Numbered from the stretch's first letter, positions 1-64,000 are shown. The stretch is DNA of 64,000 nt from Orbicella franksi (GCA_964199315.1 OZ116699.1:2232001-2296000); one strand, 5' to 3'. Numbers and translations are program-made. The notes: generated by a model from the sequence alone, not told the origin.

Positions 1-104
1 TTAGATCTTTTTTTTCTAAGAGTCTCCATTTTACATTAACGTGGTTTTGACAGTTTTTCGAAAAGCCCCCATTAGCTCATTTAAATTGTTTTCACAGCCT
101 TTGC

Positions 105-510
105 ATGGTCCCCCTTTTTAATTTACATGTTTTTAACAGGCTATTTACAGTCCCCCACTGCACCCGTGCAACTTCTAGGTTTTCCATTTACATGGTTTTT
201 ACATGTTTCTTACAGGCTCCCTTTCTTTCATTTACATTGTTTTTACATGTTTCTTACAGGCCCCCTTTTTTCATTTACATGTTTCTTACAGGCCCCCTTT
301 TTTCATTTACATGGTTTTTACATGTTTCTTACAGGCCCCCTTTTTTCATTTACATGGTTTTTACATGTTTCTTACAGGCCCCCTTTTTTCATTTACATGG
401 TTTTTACATGTTTCTTACCGGCCGCCTTTTTTCATTTACATGGTTTTTACATCTTTCTTACAGGCCCCCTTTTTTCATTTACATGGTTTTTACAGGGTTA
501 CAAACATAAC
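105..510. repeat. Tandem minisatellite, ~42-bp unit (TTTTTTCATTTACATGGTTTTTACATGTTTCTTACAGGCCCC), about 8-9 copies including one internally deleted unit
   Basis: Unit read directly at ~225, 265 (short), 297, 339, 381, 423 and 466; it explains the three overlapping repetitive ORFs 105..610. Confidence 0.9.
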
Positions 511-849
511 ATTTCCAGACTTTTTACAGCATTCGCTTGAATTATTTACATGTTTCTTACGTGGTTTAGCAAAGCAATTTACATGTTTTTTACAAAGGCA
601 GATACTGTAAAAGTGCGTAAAATATTTTACAGGTTTTTACATGTTCTTCAAATGGTCATTGTCGACAAAGACAATGTAAATCACTATTTACAGAACATTT
701 ACATGCTGTACTAAAAGCTGTAAATTTCCTGTAAATTTATTTTACAAAACCCTAACATGTAAATTGTAATTTACAAAGAATGTAAATCAATATTTACATG
801 CTGTAAATTAAAATTGACATGTCCATGTAAATTTTCAACTTTTCCAGTG
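510..849. repeat. TTTACA/TGTAAA-rich degenerate repeat ending in TTTCCAGTG; possibly the right end of a CACTG-terminated non-autonomous DNA transposon
   Basis: Dense TTTACA(TG)/CATGTAAA motifs on both strands stop abruptly at CAGTG (845-849); no matching left end found in the window. Confidence 0.35.
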
Positions 850-2281
850 ACCGGAACTGTGGATTAGGGATAACACTGATGCCGTAATTCTACAACTTAA
901 TTGATCTTTTATGATCTCTTTTGATCTGTAGAATTTCTCCAGCCGTTTCTCGAAGGAAACTTATTTTACGTGAGGAGGAGAGTCGATGAATTTTCAATGC
1001 AAAAGTCACGAAATCGATCATCAAGAATTTTAAACGAAAGTGTAAACAAGAATACTTTTCAATGTCAATTTGCAAGACAAACAGGATAATTTTTTTTTTC
1101 CAGGTAAAAACAGCAAAAATCAGTTCAAATGAGAACCTTATCGTAGGAGCTTAAGGGACTACCTTCAGTCCGCAAATTAATTTCAAACTAGTGCGGCTTT
1201 TATCTTTATTAATATTTGCTTTAACAGCGTATTTCTGGGTAAAGCGGTGACTCAATTTGAAGAAGATAAGCTTGACTATTTTTTTTCCAATGCCGTTCTC
1301 GTTGTATACGTAAGCGTTATGTCGTCCCTTAATAGTTTTTGGCGCGTTGTAACACTCCATTGATTTTATTTCTTTATGTTTCCTCCGGCTAATTCTCTTT
1401 TGATTTGCCGAGCTTCACAGTAGTCGATCTTCTTTTTCTTTAGAAAATCCAATGACATTACGTGTACTACCGACAGCTTTGTCTACAAAGAGCCACGAAG
1501 TTGATTCTTTGGTTTGGTGGTGTATTTATGATATTTCAGTTATGTCGCCGGTTTATTGCAAATGTCAGCTCATGGTTATTCACTTTATCACATTTACAAT
1601 TAAGCGAAATTTCAAACACACACAACAAGACGTGCTTTTCATCCATGTCCGCAATTTTTTTGTCTTTTTTTCGTTATTATTATTATTCAAGACGAAATCT
1701 GCTGAAGCAGCCGATTGCGATCGTGAAATATGGAAGATCGATTTTCGCGATCAATCTTTTGTTTTCTACTGCGTTTTCAATTCAGTGCAAATTTCCAACT
1801 TTTCATAAACAAACGCCGTCACTTAAAAATAAACAAAAGAAAATAGTATTCATTATTTTGGTACAAACTGATATGTAAATACCATTCTGTCAAGCGCTGC
1901 GGCAATTTGTCCGCAAGGTGGACTATATTTTACAATTGAGTCGTCAATCCATTCAATATCTACGTCAGAGAAGTAATTTCAACTTCCTTGTGCGTAATAG
2001 TTCTATACATGTGGAAGTTATCCGCTTCGTTTCGTGAATTTTCTCTGAGCTAAAAATACATATATCATATGGTTTATAATAACTTGACGTAGGATCTGTA
2101 TTGAACTGCTAACGGGTTCTTCCGAGATATTTCACAACGGTGAAGTTGGCACAACCGAACGCAGCAAGGTCTCTACAACATCTGGGCCTTAAGAAAGATT
2201 ACCATAAACGAATTTCAGTTTGTACAACTAATTCTTGGGGAAACTATCTCGTCGTTGTTGACAAGGAACTCAGTGTTCACA

Positions 2282-3244
2282 ATGGAAGCGAACGTGTCTC
2301 AGCCCAACGAATCCCGAGCGGTTTTTCCCAACACTCTGATGAACCGTTCGATGGGTCAAGTGCTTGCAGATGTTGGACCTCTCTTCCTCATAAACCTAAC
2401 AGCTCTGTTTGGAAATACGCTGCTCTGCATCGCTTTCTTAAAGAACAACCACCTAAGATCGGTAACAAACATGTTTGTTTTAACGCTGGCCGTCAGTGAT
2501 ATTATCATGTCGCTTACCTGTATGCCACTATCAGAAGGATCTCTCATTGCCGGAGAATGGATCTTTGGAGATCTTCTTTGCCACATTCAAGGATTTCTCG
2601 CCCACTTTTTGGCGTTTCTTTCGCTTCAAATGATGGCAATCACTGCTGTAAATCGATACTTTCGAGTCATAAAACCAGATTTGTACAAAAAGATCTTCAC
2701 CCCTGGCTACACAACTTTGATAATACTCTCCGCAAGTTTGCTGTCCGTCGGGATTTTGGGAAGCATAACGTTCGCGCAGCATGGGAACTTGTTCGTGTTC
2801 CACCCTGGTAAGACAATCTGCGTCAATTTGTATCGTAGCTTAATAAGCACCCAAATATACACCATCTTCTCCAGCGTTACGTTCGTCTTTCTACCTGCCA
2901 TAGTGATCGTATGGTGTTATGTCAAGGTCTTTAGGTCCATCAGAAGGCACTTTCGACGATTGGCCGCCAGAAAGATGTCCCGTGCATCTATTAACAGCAT
3001 AAATCCAGCAGAGATTGTTGTCACTCGCACTGTGTTTGCAATCGTCTTAGCATTTTTTATTTGCTGGATTCCTTGCATTGTTATTGATTTGGTGGACATC
3101 ACGAGAGATGAATGGTTCGACCGCCGAGTGTACCTGGCGTACACTTATTTTGCCTACACCTCCAGCGCCATAAACCCCATCATTTACGGCATCATGAACA
3201 GGTCGTTCCGAGTGGAATACCTAAAGCTCCTAAGATGTCGCTGA
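2282..3244 (+). CDS. Intronless class A GPCR, melatonin-receptor-like orphan (320 aa)
   Basis: Seven hydrophobic segments; GN in TM1, LAVSD in TM2, NRY at the end of TM3, CWIP in TM6, NPIIY in TM7. First ATG at 2282 (the ORF-track start at 2255 is TTG). Confidence 0.9.
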   Translation: MEANVSQPNESRAVFPNTLMNRSMGQVLADVGPLFLINLTALFGNTLLCIAFLKNNHLRSVTNMFVLTLAVSDIIMSLTCMPLSEGSLIAGEWIFGDLLCHIQGFLAHFLAFLSLQMMAITAVNRYFRVIKPDLYKKIFTPGYTTLIILSASLLSVGILGSITFAQHGNLFVFHPGKTICVNLYRSLISTQIYTIFSSVTFVFLPAIVIVWCYVKVFRSIRRHFRRLAARKMSRASINSINPAEIVVTRTVFAIVLAFFICWIPCIVIDLVDITRDEWFDRRVYLAYTYFAYTSSAINPIIYGIMNRSFRVEYLKLLRCR

Positions 3245-4941
3245 AAACGGGAGATTGAACTCGCTGATTTTTCTTATTATCTGATCCAGGCTTTGAAATG
3301 AAAATAGATTTGTTAACAAATTGCCCTGCTTCGCTGGAATCGATGTTTTTACCTTGGCTATGGACAGTGTTAGCCTACACGGCTGCGGACATGAATTCAT
3401 CACCAAATTAAGTCCACGTTTTTCTTGTTAGGATAGCTAGATGTTTAAGGATTCAAACATATACTAACTCAGACAGAAAATTACATGTAGCTATAACAGA
3501 AGATATTTCTTTTTCATCCAAGCTATTTATGCGTAACATTTTAAATAATTATTTTAACTTGACAAAGGCTACTGTAAAGCCAAGAAAATGTTATACTTAT
3601 GAGATGGACAGGCTAAATAATTAATCTTAATCTGAATTTGTGACTGAATTTAAAAAACGCATATGGTCAAAAAAAAAGGTTCGTTCTCGAGCTTAAACGG
3701 ATGTAATATTTGGCCGGCGTAGTAATAAAAAGGACCAATTAAAGTATGTTGATATTGTTAGTCCAACTCGAAACAATCATCAACAAGTAAAAGCAAACAT
3801 ATCATTAAAACATTTCTCTCAATTTCTCTTAAAAAGACTCAGTTAGCCGCTTTCATTATATCATTATATTTAGCCTTTGCTACCAAAGAATTTTTGAATT
3901 CTACTCTTTGGATCGATGCAACTAAGGATCAGGCCGGTTACTTCAGCAGGCAACGACAAAATAAATTGGTTCGTTATGAGCAGCGAGTTACGATGCTAAT
4001 ACAACTTGTATTCCACTGACAGGTTTGCGTGCACCTGGCATTTGACAGTTTTAATTGAGGCCGTTTTGCTAGCATTACTAGTGAACGTCCTTAAATGTGA
4101 ATTTAAACTAGAATCTGTGCAGCCGGCATACAACGCTGTTCATGATAGAATCCGGCCAAAATATCAAGGATATTCTCCCCACATACATGTATTGTTCTGG
4201 ATTAATTTTCCTCGTTTTAAGCATACATTAGTAGATAAAGTATATCGCTTAACCAAACCTGAAAACCTCAGCAAACATTGGAAACTGGAGCAGCGTTAAC
4301 TTGAAAGCCTTAGTCGGAATATAGAACGCGATTAAGTTTTTGCGGGCTAAGCAGAAATAGGAATAAGTTATTTTTCTTTTTTATGAATAAAGATTTGTGT
4401 TTGAAAGTCCTCTTTCTTGAGCGGAAATCACTCAGAAAGAAAAGGCCTAAAAACACTCTCGTTGCCAATTCGCTCCAGCTTGTTGTCTTAAAAGCCTTTT
4501 TCTTTTTTTTATCAGAGCATCATTGTGTAGATTTGACATGATAGGCATCCAATATTACACACGTATCTTAATGTTGTATCACTTTGACACAGTTGTACAC
4601 CTGCCCTGTGCGTGACAAAAATACGTTCGCCGAACAAACAACTCTCAGCTTTTAAACAACTCTACTTGACTGAATTGAAACTTTCATGTTGTGGTTTCGT
4701 GACCTTACACCATAAACCTCTTTTTGAATAACACACAAACATGAAGGAGCACTTTCTAAATGGCAAAAGTGTTATAGAGTACTGATCCTTTCAATGCAAT
4801 GCTGTTAATACGCACTTTTTGTCATTCATCTTTAGACTATCATACCTGATGCACTTAACAATCAATGTATGTTAATATTTTAGCATTTCATACCCCATTT
4901 TACAAAAATATAAAAACCCAATGATAACGTCTGGTTCTTCA

Positions 4942-5171
4942 TAGACTGCAAAACAATCGTATTTTTTGCGAACGCGAGCGACGGTTAATATTCGAACGAA
5001 AGGTCTGGAGCTAGTATAAAAACGGCGAAGGAGAATGGGGAGAGACGCTAAAAAATTTTCTCGCCTCACACGCCCTACGGGCGTATGAGGCTCGCACGCT
5101 TCACACGCTAGAATCGCGCTCACGGCGCTCGCGCCTTCCGAAACGTCCGAAAACGACTGTTTTGCAGTCTA
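4942..5171. mobile_element. Non-autonomous DNA transposon (230 bp) with TAGACTGCAAAACA TIRs and a 9-bp TSD
   Basis: Begins TAGACTGCAAAACAATCGT and ends ACGACTGTTTTGCAGTCTA; GGTTCTTCA is duplicated at 4933-4941 and 5172-5180. Confidence 0.9.
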
Positions 5172-6148
5172 GGTTCTTCATCATCATCGTCATTTTTATC
5201 TTCTACTCCTTCGTGAAGTCTTCATACTTTCGTGAAGTCTTTATACTTTTAGGATTCATAAATAATTTACCCTTGAATGAAACTGTGCCACAACACAGAT
5301 TTGCGCTTTCTCCCGCTTAACACGGGCGTCTTTTACACCAGTTCTTAAATTTGTCGTTCCCAGTCGCTTTCTCACCCGTGACTGTGATCTCAAATTACCC
5401 TCTCAGCCATTCACGGTACTATCCAGATTAGATCATCTTTTCTAGTACATGTACTTTTCCTGTTACGGTTTAGCGATGTTACCGAGTCCAATTTATAATG
5501 TAGACAGTCAGTTAAATGTTTGCACGATCTAATAGTATTTAAAGCGTTCACAATTTTCTCTTCACGCATTCCCAATTTCTCAGTAAATTTAGCTATGCTA
5601 TGCTAGTTATAACTATTTTTGTAATACTATAAGAATGTAATAAATACAATATGCAGTATCAAGATTCAATGTTGCACATCTCCTACAGCCGAGGAGCAGA
5701 GCCTGCATAACCCGCCGCTGGAGATTGATATCAGTGATACAAAATCCCACTAGGAACCTTACTTTGATACCAAAACTCAGGTCATGAAGTCATTTTAAGG
5801 CAGAGCAGAGCTGTTCTAAAAACGACGAAAAGAGAAGACCCACGTGACTGCCAAGGATGAGGTGGTCGAAGCAAGCTAACAGCTCTGTCATTTGCACCCA
5901 ACTTGATTTCGTTCCCCAGATATTCCCCGTTGCCAAATTCGAAATGGAGATATTAGTCCAGCTGTGAAGCCAAAAATCGTTCACTTTGTGATAAAAGCAT
6001 GAAACTTGGCAGGATGACACACTTTTAGATATGGATCATCTTCTGATATTGGGCCAGCGACCAAACGCCTTTTGAAAATGATAATTAGTCACTCTTCCAT
6101 GACTTTAGTCAACATTGCAACGATTCTAAATCAAAAATGAATGACAGA

Positions 6149-6481
6149 NNNNNNNNNNNNNNNNNNNNNNNNNNNNNNNNNNNNNNNNNNNNNNNNNNNN
6201 NNNNNNNNNNNNNNNNNNNNNNNNNNNNNNNNNNNNNNNNNNNNNNNNNNNNNNNNNNNNNNNNNNNNNNNNNNNNNNNNNNNNNNNNNNNNNNNNNNNN
6301 NNNNNNNNNNNNNNNNNNNNNNNNNNNNNNNNNNNNNNNNAGGAACGAAGANNNNNNNNNNNNNNNNNNNNNNNNNNNNNNNNNNNNNNNNNNNNNNNNN
6401 NNNNNNNNNNNNNNNNNNNNNNNNNNNNNNNNNNNNNNNNNNNNNNNNNNNNNNNNNNNNNNNNNNNNNNNNNNNNNNNNN
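6149..6481. other. Assembly gap(s): N runs 6149-6340 and 6352-6481 separated by an 11-bp repeat island
   Basis: Runs of n in the sequence. Confidence 0.99.
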
Positions 6482-6760
6482 GAACGAAGGTACGAAAGAA
6501 CGAACGAACGAAGGAACGAATGAAGGAAGGAACAAAGGAACGAAGGAACGAAGGAACAAAGGATGGAGCGAAGGAACGAAGGAAGGAACGAAGGAACGAA
6601 GGAGCGAAGGAAGGAGCGATGGAACGAAGGAACGAAGGAACGAAGGTACGAAGGAACGAAGGAACGAAGAACGAAGGAACGAAGGAACGAAGGAACGAAG
6701 GAACGAAGGAACGAAGGAATGAAGGAACGAAATAACGAAGGAACGAAGGAACGAAGGAAT
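6482..6760. repeat. (GGAACGAA)n imperfect microsatellite adjoining the gap
   Basis: 8-bp unit repeated with variants; source of the spurious RSFVPSF and EGTKERRN ORFs. Confidence 0.95.
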
Positions 6761-8929
6761 GATCTCCCACGTTACACCGATAGTGACTTTAAAGAACTGG
6801 CCTTTTCAGTCAGGAATTGTAACTTTACAAGATATACACTTTAGCATTGCCAGATCAACGACAAACCGTAACAATTCCAATTTTATTTAGCAGAACAATT
6901 TTTTCGTGAATAATGATTTTTTGTTCATCTTGATTGTTAAGCATTGTTTTTAACACCTTTACGTCCCTCTGCAAGAGTTTATAGTTTCATTATTGCTCGT
7001 GCAGTTCCATTTTAATGATCACAATTGTATTTGCATTAAATACGCTAGAATTTATAATTTAGGTTTATCAGCGAATTAGCAGACTTCACTTTTAACAATA
7101 TTCGGTGAAGTAAAGTTTCGTACTGTTTAGTCATTATGTCATGCTACCCCCCCCCCCCCAAATCTAAATATATTCATCCGCGTGAAGCAATGCGACCGCG
7201 CTCGACAGGTGGCAAGTAAACCCCTATAACGATATGCCACTGTGCTCACGACAAGCGATAAATTGTCCAGGAATATCTGCGGCTTACAGGCTGCGGGAAA
7301 CTTTGTCGAAGGTTATTTAAAGAAAATTATCAGGAAACTCAGAGGAAAATGATTTTTTTTTCTATGCGAAAGAAGAACTTACGAATAAAAGAAAATGTTC
7401 TTATCATTCCACTTTAAAACAACCGGCGCCAAACTTACTACCTGTCTTTTGTTCCGTTATTCAAAAACATCAGCTAATAACTGCTTCGGGCAATTTGAAA
7501 GAAGACACCAACCTGTTTTTGTAATACCTTGTTTATATTTGCAGTACATTAGTATTGCCAGGCAATATCAGTGCTGCTGTAAAAAGGCTTACTCTTAGAT
7601 TTCGCTTTAACTCTAAAAATATGATATTTACAACTATTAGAACAATAAAAAGGGACAACATGTAACCAAGATCCGCTGTGTATCGTGAGAAAACTTTTTG
7701 ATACTGTTTATAAGAACATATTTTATAACAACATATCGAAGATGAAATTTGATAAATTCTAAGAATATTTTAATGATACACCTGAGGGTGCTGTTGGGAA
7801 TTTGAAAAGAATATGATTTTGTGTTTGGAAAATTTGTAAATACAATACTATGATCATATGTTTTAAACTAAACCGTATAAAATTCTTTCTTTCTTTAAAC
7901 TGCAAAACTAGCCAAAAAAAAAACAATCTCAGCACCAACTGCATGTTCGATGTTAATGACATTTCTGCAAGACGTTATGTGTGTCTATTCAGACTGAATT
8001 GTCTGAAGTCTACCTCCTAAATTATTTCAACGTCAATAAAATCATTATAGGATAGATAATCAGACGTTGTGTCAGCATAGTTCACTTTGTATTTCTTTGA
8101 ATAATCTTAGAATATCTACGAGAATATTTTTAGCCTATAATCGGCAGAAAAATAAGAATACTTGGACTGGGCCGGAAAAAGGTATTCTTGTTAAAAAAAG
8201 GAGTGAGGCCTTTTTCACCGTAAATTTTTCTTTTTTGCTTTGCTATAAAATTCAATGAAAATGCGAGGAAGGTTCAGATAGGACCTGTAAAATTACCAGA
8301 AATTGCCTCCGTTCACATATTATGATGCAAATAAGAAAAAATAATGGTGAAAAGGGCTATTATGCAAGGCAATGTTTACATGTTTTGATTATTTTGTCTT
8401 ATTTTGAGGCACTGAACTAAAACGTAGGTTAGGTTGAACTCAAAAATGAGTTAAATTTAATAAGTTGTGTTCCATATGTGAAAAATGCCTGGTCACCGTT
8501 ATGCATTTTTGTGCTAAATTCAGCTTTAAAACGATAACTTTAGTCATAAATAAAAGGCGATTTACCAAAGATGCCATTAGTTTATTAATTAAAAACAGAA
8601 AAATATTCATGTCACAGTTTTATTTTGTTATGTTTAACTTTATTAAATGCTGGAAAAAATTGAGAAATTAGTATTCTACAACCGAGACGAAAGCAAGCAC
8701 TGCAAGGAATTATTTTTGCGAATACCATTTATAGCAAAGCACGAGTTCCCACATTTGAATGGTATCGTGTTCCTAAGTGATACACTTTCCTGCACCTGCT
8801 ATCTCTCCGCAAACTTAGATCAACAGATGCTTAATTACGTCCTTATAATTATTCCACTTTAATTAAAACATTTATGCTTTCATCGCACTTTATCAAGCGT
8901 TCCTCTGTGAAGACAGAAAACTACAGAAC

Positions 8930-11704
8930 ATGCATCTCTGGATGCTAACCCTTGTCTGCACGACTGTGTACGGCATTAGCCGTATTTCACAGCCAGATTT
9001 GAAAGCTGTCAACTTTGCAAAAGCAATAGCGGGATATAAGCTCAATGGAAGAGTGATCAAGGAAATAGAAGTTGATTCCGAACTTTCATGTCAGCTTGCG
9101 TGTGTTGGTGAAGAGAAATGCCAGTCTTACAACTTTGGACCCACCAATGGCACAAATACTACAAAGAAAAACGCTGAAATATTCAGGTGTCAACTGAGCG
9201 ACTCAGATCGATTTGTTGGCTTTGCAAACTTCGCCAAAGATAAAGAGTTTATTTATAAAGAGCGCCAGGTAAAAATAAATTTCAATTTTTTAAAACATTT
9301 GAAATTTAACTTACAACCAAATGAATGGTCTTTCATGACTGCTAAGACCCTAAATTTCTACATAAAAACTTTGTCTTTAGGATGAATTGAACAAAATAAA
9401 ATCCATATCAAACAATATCAGGCAATTTAAGTAATATAGCTTTATTTCACTAAAAGGGGAAAGCAAGCTTCGCGCAGTGGGCTCCCATCCTATCAATGGG
9501 TCGAGTTTGTTCAGTTTGTCCTTCGGTTTTACTCCTTCCACAAAATCTGACATTTCTAAGTTTCAATTAGACCAAGCAATCAGAAAATACCGGAAGATCC
9601 AGCTTTCTTAGAGCATAATGATAACAGCGAAGGTAGCAAAACTAAAATATCAATAATTATTTTACACAGAGTGCCTGTGAGACGGACAGTTCCCCTTGTG
9701 GTGACAAAGGAATCTGCATCCCCAACTATCAAGATGACACCGTGCAATGCAAGTGCAATGATGGATTCATAGGAACGCCTTGCAGTACGTAAGAACTTGG
9801 CATGCAGGAATATAGTTTTTGAATAAGGAAATGACATTATTTATTTCTTGCTTTAACAGAGCCCATCAAAAGCTGTTCCAAACTCATTCAATTTGGTTTG
9901 ATATCCAGTGGCGTGTACCCAATTAGTCTAGATGGCGGCAAACCAATACAAGTGTTGTGTGACATGACCACGGATGCTGGAGGTTGGACAGTTTTTCAGC
10001 GACGTTTAGACGGCTCTGTTGACTTCTATCTTGGTTGGGAATCCTACAAAAACGGGTTTGGAGATCTGAACGGCGAGTTCTGGCTCGGAAACGACAATCT
10101 CCACCATCTGACAGCTACTGATGATGTCATACTGAGAGTTGACCTGGAAGACTTTGAAGGAAACATCAGATACGCTGAGTACACGACTTTTAAGGTGGCA
10201 GACGAGGCAGATAAGTACCGGCTTTTGATTGGAGGATACAATGGTACGGCTGGTGACTCGATGGCACTCCATAAGTAAGTAATATTTATGCATTTTCCGT
10301 ATATTACGAAGGATTCGTTTTGGGCAACTGTACACTTAGCTTTTAAGGTTGCTGGCAACAATTTTCAACTTTCAAGCAATAATACTTTGACTGGTCAATA
10401 TTACCACACTTTAACAAGTGATGGTATTACATTGATAGCAAACAATGGTTGTGGTCATCCTCTGGAAATAATAGGCTGCATAGCAACGATATAACCCGTT
10501 AACCCTTAATTTTACCTTTAAGTGCATATAATTCAAAGAAGGCTTGGTGAGGCCCATTTTTTATTATATCGAGTTGTGATAAGCATTCTAAAATACAACT
10601 TTTTTCCAACATTATGTCGATAGGTTTCAGACCCACGTTAAATTTTCGAAAGTTTGAAATGCCTCTGAAACTAACATTCTAAATTTTTGGAAGTTTTTGA
10701 ACTTTCTAGTTTACTCTTTGACTTAAATGTTGGCTCAGGTTTTCCTAAGTTTTTCTATTGTTTTTATTATTTTATTGTCATTATTATTGTTATTATTTTT
10801 CTCTCAGTTGAATTTAACTTTAGATATCCTATCTCCGTGGCTCTCATCATAAATAAATAAATTAATTTTTTTAAAAAAATCGGCTCTGCTTCGCTTCTTT
10901 AAAAATATACATGCTATATACAAGCGTTCGCGTCATTATGATTAGTTTTGTTTTAATTTGTCGAAGGAAAACATAGCTACATGTAGCTGCTTCCCAAGGG
11001 GCCGGCAATTTCAAAAGTGTTTTTTCACACAGCTAGATTTTAGTGTAAACTACATGAGGCAAGAGGAGTTACCCCTAAGCCAAAGTAACTTCTAATTAAT
11101 GGGAGAGTGGGCGAAAGTTGCTTAACTGTTGCCCACCGAGTGACATTTAGATCTAGCCATTGCCACCTTACTGTGCTTGAATCAGCCAATGAGAGCGCGC
11201 GTTAGATTCAACTAATGTCCAGCTAAATAACAAAAACAAATTGAATTCCATGTTAAAGCAGAAGTTCAGATAATGCTTTTAGTCGACACGATAAGTATTG
11301 CTTTCGATGATCCTCGTTGGTGGTTTGACTGTTTGTTTATTTGTTTGTTTGTTTGTTTGTTTGTTTTTTGTGTGTGTGTGTTGGTCACCCTGTATCTTGG
11401 TATGAATTTCACATATTGACAGGTGTGGTGTCCATGATGTAACATACAAACAATCTGTCATTTTTCTTTTAGTGGTATGCAGTTTTCTACGAAAGATAAC
11501 GACAATGACCAAGATAGTGGCCTCAACTGCTCACAAACATTCAAAGGAGCCTGGTGGTACTATCATTGCCATTCCTCCAATCTTAACGGCGTTTACCTTA
11601 ATGGTTCACATTCTTCTTATGCCGATGGCGTCGAATGGTCCACGTTCAGAGGTCTCCACTATTCTCTGAAACGCACAGAGATGAAAGTTAAAACCAAATT
11701 CTAG
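8930..11704 (+). CDS. Secreted PAN/Apple-EGF-fibrinogen C-terminal (FReD) protein, copy 1 (366 aa); exons 8930-9268, 9670-9784, 9860-10274, 11473-11704
   Basis: Signal-peptide-like N-terminus; PAN motif SCQLAC..KCQSYNF..CQLSDSD; 6-Cys EGF exon; FReD motifs [40 protein letters not shown]. All introns are GT-AG with matching phases 0/1/2; 1101 nt in total. Confidence 0.9.
9470..9572 (+). mobile_element. Degenerate SINE-like fragment in FReD intron 1 (paralogous copy ~25105-25240)
   Basis: Resembles from memory an abundant anthozoan SINE-type repeat (..GGGTTGAGTTTG..CTCCCTCCACAAAAACC..TTCAATT); no database check was possible. Confidence 0.4.
11331..11380. repeat. (GTTT)n plus (TG)n microsatellite in FReD intron 3 (degenerate paralogue ~27005-27068)
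   Basis: Read directly. Confidence 0.85.
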
Positions 11705-13690
11705 CTCTCTAGACCCAGGGTCATCCAACATTTCGGCACAAGAACAATTGTTTATTTAGAACCGCAATACTGTGGAACTTTCTTTTGGTAGCAAAGGCTA
11801 GTCTGGCTTACTACTTTGGATGAGTATCTAGTATTTATAACTGTAGCAAATTGTTTCATTTATTGTGTTCATTATTTATAATATTTTGTTTTCGGAATAC
11901 ATTACGCGATTTTAGAGAAGGCAAGCTCTTGCACACGAAGTGGATTGAGACGTAAACATTTTTAAAGAGCAGTACACACGATGCGACTTTGAAAATTCAC
12001 GTCATTTTGTCCTGCTTCATGAAATACGAATTCAAACAAGCTAAGTTACAGCATTTTGTGGGGACAAAACTGTGTCCCAACAACAGAACTTTTTCGGAAA
12101 AACGGCCATGTCACAAGAGGGAAATTTTTGCTGCAACATGTCCTCGCACCATGTTACCTAGCGTGTGTACCGGCCATTCACTGTCTTGCTCACGAATGCA
12201 ACTCAATGTCCTATATAAGCTAGGGTTTGAGTCACTTGCTCCATCCGAAGTACTCATCACAGTAACCGTTAGACCAGCACCAGGTAGGGAGGGTGTCGAG
12301 AAAGAGAGCAGGGCGAGATCCCTCCCCCCAACCCTTCTACCTGCTCCTACTTACTCCTTCCCGTCCCGCCCTCAATTTACTGGAGTGGAGGGGTACATCG
12401 TAATTTTCGCTGGATTGCCAGCGATGAACTTTGCAATGAAAAGATAAGGTCCCAGATTGGTTTCTAATTAGTGTTCGGCAAACGCAACTCGTGCTTAAAC
12501 TTTTCTAATGCATTGGAACTTAGTCCAGAATTAACTCAGAACTTAATTTGCGTTTTTGAATTTTGTAAGTGGGCAACGTATGAACTTTATGTTTATATAC
12601 TGTATGTAAAGGTTTCTTAAGTATAGAGTAATGGAAATACATATTTTAAACGTAGTAATATATACTGTAGTCTTAACAAGAATACTGGAAGCAGTGCCAG
12701 TATCGTAAAGTACGTTAACTGTTTTTGTATTGTTTAACTAGTGCAAGGTGAATGTACTTTAAGCAATAAAGAAAAAACTTAGTCCAGTCGTTTTTTCCGT
12801 TCATTTCTACACTTAAAACAGCAAACCGCTTAGAGGTTCTGGATTGGGATGTTGGAATTTCAGTTATCAAAATAACTTTGCGCGAATTTTTAACTTCGGT
12901 TAGCGTTTCAGCCCAAGTCTCAGCTTTTAGCGATATTTTCAAATCTCGGACCTCAGCTGTTTCTCAGTTGTTTCCCAGCTGAAGGTTAAAGTTTTGATCA
13001 GCTCACAGCTATCAGCAAAACATCAATTCAGAACCGCTATACTCTAATCTCGACAATAATTTATCAGTTATCTACTCGCGAAGTGAGCCCCTCTTCATCG
13101 GAGAAATAAAGACCAAGTAATATATACGGATACCATTTTTCATGAGACCTGTCGAGCAACACTGTTGCACTGCCAAATTGGCTCTCGTTACCTTTTATCG
13201 ATTATTGTCATTTAAATGATTTCTTACTCGAGTGTTGGGAAGCCTTTGCCTCCCACAGCGGCCTTAGAGCGAACACGCGGCAAACAGTCGCCATGTTTGT
13301 TGTAGTTTTTACCGTTGTGCTGCGGGTTTCCAAAAGCTGCTACATAATGTAAGTTCTTTAGCCGGAAAGAAAAGACAATTCAGTGTTTGAAAATCAGTTA
13401 TCTTTGGTAATTGCTCGCGTAATCTTTCTTTTTAGCGAATCGCGTACAAAGTTCAGAAGTGTATGTGGATCAATCTTGATCTCGATTGTCGGAGTTTGTA
13501 AATAAATTCTGTTTTGAGACTACATTGGCAAGCGTCGTTGCCTGTAGCGGCCGGCAAGACAAGCTGTAGGACATATTGAGAGAGGAAGAAATGATTTTAC
13601 ACATGCGCAGTACAATCTACGTCGCAAAGTCTATTATATAACAAAGGCTGACCGGCGGATCTTCGCGCGTTAACCAAGCATTCCTGTTTA

Positions 13691-14102
13691 GGACCTGTTT
13701 ACAAGGAGAGAGGGTTACCCTAGCGAGCGGGTTACCCTAGCACTCAAACATTTCCTCTTTTTTTCTGCGTCGTGTTTACAAGGCAGCCAGAGTTACCCGG
13801 GTAGGCGGGTTACCCTGTCTGCGTGCTAGGGTTACCCTGGCAGGCGTGTTAACTTTCTCCCTTGTAAACACTCCAGTCCACTCCACTCCACTCCACTCCA
13901 CTCCAGTCAACATGCCCGCCCAGGTTAACTAACTAATTGTTTCCAGACCCTTTGAGTGTAACCGGGTATTTAATTGTCCCGGGTTGTCGGGTTACCCTAC
14001 CAGTGAAATTTTGCTTGCAATTGTATACCCGGGCTATCTTCTGCCCTCCAGCTATTGTTAACCCACTTGCTAGGGTAGACCTCTCTCCTTGTAAACAGGC
14101 CC
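13691..14102. mobile_element. PIF/Harbinger-type MITE (412 bp) with TTA TSD and an internal (CTCCA)n tract
   Basis: GGACCTGTTTACAAGGAGAGAGG... pairs with ...CCTCTCTCCTTGTAAACAGGCCC (imperfect TIR of ~45 bp); TTA at 13688-13690 and 14103-14105. Confidence 0.85.
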
Positions 14103-14814
14103 TTAGTATTTCTTCAGACGCTATCAGTTCCTGTGGCTGTCATGTACACAGCAAGGTTTGCCGTGAGCAACAAAGTACTTCAAAAACAGAACCGCTATAA
14201 TTATCACTGATATTTGTAGTCAGTAATATTCAGATGTTTCACGGTCATCTGCCCTCAATTTGCAACAGCGAACGAGCAATCAAAGTGGCATTTTCATTTG
14301 AGTGTCAAAATTCGGAATTTCTTTTGCGACACACATGCAATGTTACACTCCATATTAAATGGCATAACTTCTTAAAACTGTCTTACGAAAAAATGATATT
14401 AGAAGAAAAGGCGTGGAAATATATTTGACAGATTGTGGAGCCATTTTGGATGGAGAGATTCGGCGCCAACACGGCGAAAATAATTCCAAATGAAATCGTG
14501 TGCAATTTGACTGCTAAAGCTTAAATATAAGGCAATTGAGACGAACATAAAACGTAATTAAAAAATCGTTTTCTTTCTTTTTCTCTAGTTAGTTTGCTTT
14601 GTTTTCATAACGTAGTTTTAATTCTTCTTTTTCAGCGATCTCACGTAGTTTCTGTTTGCTATTGGGACAACAAATACAAGATAAGTTATGATTTTTAACT
14701 TTGTTGTGATCGGTTATCATCGGTTAATTGAATGAACGTTCAAGCGGGGTGAGGCTGCAATCGAATTGGCCACTGTAACATAACTGCAATGTCATCCTGT
14801 ATACTTTGGCCTAT

Positions 14815-15262
14815 CCCGGGAGGGGAGTACTCCCAGAAAATTGGGTGGGGGTGTGCGGCCCGCTTCCTAAAATCCTACCCTATTTATGACCAAAATCTGC
14901 GATTTATGACCTGACAAAAAAAAAAATTGGATTCCCGGCTGGCGAAGTTGCCCTAAACATAGTTTATGAAGAGCTCTCGTTGATCGTTCTTATCGATAAA
15001 GGTGAAAAAGGAGCTTCTTCTAATAAAAAAAAAAAACATACCCAATTCAAGACTAGAGTGCTAAAACCATATAATTTGGTTTTAACAACTGGGTTGATAA
15101 TGTGAATTGGCCATCGTAAAGAGATTCGAAAACCATGCCCTATTTATGACCAAAACGGCCCAAATCTATGCCCTGTTTATGACCAAGACGGCTGAAAAAC
15201 CATACCCTTTGGGGTCGCACATGCCTATATAGCCCATATAAGGGAGTACCCCCCACCCCCCG
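14815..15262. mobile_element. MITE-like repeat with G-rich/C-rich ends (CCCGGG..GTACTCCC / GGGAGTAC..CCCG) and internal CCCTATTTATGACC repeats
   Basis: Inverted termini and repeated subterminal motif seen; paralogous copy at ~30893-31333. Confidence 0.7.
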
Positions 15263-16697
15263 TGGCAAATTTAGTGATGATCACTACAACCTTTTTTCCT
15301 ACATAACTATAAAGTAGTTCTGTTCTTTTCTATTGACGTTAAGATTTCTATGCTTGCTCATCTGTTACCTCAAGATCTTTGCTATCACCGTGACCTTTGT
15401 GCAGGGTTTTTTCTCAGTTATGTCGCCCTGGTTTGTCCGTCTCAAACTGAAGTTTAAATATAAACAGCCTGCAACAGTCAGAAGTAAACTGTATGTTATC
15501 AGTGTATACTCTTCGACGTTTAGCAAATATATTCATCGAACCACCATTAATTGGGTGTATAGCTGTTAAAACAACTGCGGAAAAGTTTGCATAACTTCTG
15601 CGGAAAATTAAAGGCCGATTTAAAGTGCGCGAAACACTATTTAGGCTCATGGGAACATTGCTTTATTTTTTCCTCTTTTTTTCAAAATTTTCAAAATTAA
15701 GTGAAGACGTAATTTATAAATTCAAGAACAACAGAGAAGATGATCCCATGTTTTCTTGATGACAAAGATAACGTAACTGTATGATTTGGTAAGGGCATTG
15801 GTTAAGCCTGCAAATAATCAATTTGTAGAAAACATTAAAACTCTCTTAGTGATCGAACAGGAAATACCGGAAATACATTTGTAACGTAGGTGTGCAAGAT
15901 ATCAGTTGCTCAATCATTTTACGAAAAATATCAAAACTGTCCTGGCAATCGATCATAAAATACCGGAAACGCCATCATAACTGCATGAGCCTGTCGAGAT
16001 CTGCAAATAATCAGTTACTAAGGTCGTGAAAACGATCTGAGTTCTTTATTTAGCTTTCCTCAGCTTTTTGAGTGAAATTTTGAGTGAGGCGATTTTTCAA
16101 AAGTTCACTAGCTTTGTTTTGACGATTAATTCTGTCAGCTGGTTAAATGAATAATAGCATGTATCACAAAAGAGGATAAAAAGTTCTAAATTATAATTAC
16201 TATTTTCATAAAATGAAAACATTGCACAAATGATTGGCAAACCGCCGTTTCAGCTTTGAACGGCTTTCAAACGGAAAAAAAACACTTTGAGATACATATG
16301 TTGAGCAGATTTCCTAATTTCTTTTTTTTTTTCTTTTAATTATTATTATTATTTATTTAAAAGAGCGACATTGAGATTAGCAGAAAAGGAAGCCAATAGC
16401 TCTATCCTTAACCCTTAATAACCGGTTCCAAAGTTTAAACAAAGCATTTTAATTTTGGGCAATCCTGGGGCTATTGAGTGTACGTGTTAAGCCGTCAACA
16501 ACAGCCAGGCTTATTTTCCTTTGAAACGAGTGTATAATCTAAAATAAATTGGCTTTCAAACCTCCCTTTTAAATACAAAAAAATTCAAAGCATTTGAAAC
16601 AAAATAGCAAAGATAAAATGACATAACACATGGTTGATTTTAACCGTCTAAATCTGCGACGCATTCATGACAACAATTGTAGCACGATAAGGAAGTA

Positions 16698-16826
16698 GAA
16701 CTTTCTTTTGGTAGCAAAGGCCAGTCTACGTTACTATTTTGGATGGGTATCTATTATTTATAACTGTAGCAAACTGTTTCATTTATTTTGTGCATTATTT
16801 ATGATATTAGTTCAAAATACATTACG
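16698..16826 (+). pseudogene. Orphan fragment of a FReD 3' UTR (remnant of a lost paralogue)
   Basis: GAACTTTCTTTTGGTAGCAAAGG...AATACATTACG aligns to 11775-~11906 downstream of the copy 1 stop codon, with no coding exon upstream. Confidence 0.75.
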
Positions 16827-17184
16827 TTGTGGTAAGGAAGGCTGCGTGCCCGGAGTCAGAGGCCTGGGTTTGTATTCCATAAGTCTCGGAGTCTGTCTGC
16901 CGGTCTGATCAGTGACTACATTGGCGCTACAAGATTTCTAATACGATGCTCCTTATTTCATCTTTTTCATCGCTGATACTGACCTGTAAACATGCCGAGG
17001 GAAGTTTTCTTTCTGCGCTCACTCTTTCTCATTTGCGTGTCTTCCTTTGCACTTGTCGCCAGTCCCTTTTCCATTCACATCAGCTACATCCTAGGTGGTT
17101 TGATGAGTGTGGTATGTTGCGTGCTGGAATCCTACGGTAAGGGAGTGGCTGAGACAAACCTGGTTTTGTAGCATGAAACGAATA

Positions 17185-17480
17185 GTATTACTGCTACTCC
17201 CCCCTGGATCTGATGATAGTCCACGCATGCAGTGTTATCCCCAGCATCAGGAGCCAATGGGTTATGAGTTCCTGCCAGCATTTAATTCCCTGGTAGTTAT
17301 TTCTATATAGGGGTAGACTGAGGCATTGTAAGAACCTAGGTTTGCACTCACTAGGACCATGTTGCGGGCACGTGAAGTGGGGAGAAACCCTTTCGTGTAA
17401 ACGCATAGGAAGCATGCTATTGTTGCAGGGACGGTATACGCACACGAAGCAGAGGCATAAAATTTTGGAAGAGTAGTGCA
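17185..17480. repeat. SINE-containing segment paralogous to the FReD copy 2 downstream flank (~22490-22760)
   Basis: Shared blocks CCTGCCAGCATTTAATTCCCTGGTAG, GGTAGACTGAGGCA and GGAGAAACCCTTTCGTGTA extend past the SINE portion. Confidence 0.7.
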
Positions 17481-17969
17481 CACGATATGACGTTGGAAGT
17501 TTAGGTCATTTAGTCACTGCCTCATCACGGACGAATTTAAATTAAACCAGCTAAATTTTATGCAAAATTTTGCGGCCGTAGAAATACTTTTGTTTTGGCA
17601 TAAAAGTGCACATTAGTGCAACATGCCTTTGCGCGCAACATGTCACCTGGAGTGTGTGCAGGCCATTAACTGTCTTTTAGATCTTAGTACTATAGATTGT
17701 ACATATCTTTATTCCCCAGGGCCCCTATGGATACCAGCCTCGTTGCTACCCTGGTTAAATAAAGTGACTTACTTTGCAGTGAAAAGATAAAAAGAATGTT
17801 TAAGGTCATTCCCCAGTATTGCATTGCGCATCCCTACTGCGCATTATTTCACGCGTGATTAGCGCGCGCGCATTAAAAAATGGCGGCTTTTTTACGGCTG
17901 GACCTTGCCATACAGGTAAATCGTCATTTTCGAGCAAACGAGTATGGTGACCTATCACCATATTACTAA

Positions 17970-17994
17970 AACGCACAGAGATGAAAGTTAAAAA
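17970..17994 (+). pseudogene. 25-nt remnant of the FReD last-exon end (KRTEMKVK)
   Basis: AAACGCACAGAGATGAAAGTTAAAA is identical to the sequence just before the stop codons of copies 1 and 3. Confidence 0.7.
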
Positions 17995-18423
17995 TGGAGT
18001 CCAAATCTTTGGATTTAGTCAAGAGTAAATCAACTCTGACTTGACAAGAGACCAATTATTTAACGCTGACATCCGAAAAGTGCTTAAGTTGATCCATCCA
18101 ATATTTTAGATCAACAGTAAACGTAAGGCTGGCCTTTACCGCTTAGTGACACTTCGTATATAGTATTTCGAACAATTTTCCTTTGGAAATACGTCCATCC
18201 AGTGCAGTTTTATTATTTAAGAAAAAACTCAAGACCTTCCGTTTTACTAAATTTATTAAGAGTAACTCTTTATCATATTTTTAGGTATTTTCCTAGTTCT
18301 TTTTTCTTTTTCTTTTTTTTTTAATTTTCAAAGTTTCTTAGAGTAAAATTGTAGTTTTGATGGATAGTTTTGTAAAGCGTCTCGGGCAAATAATGGATGT
18401 GTAGGCTATATAAATGAACTATT

Positions 18424-18442
18424 ATTATAATTATCATCATCA

Positions 18443-18473
<31 letters not shown>
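18424..18473. repeat. (CAT)/(ATT)n trinucleotide microsatellite
   Basis: Read directly. Confidence 0.9.
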
Positions 18474-18476
<3 letters not shown>

Positions 18477-18902
18477 CAAGTGCAAAGAAATTCCGTTTTA
18501 AATTTTCTGTATTAAAAATAACATCATTTAGAAAAGTCTCTTATCAAGAGGATTAATGATGCTTATTTCTATGGAAACTGACTGTTATGGGAACTGGACC
18601 AGGCCAAGCTTTTAATGTTTTCATATGAAGATCTAGATCTGGATACGACGATGTTTTTAATTTGTGATTTTAATTCGTCTGAGTAACTTTCAATTCCCCA
18701 CTGATTGCCATGCAAAGCGTTTGAAAGTTAACACCTTCGAAAATATACAAATTAAAAAACTGTCATAACAAAATTCAGATCACCTTATGACAACTCTAAG
18801 TTAATAACTATAATCAATAATTAATGCTAGTCACAGAGTTATGTCCAGCTCTAGTCACCAAATGCATAAGATCCCTATCAAAGCAAAATCTAAGAGCAGG
18901 AC

Positions 18903-21900
18903 ATGTATCTACAGTGGCTTCTAGCCTATGTAATCATTACTTCTACAAACGGATTAACAAAAATGATAACGCCAAACTTCAAAGCTGTTAACTTTGCTAA
19001 AGAAATAAGAGAACGAAGACTCAATGGAAGCGTTATTAGAGAAATAGAGGTAGAGTCGGAGGGTTCTTGTCGACTGCAATGTATGGAAGAGACTGGCTAT
19101 CTGTCGTATAACTTTGGATTCAAAGAAAAAAATAGGAACAAATTCAAGTGTCAACTGAGCAACTCTGATCGATTTGTTTGCTTGAAGAATTTCACAAAGG
19201 ATCATGAATTTCTCTACAGAGGAATAAAGGTAATTTTTTTTTAAAGGTATAAAACTGCACTGAAACATCGGAGAATTGAACGTGTTTGTGTTCTAACATA
19301 TTTTCAGTCCCAAGGAAAACTATGAAAGAAATGTTACTCCGTATGTGTATTTAAACACTATGTATACAGCATGTATATTTTTCAAGCTTTCAAAGCTCAA
19401 ACTTTCTCTTTTTAATCTATTATCAAAAAACATTTGTCCAATTATTAATATTTCATAATGACATATCTTTCGATTTAAAAATCTCTTTGTTTCCAGCCTC
19501 CACAATGATATTGTATAGTGAGCTGTTTTTGTCAATCCGGAAATACATAATAGTGTTTTCGTTTCGCGTCATCAAAATTTTATAATCTGAAGCGCCCTTA
19601 ATTTGATTGCTGATTGGCTCGGCATTGTTAATCTTCGCTCAAAACTTTTCCTGCAAACGTTTATTCCTGCTTTTACTTTCATTCATTTAATACTTTGATC
19701 AGATGATACTCAGTTTGTGACACAGATGACAAGCCATTTACGGAACACGCAAACAGCTGTTAATTACAGGGGCTATGTAAAATCGTTATAATTCTGCCGA
19801 TGAGCTTCGAGGAAAATATAATTGAAAGCTGTTTTGTTTATTATAGTTCAAATATTTTTCGCAACACGTGGGATCTGTTGAAAATGTGGAAATATCACTC
19901 GGATATTCCTCGATTTTAGGGGAGCTCCAGCCTGCGCGCCGAAAGTGCTTGAGCGGAGCACCATTTGGTAACCCATCGAACTAAAAAGGTTTGGTTTTCA
20001 CGTGATTGTCCGTAAGCCCCTTCAGGTTAGTCAATGTGAAATGTCACACTTTGCAACAGCCTCGTTCCTAGGGCTTTTGCCATAGAGTTTGGTAGGGCCG
20101 GGTTTACAGATAATTGATGGATTATCAATTGTGGTAGTCTGTAGTTTCGCTTGAATAAATTCCAGCGTATTCTTGCTGGTGACAAAAAATGTGGAAAATC
20201 CTTAGGACGGAGCTCTTTTTAACTGGGTTACCTTTTCTGAAAACAGAGCGGTTGTGAGACAGGCGGTTCTCCTTGTGATGACAATGAAGTCTGCATCCCT
20301 AACTATGAAGAAAACAGAGCAAACTGCTTATGCAGAGAGGGCTACATCGGAAAACCATGCGGTAAGCTAAGTGTCTTTATATAATTGACTCGATTAATTG
20401 ATTACTTGATTAGCTATTTATAAACAGAAAACAACACAAAAGTAGAACGTTTCAAGCTGTTATAAAACCTGATGATTTCTGTTCAAAGTTACAACATTTT
20501 ACTTGACTGACATGTACCTTTGGCTGTTGGGGTCCGGTGAATTCTTGGGGAACAGACTACTCCTCCACCCAGGTGTGTAAATGGATACCAGCAAATTAAA
20601 TACTGGGGAGTTACCCTGCGGGGGGAGTGGAAACACTCCTAGTCACTTCGAGCTAGGCTCCAGCTGTATGGACCATTTGGCCTGAAGAAAGCTTTAATAC
20701 TTATACTTTTGTTTATCATTCTTGAAAAGAGAAGCTGCTGAAATTTGCCTTTAAATCCTTAAGATCCGCAAAATTACAACAGAAGAATTGTAGCGGCAAA
20801 ACTGGCAGCACTTACTAAGCCAACATGCCATATTTCATTAATTATTTCTGTTATCTATCAAAGCCGATTGTTAAAAGTTGCTCCCAACTCCTTCAAGATG
20901 GTTTCACATCCAGTGGCGTGTACACAATCAATCCAGATGGCGGCAAACCAATACAAGTGTTGTGTGACATGACCACGGACGGTGGACGTTGGACAGTTTT
21001 TCAGAGACGTTTAGACGGCTCTGTTGACTTCTATCTTGGTTGGGAATCCTACAAAAACGGGTTTGGAGATCTGAACGGAGAGTTCTGGCTTGGAAACGAC
21101 AATCTCCACCGTTTGACAGCCACTGATGACGTCATACTGAGAGTTGACCTGGAGGACTTTGACGGCAACAAAACATACGCTGAGTACACGACTTTTAAGG
21201 TGGCAAACGAGGCAGACAAGTACCGACTTTTGATTGGAGGATACAGTGGCACGGCGGGTGAATCTATGACATACCACAGGTAACAGAAATAATAATTGAG
21301 CAGTTAATGCATCGTTTTTTAAAAACAGTCATATTAGTATTCTGCTAGTTATTCGAAGACACTAGTTTAACATCTGTTTACATTATACATTATAATATAC
21401 ACGGCTAGTAAGTAAGTGCATGTAAGTGATTTGATGACCGTGATAAAAAAGGCGAAGGGTTAATTTGGCAACAGTTATTTATTAACATTTGGGTGAATTT
21501 TTTTCCTTTTTTTTAATTCTGTGTGAGAATAGAATTGGTGATATGATGACGTAATAGAAATAGGTTTAAAAAAGAAATGTTTATCTATTATAATGTGCAC
21601 AACTGGTAAATAAGTAAGTAACTCTGTGACATAAGGAGAGACACCGTCGGCACACGACTCGCTAATGAGAGCAACCAAGTCAGAAAGACAATAGGTGACT
21701 CACTTGACGACTCTGGCTGCTAACATTGAGCTTAGTTTTATCGTTGGATTAAGGGTTTGCTAAGGGTTTAACATTTGATTCCTTAAGGTGCGTGTTGGCA
21801 CACACTCTGGGAAGATGAAAAGGGGGGGGACGATAAGAAGGGACAAGCTCCTTCGTATGGACACATAGGACGCAAGTTACAGGGACAGTACGCAAGCTGC

Positions 21901-22286
21901 TGCAGACGAAGTGGACATTGGTTCATTTCTAATTTGTAGCGTGAACAGTTTGCAAGAGCACTGCATTGCAGTGCGCACGATGCAACGCTTAAAACTGAGG
22001 TCCCTGCTTCATGACGCAGGACTTCAAAGCAAGTTTTTAATCGTTACTTTCTTTTAGTGGTATGCAGTTTTCTACGAAAGATAAAGACAATGACCAAGCT
22101 AATGACAGCTGCGCACAAAATTTTAAAGGAGCCTGGTGGTACAGTGGTTGTCATAGCTCCAATCTTAACGGTTTATATCTGAAAGGACCACATTCTTCTC
22201 ATGCCGATGGCGTCAATTGGCGTGCGTTTAGAGGTATCAACTATTCTCTAAAAAACACTGCGATGAAGGTTAAAACCAAATCATGA
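18903..22286 (+). CDS. PAN/Apple-EGF-FReD protein, copy 2 (divergent, possibly pseudogenising); exons 18903-19229, 20247-20361, 20862(?)-21279, 22058-22286
   Basis: Same domain order, intron phases and 115-nt EGF exon as copies 1 and 3. The homologous exon 3 acceptor reads CAA (20859-20861) rather than CAG, so the exon 3 start is uncertain. Confidence 0.75.
20530..20697 (+). mobile_element. Degenerate SINE fragment in FReD copy 2 intron 2
   Basis: CTCCACCCAGGTGTGTAAATGGATACCAGCAAATTAAATACTGGGG matches the core of the repeat at ~53297-53525. Confidence 0.55.
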
Positions 22287-23755
22287 ATCTCTGGACCTAC
22301 GGTCATCCAACATTCCAACAAGATCGAGAACAATTATCCCAATAGCAGCAGTTGTTTCAAATTTTATCTTTTCAAAATGACTGCAAAGGATAATCGACAA
22401 ACCGGAAAAACGCCATGAAGTTCTGAGTTCTAGACTAAGTTCAGGTGTTTTTTAGTTAAATTAGTTTAGCTGGTGTGAACGGGCCATAGCATTACTGCTA
22501 TCCCCCTTCCCACCCCACCCCACCCCTTGATGGGATAATAGTCCATTGAAGTGTTATCCCCAGAATCAGGAACCAGTGGGTCACGAGCTCCTGCCAGCAT
22601 TTAATTCCCTGGTAGCTATTTCTTAATATGGGTAGACTGAGGCACTGTAAGAACTGAAATTTTCACACACCAGGCTCATGTTGTGGTGACGTGAAGCGCG
22701 GAGAAACCCTTTCGTGTATACGCATCGGACGCGTGTTATTTTTGAGGAGACAGTACATAAGCAGGTGCACACAAAGTGCATAGTCATGAAAAACAATTAA
22801 AGGAAGCTTGTGGATACCTGCTGCTTATCGTTAAGGAGGAAAACAACATTTTGTTTCATTCTTGCACGCATGGTATAAAGAAATAATATTGCAACGATGA
22901 TTAACTACGGTTTTCGTGATGATTTATAATTGTTAAGTTTTGTTAGCTTTCGATTAAAAATGATCCAAATCCTTATTTCCTTTCGTACCAGAAAGATACT
23001 GCTCCTATTTAACAGTATTTGACGCCGCTGGCGTCTTATTTTCAACGCTCTTCTCGGTGTTTGGCATGGAGACCTGCTCAAACACGGTCTTTTGTGTCTG
23101 ATATATCACTTAAAAAAGCAAAATTGCAGTGATCCAAGGAAAGAGTATTGTTTACCACTAAGGTAAAATACCTCAGCTGGACCGAAACTGTGATAATAAT
23201 AATGATGATAATAATAATATAGCTGTCGACAGTATATCATAGATCAAACTCATATCGATGTTTAAAAAGATGAGCGTTGTCTAAAAGTATACACCTAGGG
23301 ACAAAACGATCTACTAAATATAAAGCTAATAGAAATTCATATTGATAATTTACAGTTGGCCAGTTTCAAAGGATAACAAACTGAAAGTATTACACCCTTA
23401 TTAAATGTGACTACCACCTTTAATTCTTCACAAGCATAAAAAAACAAGTCCGTTATTGTTCCATTTAACTTCATTCTTTTGAAAGTTTCAAAATTTGGCT
23501 TTTTTAAGTTTTAATCCTGGTATTAAAGGCGTGAAAACTTATAACTTTTCTTTTGAAGAGAAGAAATAAGAATATTTTATAAAGATGCCGTCATTAATAG
23601 AAGCAGCACATAACTCCCTCGAAATAAGACACCGCTACCTTTTTGTGGTAAGCTGGTTATAGTTGCAGTGCATTGTTGATATTAGATAAATTCCGTGCTC
23701 TAACTAGGCTCACTCTGGGAATACGACTTTTCACAACAATAACAAGTTCGATGTC

Positions 23756-23966
23756 GGTCCAAACATTTGTAGTTCTTCTGGTTATGTGCGCGTCTCTAGT
23801 ATAAAGACGGGCACAAGACGTATTATGCGTCTAGACGAACTATCTCTCGTATTGCGTCGCTCAAGACGCATTTCGAAGGATAGCTCGTCTAAACCCATAA
23901 TACGTCTTGTTTTGTGCCTGTCTTAAACTAAAGACGCATAACCAGACGAACTTCAAATGTTTGTCC
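23756..23966. repeat. Long imperfect inverted repeat (foldback/MITE-like), ~90-bp arms
   Basis: AAACATTTG..TCTGGTTATG..AAGACGTATTATG..TAGACGAACTATC pairs with GATAGCTCGTCTA..CATAATACGTCTT..CATAACCAGA..CAAATGTTT. Confidence 0.8.
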
Positions 23967-24571
23967 AAGTTCGTCCAGACGGTTGATGAGTCTTTAGTAC
24001 AAAAACGGAGAGGAGGCATTATCCTTCTGTACGGATAATACGTCCTCTACTATAAAAAGGCCATTCACTTTTACAGCCATGAGAGTAAGAGAAAAGGCAA
24101 AACATACACCAAGCTCTGCTGCGTAACATGAGAAGACTTTTAATTTTAATTATGAAACGTTTTCCTACTCTATCTGTCAATAATGCAAGGCGTAGTATTG
24201 ACAGTGTTTAATTAGTGAGCCTTCTAAGTTAAATAAGGGAAAATTCGCTCAAGCTTTCGTTAGCTCGACAATTAAAAATAGAAAAATATTCAACATTTCT
24301 TTCATTGCGCTTGACTATATTAAACATTGCCAAATGAGGAAATACGCATCTTACAACCAGGACGAAAGCAATCCCTGCAAGGCAAGAATAGCTACCATTT
24401 GTAACGTAACACAAGCTCACATTTTAAAAGTTCCGTGTTCTTAAGTTATTTTGATGAAACACTTTCCAGCACCTGCTACCTCTTAGTAACCTGTTTACGC
24501 ACTCATTCCATTTTCATTAAAACATTTACACTTTCATCACACTTTATCAAACCTTCCTGTGACGAAAGAAC

Positions 24572-27388
24572 ATGTATCTCTGGATGCTAACCCTTGTCTG
24601 CACGACTGTGTACGGTATTAGCCGTATTTCACAGCCAGATTTGAAAGCTGTCAACTTCGCAAAAGCGATAGCGGGATACAAGCTCAATGGAAGCGTAATC
24701 AAGGAAATAGAAGTGGATACGGAACGTTCATGTCAGGTTGCGTGTGTCAGTGAAGAGACGTGCCAGTCTTACAACTTTGGACCCACCAATGGCACAAATA
24801 CTGCAAAGAAAAACGCTGAAAGATTCGTGTGTCAACTGAGCGACTCGGATCGATTCGTTGGTTTTGCAAACTTCGCCAAAGATAAAGACTTCATTTATAA
24901 AGGACGCCAGGTAAAGTTAAAATTCAAATAATATTGTAAATTTAACAAGAATGAATGCATGGTCTTTCATGATTGCTAAGACCCTAAATTTCTTCATAAA
25001 AACTTCAAACTTTTAAGATGAATCGAACAAAATGAAATGCACATTAAACAAAATCAAACACTTTAAGAGATATGGCTTCATTTCACTTAAACGGGTAAGC
25101 GAGGATCACGCAGTGGATTCGAATCCGATAAGTGGATTGAGTTTGCTCAGTTTGTTCTCGCCTTGCTCAGAGGGTTACTTCTGGGTTCTTTGCTTCTACT
25201 CCCTCCACAAAAACCAATTCTTCTAAATTTCAATTGGACCTAACAGTTAGGAAATAGCTGAAGATCCAGTTTTCTGAAAGGATAATGATAACATCGATTG
25301 AAGCAAGACTAAAATATCAATAATTATTTCACACAGAGTGCCTGTGAGACGGACAGTTCTCCTTGTGGTGACAAAGAAATCTGCATCCCCAACTATCAAA
25401 ATGACACCGTGCAATGCAAGTGCAAAGATGGCTTCATGAGAAAGCCTTGCAGTACGTAAAAACATTTGACATAGTGGAATTCAACTTTTGGATAAGGAAA
25501 TAAGATAATTTATTTCTTGCTTTAACAGAACCCCAGAGCTGTGCCAAACTTCTCCAAATTGGTTTCACATCCAATGGCGTGTACACAATCAATCCAGATG
25601 GCGGCAAACCAATACAAGTGTTGTGTGACATGGTCACGGACGGTGGAGGTTGGACAGTTTTTCAGAGACGTTTGGACGGTTCTGTTGACTTCTATCTTGG
25701 TTGGGAATCCTACAAAAACGGGTTTGGAGATCTGAACGGCGAGTTCTGGCTTGGAAACGACAATCTCCACCATCTGACAGCTACTGATGATGTCATACTG
25801 AGAGTTGACCTGGAAGACTTTGAAGGAAACATCAGATACGCTGAGTACACGACTTTTAAGGTGGCAGACGAGGCAGATAAGTACCGACTTTTGATTGGAG
25901 GATATAGTGGCACGGCTGGTGACTCGATGGCAGGGGCAGGCCATAAGTAAGAGTAATATTTAAGCATTTTCCGTATTATTACGAATGATTCGTTTTGGGC
26001 GACTGTACACTTCGCTTTTAAGGCTAGTGGCAACAGTTTCCAGCACTTTTCCAGCAGTAATACTTTGACTGGTCAATATTACCACACTTTAACAAGTGAT
26101 GGTATTACATTGATAGCAAACAATGGTTGTGGTCATCCTCTGGAAATAATAGGCTGCATAGCAACGATATAACCCGTTAACCCTTAATTTTACCTTTAAG
26201 TGCATATAATTCAAAGAAGGCTTGGTGAGGCCCATTTTTTATTATATCGAGTTGTGATAAGCATTCTAAAATACAACTTTTTTCCAACATTATGTCGATA
26301 GGTTTCAGACCCACGTTAAATTTTCGAAAGTCTGAAATGTCTCTGAAACTAACATTCTAAATTTTTGGAAGTTTTTGAACTTTCTAGTTTACTCTTTGAC
26401 TTAAATGTTGGCTCAGGTTTTCCTAAGTTTTTCTGTTGTTTTTATTATTTTATTGTCATTATTATTGTTATTATTTTTCTCTCAGTTGAATTTAACTTTA
26501 GATATCCTATCTCCGTGGCTCTCATCATAAATAAATAAATTAATTTTTTTTAAAAAAATCGCCTCAGTCTGCTTCGCTTCTTTAAAAATATACATGCTAT
26601 ATACAAGTGTTCGCGCCATTACAGTTAGTTTTGTTTTAATCTGTCGAAGGAATACAGAGCTACATGTAGCTGCTTCCCAAGGGGCCAGTAATTTTAAAAT
26701 TGTATTCTCAGAAAGCTAAATTTTAGTGTAAACTAATGAGGCAATAGGAGTTACCCCTAAGCCAAAGTAACCTCTGGTTAATGGGAGAGTGGGCGAAAGT
26801 TGCTTAACTGTTGCTCACCGAGCGACATTCAGAGTTAGCCATTGCCACCTTACCGTGCTTGAATCAGCCAATAAGAGCGCGCGTTAGAATCAACTTATGT
26901 CCAGTTAAAACAAAAAAACCAGTTGAATTCCATGTTAAAGCAGAAGTTCAGATAATGCTTCTAGTCGACACGATAAGTATTGCTTTCGATGATCCTCGTT
27001 GGTGGTTTGATTGTTTGTTTATTTGTTTCTTTGTTTCCTTGTTTGTTTCTTTGTTTGTGTTTGTGTGTTGGTCACCTTGTATCTTGGTATGAATTTCACA
27101 TATTGACAGATGTGCTGTTCATGATATAACATACAAACAATCTGTCATTTTTCTTTTAGTGGTATGCAGTTTTCTACGAAAGATAACGACAATGACAAGG
27201 ATACTGGCAGTTGCTCACAAACGTACAAAGGAGCCTGGTGGTACTATAAATGCCATTCCTCCAATCTTAACGGCGTTTACCTTAATGGTTCACATTCTTC
27301 TTATGCCGATGGCGTCGAATGGTACACGTTCAGAGGTTACCACTATTCTCTGAAACGCACAGAGATGAAAGTTAAAACCAAATTCTAA
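24572..27388 (+). CDS. Secreted PAN/Apple-EGF-FReD protein, copy 3 (366 aa); exons 24572-24910, 25337-25451, 25529-25946, 27160-27388
   Basis: Same motifs as copy 1; GT-AG introns with consistent phases; 1101-nt open spliced frame. Confidence 0.9.
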
Positions 27389-29351
27389 CTCTCTGGACGC
27401 AGGGTCATCCAACATTTCGACGCAAGAACAATTGTTTATTTGGAACCGCAATAGCGTGGAACTTTCTTTTGGTAGCAAAGGCTAGTCTAGTATTTATAAC
27501 TGTAGTAAATTGTTTCATTTATTGTGTTCATTATTTATAATATTTTGTTTTCGGAATACATTACGCGATTTTAGAGAAGGCTGCGCAAGCTCTTGCACAC
27601 GAAGCGGATTGAGACATAAACATTTTTAAAGAGCAGTACACACGATGCGACTTTGAAAATTCACGTCATTTTGTCCTGCTTCATGACTTACGAATTCAAA
27701 CAAGCTACACTGCACCATTTTGTGGGGACAAAACTGTGTCCCAACAACAGAACTTTTTCGGAAAAACGGGCATGTCACAAGAAGAACATTTTTACTTCAA
27801 CATGTCCTCGCACCATGTTACCTAGCGTGTGTACCGGCCATTCACTGTCTTGCTCACGAACGCAACTCAATGTCCTATATAAGCTAGGGTTTGAGTCACT
27901 TGCTCCATCCGAAGTACTCATCACAGTAACCGTTAGAACAGCACCAGGTAGGGAGGGTGTCGAGAAAGAGAGCAAGGCGAGATCCCTCCCCCCAACCCTT
28001 CTTCCTGCTGCTAGTTACTCCTTCCCGTCCCGCCCTCAATTTACTGGAGTGGAGGGGTATATCGTAATTTTCGCTGGATTGCCAAATGACTTTGCAATGA
28101 AAAGATAAGGTCCCAGATTGGTTTCTAATTAGTGTTCGGCAAACGCAACTCGTGCTTAAACTTTTCTAATGCATTGGAACTTAGTCCAGAATTAACTCAG
28201 AACTTAACTTGCGTTTTTGAATTTTGTAAGTGGGCAAGGTATGAACTTTATGTTTATATACTGTATGTAAAGGTTTCTTAAGTATAGAGTAATGGAAATA
28301 CATATTTTAAACGTAGTAATATATACTGTAGTCTTAACAAGAGTACTGAAAGCAGTGCCAGTATCGTGAAGTACGTTAACTGTTTTTGTATTGTTTAACT
28401 AGTGCAAGGTGTATGTACTTTAAGCAATAAAGAAAAAACTTAGTCCAGTCGTTTTTTCCGTTCGTTTCTACACTTAAAAGAGCAAACCGCTTAGAGGTTC
28501 TGGATTGGGATGTTGGAATTTCAGTTATCAAAATAATCTTGCGCGAATTTTTAACTTCGGTTAGCGTTTCAGCCCAAGTCTCAGCTTTTAGTGATATTTT
28601 CAAATCTCGAACCTCAGCTGTTTCTCAGTTGTTTCCCTGCTGAAGGTTAAAGTTTTGATCAACTCACAGCTATCAGCAAAACATCAATTCAGAACCGCTA
28701 TACTCTAATCTCGACAATAATTTATCAGTTATCTACTTGCGAAGTGAGCCCCTTTTCATCGGAGAAATAAAGACCAAGTAATATATACGGGTACCATTTT
28801 TCATGAGACCTGTCGAGCAACACTGTTGCACTGCCAAATTGGCTCTCGTTACCTTTTATCGATTATTGTCATTTAAATGATTTCTTACTCGAGTGTTGGG
28901 AAGCCTTTGCCTCCCACAGCGGCCTTAGAGCGAACACGCGGGAAACAGTCGCCATGTTTGTTGTAGTTTTTACCGTTGTGCTGCGGGTTTCCAAAAGCTC
29001 CTACATAATGTAAGTTCTTTAGCCGGAAAGAAAAGACAATTCAGTGTTTGAAAATCAGTTATCTTTGGTAATTGCTCGCGTAATCTTTCTTTTTAGCGAA
29101 TCGCGTACAAAGTTCAGAAGTGTGTGTGGATCAATCTTGATCTCGATTGTCGGAGTTTGTAAATAAATTCTGTTTTGAGACTACATTGGCAAGCGTCGTT
29201 GCCTGTAGCGGCCGGCAAGACAAGCTGTAGGACATATTGAGAGAGGAAGAAATGATTTTACACATGCGCAGTACAATCTACGTCGCAAAGTCTATTATAT
29301 AAGAAAGGCTGACCGGCGGATCTTCGCGCGTTAACCAAGCATTCCTGTTTA

Positions 29352-29763
29352 GGACCTGTTTACAAGGGGAGAGGGTTACCCTAGCAAGCGGGTTACCCTA
29401 GCACTCAAACATTTCCTCTTTTTTTCTGCGTCGTGTTTATAAGGCAGCCAGAGTTACCCAGGTAGGCGGGTTACCCTGTCTGCGTGTTAGGGTTACCCTG
29501 GCAGGCGTGTTAACTTTCTCCCGTGTAAACACTCCACTCCACTCCACTCCACTCCACTCCACTCCAGTTAACATGCCTACCCAGGTTAACTAACTAATTG
29601 TTTCCAGACCCTTTGAGTGTAACCGCGCATTTAATTGTCCCGCGTTGTAGGGTTACCCTACCTGTGAAATTTTGCTTGCGATTGTAAACCCGGGCTATCT
29701 TCTGCCCTCCAGCTATTGTTAACCCACTTGCTAGGGTAGACCTCTCTCCTTGTAAACAGGCCC
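29352..29763. mobile_element. PIF/Harbinger-type MITE, duplicated copy of 13691-14102
   Basis: Same TIRs, TTA TSD and flanks. Confidence 0.85.
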
Positions 29764-30892
29764 TTAGTATTTCTTCAGACGCTATCAGTTCCTGTGGCTG
29801 TCATGTACACAGCAAGGTTTGCCGTGAGCAACAAAGTACTTCAAAAACAGAACCGCTATAATTATCACTGATGTTTGTAGTCAGTAATATTCAGATGTTT
29901 CACGGTCATCTGCCCTCAATTTGCAACAGCGAACGAGCAATCAAAGTGGCATTTTCATTTGAGTGTCAAAATTCGGAAGATTTATTTCAGTTTAAAACGT
30001 AGAAAAATGTTTATTTACACCTTTTAATAATCAATTAAGGCACCTGCAACACAGATGGAGTAACGAGCCTTACATTTTGCGTGTTATTAATCACGAAACA
30101 GTGGGACCTCTATCATACTGAAAATGTATAAGATATTGGGTAGCTTCTAGATACCTGCTGCTCAAAGCTGAAAACAACACTATTTTCATTCTTGCACGCA
30201 TGATGTATAGAAACAAAGAGGGTTTTCGTGGCGACGTTGTTAAGTTTTGTTAGCTTTCATCAGCAAGATAGTTCTCTTGAGGAACAAACGTGATTAACTT
30301 TCCGTTAGGAGCCGTTTTTAGTACTCAATGTGAGTTTTTATTTAGACGATAAAGCTCGGTTTTTTTCGCCCAGAGAGAAAGAAAGTTCCATATAATTTCT
30401 TTTGCGACACACATGCAATGTTATACTCCATATTAAATGGCATAACTTCTTAAAACTGTCTTACGGAAAAAGGATATTAGAAGAAAAGGCGTGGAAATAT
30501 ATTTTACAGATTGTGGAGCCATTTTGGATGGAGAGGTTCGGCGCCAACACGGCGAAAATAATTCCAAATGAAATCGTGTGCAATTTGACTGCTAAAGCTT
30601 AAATATAAGGCAATTAAGACGAACATAAAACATAATTAAAAAATCGTTTTCTTTCTTTTTCTCTAGTTAGTTTGCTTTGTTTTCATAACGTAGTTTTAAT
30701 TCTTCTTTTTCAGCGATCCCACGTGGTTTCTGTTTGCTATTGGGACAACAAATACAAGATAAGTTATGATTTTTAACTTTGTTGTGATCGGTTATCATCG
30801 GTTAATTGAATGAATGCTCAAGCGGGGTGAGACTGCAATCGAATTAGCCACTGTAACATGACTGCAATGTCATCCTGTAGACTTTGGCCTAT

Positions 30893-31333
30893 TCCGGGGG
30901 GGAGTACTCCCAGAAAATTGGGTGGGGGTGTGCGGCCCGCTTCCTAAAATCCTACCCTATTTATGACCAAAATCTGCGATTTATGACCTGACAGAAGAAA
31001 AATTGGATTCCCGGCTGGCGAAGTTGCCCTAAACATAGTTTATGAAGAGCTCTCATTGATCGGTTTTATCGATAAAGATGAAAAAGTAGCTTCTTCTAAT
31101 AAAAAAAAACATACCCAATTCAAGACTAGATGCAAAAACCATATAATTTGGTTTTATTAACTGGGTTGATAATGTAATTTGGCCACCGTAAAGAGATTCG
31201 AAAGCCATACCCTATTTAACACCAAAATGGCCAAAATCTATGCCCTATTTATGACCAAAATGACTGAAAACCATACCCTTTGGGGCCGCACATACCTATA
31301 TAGTCCATATAAGGGAGTACCCCCCCACCCCTC
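30893..31333. mobile_element. MITE-like repeat, duplicated copy of 14815-15262
   Basis: Same termini and flanks. Confidence 0.7.
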
Positions 31334-33143
31334 GTGGCAAATTTAGTGATGATCACTACAACCTTTTTTCCTACATAACTTTAAAGTAGTTCTGTCCTTT
31401 TCTATTGATGTTAAGATTTCTCTACTTACTCATCTGTTACTTCAAGATCTTTGCTATCACCGTGATCTTCGTGCTAAGTGTTTTCTAAGTTATGTCGCCC
31501 TGGTTTGTCCGTCTCAAACTGAAGTTTAAATATAAACAGACTGGAACAGTCAGAAGTAAACTGTATGTTATCAGTGTATACTCTTCGACGTTTAGCAAAT
31601 ATATTCATCGAACCACCATCAATTGGGTGTATAACTGTTAAAACAACTGGGAAAAAGTTTGTATAACTTCTGCGGAAAATTAAAGGCCGATTTAAAGCGC
31701 GCGAAACACTATTTAGGCTTATGGGAACATTGCTTTATTTTTTCCTCTTTTTTTCAAAATTTTCAAAATTAAGTGAAGACGTAATTTATAAATTCAAGAA
31801 CAACAGGGAAGATGATCCCATGTTTTCTTGATGACAAAGATAACGTAACTGTATGATTTGGTAAGGGCATTGGTTAAGCCTGCAACTAATCAATTTGTAG
31901 CAAACATTAAAACTCTCTTAGTAATCGAACAGGAAATACCGGAAATACATTTGTAACGTAGGTGTGCAAGATATCAGTTGCTCAATCATTTTACGAAAAA
32001 TATCAAAACTGTCCTGGCAATCGATCATAAAATACCGGAAACGCCATCATAACTGCATGAGCCTGTCGAGATCTGCAAATAATCAGTTACTAAGGTCGTG
32101 AAAACGATCTGAATTCTTTATTTAGCTTTGCTCAGCCTTTTGAGTGAAATTTTGAGTGAGGCGATTTTTCAAAGGTTCACTAGCTTTGTTTTGACGATTA
32201 ATTCTGTCAGCTGGTTAAATGAATAATAGCATGTGTCACAAAAGAGGATAAAAGGTTCTAGATTTTAATTACTATTTTCATAAAATGAAAACATTGCACA
32301 AATGATTGGCAAACCGCCGTTTCAGCTTTGAACGGCTTTCAAACGGAAAAAAAAACACTTTGAGATACATATGTTGAGCAGATTTCCTAATTTCTGTTTT
32401 TTTTCTTTTAATTATTATTATTATTTATTTAAAAGAGCGACATTGAGATTAGCAGAAAAGGAAGCCAATAGCTCTATCCTTAACCCTTAATAACCGGTTC
32501 CAAGTTTAAACAAAGCATTTTAATTTTGGGCAATCCTGGGGCTATTGAGTGTACGTGTTAAGCCGTCAACAACAACCAGGCTTATTTTCCTTTGAAACGA
32601 GTGTATAATCTAAAATAAATTGGCTTTCAAACCTCCCTTTTAAATACAAAAAAATTCAAAGCATTTGAAACAAAATAGCAAAGGTAAAATGACATAACAC
32701 ATGGTTGATTTTAACCGTCTAAATCTGCGACGCATTCATGGCAGCAATTGTAGCACGATAAGGAAGTTTTTCGGCCGTCCATAGCAATATAATTGAGAAA
32801 TGCAAATCAACACCTTCCAAACTAAACTTTGGTCTTGCCACCTGCCGAGCAAAACAAATTATAAAATTTGATAATAAATTCCAAGTTGTTTTTTTAATCT
32901 TCTTGTAGTGAGTGGGGTTACTTTTCCAGTGAAGTGAATATTTCGTTGAACACTGATCGGGCATGAGGTTATATAGAGGGAACGTCCAAATGGTGTTAGC
33001 TAACCAGGAATCATGTGTACATTCTATGTCCCCTCCACGAACTTGGCAATAAATGTGCTTTTTGATCGTTTTAATTAATAACTTACTCCAAGCGTATTCC
33101 ACTAAGCTGTTTCTTCTTTCACAGTTTGGGAAAAGGGTTTTAA

Positions 33144-33319
33144 CAGTGGAATGGCGATTTTTCGAACCTCCAAGGGAAACGAAAATTGTTTCGAAAAAAT
33201 CAGACCGAGAAATCGGGGGTAAAATTACAGAGTTCGACTGAGGAGAGGGAACGACTTTTGGTTCGAGTTATCGGGAGGTTCGAGAAAGCTAGGGTACGAG
33301 AAAAGGCGGGATTCCACTG
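33144..33319. mobile_element. Tc1/mariner-pogo-like MITE
   Basis: CAGTGGAAT...ATTCCACTG termini; TA on the right side only (left flank reads TAA). Confidence 0.6.
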
Positions 33320-34815
33320 TATTTTCTGGCAATTGTGTGGTAAAGCTGACTGACATGACTTCAGGCAGCGTATGGCTGTATCTTTGTAATAGATATTTAT
33401 ATACTTATGAGTGGGCTTGAGGCTAATATAATAACCGGTGTATGCATACATAATGTTGCCTCAGTTTCTGCTTAATCCGAAATCAACGAGGGTCCATTTT
33501 CTCGTTGAACTTTACAATGAAAGTTGTGGGTAGGGTCAGGCCCAGGGCATGGATGAAGATTTGATGTTTCGGTGTCGGGCGCACGTATCATTTGCACATG
33601 TGTTTCGCCTCGGAAAAAAGATAGCGGCTAAAGTTACCGCATTGCTTCAATAATCATTAAAGTTCATTCGAGATCGGAGATTTTCACTCTGATAACACAA
33701 ATTGAACCGTGTAGATTAAATCTTTATTGGAAAAATCCTGGTTAAGATGACAGTTTGATCAACGCCGTGTGTGTTGTTTCAAAATATTCCAATGTGAATG
33801 GTAAACAACCATTCCACGACCCAAATCTTACAAAAGTAAAATTTTCGTGATTATTTTTGGAAAGTTAGGAATGCACCTTTTAACTTGAACCGCATTTCTT
33901 TACTAAGGATGAGTGCAAATTAACCCATTTAACTTCCCAGATCGGAGTGGGGATTCTCTTATCGTATTGCAAAACATTTCTTTTAGATAAGATGATACTT
34001 GATGAGTTTCTTTATTCTCATCACCATTCTGCTTGACAAAGGATAGATATCTGAAGGAGAGGTTACAGAACGATCAATCTTGTGTTAAACGAGTTCAGTT
34101 GCAGTCATCCTTATGGACGAGCCTAGTATATAAATAAATGATTTTTTATGTAACTCGTAAAATATGGATTCTTACTTTCAGCTTAACTCTTAAAACTGTC
34201 ATTAATGTGTGCTCTCAAGTAAAAAAACAACCCTTAAAGAGAAGAATAACATTAAAAAGTAATTCTCTCAACCCTAGTTTTATCTTTGAAAAATAAAATT
34301 GGTATTGGAGTTGTCAAAACAATTTGCTTTGCTTTTATATGTTTGTGGACGTGAATAGTTCTTTTTTACTATCATAACAAAGATGACGGGTTGCAAATAG
34401 TAACTAGGTAAATACCAAAATACGTGTAAATGAGGATGTTTTACTTTCTTGTTGAACTATACATTGGATTTTAAACAAGGGCAACCACCCTCAAGTTGCG
34501 ACATATTCGTTCTGAATCACATCTCGACTGTGTGCGGTACTATGTGAGCCCTTAACAACACAATTGTTGAGTCAAGTCCATTTTGCTCGTTAGGATATTC
34601 GTCCACAAGATATCTGGGACCTAGATTAACGAAAACCATGTTCAGGTCATTATAATCGTTTCATTCCTTCACGTTCTTCAATCAACAAGTGGTTGCCACT
34701 CGACTCACAATCTAGTCTTTTCAAGTTTGATGAGTGTAATGTTACTACAGTTCCTGTAAATACGTTTCAACGAAACCCCTGCAACCACCTCCTCGCTAGG
34801 GGATCAACCAACTCA

Positions 34816-35946
34816 TTAAACTTCAGTAATTTTGGTGTCGCGTTCGGAACTAGTTCGTCCAAACGGGATCTTTTCGTCATCACTTTGATTAAAAGCCGAA
34901 CCATTTTGCTTCGACCCGTGATTATTATGGATATGAGAAGACAGAGGTGCATTGTAACTGGAAAATCGCTTCCTTAAACAAGGACACACGTACACGAGGT
35001 ACTTTATGTAACCTCTCCTAAAGCGTCTCGTCAGTGTTCCATAGACCAGAGGATTTAGGCAACTGTGGAGTATCGAAAGAGGAACGTCAAACTTGAAAAA
35101 CACCTCCAAGGCAATGCGTCGTTCCTTTTCGCCGCCAAAGTCTAACATCATCCAAGAAAGCTGGACTGGCAACAAGCAAATTGCAAACACTAATACGATC
35201 ACTGCTACTGTTTTTAAAACCTGAACGTCTTCTTTGCGTGCGAGACGCAAGAGCGCGTTTCTGTCGCGTCGATTGTTGTTGAGACTTCGTCCTGGTCCAT
35301 ATCTCTCCGTGCTCGACTGGAGTAAGTCAACTGCTATCCTTATATACGCTGCCGTGATAATGGCCAACGGAAGTGAATACTGCAATACAAACAAGCACGC
35401 AGTGTAAGCCTTCCTGGCCTTCAACGAAGGCCAATTTTCAGAGCAGTCATAAGTTCCTGGTAGCCCTCCTTGTGCAACCAGCACTAGAGGAAGAACAGCC
35501 AGGAATGACGCTACCCACAAGCCCACCAACCAAACCATGATCTTCCATTTCAGCATCTCAGGTTTAAACGGGTTTGTGATCACATAACAGCGGTGTATTG
35601 CCATGGATGTCAATGTGAACACACTGACAAAAAACGTCATGGTTGCGAGGGGTGAAATGCTCTTGCAAAACGCCGTAGTGTGACGAAACTTGACCAGAAT
35701 TTTGGCCGTGTATATCGGCAGAAAGCCAATCATGAGGAGGTCGGAGATGGCCAAATTCACAATGAACAGATCATTGACTGTTCGGTTCTTCTTGCTTCGA
35801 ACAACCAACAACACTAGCGCATTTCCAACGGAACCCAAGAGAAATGTTAACACATAAACACAGAGCTGGGCTTTGTCTTCTGGAGTGTCAAGAACAGATT
35901 TCTCTTCGTTTTCTGCAATGGTGTCGTTTAGTGATGAGATTGACAT
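34816..35946 (-). CDS. Intronless class A GPCR, neuropeptide-receptor-like (galanin/allatostatin/QRFP-type orphan), 376 aa
   Basis: Seven TM segments; GN in TM1, NLAISD in TM2, HRC at the DRY position, ECL2 CSENW, NPLVY in TM7. Confidence 0.9.
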   Translation of the reverse strand: MSISSLNDTIAENEEKSVLDTPEDKAQLCVYVLTFLLGSVGNALVLLVVRSKKNRTVNDLFIVNLAISDLLMIGFLPIYTAKILVKFRHTTAFCKSISPLATMTFFVSVFTLTSMAIHRCYVITNPFKPEMLKWKIMVWLVGLWVASFLAVLPLVLVAQGGLPGTYDCSENWPSLKARKAYTACLFVLQYSLPLAIITAAYIRIAVDLLQSSTERYGPGRSLNNNRRDRNALLRLARKEDVQVLKTVAVIVLVFAICLLPVQLSWMMLDFGGEKERRIALEVFFKFDVPLSILHSCLNPLVYGTLTRRFRRGYIKYLVYVCPCLRKRFSSYNAPLSSHIHNNHGSKQNGSAFNQSDDEKIPFGRTSSERDTKITEV

Positions 35947-38900
35947 CTTCGTCCTGTCGCTCTGCTATTAATAAAGGGATCTGATATTTTCTCCAGGTAG
36001 GTCTTGGCTCGTTTCTTTGTGGTCAGTTACGCCAAGAGTAGATGCCTCGGATCGTCACGATTTTAAATGTCCAAGAGTTTGCAGTTAACAGCTGTGAATC
36101 TCTAAGAACACGCAGAGTAGTCTAATCCAATGATGATTTGATAAATGGTCCCAGGAGGAAATTATCAACTCTTCATGTCACCGAGTCCACATTTCTTGAG
36201 TGAAAAATACCTTGTTACCTGGTCGGGTTTCAAATAGTCTTCAAATGATTCCGCGACTTTGAGGAAGATAATAAAAGACGAAAAATGGATCGCAGATCAG
36301 TTCTTAGAAATCACTCTTCTGTTTGTTCGCTCAAATGACATACTCGAGTGTAGAGAGGAGAGCGCTCTCAAGCGATCGCCGACCTCAGCTGACCTCTCGT
36401 TCTGCACAGTGCAAGACTTACCAAGGCGCCATGTACAACTGAATGAGTTATAAAATGCGTTCTCTGTTTAAATAGAATCCTGGCTCTGCCCAAGAAACTT
36501 GCTGAGGCCAATAATCTCGATGTTATTTCGCTGGAACGCCAAAGGAAACAATGTTCGTGCCTCCTGTGAGCTGAGGTTAATTGCTTTTCCTGATTCCACC
36601 AAAACAAGCTGAGAGGGAAAAAACCACAAATTAATGAGTGATAACTATATATTTGCGTGAAATCTCCACTTCTTTAGCACTTTGTTTAAATCCGATTCCA
36701 TTTTCCAACCAAACAAACAAAGATAAGAAAGCGGCCGCCTCAAATGTTTGAAACCAAAATAACACTCGAGAGTGGTTCGTGAGTGTAAAGTTTCACTGAT
36801 CTCGGAAACCACCCATATCCACGCATGGTAAACTTGCATTTGTCGGAAACTATATAGACAAACTGAACTTCGACAAATAATGATTTCCAAATAGGGGTAA
36901 ACAGAACCTTGAAAGCATGAAAACTAACATGAAAGCTTCGTAATTACGGGCCCCAACTCTCTTGCCTCAGTTCGCATCTTTTTTCAAACATAATTTTAGC
37001 AAAAGGAACTGTCGCTGGCGTTTTTTTCAATTTAAGATCAAGGAATTTCAACCCTGGCTTTTGTTCCAACGTGTTCTATTGCTGTCAACTGATGACGGGG
37101 ATCAATAGCAATTTTACAATAATCGAATGCAGGTGATCCCGTGCAATTTACCGTTGAATCGCAATGAACGACATTTCTTGATGGTCGAAGCTTCTCGCAC
37201 CCATAGACTGGGAGTTTCAAGTTCTTGTGTGAGGGTTACCTCTAACAGGGATAAGGAACCCGTTTCTTCTTGTTTACGTTTTACCAATTTTATAACAAAA
37301 GACAAAGAGAACACCGCAGTAAACAGGGCAGCGAAACTGGTCTGTCTCTCCCCAAACTAGTCATTAAAACTCTAATGATACACTACAATTGTTGAGGTAG
37401 AACGGACTTTAGAACATACCTGCTGGAGCCGTTTGTAGTGTAGTCTTTAAGCCTATAGCTGACTCGTTATTGACAAAACCAGAGCGTACACAAGTCCTAT
37501 GCAAATTTTGCTTTGTGATGACGGATAACAATCACTTTCACTTAAAGCTGATTACGCCATGTTTTTGATACCAGCTGCTTCAGAGACGTTTCCGACAGAA
37601 AGTTGAAATATAGTTTTTCGCAAATTGTCGCTCTCTGTAAACCTTTAAACGACCCGCATGAATATTCTTCAAAATTCAGCTTCAAAATGGTCAAACATCT
37701 ACAAATCTTTACCACGCGAGAAAGAAAAACAGATTTTCTTTTGTAAACGATGAAGTACTCGGTTTAATCTTTCCCTATTTGCCGTAATGGTCTGCGTAAA
37801 CAAAAACTAAATCTGGACAAAGAGTTTTGAATACTGGTAAAATGACTATCAAATCCCAAGGAACAACAAGAGAAATCCCTCGGGTAATCGTGAACGCAAA
37901 AGAGATCAATAGGGAGGATTAAGAAGGAGTGAACGAAAGTCAGGTATGGTAAAATAATAAACGCGTATCTATCGCTGCCTAATTAAAAGAGCGAATGTTA
38001 TTTGCGTGCCCGTTTGATGTGCAGTCAGTCATTCCTGCAATAATAATTTACCTTGGCGTTGACTTTTTGCAGACCCCAGGAATGACACCGACTTTCAAAT
38101 CCCGAGCAGTCCGCTTATTTCACGTATTTACTTCCCGGCATATTAACCACTAACGGTATTTCTCAACGTTACGACCCGCGTGATAAATCATGTAAAAGAG
38201 CCGCTTCGTTGCTCGGTAAACATTCACGACTGGCATTCACAACACGTCTGAAAGCTCTCCAGAAACTCAACGAATGCGGCCGTAAAAATAAAAACGCACA
38301 TCGTATTTTTCTCACGCTTCTTGAAATTTCGTTAAGTGCGCGCCTTTCCTAAATTTTGATGAGCAATTTATTTGAAATAAGCTCGTCAATACCGTTTAGT
38401 GGTATTTTATTGTGGGGTGCCAGGTTGATCGATTCCTGATGAGCGCTATCTGCACACGACATATTTTACTGTTTGTGTCTAGGAAAAGATCTATATCAAA
38501 GTGTTCCTTAGGCCCGAGGGTATTTTGGTGCCTTCTGTCCTTGCAATGCAGTGTCTTATCATAAAGAGGAAACTTTTTATTTCAAAGATGATCTGAAGAT
38601 ACAATAGAAGAACCAACATGACTGTACCAGCTGTACTGCATCATACAAACATACAACTTTCTCCCATTCTCTGTACGAGTGATGTTGATATCCAACCTGA
38701 CTTGAACATAACGCCGGGCTAGATATGTCCGTCTGTAAGTTTATGTCGGCCTGCTGTGAAATAAAGTCAAACGCGATTCAAGTATAACCCATCCGGCAAA
38801 AAGATGGCTCTTACTTTTCTATATAATTCGCAAGAGACTAGCGTTCTTTGGTATTAGAAGTAATTTTTCAATGACAAAGTTCGTGCACTTCTACCACCTC

Positions 38901-41900
38901 CCGCGGTTCAGTGATCTATAATTTACCTCTGTCTTGTGGAGCGAATACGCTTCTATTCAATACCACGAAAGTGGCGATAAAAGAGCCAGACCAATCTTTT
39001 CAAATCGGTCTGAAAGAACACGCAATACCGTCCAGTTTTCTTTTGAGTCACTGAAGCTCCCGCACGGAACCGATAAAAGTGCAGATGAGATTCGTGGCCT
39101 GCAGGCGAGTAAATTTGACACGTCACTCCATGGAGAGAAAATATCAAATGTTTTGGAAAACCGTATCGCGTGTTAAGGCACTGGATTAATGAAACTTCAA
39201 AGGGTTGCCGCGTATCTTTGGGGAGAACTACCCGTAAATACCAAGCGAATCAGCAACTGTCTGCCCTGAAGCTTATGAAAAACAAGCCATAGTATGACAC
39301 CAGTTAAAGAGATTTTTTAAGGTAGCTCTGGTAGGCAATGTAATCTGTGCCGCCATTGACACCGAAAAAATGTAATCTGCAGTATAAAATCTAAAGATCA
39401 CCTCTAAATAATTTATTTGCATCAGTCGGTCATTTTTTCGACCAATATTTACCGGACAGAAAATTTATCTACCTATTGGCATCGAACGATAGACTGTGAA
39501 TTAAGGTGCACAACATGAAAATGGGACGCTGAGATTGAAGCCATAATATGATTTTCAGAAACAAAGAATAAACCCCAATGACCCTCACTAAGACAGATGG
39601 CCTTTAATAACATCAACATCGGCTATTTAGTAGTTGTGGTCTCTCCATTAAATAAAAGGCAGACAATGTGAAAGCCTAATAAAAAGCTAGACGGGAGATT
39701 CTCTTTTTAATTAACAACACGAGTGGGGTCTTACGCCTGTAATCACGGCTATATTTATATGTGAAATATAAAACATTGAGTAACATGGGAAAATCACTGA
39801 GCTTCTTGTTAGGTGGAAAACAAGGGAAATACAGTGAGATGAAGTTTGAAAACGGGGGATTTTAATAGTTTTTTTTTTGATAATATGTTTTTTTTTTCCT
39901 ATAGACAGTATCGTCAGCCAGCGAGGATAATCTTGAATTCAGATTGAAAGAACTTAAAAATGATGAAAATATAGAGACAAATACTAATATAGAATATACA
40001 GTAGTCCTAGCTGGCATTGCTTTTTTGTGCCCGGGGCCTCTTGATCGCCTTAACTGCTATTGCTTGGCAGTTTGGATTAAATGAAAGTCTTAAGCAGTTC
40101 TCGAGCAATAATAACTCAAAATCTGTTAAGTACTCGAGGGGGCAGAGAAACTATTTCCAATCTCGAGAGCGTACCTTAAGATTAAATCTGGATCAAAGCA
40201 AAATTTAAAATTAACACCAATATCTTTTGGAATATTACAGCTCGAAGAGATGAGCGGAAACCAGCTTGGACATCTCAAAGAAAAATGCAGATGAAATACA
40301 AATTGATCATCCGGCAAAATCCACTTTGCTACTTAAGTGAAAATTAGTTCGATGTAATATCGTGGAGAAATTTTGCTAGAAATAAAATCAGTTTATTGAG
40401 TTGATACCATGCATGAGAGCCCAGCATTAAACTTCAACACTCTAAAATCATAACGAAAACCTTTTTTTTTTAATCTTTTTTAAGTCCTCATTTTCGTAAA
40501 CGCAATTTCAGTTGTCAATAGTGAGTTTTCTGTTGAGACCAGTGCAAATAACATGGTGACAAAAAATGATAAGGCATATTCAAACACTCGGCAGCGCTTT
40601 TCGAGATTTTCATTTAAAACTCCTAGAGGCCAAACTCGCCGGCTCAAGTATTACGTTCGAGAGCGGCTGAGCGGTATTAACCGTAGCAGTACAAGCAAAA
40701 TCTTTGTCAGGCGAATCTTAACTTATTATAATCATTAACAAAAAGTTCACCTTATGCATGGCAAACGCAGACAGTGTTTGCGGGAGACAGAACCTTTTTT
40801 GCCCCGCTGATTTCATTAATGCCGTATACACCGATTCCATCGTCTTAAAATTTTTGCCCGCGTCCGTGTACACAAAGACCAATTTTAATGAAGAAAATTT
40901 TAAAAAACTTACAAACCTATCTTGGTCTGTTGGTGAGAAATCTTTGGCAGTTGATAAAGATTGTAAGCGTGTCATGTGAAGCCAAATGGAACATCACTGG
41001 ATAGAGAGAAACGTCGATAGCAGAAGGTCTGTCGCCGGTTCCACTCTCGCGCCAAGACAATCAATTCTTGGAAAATTGAAGTTGGTACACAAAACAATTT
41101 ATTGCACCACGTCAACAACATCTACCTATCTTTGGCGCAAAAGGTTTAAATCTAAAATTTAATAAATGGATAGACCACTCAGGAAATGGTGAATAAATAG
41201 CGTTTGATTTGCATCTGATTGGTGGCATTCTTAGTCGCAGCTGCCAAAGGTTTAATATCACTCGCTATCGCCTCGCTGACTGCAAGCATAGGGCAACTCC
41301 GCACGCTACTGATGTGTGATTTTTTTTTTATCGTCGACAACAAATATCGTTTCCTATTTTTACTTTTACTGAATAATTGCATCCCCTCCTCTCTGATAAT
41401 CCCCGCTAGCGTTAATGTAGCCAACTGGACTAGGATTTTCTACAGGGAACGTCGCAAAGCAACATGGCGCATACAGACGTCCTGTTTCTTAGCAACAGCA
41501 ATACAGTGACTAGGTGAAAAGCTCACGTGTCACCTCATGTAGTGCTATATTGGAGAAATAGAATCTCTTTGGGAACTTGTAATATTAAAATTTTAGATAA
41601 TAGCGCATTGAAATGTAAAATACGAGCACTTGTTGGCAACCTGCGTGAAAGACGCTGATGAATTTTAAGGTGGTCTTAAATTTAAAGTGCATCGTGAGCT
41701 GAATGTTTCAAGGGAACAATTTTATTGCATTAGTAACAAATGATAAAATTCTATGCTAAATACGCTTGGAGATTTTTTAGCCTTAAGTAAAAAGGCTGAC
41801 GTTTTAAATATCACAAAACTCGCCTTCGTTCAGCGCAGTCTCAACACAGAAAAATCGACACCGTTACCTCGTGATAGAACCCATTTCAACATATATGCGC

Positions 41901-43084
41901 AACTACAAAAGTTATATGACATTTTGTTTGCAAAACGGTTTTTCTTTATCATAAATGAAACTAAGCACTATAGATTCCGACTGGGACTTAAATGAAGTAA
42001 GGAAATTAAACGAAATTACTTCGATCACAGTGTCATTTGAATAGCACTCTTCTTGTGCGCCCATTAGGGAGTTTAATATATACTCATTTATCACTCAGGG
42101 ACGGAGCAGGCCGCACTCTTGGGCGTCTGACATCCCGTTTGCGTGTTTAAACGGTCCCTCATTATCACTTTAATGAATCTTCCTGAATTTGTAGTAGCTT
42201 AGTTAGCTATAACTGATTTTAAGGGACTTCCCTACTCTCTGAATCTACACCTTCTTTGTCACATCATACTGTTTCGTGGTGATCTCGCATGCCAGGGCAG
42301 TTGAAGTCCTAGAGAGCACTAAAAGAACGAGTTTTTTTTTTTTTGTCTTGTGTGGCTTCGTTTACCTAAAATCCCAGCAGGAATGTATAAAGCCAATTCT
42401 TATTCATTGGCGAGATTATTAAAAACAAAACAGCAGCTTCCAGGCAATTTTTGGAAATGCAAGAGTCGTCCCTCATCGCTTGCAATATTTATTTTCTTTC
42501 TGTTTAATTTATGAGTACATCACAGATCTTACGAAGCTAAGTTTAAAGGTATTCACTGGAAACGTTAGCTGTGCACGTCTTCAAAAGGGGGTGGATAATT
42601 CACGTAGCAACCCTTGGTACAGTTGATACCCAAGGGTAGCACATAATATCGTTGAATGCGAAACCAACCAAAAATTCATCAGCTTTTTTAACGCAAGCTT
42701 GGCAAACAAGTACTGTGCGTGTGTTTTGGGAAAAAATTCCAATGGTCGACCGGTAGGTAAAAATTTAAATTTACCTTCAGATTCTGATTATGACAACTGA
42801 AACTAAAAGAACAAATCAGCACTCTGAGAGGTGTCACGTGAGCTTGTCATCATCATTATTGTTACTAACCCAATTGATGTGAATTAATGTCACTCAAGCA
42901 CCGATCGAAGTTTTCAATTTGGGTTTGCGTCACATACTTACCATCTATATCATCTCTAACATTTTCTAAACAGAGTTTTCAGTATTGTTAATTATTGTTT
43001 CTGTTGTTGGTGTTCTTCCGATTCGTATCGTTTTATCGGAACAGCAGAAGTACCCCCGACGGAAAGCTTTCGTTTTTGAAGCAT

Positions 43085-43140
43085 CCAAGAACACAACACA
43101 AGGCTCGAACCCCAACCGCTCGATTTGGATCGAGGCCATC
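43085..43140 (-). mobile_element. SINE 5' (tRNA-like head) fragment
   Basis: CAAGAACACAACACAAGGCTCGAACCCC.. is the reverse complement of a B-box-like GGTTCGAGCC head of the family seen at 53297. Confidence 0.45.
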
Positions 43141-44019
43141 ACGTAATCCACAAGATCACCACGCCTGAAAAACTTGATCAGTCTTTGAATATACCTGAAA
43201 GATGATCGCCTCTGGAACACAAACTTAATTCCAATTGCAATTAGATTCCGGGAATTTGAATAACGTTACTAGGGGGAAAGCAGTCGAGATTGTTTATCAG
43301 CCATCAACGTTTTGAATTTTCAGCACAAACAATGCTTGAAATGACAATTAAACCCGTTTCGAAGGAGTTCAATTCACTGAGCTAAAATCTATTGAGAAAC
43401 AAAAGGCCGGAAGAAAAGGAAGTGAGATGAGATGCTGTTTGCGCGGTTCAGAAATGTGTTACACGATACCGTATCGAAATAAGCTAGTGTACGGAGTGAC
43501 AACCCTTCGTTTCTGAATCTTTCAGGAAAACGACTTTTTGGCTACTTTGGTAAAAGGTCTTTAAATTCTTTTTCTTGTTTGGCTAATTAAAGATTACGTT
43601 TTTTTCCTCAGTCAAATTAAAATAAACTGATTCACCTTGGAATGATTGCCAATCTTCTTACAGTATGAAGATTGTTTTTCTTTATTATTGCTACTTGGTT
43701 TTGTTTTTCTTTTAATTTTCCTGATAAACTGACTTAGGTATTCAAAGGACTCAGTATAACATACGAATTCGGCCCTGGTAAAAGCCATGCAACAGTATTT
43801 GGAGACTTCTCTTGGGAAATGGTTAACGGACAACATATGCCAGAGGACGCCTTGTGAAAGGGGCCGTAATAAAGTTGACTAGTTTATACGATTCTTCTTT
43901 GTATCAAACCCCGAAGAAATTTGAAATCACCTCTCCGATTAATATTGGTCCATACTGCTGAGCTATGTGGCCGTAGAAGCTATTCATACCCAAAATATCA
44001 CAAGGATGTCTACCAGGTG

Positions 44020-44147
44020 TAGAGGTTTTGCATTGAAGTCACGTTTCATGGAACAATGAAACTGTTTTGCATTAAACAACATTTTTTCCATAGGAAAAAT
44101 AATCTACTGTTCCTGCCATGCAAAATGGCTGCCGTGCAAAACCTCTA
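44020..44147. mobile_element. Short MITE with TAGAGGTTTTGCA TIRs
   Basis: 13-bp perfect inverted termini; no clear TSD. Confidence 0.65.
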
Positions 44148-47100
44148 TTAATTTTACAACAAATGTAGTGGTTTAAAACGGAACTAAAAACTAACTTGAA
44201 AGCCTTCCAGTAAGAAAACGGACGGGAAAATGGGAAATAGGAAACGATTGAAGGCTACTTGCGGAGAAATCGCCAAGATATAATAAATTATTTCCGTAAC
44301 AAGTGCATGACAATATTCATTTTTTTCTTTATTTCGCGCTTTTTCATGTCTCCAAACTGTTTATGCACGTCGTGAGACAACGATTTATTATTAATAGGTG
44401 CGTGGTCTATGCGAAAAAGAGTGGATATATGAAGAACACATTGTTACAAGGATTTTGATATTATTGATTTAATATAGGATGGTTTTATCTCTCAACTTAC
44501 GTCCAATTTTTTAAATTTGGTTTGATTAAATATCACGGCAGTCGATCTGCATAAAAGATGGACCAACAAATTTATTTCAGAAATGTGCGGTTAATAAATT
44601 TAAAGTTTCTCTTTTGGAGATGGAATTTTTCTTCTTGAGTCCGCCAATTAGTTGCATGCATAGAAAAGATGCCTTCAAGTCTCTAATATTATTATTATTT
44701 TACCCGCCCTGTCGACGAACAGTCTCTTAAAGGAAAGAAATGTGCCAGAAACTGGAGACAGTTAAAACAAATATTGATAATAAATGAACCACAAAGAAGG
44801 CTCAGTATAGTTACCTTTGGGTGTGATTCAATCTTCGTTTCTTGTTGCACGCGGCCAGTGTTATGTGAAAATTGAGTTTCTGGGCAAAAACTGTCTAACG
44901 TACTTCGGACAAGATTAAGAAGGACGGAGTTACGAATACAGCTGCATCCGAGAACCTTTTAAAATCTATTATTGGTCTAACATCTAGAGAAAATATGCTG
45001 TCTCGACACTACTGAGACCCAACTGACGCCAGAACTCTTGCCACATTAATGAAAAAAACACACCTCCTGTGAATTGATGCACTCCGCAAAACCATCGAAC
45101 CCAGCATGTCGCAAAACAAATAATACACAACACACCGCGGACTCTAAATCCCATGAAGGCCGTTAACACATTTGCTATATTCTTATTTTGCAATTAGTAA
45201 GAAACTAATTATGTTTTTCTGCCAAATTGAGCGTCTGCCAGCGAGTTCGTGAGAAAACCTGCATGATTGTATTCATTTCGGATTATTAAACTCGTCTTGC
45301 TAAAACTGTTTCTTGATTGTCGAGAACATTCGTGCTGTGTTTACATAAACTAAATGCACTTCAAGTATAAGGAAGTGAAGTGTTTTGGAAATGACCTGCA
45401 GATGAGATCGGCATGATAAACAGACCCATTGGCTCTTGAAAATAACAAAAGTTATCTTATTAATGTCTTCATAAGTGGCTGATCACGCAGAACACGCAAG
45501 ACCTGTTATAAATAACAAAGAGATTAACTTAATGTTCTTAAGAAGACGAGTGTTCTGCCAATTGCTCCAAGTTGTGGCGTTTCTGAAAAACTTAAGGCAC
45601 CTGAACCTGCTGTATTTCTGTTTAATTAGCTTGCACTTAAATCTCAGTGATGAAATAAATGTGTTAAAAAGAATTAGAAAAACAAATTTCAAATTACGTC
45701 CAGTATTTTTGATTTAGTTTGCCTAAAAATTTATTAGCTTATTGAACTTTCTGACGAACAAAGGAAATTAATTCAGTGCCAGATGTGCGTTACCTCTCCA
45801 AAACATGGCCTCGACTTTTTAGGGTCTGCTAAAAAATATATCAATTTGATTGCTTGTCGATCGATTTTGGCAATGGCTTATGTTCTCCCATCTAGACTGG
45901 CTGTATATTCTCTTCATGCTGGCTGTAAGTGGACCTTTTTAACAAGTTTTCAGTCCCAATTTAACTGCTTTTTCATAGGCGTTTCACGGGCTTTTTAACA
46001 TTGGAATTATCTTCTATCAGCGCAGTTTCATTTTTCATTTTTGAGTTTCAATTCGTTTTATGTTGACATCCGTTAGTAGTCTAGCCCGGCTATAGTTGCT
46101 GAGTTTGGTGCAGCCCGCAGATTCATGTACAGATATCATTGCTTTCAGACCGTTTTAGCATTCCTCAACAAAAACCATCATTCAATAAAACAAAATATGA
46201 ACGAACTGGTGTCTTAAGAAATCAAAACCCTTCTTCCTAACGTACCGAGACAAATTTCTAGCGCTGCAGACGTTTGTTTTATTCTTAGACATTATAGGGC
46301 CGCACAATATGTTTGACGATATTGCAAGCTGCTTGAAACAGGGCAGACATGAAAATTATTGATTTGAATTCATTGTTTTAGACTTCTTAATTTCATACGT
46401 GCTGGGCCATCAGTATCTTCGGGTTTAAACTGAATTATAAACTATTTTCATCATATGCGTTTAACTCTAGATCTATAAAAGTTAGTTTTTGTCACTTTTA
46501 ACAACCAAGGTAATTTTAAAAATTTTGCGATTGAATTATTAAGTAAACAAAAGGGCCTCCCGAGGTCATGCAATTTTAATTTTGCCTTAATTCATTATCA
46601 TCAAGAAATCTCCCGTATAGGTCTTATTCCCAATGAATTCTTTAGAGGTTATTTTTAGATCATTTCGTGGCTTCAGAAATCCCACGAGGTTCTTCACAGA
46701 AAGAGCCAATCCCGCGACGCGACTCACGTGGGCAGTTTCAGTGGCTTTACAGACATATTCGTGGTAATACTACCTGAAGAAGAACTGGCTACCACGTCTA
46801 AAAATAACTTGAGAGAAATAACCTTGGGAATACCCTTCATCCTTTTCTGTCCATCTTGTATGCGCTAAGTCACCCCGTAGGCAATGAACCTAAGATTTGC
46901 TTTCGACGGAAATGAAACACGTATTCATGCCGTTATTGAACCGAATACAAAGAGTAAGAAAGCACAAGTGTGCCGAATAAACACATCAGTTTCAATCTGG
47001 TTAACCTCTGCCTATCAGTCAAGCTGTTCTGTGGTTTCTTGTCGATCGCTTTGTCATTAGAGTGTGCGGTTTCATGAGCTATTAAAACCAGTTTTTATCT

Positions 47101-49127
47101 CGTGTCGAAGATTCTTTTCAGACAAAAATGACGAGGAACTAGAGATAAAGTAAGAAGACATAGTAAAATCTTGCCCTTTCTTTAGTGAAATTTCTTGAAA
47201 TGCATGAAACTGGAAGGACTTGGAAGATGGAGGGGGCATCAAATTTACCACGAAAGGGTAAAGGGAAAATAACGAGCAGCTTGCACGTCACTAACAAATC
47301 ATTATCACTCACTTTGTTATTTTCATACCAACTCGTTATTTCCCGGTTATATATATATCTGTTATTTTCCTTATTATCGTAACGTTTGCCTGGATAGATT
47401 TGTTATTTTTGTCCAAGCTTGATTTTGTTCTTATTTCAGTTATTTTCGTTATTTCATTTGGTTTTTATATCGTTCTTCCTCTAAGTCCTTTGAATCGATG
47501 TTTTATTCTTGTGTTATTATAGTTGTTTCCTAAAAAAACCACCAACCCTTGTTGCCGGTTTTTGTTATTTTGAGTCGATTGCCTGCATATCTGGCCTAGC
47601 GAGTCTTTCCCATAGTCGAACCTCTAACTTATCGGTGATTCAGTGGACAAAAGCCGACATGTTCGCAGTTACCCCAAGTTTTCTTTACGAATATGTTCTG
47701 CCAAGAACGTAACATGATCAATGTTTGTTAAATGTTCACTAGCTATTGAAGGTATCGACAAAATATTTTCGGCGTGTATTACTGACAACTAAACTTTTAT
47801 TTTGTGAACTCGCTCACAGGAGAAATATTAAACAATCAGGATTGAAATTATGAATATTTTTTTGACTTCGAAAAGCTTCACGTGCCCCTACCATCAAACT
47901 TCAACAAACGTGGTAAACCATTAGCTGAGTGAAATAAACAAAAAAAGTAAATACTAAATGAATTTGCATCCCCCTAGATATTGTCAGTGCCTACGCAACC
48001 ATCTGGTTATAGAACCAAAAGTTAGGAAATCCTCTTCAACGAGGAAGGAAAATTAAACAAGGGAAAAACCTAAGTTGGAACGGACGTTGCCAGAAAAGAA
48101 CTATAATAATCCTCTACACCCAAAGACAAGAGATAACAGGTTCGAGTACTTACTGCTGAGGCAGAAATCTAGTTAACTAAACATGTAGTGCCTATATAAG
48201 TCCAAGAAGAAAACAGCATTGAAACTGGCAGTTAAGGCGAGCCATTCACTGCACCGCTTTTCAGACCTACATATGATATCGACATGTATAAAAAGAAACA
48301 TTTCCTCTCACGCAATCTTAACGCTCAACGTACAACAAGGAAATAAAACAAAAATACTTGTTTTATATAATTTATAAATACCTATCTCGATTAAAAACCT
48401 ACAACCTACGTTTAATTTAAATTACCTTGAAGATGCAGAATAATTGATGCCCACGCCAGTTAGCCTCCTTCTGCTAAATAGAACACATTAAGGCAAGCTG
48501 TTATCCAGAATTCAAACATAAGGGTAGCTGAGCTACGTATTTCAATATCAACTTTAATCCCGACGTTTTTGACAATATAATAAGTGCGGACGAAATTTAG
48601 AATAATACAGCTTTGCACATCACAGTAAGTTCCACTGTAAGGAAAACATCTTTCAATGCCAGTGTTCAACTAATGATTTGAACTTTGTTTTAACCAAACA
48701 TTACTGAATCTAAAGCATAATAAGTGGAGAGTTTTTTCCTCTGTATTTCGAAGCATATCGCTCACTTTACAGCCTTTGTTATAAAGTTACGCGTTGACAA
48801 TCAAACAGATCATAGCCACCTGCCTGTCGCCGCTCTTGCATATGTCCATTAAGATGTCAGTACGTTGACAAATTATCAGATATGTTTTGTTAACCACAAT
48901 CACAAAAATGACGAAACTGCGAATCCCATAGGTTCAGTTAACAGGTCCTATTTATCTTCAAATAAGAGCGGAAGCGGCTGAGGTGTCCAGTTACAAAGTG
49001 TTCAATTTCTTCAGTAACAAAATGCTCGTGCCCCATGTGCCCCGCACGCGCGTTTAATTTAGTTCTTTTATCATTGTGACTGAGTAATTACTCCTTCTTT
49101 ATACTCACAAACCTTTTCAGAGGTATA

Positions 49128-49462
49128 GGGTGCTTACCATTTGTCAGAATAAACCGGTTGGGATGACCGTTGTATAATGGTAAGGGTTTTTCCAAAATCA
49201 GCAAACCAACCGAACGAGATGGCGCTTACCATTTGCAATTCGATTTCTCGTAATTGTTTTCGGCTGATGAGAGACTGGGAACTGGAAAATTTACCAAATG
49301 GTAAGGAAATTTCCGCTGTTCCGTTCCGAATGGAAAAAGAGGACTACCTCTGAAGTGGGCTCTGAAGTTAGTCTACAATTTCCGGACGGATTTTCCGGAA
49401 GTACTGTTCCATTTGACTTTCAACCGAAATTTCCGGATTTTTTTGGTGAATGGTAAGCACCC
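49128..49462. mobile_element. PIF/Harbinger-type MITE (335 bp) with 3-bp TSD ATA
   Basis: GGGTGCTTACCATT...AATGGTAAGCACCC 14-bp perfect TIR; ATA at 49125-49127 and 49463-49465. Confidence 0.85.
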
Positions 49463-49555
49463 ATAGGCTTTCTAACTCGTCAGTTGTTGTCTAACAGACT
49501 TCGCCCTGTCCAACTTTTTTTTTTCTCGAATTTCTTTGTTTTTTGCCACCGTAAG

Positions 49556-49695
49556 GTATTGGTAACAGGACTTTGGGTTATCCCGAATTCTGTCTGAAAA
49601 CAAATTGAACTCCCGCTACGTGACGGTCCGATTTTGTTAATCACTGGTATGACTGTAGATAGAGTTGGAATGCACCCGGATTCTATTTACCATTA
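49556..49695. mobile_element. Degenerate palindromic MITE-like repeat
   Basis: GTATTGGTAACAGGA pairs imperfectly with TTCTATTTACCATTAC. Confidence 0.4.
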
Positions 49696-50175
49696 CTTAT
49701 CGTTTTGTTTTTTTAGTTCGTTTTATATCATTATTTAAACATGACATGGGTATTTCCAGGTCACGTAATGTATATTTCGCCCCTTTACTAAAACTCAATG
49801 TCAGGCGAAAAAAGTTACTTTTTCGCGGTTCTTGAATTTTGTAAGAATTGAATCTTAACATTTACTTCAATCTACGAATACTTGTTTGGAAACCGAAAAT
49901 AAAACGAAGTTTATCCAAGGTTGCATTATTTACCACGTGGCTACGAAACAGCCAATGATTGAGCGAGTGAGATCTGACTAGAACCAGCTATACTTGTATG
50001 TAAAACTAGTTAGATTCTACAGGGAAGGATTTATCCACTGGACAAAGTCTGAAGCCTGCGTGGAATGTTGGAATAATATAATGGCTACATCTTATGTACT
50101 TGAGGAAAAGCTGTTACTCAGTTTGAGAAGAAAAAACATATTTTCCAATAATATGCCTTTTATCCCTAACTTCTG

Positions 50176-50286
50176 CTTACAAATATAATTTATATATTTA
50201 TCCTTTACTTCTTACTAAAATCTTACAAATATAATTTATATATTTATTCTTTACCTTTTACTAAAATCTTACAAATATAATTATAC
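50176..50286. repeat. 46-bp AT-rich tandem repeat, ~2.4 copies
   Basis: CTTACAAATATAATTTATA at 50176, 50222 and 50268. Confidence 0.85.
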
Positions 50287-50785
50287 ACCAAGAAACAGAT
50301 AACAATAAAAATATTGGTAAATATTTTGAAAATCGATGCCTGAACTATTACATATACATAATGAACTTACATGTAACTTAACTCCTCTAGAAGGAAAGCT
50401 CTAAATTAATCTTTACAGTTCTAAATGAACAAAATTTATTGCAACTATGGATGTTTATCGATTTTCGCTAGGTACAAAAATAAACTGGTAAGTCTGCTTC
50501 TAATCTCTCTGTTGAGAGGGGCATCAATGGGATTTTTCAAAGATCTTTGTGCTGGTGGGGATTGGAGTGTTAAAGAAAGGAATTACGCCAATGTTCATAT
50601 GGAGACTATAAAATTCTCAAACAGAATGTTGAGAGTGAGGTGTACCAGAAACTGTTTCACACAATCGTACAAACAAGGCAAAGTATTCACAACATAATAT
50701 GGTAAAAAAGATGTCTTACAAAAGGACGAGAAGCCAAGAAGACAATGTCTTCTGCTAAAATAAGTCTGTATTGTAATGATAATTA

Positions 50786-51703
50786 TTATAACTTAGATGC
50801 TCTTGAAGTCAGATGCTGTTTTAAGCAATAGTCAATAAAATCATTGACTAGTTTAAGGTATTCGTCAGGGTAATTTTTATAGTGTTGTACATGACCCGAT
50901 ATCTCCCAACACTTTGAAAACACTTTGATGTTTTTATTCTTGTGTGCTTCAATAAACACCCAGATATCCTTGTCTGGGACTAAGGGGTCTGTTTTACAGA
51001 ACAAGAATAATTCTGGACATCCCAGGGGTGAGGATATGGTTCTCGGTATTAGTTGTTTTATATCTCGATTGAATAGCCAAACTGGAGGAAAGGCCACAGC
51101 TAACCCAACCCACACAGGTATCTTAATTAGAGGATTTGGGATTACTTCCAATATTGTCGACTGAACTCCTTTCAGACTGTGCATGCCTGGAAAGTGAGGA
51201 CAGCTGTCAAATATACATCCCATGACTTGAATGGAATTGAAATGCCACTGCCCTGGGGTGGATATTGCTTGATTTAAGAAGTAAAATACATTGAATCCTC
51301 CCATGCTAAAGGAATAAAGGATGAATGGTCGGTTTTGCTGAGATTTCATTTCTACAAGTATATCCAACAATGCCATGCTAATTTCCTTGACCCTGTTCAA
51401 ACGCATGAAAGTGTTAAATGGGTTAGCAGGTATTCTCACAGTATCAAAACCCTTTTGTTCAAAGATTTCGCTGTATTTTGCCAGATGTTTATCTTGTGCA
51501 CTGTTCCAGCCAAGCAGAGCTACAACTGGGCTTGTACTTGCATTTTCTGTTCCAGCTCTTGTGACAACAGCGCCAATCTTTTTGCACTTCGCTTGAAAGT
51601 TGGCAGATTCACTCATTGCTGTCCTGTGCGGTACTGATGCAAACTGACGACACAAATGATGAAGTACAAAGAATTTCTTGGTACTGAGTGATACAAGTGT
51701 CAT
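50786..51703 (-). CDS. TMEM53: TMEM53-like (DUF829 alpha/beta-hydrolase fold) protein, 305 aa, single coding exon
   Basis: VVALLGW..AQDKHLAKYS, FSMGG elbow, IFDSCP, ELFLFCKTDPLV and SGHVQH motifs. First ATG at 51703, with an in-frame TAA at 51718-51716 upstream. Confidence 0.8.
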   Translation of the reverse strand: MTLVSLSTKKFFVLHHLCRQFASVPHRTAMSESANFQAKCKKIGAVVTRAGTENASTSPVVALLGWNSAQDKHLAKYSEIFEQKGFDTVRIPANPFNTFMRLNRVKEISMALLDILVEMKSQQNRPFILYSFSMGGFNVFYFLNQAISTPGQWHFNSIQVMGCIFDSCPHFPGMHSLKGVQSTILEVIPNPLIKIPVWVGLAVAFPPVWLFNRDIKQLIPRTISSPLGCPELFLFCKTDPLVPDKDIWVFIEAHKNKNIKVFSKCWEISGHVQHYKNYPDEYLKLVNDFIDYCLKQHLTSRASKL

Positions 51704-52187
51704 AGCTACCACAGGTTATCTTTCAGACACATGGAATATGCTTTTCACCTGAAAAAAATAAATTATAGAAACAATAACAGGTTTTATTTAAAAAAAAAAA
51801 TGCTTAAATAAGCTTAAAACTAAGCTTATATTGAAAATGTATATTTTAATATAACCTCCTGTTTGAGGGGGAGAGGTTAGTAGCTTATCTAAGCGGCATA
51901 TTTAAAAATAATAGTTATAAAAATGCTTCAAAAAGTTAAATAAGGGGAAATTCTTTTAAGGCTAGCAGTCATGTTTAAAACATCTTCTCAGTTTCATCGT
52001 TAAGCTAGTAATATTTTTGCTGTACGGTAATATTTGCCCGGGTATTTGGCATAGCCTTCATAAGCTTTCTATAGATCCCTAATCACTTTTTCACTCTCTT
52101 GCTTTTTATAACTTGCATAAATTGTAAAAAAAATATATGGAGGAAATGGAAAAGAAAGTCGCACGAACTTATTGAAAATGAAATTAC

Positions 52188-52381
52188 CTCTAGCCCGACC
52201 GCTCCAGGCCGCTGTGGCCACTATGGCCGCTATCTTGTTTTAATCTGAGCCTGCGACTGTTTTGCACATGCACTGGTTACCGAGCGCTTGACGTCACGAC
52301 AAACAAAGTCTTTGGGAATCAACATGGCTCAGATTTTCAGATGAAGTTCAAACCAGTCATTGCTGCTTAGAGACCAACGAA
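52188..52381. promoter_or_regulatory. Putative bidirectional promoter and 5' UTR region between TMEM53-like and RAB28, with a CRE palindrome TGACGTCA at 52289-52296
   Basis: Head-to-head genes; minus-strand donor GAG|GTAATT at 52188/52187 and acceptor TTTTTTTCAG at 51749 define a 439-nt 5' UTR intron; locally GC-richer. Confidence 0.55.
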
Positions 52382-55300
52382 ATGTCTGACTCAGACGACG
52401 AAACGCCGACAGACCATCAGCTTAAGTTTGTTGTTTTAGGGGATGGTGCATCGGGAAAAGTAAGTTTTGTAGATGAGCTGCGTACTGAAGGCCCTTCGGT
52501 TTGATAGAGTCGTACAGTCGGTGTCGAAAAACGACCGTCCATAAATTTTTTCCGCTCTAATCGTGATACCTATTCATTTTTTAGACATCGATATGTGTGA
52601 GGTATTCACAGGAGAACTTCGACAAAGCCTACAAGCAAACGTTGGGGCTAGACTTCTTTTTGGCGAGAATAGTTTTACCAGGTTTGTATCGTGTTACAAA
52701 TTTGAAGTCTTGTTGATGCCCTGAAATTGAAAGTTAACAGCTGGATCTTGTGTGTATGTATGTAAGCTTGTGTATCACATACGATTCGTTTATATTTGTT
52801 TTAGGAAATGTTCATGTGACGTTACAAGTATGGGACATCGGAGGACAAACTCTCGGTGGCAAAATGTTAGACAAATATATTTTTGGCGCTCATGTAAGTG
52901 TCAATGCTTTCAGATACATTGACGATAATTTAAGCTTAATTGATTGTCAGCAATATTTTATTTTTGAGTGAGTATATTCATAATCAGCCACGATGAATTT
53001 GAAACACCGTCTTCCAGTTGTATGTAAACTTTATTGAAATTCCATCTTTCTTTATGTACAATTAACATGATGTGATTTTGATATTGCAAATTGCTCTCAA
53101 GAGAGGCACTTTTCTGCTCAAAGGCATCCAATTACTGGGAATCCAGCAAAAATGCTCTGTTCCCAGCTGTGTAATAGATCGATAAATGCTATTTATTGAA
53201 CAAATCATTGTCAAGTGGATAATGTAATTTATCCTCTTGAGGTTGATTTATCCATAGCAGTGGACAAAGAAAAAAATCACCATCCCTCTGAACAACCAGC
53301 CCTGACTGGGGTCACTGTGTTGTACTATAAGGCAAGACAAGTAACTCTCACAGTGCCTCTCTTCACCCAGGTGTATGAATGGGTACGGGCAAAATTTATA
53401 CTTGGGGTTACCCTTGCATTAGACTTGCAGCCCATCCAGGGAGGAGATACTCCTAATCATTTAATGCTACAAAAATTGGAATAAGCTCTGGCACTATGGG
53501 GCTCTAGTCTGATAAAGACTTTAATCTAACCCTGTGCTTTTACCCCTAACAAACTACTAAATTTTCCTCTTTAGTATGTATAAGCAAAACTCCATGTAAT
53601 GCTCAGGTTATATTCGCCAACATACTACGGTGGTCTGCCTAGGAGGTCATACCCAGTGTGAGGCTGATTTACACACATTGCATGCATCAGGCTGATCTCT
53701 CTTGTTGTATATGGTATTCTGTTGCAGGCTGTCTTACTAGTTTATGATGTCACTAACCAGAGCAGTTTTGATAACCTTGAAGACTGGTATGACACAGTGA
53801 AAAAGCTTTGTGAAAAAGATGGCTCTAGATTACCTCATATAGCACTTGTAGCAAATAAAGGTAAGTTTCAGACTCTAATAGCAGATAATTTGCCATGGAA
53901 TCTGTAAGTAATTGGTCACCAATAGACCATCACATTTTGCTGTATGTAAGAGTCAAGACTGTGTTAAATGGGTTCTTAAAGAATTAAAATATTGTTCAAG
54001 GATCTTTTGTTTCAGCCAGAAGGAAGTTAGTCAGGCATGAAAATAATTATTGGTTCTATTACTGACTTGGTCATAAACAGGGTTCCAGATAAGTTTTCAA
54101 GGCAGGGTACCAATAAGAAATTCCAAAGCGTAAATTCCCACTGTTCGCACCAAATCATTATAAATGTCCTATTAATTTGTCAGGTCATGTAGCTGACCTT
54201 GTTGGGTTTTTGACCTGAGACCCCTTGCTTATCTGGAACACTGCATAAGGTCGGTTTTGTCAATCCTGTATCTGTTGGCCAAAAAGTCAAGATAGTTAAA
54301 ACAGAGAGTTGTGTGTTATTAAATTGTGAGCATTAGTAGTGACTAGTAAGAATTGTTTGTAGTATCCTAAGAAATTGAACCATTTGTCCCTTTTCTGAAT
54401 TCTTTTAGTTGATTTGGAACATCAAAGAGTGGTACGGTCTGATAAGCATGGGAAATTTGCCCAAGAACATGGAATGTCCAGGTAAAAGTTTAGAACACAT
54501 TGTCCCAATACTTTTCAGGGACATGTTTTAGACGTCGCTTAAGACCATGCATGGGTCTCAAGCACTATGAAGATAAATTTGTTTGACACTGAAAATTTGT
54601 TTTAAGCTTTGCTTTGATCCTAACTATCATTTCCTTTACCTTGCTGGAATATTGTCAAGTTGTTTTGTTTACTGGGATTATCACTTTATTTCCCTTTCAG
54701 TTATTATGTGTCGGCAAAGACAGCAGACCAGGTAAGTTGACATAGATTATTACATAATTTATTACAAGTTGTAACATGTTTTTGAATAAAATGTACCATA
54801 ATCCATTGTAAACCTAAATAATTATCTAGACTTTTTTGCTTACGTTGCATTTAGTATTACCACTGACAGTAGCATATGCATACATTTATACATGTACTGT
54901 AGTGTCTTAAGTGTCAGCAACAATCAGAAAGTACAGTTTCTAACAACAGCAAATTAAGTTAATTATTATATAAATTATGTTTAATGATACTAATCTTAGT
55001 GAATTTACCTGCCATGTTTAGATCAGCCTTTGCTTCCAAAAAATAGCAGCAGAAATATTGGGAATACGATTAACAAAGAATGAAATGGAGCAACAATCTG
55101 TATCCTTTGCTAACAATGTTCTGCAACTTCTAAACAAATACAGTAACTGTATTATGATGTAATGGTATCTGGTATGTTGTGCAATCAGAGCTCAGATGAT
55201 ACCTAATGGTATTATGAATAAAGGAATACTCATAGGCCACTAGGCAAAGATTACATCAAATAATTGGAATCCTTTCTTTCAACTTTTTGATATCTTATGT

Positions 55301-55562
55301 ACAGACACAGCTAACAGACTGTTGAAGCATGACTAAAATTCTCGTCACAGCATTATGGTTTTAGTAAACAGATATGAGAATTCATATTTTTTTAGTTTGG
55401 GTTTGGGATTTGGTAGTCAAGAAATGTTTGATGTTTTTCCTTGACCATCTTTCTAATATGAAGAGAGTCATCAAAGCTGACATCATTCAATATAGCAATC
55501 ATGAAATGCCATCAAGAGCTGCACCTACACAAACCAAAAGCTCATTCTGCTCACTTCAGTGA
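52382..55562 (+). CDS. RAB28: Rab28 small GTPase (225 aa); exons 52382-52459, 52585-52681, 52805-52893, 53728-53860, 54409-54481, 54701-54731, 55022-55099, 55464-55562
   Basis: [54 protein letters not shown] and a C-terminal CAAX (CSLQ) all match Rab28. The 678-nt spliced frame is phase-consistent. Confidence 0.95.
53297..53525 (+). mobile_element. SINE-like element in RAB28 intron 3
   Basis: CTCTCACAGTGCCTCTCTTCACCCAGGTGTATGAATGGGTAC..CCCATCCAGGGAGG core is shared with the fragments at 20530, 17185 and 22490. Confidence 0.6.
54078..54243. mobile_element. hAT-like MITE in RAB28 intron 4
   Basis: CAGGGTTCCAGATAAG...CTTATCTGGAACACTG (16-bp TIR, 1 mismatch); no clean 8-bp TSD. Confidence 0.55.
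55100..55463 (+). other. U12-type (minor spliceosome) GT-AG intron, last intron of RAB28
   Basis: 5' site GTATCCTTT; branch-point TTCCTTGAC at 55437-55445, ~19 nt before the AG; weak polypyrimidine tract. Confidence 0.85.
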
Positions 55563-57699
55563 TGATAAATCCAATGCCAGAAGATGTCTCAATTATTTGT
55601 GGATTGCTTCTTTACTGGCTGCTAAAGACAACTCAGTTCCTGTATTATTCTGTTCCTTTACAGTACTGTATTTTCTTGCTGGTTCTTAACTGAGCAAGTA
55701 CAGTTCTTTACTAACATGTACATGTATAAAGCCCCAAGAGTCACCCTCATTCATGTATATTTAGTTCAGGCAGAATCATGCTAAAGCAAGTTTCAAAACT
55801 CAAGTGTCTTGAAACATTGTATAATTATTGAAAGTAAATTTCTTCCAGCTAGAACCACAAGAAATGACGGAGGTTACTAAGAAGATTGGAAATGTTAATG
55901 TTGGGGCTACATGTTATAAACTGTAGTTTAGCTTTCAAGGTAGTAGATTTTCTCTTTGAATGCTGCTTTGCTATTGTTGTTGGCATCCATCTGTCCATAG
56001 ACTATGAAGTAGTACCGCAAGAGGTCGTGTATGTGCATATGTACATGTATGGGTATAATTTGATCAATTGTTTGGCTGTAAAGTTCTCTAGACCCAGCCT
56101 GGATTTGCAATCTCTGCTGCAGCCCAAGCATATGAAGACAGATGCCTGTTGTGGATCTGAGTGGTCCTGTTCATTGCAGGCTATTTTCTTGGCCTGAATG
56201 GCAGCCTCCCTTCTTCTCAGTCCCTTACTATTGCTATTATTATAATTATTACAATAAGGAGCATCAAGAGACAAAAAGTAAATGCTCCCCTTGGTAACAA
56301 TCAGCTGTCAGCTTTAGGAGCTATCAATTAATGGTTATAAATATTTAAGTAGAGGTGAAGACATATTATAAGTTATTTTAAAGAAACACCTTAGCCTTCC
56401 AGGCCATGGGTGTGTGTCCTGCAGGTTTCAAGGGGTGAAAAACAAGTCCAGAAGTACCATTTTCAAACTTGTTTCAGAATGACATGATGTAGATTATATA
56501 CTGCAGGTGGTACCCTGATTTCACCATGTATAGCTAGCTGGTTTGGAGAGACATTGTACATTAATCCCTGGCCAGAACTTGGAGAAGGGAACTTGAATTG
56601 ATCCTGTGTGATTGGACACCCTTCCCAGCATGTGGTCTGAGCCAATCCTATGTTCCCAGCCTCAAAACCAACCCCATTGCTTACAAATACCAAGTGCTGA
56701 ATTGAGCACAAGCCTAATCTGTCTTAAGACGCTGACTCCATTTTGACTTGAGTTTGTTGAGGTCATGGGATTTACCCCCAAACACTTTGTTCTCTATCCA
56801 TTAATGAGGGGATTCTTTAGAGTGGTAGAAAGAACCTTTAAAGATGATTTCCAGTCCGTACTGTACACTCTCAAGAGTTTGTGTACGTTTTTTGTTTTAT
56901 TTCATGTGTGATGTCACAAAATGTGAACATTTTGCAACTACTTACATGAAGTAAATTCAAAGTTTCATGTCAACGGCCATTATGGACAGGTATCCACGCA
57001 AAGCTTTATGTTCCGTTCTTTCTCGTATCACTTGATGAAACAACTTTGCAGCTGTAAAAACAATGAAGCAATTGGAAAACAAATTTGAAAGTCCTCAAAG
57101 ATAAGGTATGTGGTTTGTATCAAATAACATAGATTCACATTCTAATGAGTGAGGTTTTTTATGTTATAAACATTAGGGTGCTGAGACTGCACAGTATGGA
57201 CTGGAAATCATCTTTAATTTCTGCATTGTTTTTACTTGTATACAAAATGGCAGTCATTCACAAGTTTTATACTTTACAAACTATAGTGAGGACACTAATC
57301 GTATCTATATCAAAATTCTCAACTGTGACTGGTTCTCTGCATGCCTATTTGTCACATAATCAGTACACAATCACGTGGGTGTCTAGCCTGCAGTGCGGAC
57401 ATTATTTTGGAACATAATCCCTTCCTAGACCAGGTTTTCGATGCCACCATCTTGGATAGTAATTGGTTGCTTGACCAGCAAAGGTGTCCCATTAAAAGTA
57501 TCCATTTTCAACTTTTTGTAATAGGATACCTGTAATTGGATACCTACACCATTCGCTTGTCAGTTACACAAAATTTAATGGCTTCCTTCTAATGTTCCCT
57601 TATAGGTTTTACAGTTAGGGAAAACACTACCCACATTTTTGCTCAAAAGAAGTTCTCAAAAGACCTTTTTTTAATCTTGGAATTTGTTAGATATGATTA

Positions 57700-57836
57700 A
57701 GTAGTAATTGGTTCTCGTGAGGTACAGTTCGACAGAAATTGTGCTTATAATTTCAAATCGGCCTCTGCTCGCCCAGTTTTGAAATTACTTGTATAAGAAG
57801 TCCCTGAATTGTACTCCACTGGGTCCAATTACTATT
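57700..57836. mobile_element. Palindromic MITE-like repeat
   Basis: AGTAGTAATTGG pairs with CCAATTACTATT; internal AATTTCAAA / TTTGAAATT symmetry. Confidence 0.5.
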
Positions 57837-59034
57837 ACTAATTGTAAATCTTTTACTTCATTAGTTTTTCAAGTTCTGAAAAGTTACTTACATTTTCTAC
57901 GGTATGTTTAGGATTGGGCTTCATATTACATGCAGTTTTTTCTCTTTCCTTTTTATAACTAATTTTTTGTTAGTGAAAAGGAGGGATAAAACATTTGCTC
58001 TTCACATCACAAGGCAACGAAACTGAAGTAACTCTAGTGGCATAATCTGTATGAAATTAATCAAAATAATGGTAGTTGATCTTTTGTACTCTCTTAAACT
58101 CTTTGTACCTAAAATGCATGTTTTGTTCTTTTAGACTGTATCACATAAAAGAAAACAATGGTATTTTTATCATGCATATAATCATATGCACATTGAATTT
58201 AATGATAAATGTTTAATTGTACATTTTCATTTGGTAAATTATGCTACTCCATTCCTGTATATTTTGTACAGTGACAATTAGTAAAATGAGATTTCACTGA
58301 TGTTTGTTTTCCATGCTTGGTCTCCCATACACAGCAGTCAAAGAACTTTGAATTCATATATTATGGACACCAAGTGGGTGACCCCAGAGTACGTTCTGTG
58401 GACAAATCCTGCCAGATTCTCTGGGATAATACCATAACACCAAAGTGTTTATTATCTAATGATGGTAAATAAGTGTTTCAAAAAACTCCCAGGTTACTCT
58501 CAGTTTTTCTGTGTAGTCTCTCTGCATTGGGAAATAGAAGTTCTAAATGCGGTAAAATCAAAATGAAAATTTTTTGCCAGTCTGGGGAGGCGTTAGGTTA
58601 GATATGGGTATAGGATTTGAAGATCCAAATAGAGCATTTCCACTCAGCCAACCCCCCCCCCCCCCCTGCCACTCACCTCCCCGCCTCCAACTCCTTCCTG
58701 CTGCAAAAAAGCAACCAGTCAGATGACAAGATAACAGACCTTTATTTTTCCATTGTAAATCCACCAGGTTTACAGAAACTACACGTGTACACGCTTTTGA
58801 GTCTGGTTTGCCTTACTTCTTAGTCAAAGATGAAAAAAGTTGCTCAAGGTTCATGTCGCCTGCCACTGAGGTCATTTTATGAATTCGGAGCCTCATACAC
58901 AGTTTCTCTAGTTTTAATGTGTTGAGTGGTTTTCAAGTAACTGTCAAATGTAGTAATACTTAGTGACACCCTGAGCGAATTGAGGGAAGAGAAATTCCAT
59001 CTGCTCTCCAAACGTGGCAAGAGAAATAGCGAGA

Positions 59035-62000
59035 CTAAATGGGATCATCCCGGCTTCGTTTACGAGGCAGGAACACTTCTCTAGTGCCTTCACTACTTGG
59101 CGAATAGCAACGAGTTCGTTTAATCTGTCTTTGAGATCGTGTACTCCTAGATTCTCTGGAATCACTGCCACTTCTTTCAGCTGCAGTACTACCATCTTCT
59201 CGATGATGTGTTCTAGAACGCCTGATCTGGCTATCAGAATTACTAGACGTTCGCTTATCGTCCTTGCGAGGTCGACCTCTTCTGCGAGGCTTATCGAGAC
59301 CTAATTCACTCTGTTGCCCTTTGACAATCTCAGGGCGTGGTTTTCTATTTCTTTTCTCTCCATGCCTTCGTTTACGGGAGGAATCTCGGCTTTCTTTTCT
59401 ACTGGCTTCATTCTCTGAGATTTCGCTTTCACCTTCTTTCGTACTTCTGCGTGAGCTAATTCTTGTAGAACGACGCCTTGGCATTGTATTGGAATCCTGC
59501 TCGCTTTGAAGCAAGTTTGCTTGTTCTTTTTCTCCGTCTGTGTGTTTTTCGCGCTCCTCTGGTTCGTCGACTTCTTGCGTTCCATCATCTTCATCATAAG
59601 ACTCACTCCCCGAACTGATCTCCCCATCAAATGATGACAAGTCGCTAGTGTGAACAGATGACACCTCGGAAATGTCCGATTCACCATCGGAATATTCACC
59701 AGTTGAAGACACCTGACCCAAGTCTTCTCGTGCCATAGAGGAAGCCACTGAGCTTGGCTTTTCGAGACCAGACTCGCTTTTCACAAGGTTTTCTTTCTGT
59801 TGGGACTGGAGTTCTTGGCTTTCATCAGGCAAAGAGTGCCTCGATAACGTATCACTCGGGGTGATTAACTCAAGACTTCCTAACTTGGCGTGTGATGGTG
59901 ACTCTTCAATAGCTTTTTCAGTGGTATCTAGAGCAGTTGGAAGATCAGTCGCCTTCTTTCCACTGTGTCCTGAAGCACTGCTTTGTGTAACCTCGTCGCT
60001 TTCAGCTGCACTTTTTTCTTCACCTGTGGTATCTAATGTCATATCCACTCTTTCTGCTGGTTCCATCACTGGCTCCAATCTTTCAACGTTTTCTTGCATT
60101 TTGTTTTCATTTTGTGATAGGACTGCCCCATCAACACCAGGCTTCACGACATTTCCGCTCTGTCCTTCAGGTATTTCTTCAACCATCTTTGTTGTCTGAA
60201 CGCTATCATTTCTTTGAGCTCCCGTGTCGAGTTTTGGGACTTCATCCAACAGAATCTTCTCGTGCTCTTGTTTAATACAGTCATCTAAAACCTTCATCTC
60301 TGATCCAGCTTTTACTTCCTCTTTCTGTTGATGTGGTAGATTCTTACTTAAATTTGTTTGTTCTTTTCTTTCAAATGTCTCGGCCTTTTCCTCTTTTACT
60401 TTGACCTCTGCCTCCCAAGTGACAGCACATTCACTTTCATTCATTTTCTCAGTCTTCTCTTCCAAAACCATTTTCTCAGCTGCTGGTAAGAGATGAACTG
60501 GATTCAAGTTTTCATTCTTCTCTGCATATAAGCTGGCAATGTCACCTTGATTTTTCAAACTGTTTCTGTTCTCCACCATGGACGGCGCACAATTCTCACC
60601 AAGGCTGGTGCTTTCCACTTTCACTCTGGTTGTCTTGCTCATTTTGAGGCTGCTGTCTTCTACATGTACTTTCGGAGAATTGCGACCATCATCTCGACTC
60701 AAACTTTCTGCTTTTACTCTAGAGGTCTTACTCTTTCCTTCTTTAGCTCTGCTGCTGTCGTCTGCTTGGAGCCTTTCATTGACAGGGCTCCCAGTTCTAG
60801 TCTCCTCGCCTCGTCCTGCAAGTGACAAAGACTTCCCTTGCACTGAGTTAGACTTCTTCACTGCCTGAAAGCCTTTTGAACCACTCTTTGTACTTTCTTG
60901 AGCCCCCAACTTCTTGTCAGCAGCCTCCGTTGTCTTAGCAACAGTAGCTGGTGGACCTGGAATTGGAATAAGCTGGCTTATGTCGGATATAACATCGTGC
61001 TTTGCATCAGAACTCGATGATTTACTGTCCTCTTTCTCATCCAATGTCTTATGTTTGCGATTTTGTTTCTCTTGAGCTTGTGGATGTTGTTTTGTGTAAA
61101 TATAGTTCTGTACAACACCTTCAATACGGGTCTGAAACACCTTTGCCTTGCTATCCAAGGCCTGTGCGATAAGTTGTTTGATGCCTCGCTCCAGCACTTC
61201 TGATCTGAAAAGGAATTTCAACAAAGTGATGAGATGAGTGTTATTTTAAACACTTCCTGAAACACTACACTAGTCACAAGTAATTAAGTACAGTGTAAGT
61301 TAGATCCTTTATTTAAACACGTTGTGTGTAACTATATACCTAATCTAACTGAAAATTAACCTACAAGTGTAAGTGGATAAAATATGCATAATCAGATTTG
61401 AAAGTAAAACCAATACAATGTACAATATACTTTCATAATTTAAAATAATTTAAAATTCAAAATCAGACATCTTCTTTGCTACCGGCTATGCGGGTAATCT
61501 GTTAAATCTGATTTCCCTACATGTGGGATCAGATTCCATCTTTCTATAAAATTGCTTAAAGCTACAAGAGTTATTACAGCCAAAGTCAGAAAACCGTGAA
61601 CGCCTAAAAAATGTCTGGAATGTTCATTGTGTTATTACCAATCACAAACGAGATCTTCATTCACAAAAACCACAGAAACAGATGAGTTGCCATTGGTCAC
61701 GGAACAAATTTGTTTCGTTTCAAAGGTTTCAAAATAAATCCTCTATTTCGGTTATACAGGGTTTGCACAACTGGTGGCTGTTAAATCACTCAAGCATGAA
61801 CTATCCAGATCAGTGCTTTCACTATTTCATTTCGGTATTTTGATAACATCGAAAAGGTATGAGTAATACTGATGAAAATGGAAGTCTTCCATTACATTTT
61901 TGTAATATGTGAATCAAGTGCAAATTTATTTGGGAAGGAACAGCAGAAAATTGAGGTGAGTCACTAGTTTAACCAAAGATGATACCACTGATTCATCCTT

Positions 62001-63664
62001 ATTTATAGCCATGTCAAATTAACCGTCGCTTCGCTTGAGTAACCGTATACATCCGCAGGATTCTTGTTTTCCAGAATCCCTCAAACTAAGTATTGGAAGT
62101 GGTTCTTGAAACAATAGGATAGCAATTATTTAGACTTTCAGTAATATATAAAGACAGAGGGTGTATCTTAGGACAAAGCGAAAACCAAAAACTCAATTTA
62201 TAGTTCCGTGACTGTTTTCTATGGTTTCTGTGGTTGAAGATCTCGCTCGTGATTGGTTATAACACAATAAACATTCTAGACATATATTTTTAGGTAATCA
62301 CAGTTTTCTGAGTTTGATTGTAAAACAACAATTAAGTAACACAATGCATGTGTTACACTCATTATGGTTGCCTTTCAATTGAACGCAATTCAAATTTCTC
62401 TCTAATAAGCCCCCCCCCACCCCCCCCCCCTCCACCACCCCACCCCTCATGGCGGGTCTAAAACACAGGTCACGGGTCACTGTTTTACCAATACTGGTAC
62501 AACCCTAACCCCTTCCTAATGCTAACCTTAGGCCTAAGTACTACACTAAGACAATGTTTTAGGCCCAAATACTACACTAAGACAATGTTTAGGCCTAAGG
62601 TTAGCATTAGGAAGGGGTTAGGATTGTTCCAGTATTAGTAAAACAGTGATCCGTGACCTGTGTTTTAGACCTGCCACACCCCTCACCACTTTCCCAAGAT
62701 GATAAGTCAACCAAAGGAATTCAAAGAAATCAATCTTAGGAGCAGGCAACACAGTTTTGAGTTTCCTTTGCTAAGATTTACCTTTTTTCCTAGGGCCTTC
62801 AGTTAATTAGAACAGCATAGTACCCTATATTATTAATTTTATTATTACTTATTAATACTATTAATTCAAAATAACATGGCTATGGTTCCAGTCCTCAGGT
62901 AACCTGTTTGTTATGATTGGTCTGCATAATGTGGTTACTTTAGGTTTGGTTCCTATAACTTCCATTAGTAGAATACTCTATTTAGGAGCATCACTTACTG
63001 ATTGATATGTTTTCGCAAGCTGTCTCTGACTTGATTTTTCGGCAGAGCATCTGTCCATGTTTGTTTTGACAAGAACGTTGCCACATGGCTCTCAACCCGC
63101 TGTTTTAATTGCCGATAAGATTCCTGATTATAGACAAATATACATGTGTTAGAATACAGAATAAAAACACAATGCCAATGTCTGCTACTCGCTGACAAAC
63201 TGGGACTTACCCTTTTATGACGGCTGATAATAAACCTTTTAATTTATGGAACATGTTACACTGTCTCGTGTTTAAGCCTCTACTTCATGGATCCAGTCTT
63301 CTACTATTCATGTTCTCAATCAGGTAATTTCGGAGAAGTTCTTGCAGTAGTCGAATATATTTCAATAAACCGTTGAAATTGTCCTTCAGTAGCATTTTGG
63401 ATGGTTAAATAGACAATTCACTATAGATCGACGAAATAACAGTAGCTCAAGGAGTCTTCAAGGCCTCAGTCGATAATTTTTAGTCTAAGATCTCAATACA
63501 GTTTACGAATTTATTTTAACTAAATAACCAACCTTCTGTTCCAGTTCATCAATACAGTCACGCCTGAATTGATCGAATATACCTTGGGACTTCACATGTT
63601 CAACTATCTGGCTGACTAAACGCCTTGACTCGTTATCGAGCTTGGCTGGCGGCTCGGCCGCCAT
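59035..63664 (-). CDS. BOD1L1: BOD1L1-like protein (BOD1/Shg1 domain, long low-complexity region, C-terminal AT-hook), 808 aa; exons 63664-63533, 63123-62999, 61204-59035
   Basis: LVSQIVEHVKSQGIFDQFRRDC..YRQLKQRVE..FLSKQTW..KNQVRDSLR matches the BOD1 domain; GT-AG introns of phase 0 and 2; PRRRGRPRK AT-hook at ~59289-59263; ATG sits in a YY1-like CAAGATGGCGGCC context. Confidence 0.85.
62450..62676. mobile_element. Foldback non-autonomous DNA transposon (227 bp) with ~88-bp TIRs and a 9-bp TSD, in BOD1L1-like intron 2
   Basis: TGGCGGGTCTAAAACACAGG..CCTTAGGCCTAA pairs with TTAGGCCTAAGG..CCTGTGTTTTAGACCTGCCA; CACCCCTCA at 62441-62449 and 62677-62685. Confidence 0.9.
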
Positions 63665-63732
63665 CTTGAAAATAGAGGAGGAAATTTCCCAGCAGTCTGT
63701 GCTCGCTAACTTCATCTCGGTCCAGTCTTCTT

Positions 63733-64000
63733 CAAAATTTATTACACCTCACAGTATTTTAACAATTGAGTACGGACTACGAAGCAGCTGTCCTCGCGGT
63801 TGACAACGACCTCTTGTCAGACATGTACGTCCTAGAAAGTCTGCAGTCGTGTTTCAGTTTTCCGTCCATTTGTCTAATTTTTTTTCCGCGAAGTGGTGAG
63901 AACTTGTGGGCCGCAAAATTTATTACACCGCACAGTATTTTAACACATGAGTATGGACTACGAGGCAGCTGTCCTCGTTGTTGACAACGACCTCTTGTCA
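63733..64000. repeat. 181-bp tandem repeat (about 1.5 copies visible, running off the window end)
   Basis: AAAATTTATTACACC at 63734 and 63915, followed by near-identical sequence to the window end. Confidence 0.85.

Follow-up and report, generated by a model that had tools for sequence, protein, structure and literature searches.

The closest described systems are the horseshoe crab lectin TL5A (PDB 1JC9), human FIBCD1 (PDB 4M7F), the M-, L- and H-ficolins and the invertebrate FREPs, i.e., the snail IgSF-FReD proteins and those of mosquito, oyster and scallop. For FIBCD1, the S1 pocket (Tyr405, His415, Tyr431, Ala432 and Trp443, together with a cis bond between Asn413 and Cys414) and the calcium ligands Asp393 and Asp395 have been defined (PMC3908420). 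The extended-site residues of S1 are also defined, and replaced pocket residues can inactivate S1 in L-ficolin (PMC10825690). In M-ficolin, the corresponding segment is numbered Asp282-Cys283 and His284 (PMC6379837). For a scallop FREP, non-conserved TL5A pocket residues have been used for the same argument that we develop below (PMC11741071).

Here, we analysed a window of 64,000 nucleotides from Orbicella franksi (GCA_964199315.1 OZ116699.1:2232001-2296000), in which three adjacent plus-strand genes of four exons each span positions 8930-27388 (Table 1). Their products of 366, 362 and 366 aa (copies 1, 2 and 3, respectively) each consist of a signal peptide-like N-terminus, a PAN domain, an EGF domain and a fibrinogen-related domain (FReD). 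The signal peptide was assigned by eye, and secretion is thus a prediction. In the copies scanned with Pfam, PAN_1 was found in exon 1, EGF in exon 2 and Fibrinogen_C (PF00147) in exons 3 and 4, the latter with E = 9e-50 to 7e-52 over profile positions 2-137 in exon 3 and E = 1e-22 to 2e-24 over positions 148-220 in exon 4. The Fibrinogen_C profile places the proteins in the FReD superfamily, and PAN_1 followed by Fibrinogen_C within a protein of ~350 aa is the architecture of the coral and mollusc PAN-FReD proteins. The four-exon models and their Pfam domains therefore bear out the three PAN-EGF-FReD paralogues proposed in a preliminary description of this DNA.

Table 1 Positions of the three genes, their pocket codons and the duplicated segments, counted from the first nucleotide of the window.
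Feature	Position	Strand	Basis
Duplication unit 1 (tandem, segmental), holding copy 1	8851..16696		self-blastn against 24505-32767
Duplication unit 2 (tandem, segmental), holding copy 3	24505..32767		self-blastn and per-segment mismatch rates
Copy 1 exon 1, signal peptide-like N-terminus and PAN	8930..9268	+	ATG ORF up to GT donor; PAN_1 E = 5.3e-9
Copy 1 exon 2, EGF-like domain	9670..9784	+	AG/GT boundaries, phase 1; EGF-family Pfam E ~3e-4, under gathering scores
Copy 1 exon 3, FReD subdomains A and B	9860..10274	+	Fibrinogen_C E = 9e-50, profile positions 3-136
Copy 1 exon 4, FReD P subdomain with Ca site and S1 pocket	11473..11704	+	Fibrinogen_C E = 1e-22; PDB alignments
Copy 1 pocket codons	F 11540-42, H 11564-66, C 11567-69, H 11570-72, Y 11618-20, A 11621-23, L 11654-56	+	read directly
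Copy 2 exon 1, PAN domain	18903..19229	+	PAN_1 E = 1.1e-4; RNA joint 19229 to 20247
Copy 2 exon 2, EGF-like domain	20247..20361	+	EGF matches; RNA joints at both ends
Copy 2 exon 3, FReD A and B	20862..21279	+	Fibrinogen_C E = 7e-52; RNA joint 20361 to 20862
Copy 2 exon 4, P subdomain	22058..22286	+	Fibrinogen_C E = 1.1e-23; RNA joint 21279 to 22058
Copy 2 pocket codons	F 22122-24, G 22146-48, C 22149-51, H 22152-54, H 22200-02, A 22203-05, I 22236-38	+	read directly
Copy 3 exon 1, signal peptide-like N-terminus and PAN	24572..24910	+	PAN_1 E = 1.1e-9; RNA depth 228-243 in X3 contigs, raw reads in X24
Copy 3 exon 2, EGF-like domain	25337..25451	+	homologous GT/AG boundaries completing an open 366-aa frame; 84% identity to copy 1 EGF exon
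Copy 3 exon 3, FReD A and B	25529..25946	+	copy 1/copy 3 alignment; tblastn
Copy 3 exon 4, P subdomain, complete TL5A-type pocket	27160..27388	+	Fibrinogen_C E = 2.4e-24; TL5A 189-260 gapless, E = 1.1e-28
Copy 3 pocket codons	Y 27224-26, K 27248-50, C 27251-53, H 27254-56, Y 27302-04, A 27305-07, Y 27338-40	+	read directly

The N-terminal modules set the trio apart from each of the described systems. TL5A lacks a PAN-EGF stalk, and FIBCD1 is a coiled-coil-containing type II membrane protein, whereas the coral proteins begin with a signal-like sequence followed by PAN and EGF. Unlike ficolins, they contain neither a collagen match nor a Gly-X-Y run; the signal-like N-terminus, PAN, EGF and FReD fill all 362-366 residues. 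Without a collagen-like stalk they are by definition not ficolins, and there is no basis for postulating MASP binding or complement activation. More generally, the trio shows none of the known stalks that oligomerise or recruit effectors, be it collagen, a coiled coil or another type. In snail-type FREPs, the FReD is preceded by one or two IgSF domains, but the upstream exons of the trio match only PAN_1 and EGF in Pfam. As in the invertebrate FREPs, the FReD genes are expanded in tandem, their N-terminal modules vary and the TL5A pocket residues are not conserved; the coral module, however, is PAN-EGF and not IgSF or a coiled coil. The trio thus belongs to the FREP-like lectin families of invertebrates, a known kind.

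The same holds for the coral family itself, which is already annotated. PAN-FReD proteins are listed for seven coral genera (Pocillopora, Stylophora, Oculina, Orbicella, Acropora, Montipora and Porites), and the coral relatives with PAN (with or without EGF) and Fibrinogen_C measure 340-370 aa, with identities of 67-80%. In the ESM Atlas, clusters combining PAN_1 with Fibrinogen_C are most frequent in Cnidaria and Mollusca; corals therefore do not have this architecture to themselves. The idea of a coral PAN-EGF system therefore stands insofar as the architecture differs from the Ig and collagen types, but neither its annotation in corals nor PAN-FReD itself is new. In the literature accessible to us, searches on coral PAN or apple-domain FReD proteins returned no specific description. 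Moreover, we counted no fewer than 23 PAN-FReD loci and no fewer than 150 FReD last exons in this genome, which makes the trio a small sample of a larger family and replaces the notion of a three-gene system.

Transcription was evident for copies 2 and 3 from direct RNA support, including, for copy 3, raw RNA reads of run X24, a run that gave 19 aligned reads in all. From the raw-read runs X22 and X23 no reads aligned, so that these two runs carry no weight for or against expression. The support for copy 1 is indirect: its words are present at 0.30-0.38 in polyA RNA contigs, compared with an exon share of 0.40 in the span.

We then compared the last exons with the solved structures. Over the S1 pocket segment they align without gaps to TL5A (189-260), FIBCD1 and ficolin-1, which extends the gapless alignment to human M-ficolin claimed earlier to two further proteins. 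The sole indel is one residue in copy 1, upstream of the pocket segment in the 201-205 loop. TL5A is the best or second-best solved match, and FIBCD1 is the top solved match of copy 1 and shares its S1 logic. FCN1 appears in the alignment as F...DCH...YA...Y. Thus, the M-ficolin numbering given before holds up: D282-C283 and H284 agree with the published numbering (PMC6379837), and F274, Y300 and Y312 fit the FCN1 pattern. Direct codon reading also returned the pocket residues named before, F/H/H/Y/L in copy 1, F/G/H/H/I in copy 2 and Y/K/H/Y/Y in copy 3 (positions 274/282/284/300/312). The residue preceding the Cys219 equivalent (TL5A numbering is used from here on), the place of the cis-peptide in M-ficolin and FIBCD1, is accordingly His, Gly and Lys in copies 1, 2 and 3.

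The core of the site is kept. D198, D200, C206, C219 and H220 occur in every copy of the trio, and almost all of the family retains them as well. They include the calcium-ligand aspartates (FIBCD1 Asp393/Asp395, equivalent to 198/200) and the Cys206-Cys219 pair, which are also present in TL5A. The Asn-to-Lys change in the calcium loop of copy 2 lies at a non-ligand position; the Cys-His pair, as originally described, and the calcium site are intact in every copy. The walls vary. Judged by residue identity, copy 3 would retain all five S1 walls (aromatic 210, His220, Tyr236, Ala237 and aromatic 248), copy 1 four of them (Leu248) and copy 2 three (His236, Ile248). Copy 3 is identical to TL5A at Tyr210, Cys219, His220, Tyr236, Ala237 and Tyr248, whereas Tyr248 is replaced by Leu in copy 1 and Ile in copy 2, and Tyr236 by His in copy 2. 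The Arg186 equivalent also differs from TL5A, being Leu, Tyr or Gly in the coral copies, and exon 3 of copy 3 has a two-residue insertion adjoining the Arg186/His187-equivalent loop.

Transferring the mechanism from TL5A, FIBCD1 and M-ficolin, the last exon would build the S1 site. The backbone NH groups of the Cys-His pair would hold the ligand carbonyl, side chains at positions 210, 220, 236, 237 and 248 would form the pocket, and positions 201, 203, 217 and 218 would form adjoining sub-sites. For copy 3, with the full TL5A pocket, we predict binding of acetyl groups such as GlcNAc, and Phe210 and Leu248 should give copy 1 an altered but still hydrophobic pocket. With His236 and Ile248, copy 2 would be without the hydroxyl through which a Tyr contacts the acetamide nitrogen in FIBCD1, and its acetyl specificity is probably changed or lost. 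Diversified binding among the three copies is plausible on these grounds. Of the secreted lectin-like family with varied specificities that had been envisaged, the predicted secreted PAN-EGF-FReD architecture stands, while differences in glycan binding are what we infer from the residues. A role as nematocyst or venom components of the ryncolin type, or in the skeletal matrix, instead of recognition lectins appears very improbable. Stylophora relatives bear the name 'Ryncolin-1', and ryncolin-like FReD proteins have reportedly been recorded in cnidarian venom transcriptome and proteome studies; the names are automatic, however, and the conserved calcium site and Cys-His acetyl-binding core would point to ligand binding of the TL5A/FIBCD1 type.

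Copy 2 shows signs of drift. Its intron 2 (20362-20861) is GT..AA in the reference, with CAA where copies 1 and 3 have the CAG acceptor; compared with its paralogues, the third cysteine of the PAN domain is changed to Tyr, with a new Cys further downstream; and the Tyr236 equivalent is replaced. We initially considered a splice-site pseudogene, a candidate that we downgraded to a rival because RNA uses the homologous junction in frame: a contig of run X3 links 20361 to 20862. The gene might still be transcribed while becoming a pseudogene, which would leave the locus with two working pocket versions. Apart from the acceptor, the lost cysteine and His236, such decay would fit its RNA contig depth of 15-20, against 228-243 for copy 3 exon 1, and the clearly broken state of its mirror copy (L033). 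Nevertheless, we hold it to be unlikely, as the RNA contig crosses all three introns in frame to give an open 362-aa product, the FReD exons are free of stops and frameshifts, and the database protein P0222 retains the same pocket. Moreover, a canonical AG allele may be present in the individual that supplied the RNA. As regards the somatic diversification of coding sequence that marks snail-type FREPs, aligned RNA reads showed no excess of variants in the copy 2 exons.

Copies 1 and 3 lie in tandem duplication units that are 84.5% identical in their first 670 bp and 94-96% thereafter (self-blastn). The 3' half of the two genes is only 2.8-5.6% diverged and has been recently homogenised. For the two FReD exons, the median dS is 0.37 (exon 3) and 1.03 (exon 4), at an equal omega of ~0.2. 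Mirror copies proved broken in the paralogue comparison, as would suit a family in which genes are gained and lost. We consider it rather probable that the trio represents secreted, calcium-binding FReD lectins on a PAN-EGF stalk, from a tandem family that expands by duplication while some copies decay and are lost. In this reading, recombination between paralogues would even out exon 3 together with its flanks, whereas the exon 4 contact codons would remain distinct and provide a germline repertoire of binding sites.

Variability concentrates where ligand contacts are expected. We used a set of nine literature-defined contact positions, chosen after the entropy table had been seen and without correction for solvent exposure, for which mean entropy among 18 paralogues was 2.03 bits compared with 0.97 for the last exon (permutation p = 5e-4). 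Parsimony counts of non-synonymous to synonymous changes in these paralogues were 79.5:19.5 at contact positions (omega ~0.94) and 207.6:174.4 at the rest (omega 0.30; Fisher p = 2e-6). Hypervariable positions of the family are 201-205, 217-218, 221, 243-244 and 248-249, and the FIBCD1 sub-sites S1(2) and S1(3) draw on positions that are hypervariable in the family; beside them, Cys219, His220, Ala237 and the calcium aspartates are near-invariant. The two recently homogenised copies show the same trend. Between copies 1 and 3, five of the seven amino-acid differences in the last exon fall on the nine contact positions (hypergeometric p = 1.4e-4), four of these codons with two-base differences (p = 3e-4), so that the clustering in the pocket exceeds chance. 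Their dN/dS is 0.34 over the whole gene. In exon 4, where 9 non-synonymous stand against 3 synonymous changes and seven of eight changed codons alter the residue, it reaches 0.73, which falls short of omega > 1. The claim that the pocket walls vary is thereby strengthened, since contact positions are far more variable than the scaffold in both trio and family.

We do not claim positive selection. In a per-site test for non-synonymous excess (parsimony counts, binomial), no site was significant, the best being position 243 with an uncorrected p = 0.08; omega > 1 at single sites was therefore dropped, and with a pooled value close to neutral, relaxed constraint on an exposed surface would account for the variability just as well. 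In that case the FReDs would have one function, either MFAP4-like in matrix or adhesion or generic acetyl binding, while exposed pocket-rim loops drift and the three versions carry no meaning. Such drift would agree with the pooled contact omega of 0.94 lacking any site above 1, with the NCBI label of the relatives ('microfibril-associated glycoprotein 4-like') and with copy 2 and Oculina P0249, which differ at pocket positions even though no cross-species pair is closer (80% identity). We nonetheless regard it as rather improbable. The invariant Cys219, His220, Ala237 and calcium aspartates amid variable neighbours make the pattern selective and not one of general decay, the copy 1/copy 3 differences cluster in contact codons, as double hits on a homogenised background, and the F/G/H/H/I pocket of copy 2 is unchanged in its mirror paralogue and in P0222 (95%). 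A database search for 1:1 orthologues of copies 1 and 3 yielded none that shares their pockets; the best last exons are 82-87% identical and have other pocket residues.

For the family of lectins that we favour, a more far-reaching proposal would be a germline 'cassette' repertoire. Here, recombination would not only homogenise exon 3, which encodes the FReD scaffold, and its flanking DNA, but also exchange last exons among different PAN front ends, while selection would keep or renew only the differences in exon 4 contact codons. The resulting germline repertoire, with dozens of binding sites per coral, might tell symbionts, commensals and pathogens apart. We put this forward tentatively and consider it doubtful in its full extent.

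To our knowledge, corals lack adaptive immunity, and germline receptors must separate symbionts from pathogens; we know of few candidate coral receptor families with residue-level predictions. If the pocket differences were neutral, the family would be one more expanded lectin family. The trio offers a simple contrast, namely a complete TL5A pocket in copy 3, one changed wall in copy 1 and the loss of the acetamide-contacting Tyr in copy 2. The mosaic of a homogenised scaffold exon, an old and diverse last exon and contact codons that differ on a young background furthermore constitutes a concrete population-genetic hypothesis, which can be addressed with existing coral resequencing data.

To define the gene structures, we combined an ORF listing, three-frame translation and a check of the splice sites, which revealed three genes on the plus strand of the window, termed copies 1, 2 and 3 and formed by four exons each (see table). 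Pfam assigned exon 1 to a PAN_1 domain and exon 2 to EGF-type domains, and exons 3 and 4 together match Fibrinogen_C with E-values as low as 7e-52. The EGF scores do not reach the gathering cut-offs, a common outcome for a lone EGF domain of 38 residues. The N-termini are short hydrophobic stretches that by eye resemble signal peptides, and secretion of the three proteins is predicted.

Coordinates of the copies and of further features (window positions, unless a contig or locus is named).
Feature	Position	Strand	Description
Copy 1	8930-9268, 9670-9784, 9860-10274, 11473-11704	+	four exons, clean GT/AG, 366 aa
Copy 2	18903-19229, 20247-20361, 20862-21279, 22058-22286	+	four exons, 362 aa
Copy 3	24572-24910, 25337-25451, 25529-25946, 27160-27388	+	four exons, clean GT/AG, 366 aa
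Tandem segmental duplication	8851-16696; 24505-32767		unit of copy 1; unit of copy 3
~151-aa ORF	11989-12447; 27653-28108		directly downstream of copies 1 and 3, within the duplication; no Pfam match; probably non-coding or a repeat
Rhodopsin-family GPCR	2255-3244	+	intronless ORF flanking the lectin genes; 7tm_1, E = 3e-44
Rhodopsin-family GPCR	34816-35946	-	intronless ORF flanking the lectin genes; 7tm_1, E = 3e-42
308-aa ORF	50786-51712	-	DUF829 match, E = 8e-42
729-aa ORF	59035-61224	-	no Pfam match
N runs	6149-6340, 6352-6481
Tandem-repeat-like stretch	6482-6762		follows the N runs; self-match 82-87%
Dispersed ~235 bp repeat	17201-17436, 22523-22755		between genes; 82% identity; interspersed-element-like
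Mirror trio L031, L032, L033	C2 2471100-2486100	-	inverted relative to the window trio
L044	C2:2135500-2138900		shares its last-exon peptide with L047
L047	C2:2442500-2446400		shares its last-exon peptide with L044
Extra exon-3 pieces	L042:1766-1903, L044:1736-1873		partial copies upstream of the true exon 3

Copy 2 gives rise to transcripts whose exons are joined in frame at the homologous junctions, since an RNA contig of the polyA sequencing run X3 spans all three introns (19229 to 20247, 20361 to 20862 and 21279 to 22058); its RNA coverage has a depth of 15-20. In the reference, intron 2 of this copy (20362-20861) reads GT..AA, with CAA at the acceptor versus CAG in copies 1 and 3. Either the intron is really spliced as GT-AA, or position 20861 is polymorphic (A/G), and the RNA donor may carry the AG allele at this site. 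The PAN domain of copy 2 (18903-19229) has its third conserved cysteine replaced by tyrosine and a Gly to Cys change ~28 residues downstream, which could reflect disulfide re-pairing or decay; its closest paralogues (loci L033 and L042-L044) keep the ancestral cysteine pattern. Exon 1 of copy 3 is covered by X3 contigs at a depth of 228-243 and by raw reads of a second run, X24. For copy 1, polyA RNA contigs from several studies contain 0.30-0.38 of the sampled 31-mers, exons making up 0.40 of the span, which is suggestive of transcription.

The last exons find their best solved-structure matches in tachylectin-5A (TL5A; 1JC9), FIBCD1 (4M7F) and ficolins 1 and 2. In FIBCD1, the acetyl-sugar pocket S1 is walled by Tyr405, His415, Tyr431 and Trp443 with Ala432 at its base, and a cis Asn413-Cys414 bond positions Cys414 and His415 so that their backbone NH groups hold the acetyl oxygen (PMC3908420). 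The TL5A equivalents are Tyr210, His220, Tyr236, Tyr248, Ala237 and Arg218-Cys219. Read directly from the codons in the order 210, 218, 219, 220, 236, 237 and 248, the pocket is F/H/C/H/Y/A/L in copy 1, F/G/C/H/H/A/I in copy 2 and Y/K/C/H/Y/A/Y in copy 3. Together with the alignment, this bears out every pocket residue that the preliminary description had listed for the three copies. The M-ficolin numbering given there likewise agrees with the published Asp282-Cys283 and His284 (PMC6379837) and with the aligned FCN1 residues (F, D-C-H, Y-A, Y). The pocket alignment to FCN1 is gapless, as had been stated, and so is that to TL5A: the last exon of copy 3 matches TL5A 189-260 with no gap, and the sole indel, one additional residue of copy 1 in the 201-205 loop, lies upstream of the pocket segment. 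The calcium ligands Asp393 and Asp395 of FIBCD1 correspond to TL5A 198 and 200, and all three copies carry Asp at both; the Asn to Lys change in the calcium loop of copy 2 affects a non-ligand position. Judged from these residues, one would expect copy 3 to treat acetyl groups as TL5A or FIBCD1 do. Copy 2 is devoid of an equivalent of the Tyr236 hydroxyl, which in FIBCD1 (Tyr431) touches the acetamide nitrogen (PMC3908420). In L-ficolin, such pocket changes can silence S1 (PMC10825690).

Among 18 non-redundant paralogues of this genome, Cys219 and the calcium ligand Asp198 are invariant, and His220 and Ala237 are kept in 15 and 16 of them, respectively. The most variable columns of the last exon are 221, 243, 218, 248, 201 and 249, and the variable positions of the family comprise 201-205, 208-210, 217-218, 221, 243-244 and 248-249 (TL5A numbering). 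Nine side-chain contact positions were taken from two FIBCD1 papers, namely those of S1(1) (210, 220, 236, 237, 248), of S1(2) and S1(3) (201, 217, 218) and the Glu398 equivalent (203). At these nine positions the entropy averages 2.03 bits, compared with 0.97 over the exon (permutation p = 5e-4, against positions of any exposure), the set having been picked after the entropies were seen. The five positions of the preliminary description gave p = 0.014 and the five core walls by themselves p = 0.12. Parsimony counts of N:S changes on the exon-4 tree were 79.5:19.5 at the contacts (omega 0.94), as opposed to 207.6:174.4 at all other positions (omega 0.30; Fisher p = 2e-6, again for positions of any exposure). 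No individual exon-4 site was significant for omega above 1 in a per-site test. An exposed surface that drifts neutrally is thus a live rival explanation of this variability, next to diversification of the ligand-contact surface.

These genes have a mosaic history. When the two FReD exons were compared over one set of gene pairs, exon 3 had a median dS of 0.37 and exon 4 one of 1.03, at an equal omega of ~0.2; the higher diversity of exon 4 thus stems from older sequence that escaped homogenisation and not from an overall rise in omega. Gene conversion seems to have kept exon 3 alike among the copies: the introns of copy 2 cannot be aligned at all to their counterparts in the other two genes, and its exon 3 is nonetheless 91-93% identical to theirs. 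The two units of a tandem segmental duplication contain copies 1 and 3, and along it mismatch amounts to 21% upstream and in intron 1, 17% in intron 2, 5.6% in intron 3, 5.7% in exon 4 and 2.8% downstream. The low values from intron 3 onward therefore indicate a young 3' half. Copies 1 and 3 differ at seven amino acids of exon 4, five of which belong to the nine contact positions (p = 1.4e-4), and four changed codons carry two base changes, which is rare under random placement (p = 3e-4). To account for this clustering, one has to assume either that other paralogues donated short conversion patches or that selection acted on the codons.

The preliminary description had proposed a system of three paralogues. 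The three genes are real, and they belong to a far larger family: a last-exon query of the 497 Mb assembly (window at G000:C2:2232001-2296000) retrieved at least 150 FReD last exons, ~20 of them clustered around the window (C2 2.10-2.51 Mb). With a PAN-exon query, 17 close PAN exons (E < 1e-20) were found adjoining FReD exons on contigs C2, C1 and C9, as were further divergent ones. We retrieved 20 additional loci, placed their exons by tblastn and found 17 intact. The other three make up the inverted mirror of the window trio, and all of them are broken, through a stop in exon 4 at the Tyr217-equivalent codon (L031), a frameshift in exon 3 (L032) and a frameshifted PAN exon with exons 2-3 missing (L033). 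L044 and L047 encode an identical last-exon peptide on very different PAN exons, and L048 and L049 likewise share one on different PAN exons, which suggests that last exons were swapped, or segments recently duplicated, between far parts of the cluster. The extra exon-3 pieces of L042 and L044 resemble exon 3 of L043, the gene next to them, and were probably left behind by unequal recombination. The broken mirror, the shared last exons and the extra exon-3 copies all speak for exon exchange and unequal recombination.

Annotations of other corals include full-length proteins of 340-370 aa that combine PAN with Fibrinogen_C (Pfam re-checked). They come from Pocillopora verrucosa, P. meandrina, Stylophora pistillata and, in many copies, Oculina patagonica, as well as from Orbicella faveolata, Acropora, Montipora and Porites, and were named automatically, for instance 'ficolin-2-like' or 'MFAP4-like'. 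With these proteins, those of the window share 67-80% identity. Copy 2 shares 80% identity with an Oculina protein versus 67% with copies 1 and 3, and both lineages are therefore old. The other corals' proteins repeat the pattern of this genome: they retain the Cys-His pair and the Ala, and positions 210, 218, 236 and 248 vary widely. PAN_1 plus Fibrinogen_C clusters in the ESM Atlas are commonest in Cnidaria and also occur in Mollusca; PAN was absent from the sampled matches of one sea anemone, an octocoral, a crinoid, amphioxus and an oyster. Within the literature collection searched, no paper describing the coral PAN-FReD family turned up.

The coral family compares to other invertebrate FREP families. 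Its members lack the collagen stalk and hence are not ficolins; lacking an IgSF domain, they are not snail-type FREPs either. The lectin family envisaged in the preliminary description is supported as far as the contact surface varies among paralogues; the differing glycan specificities also proposed there are conjectural. Taken together, our data are best explained by a secreted, Ca-dependent FReD lectin family with a ligand-contact surface diversified among paralogues, and we infer that the trio may differ in ligands and may act in immunity or symbiosis.
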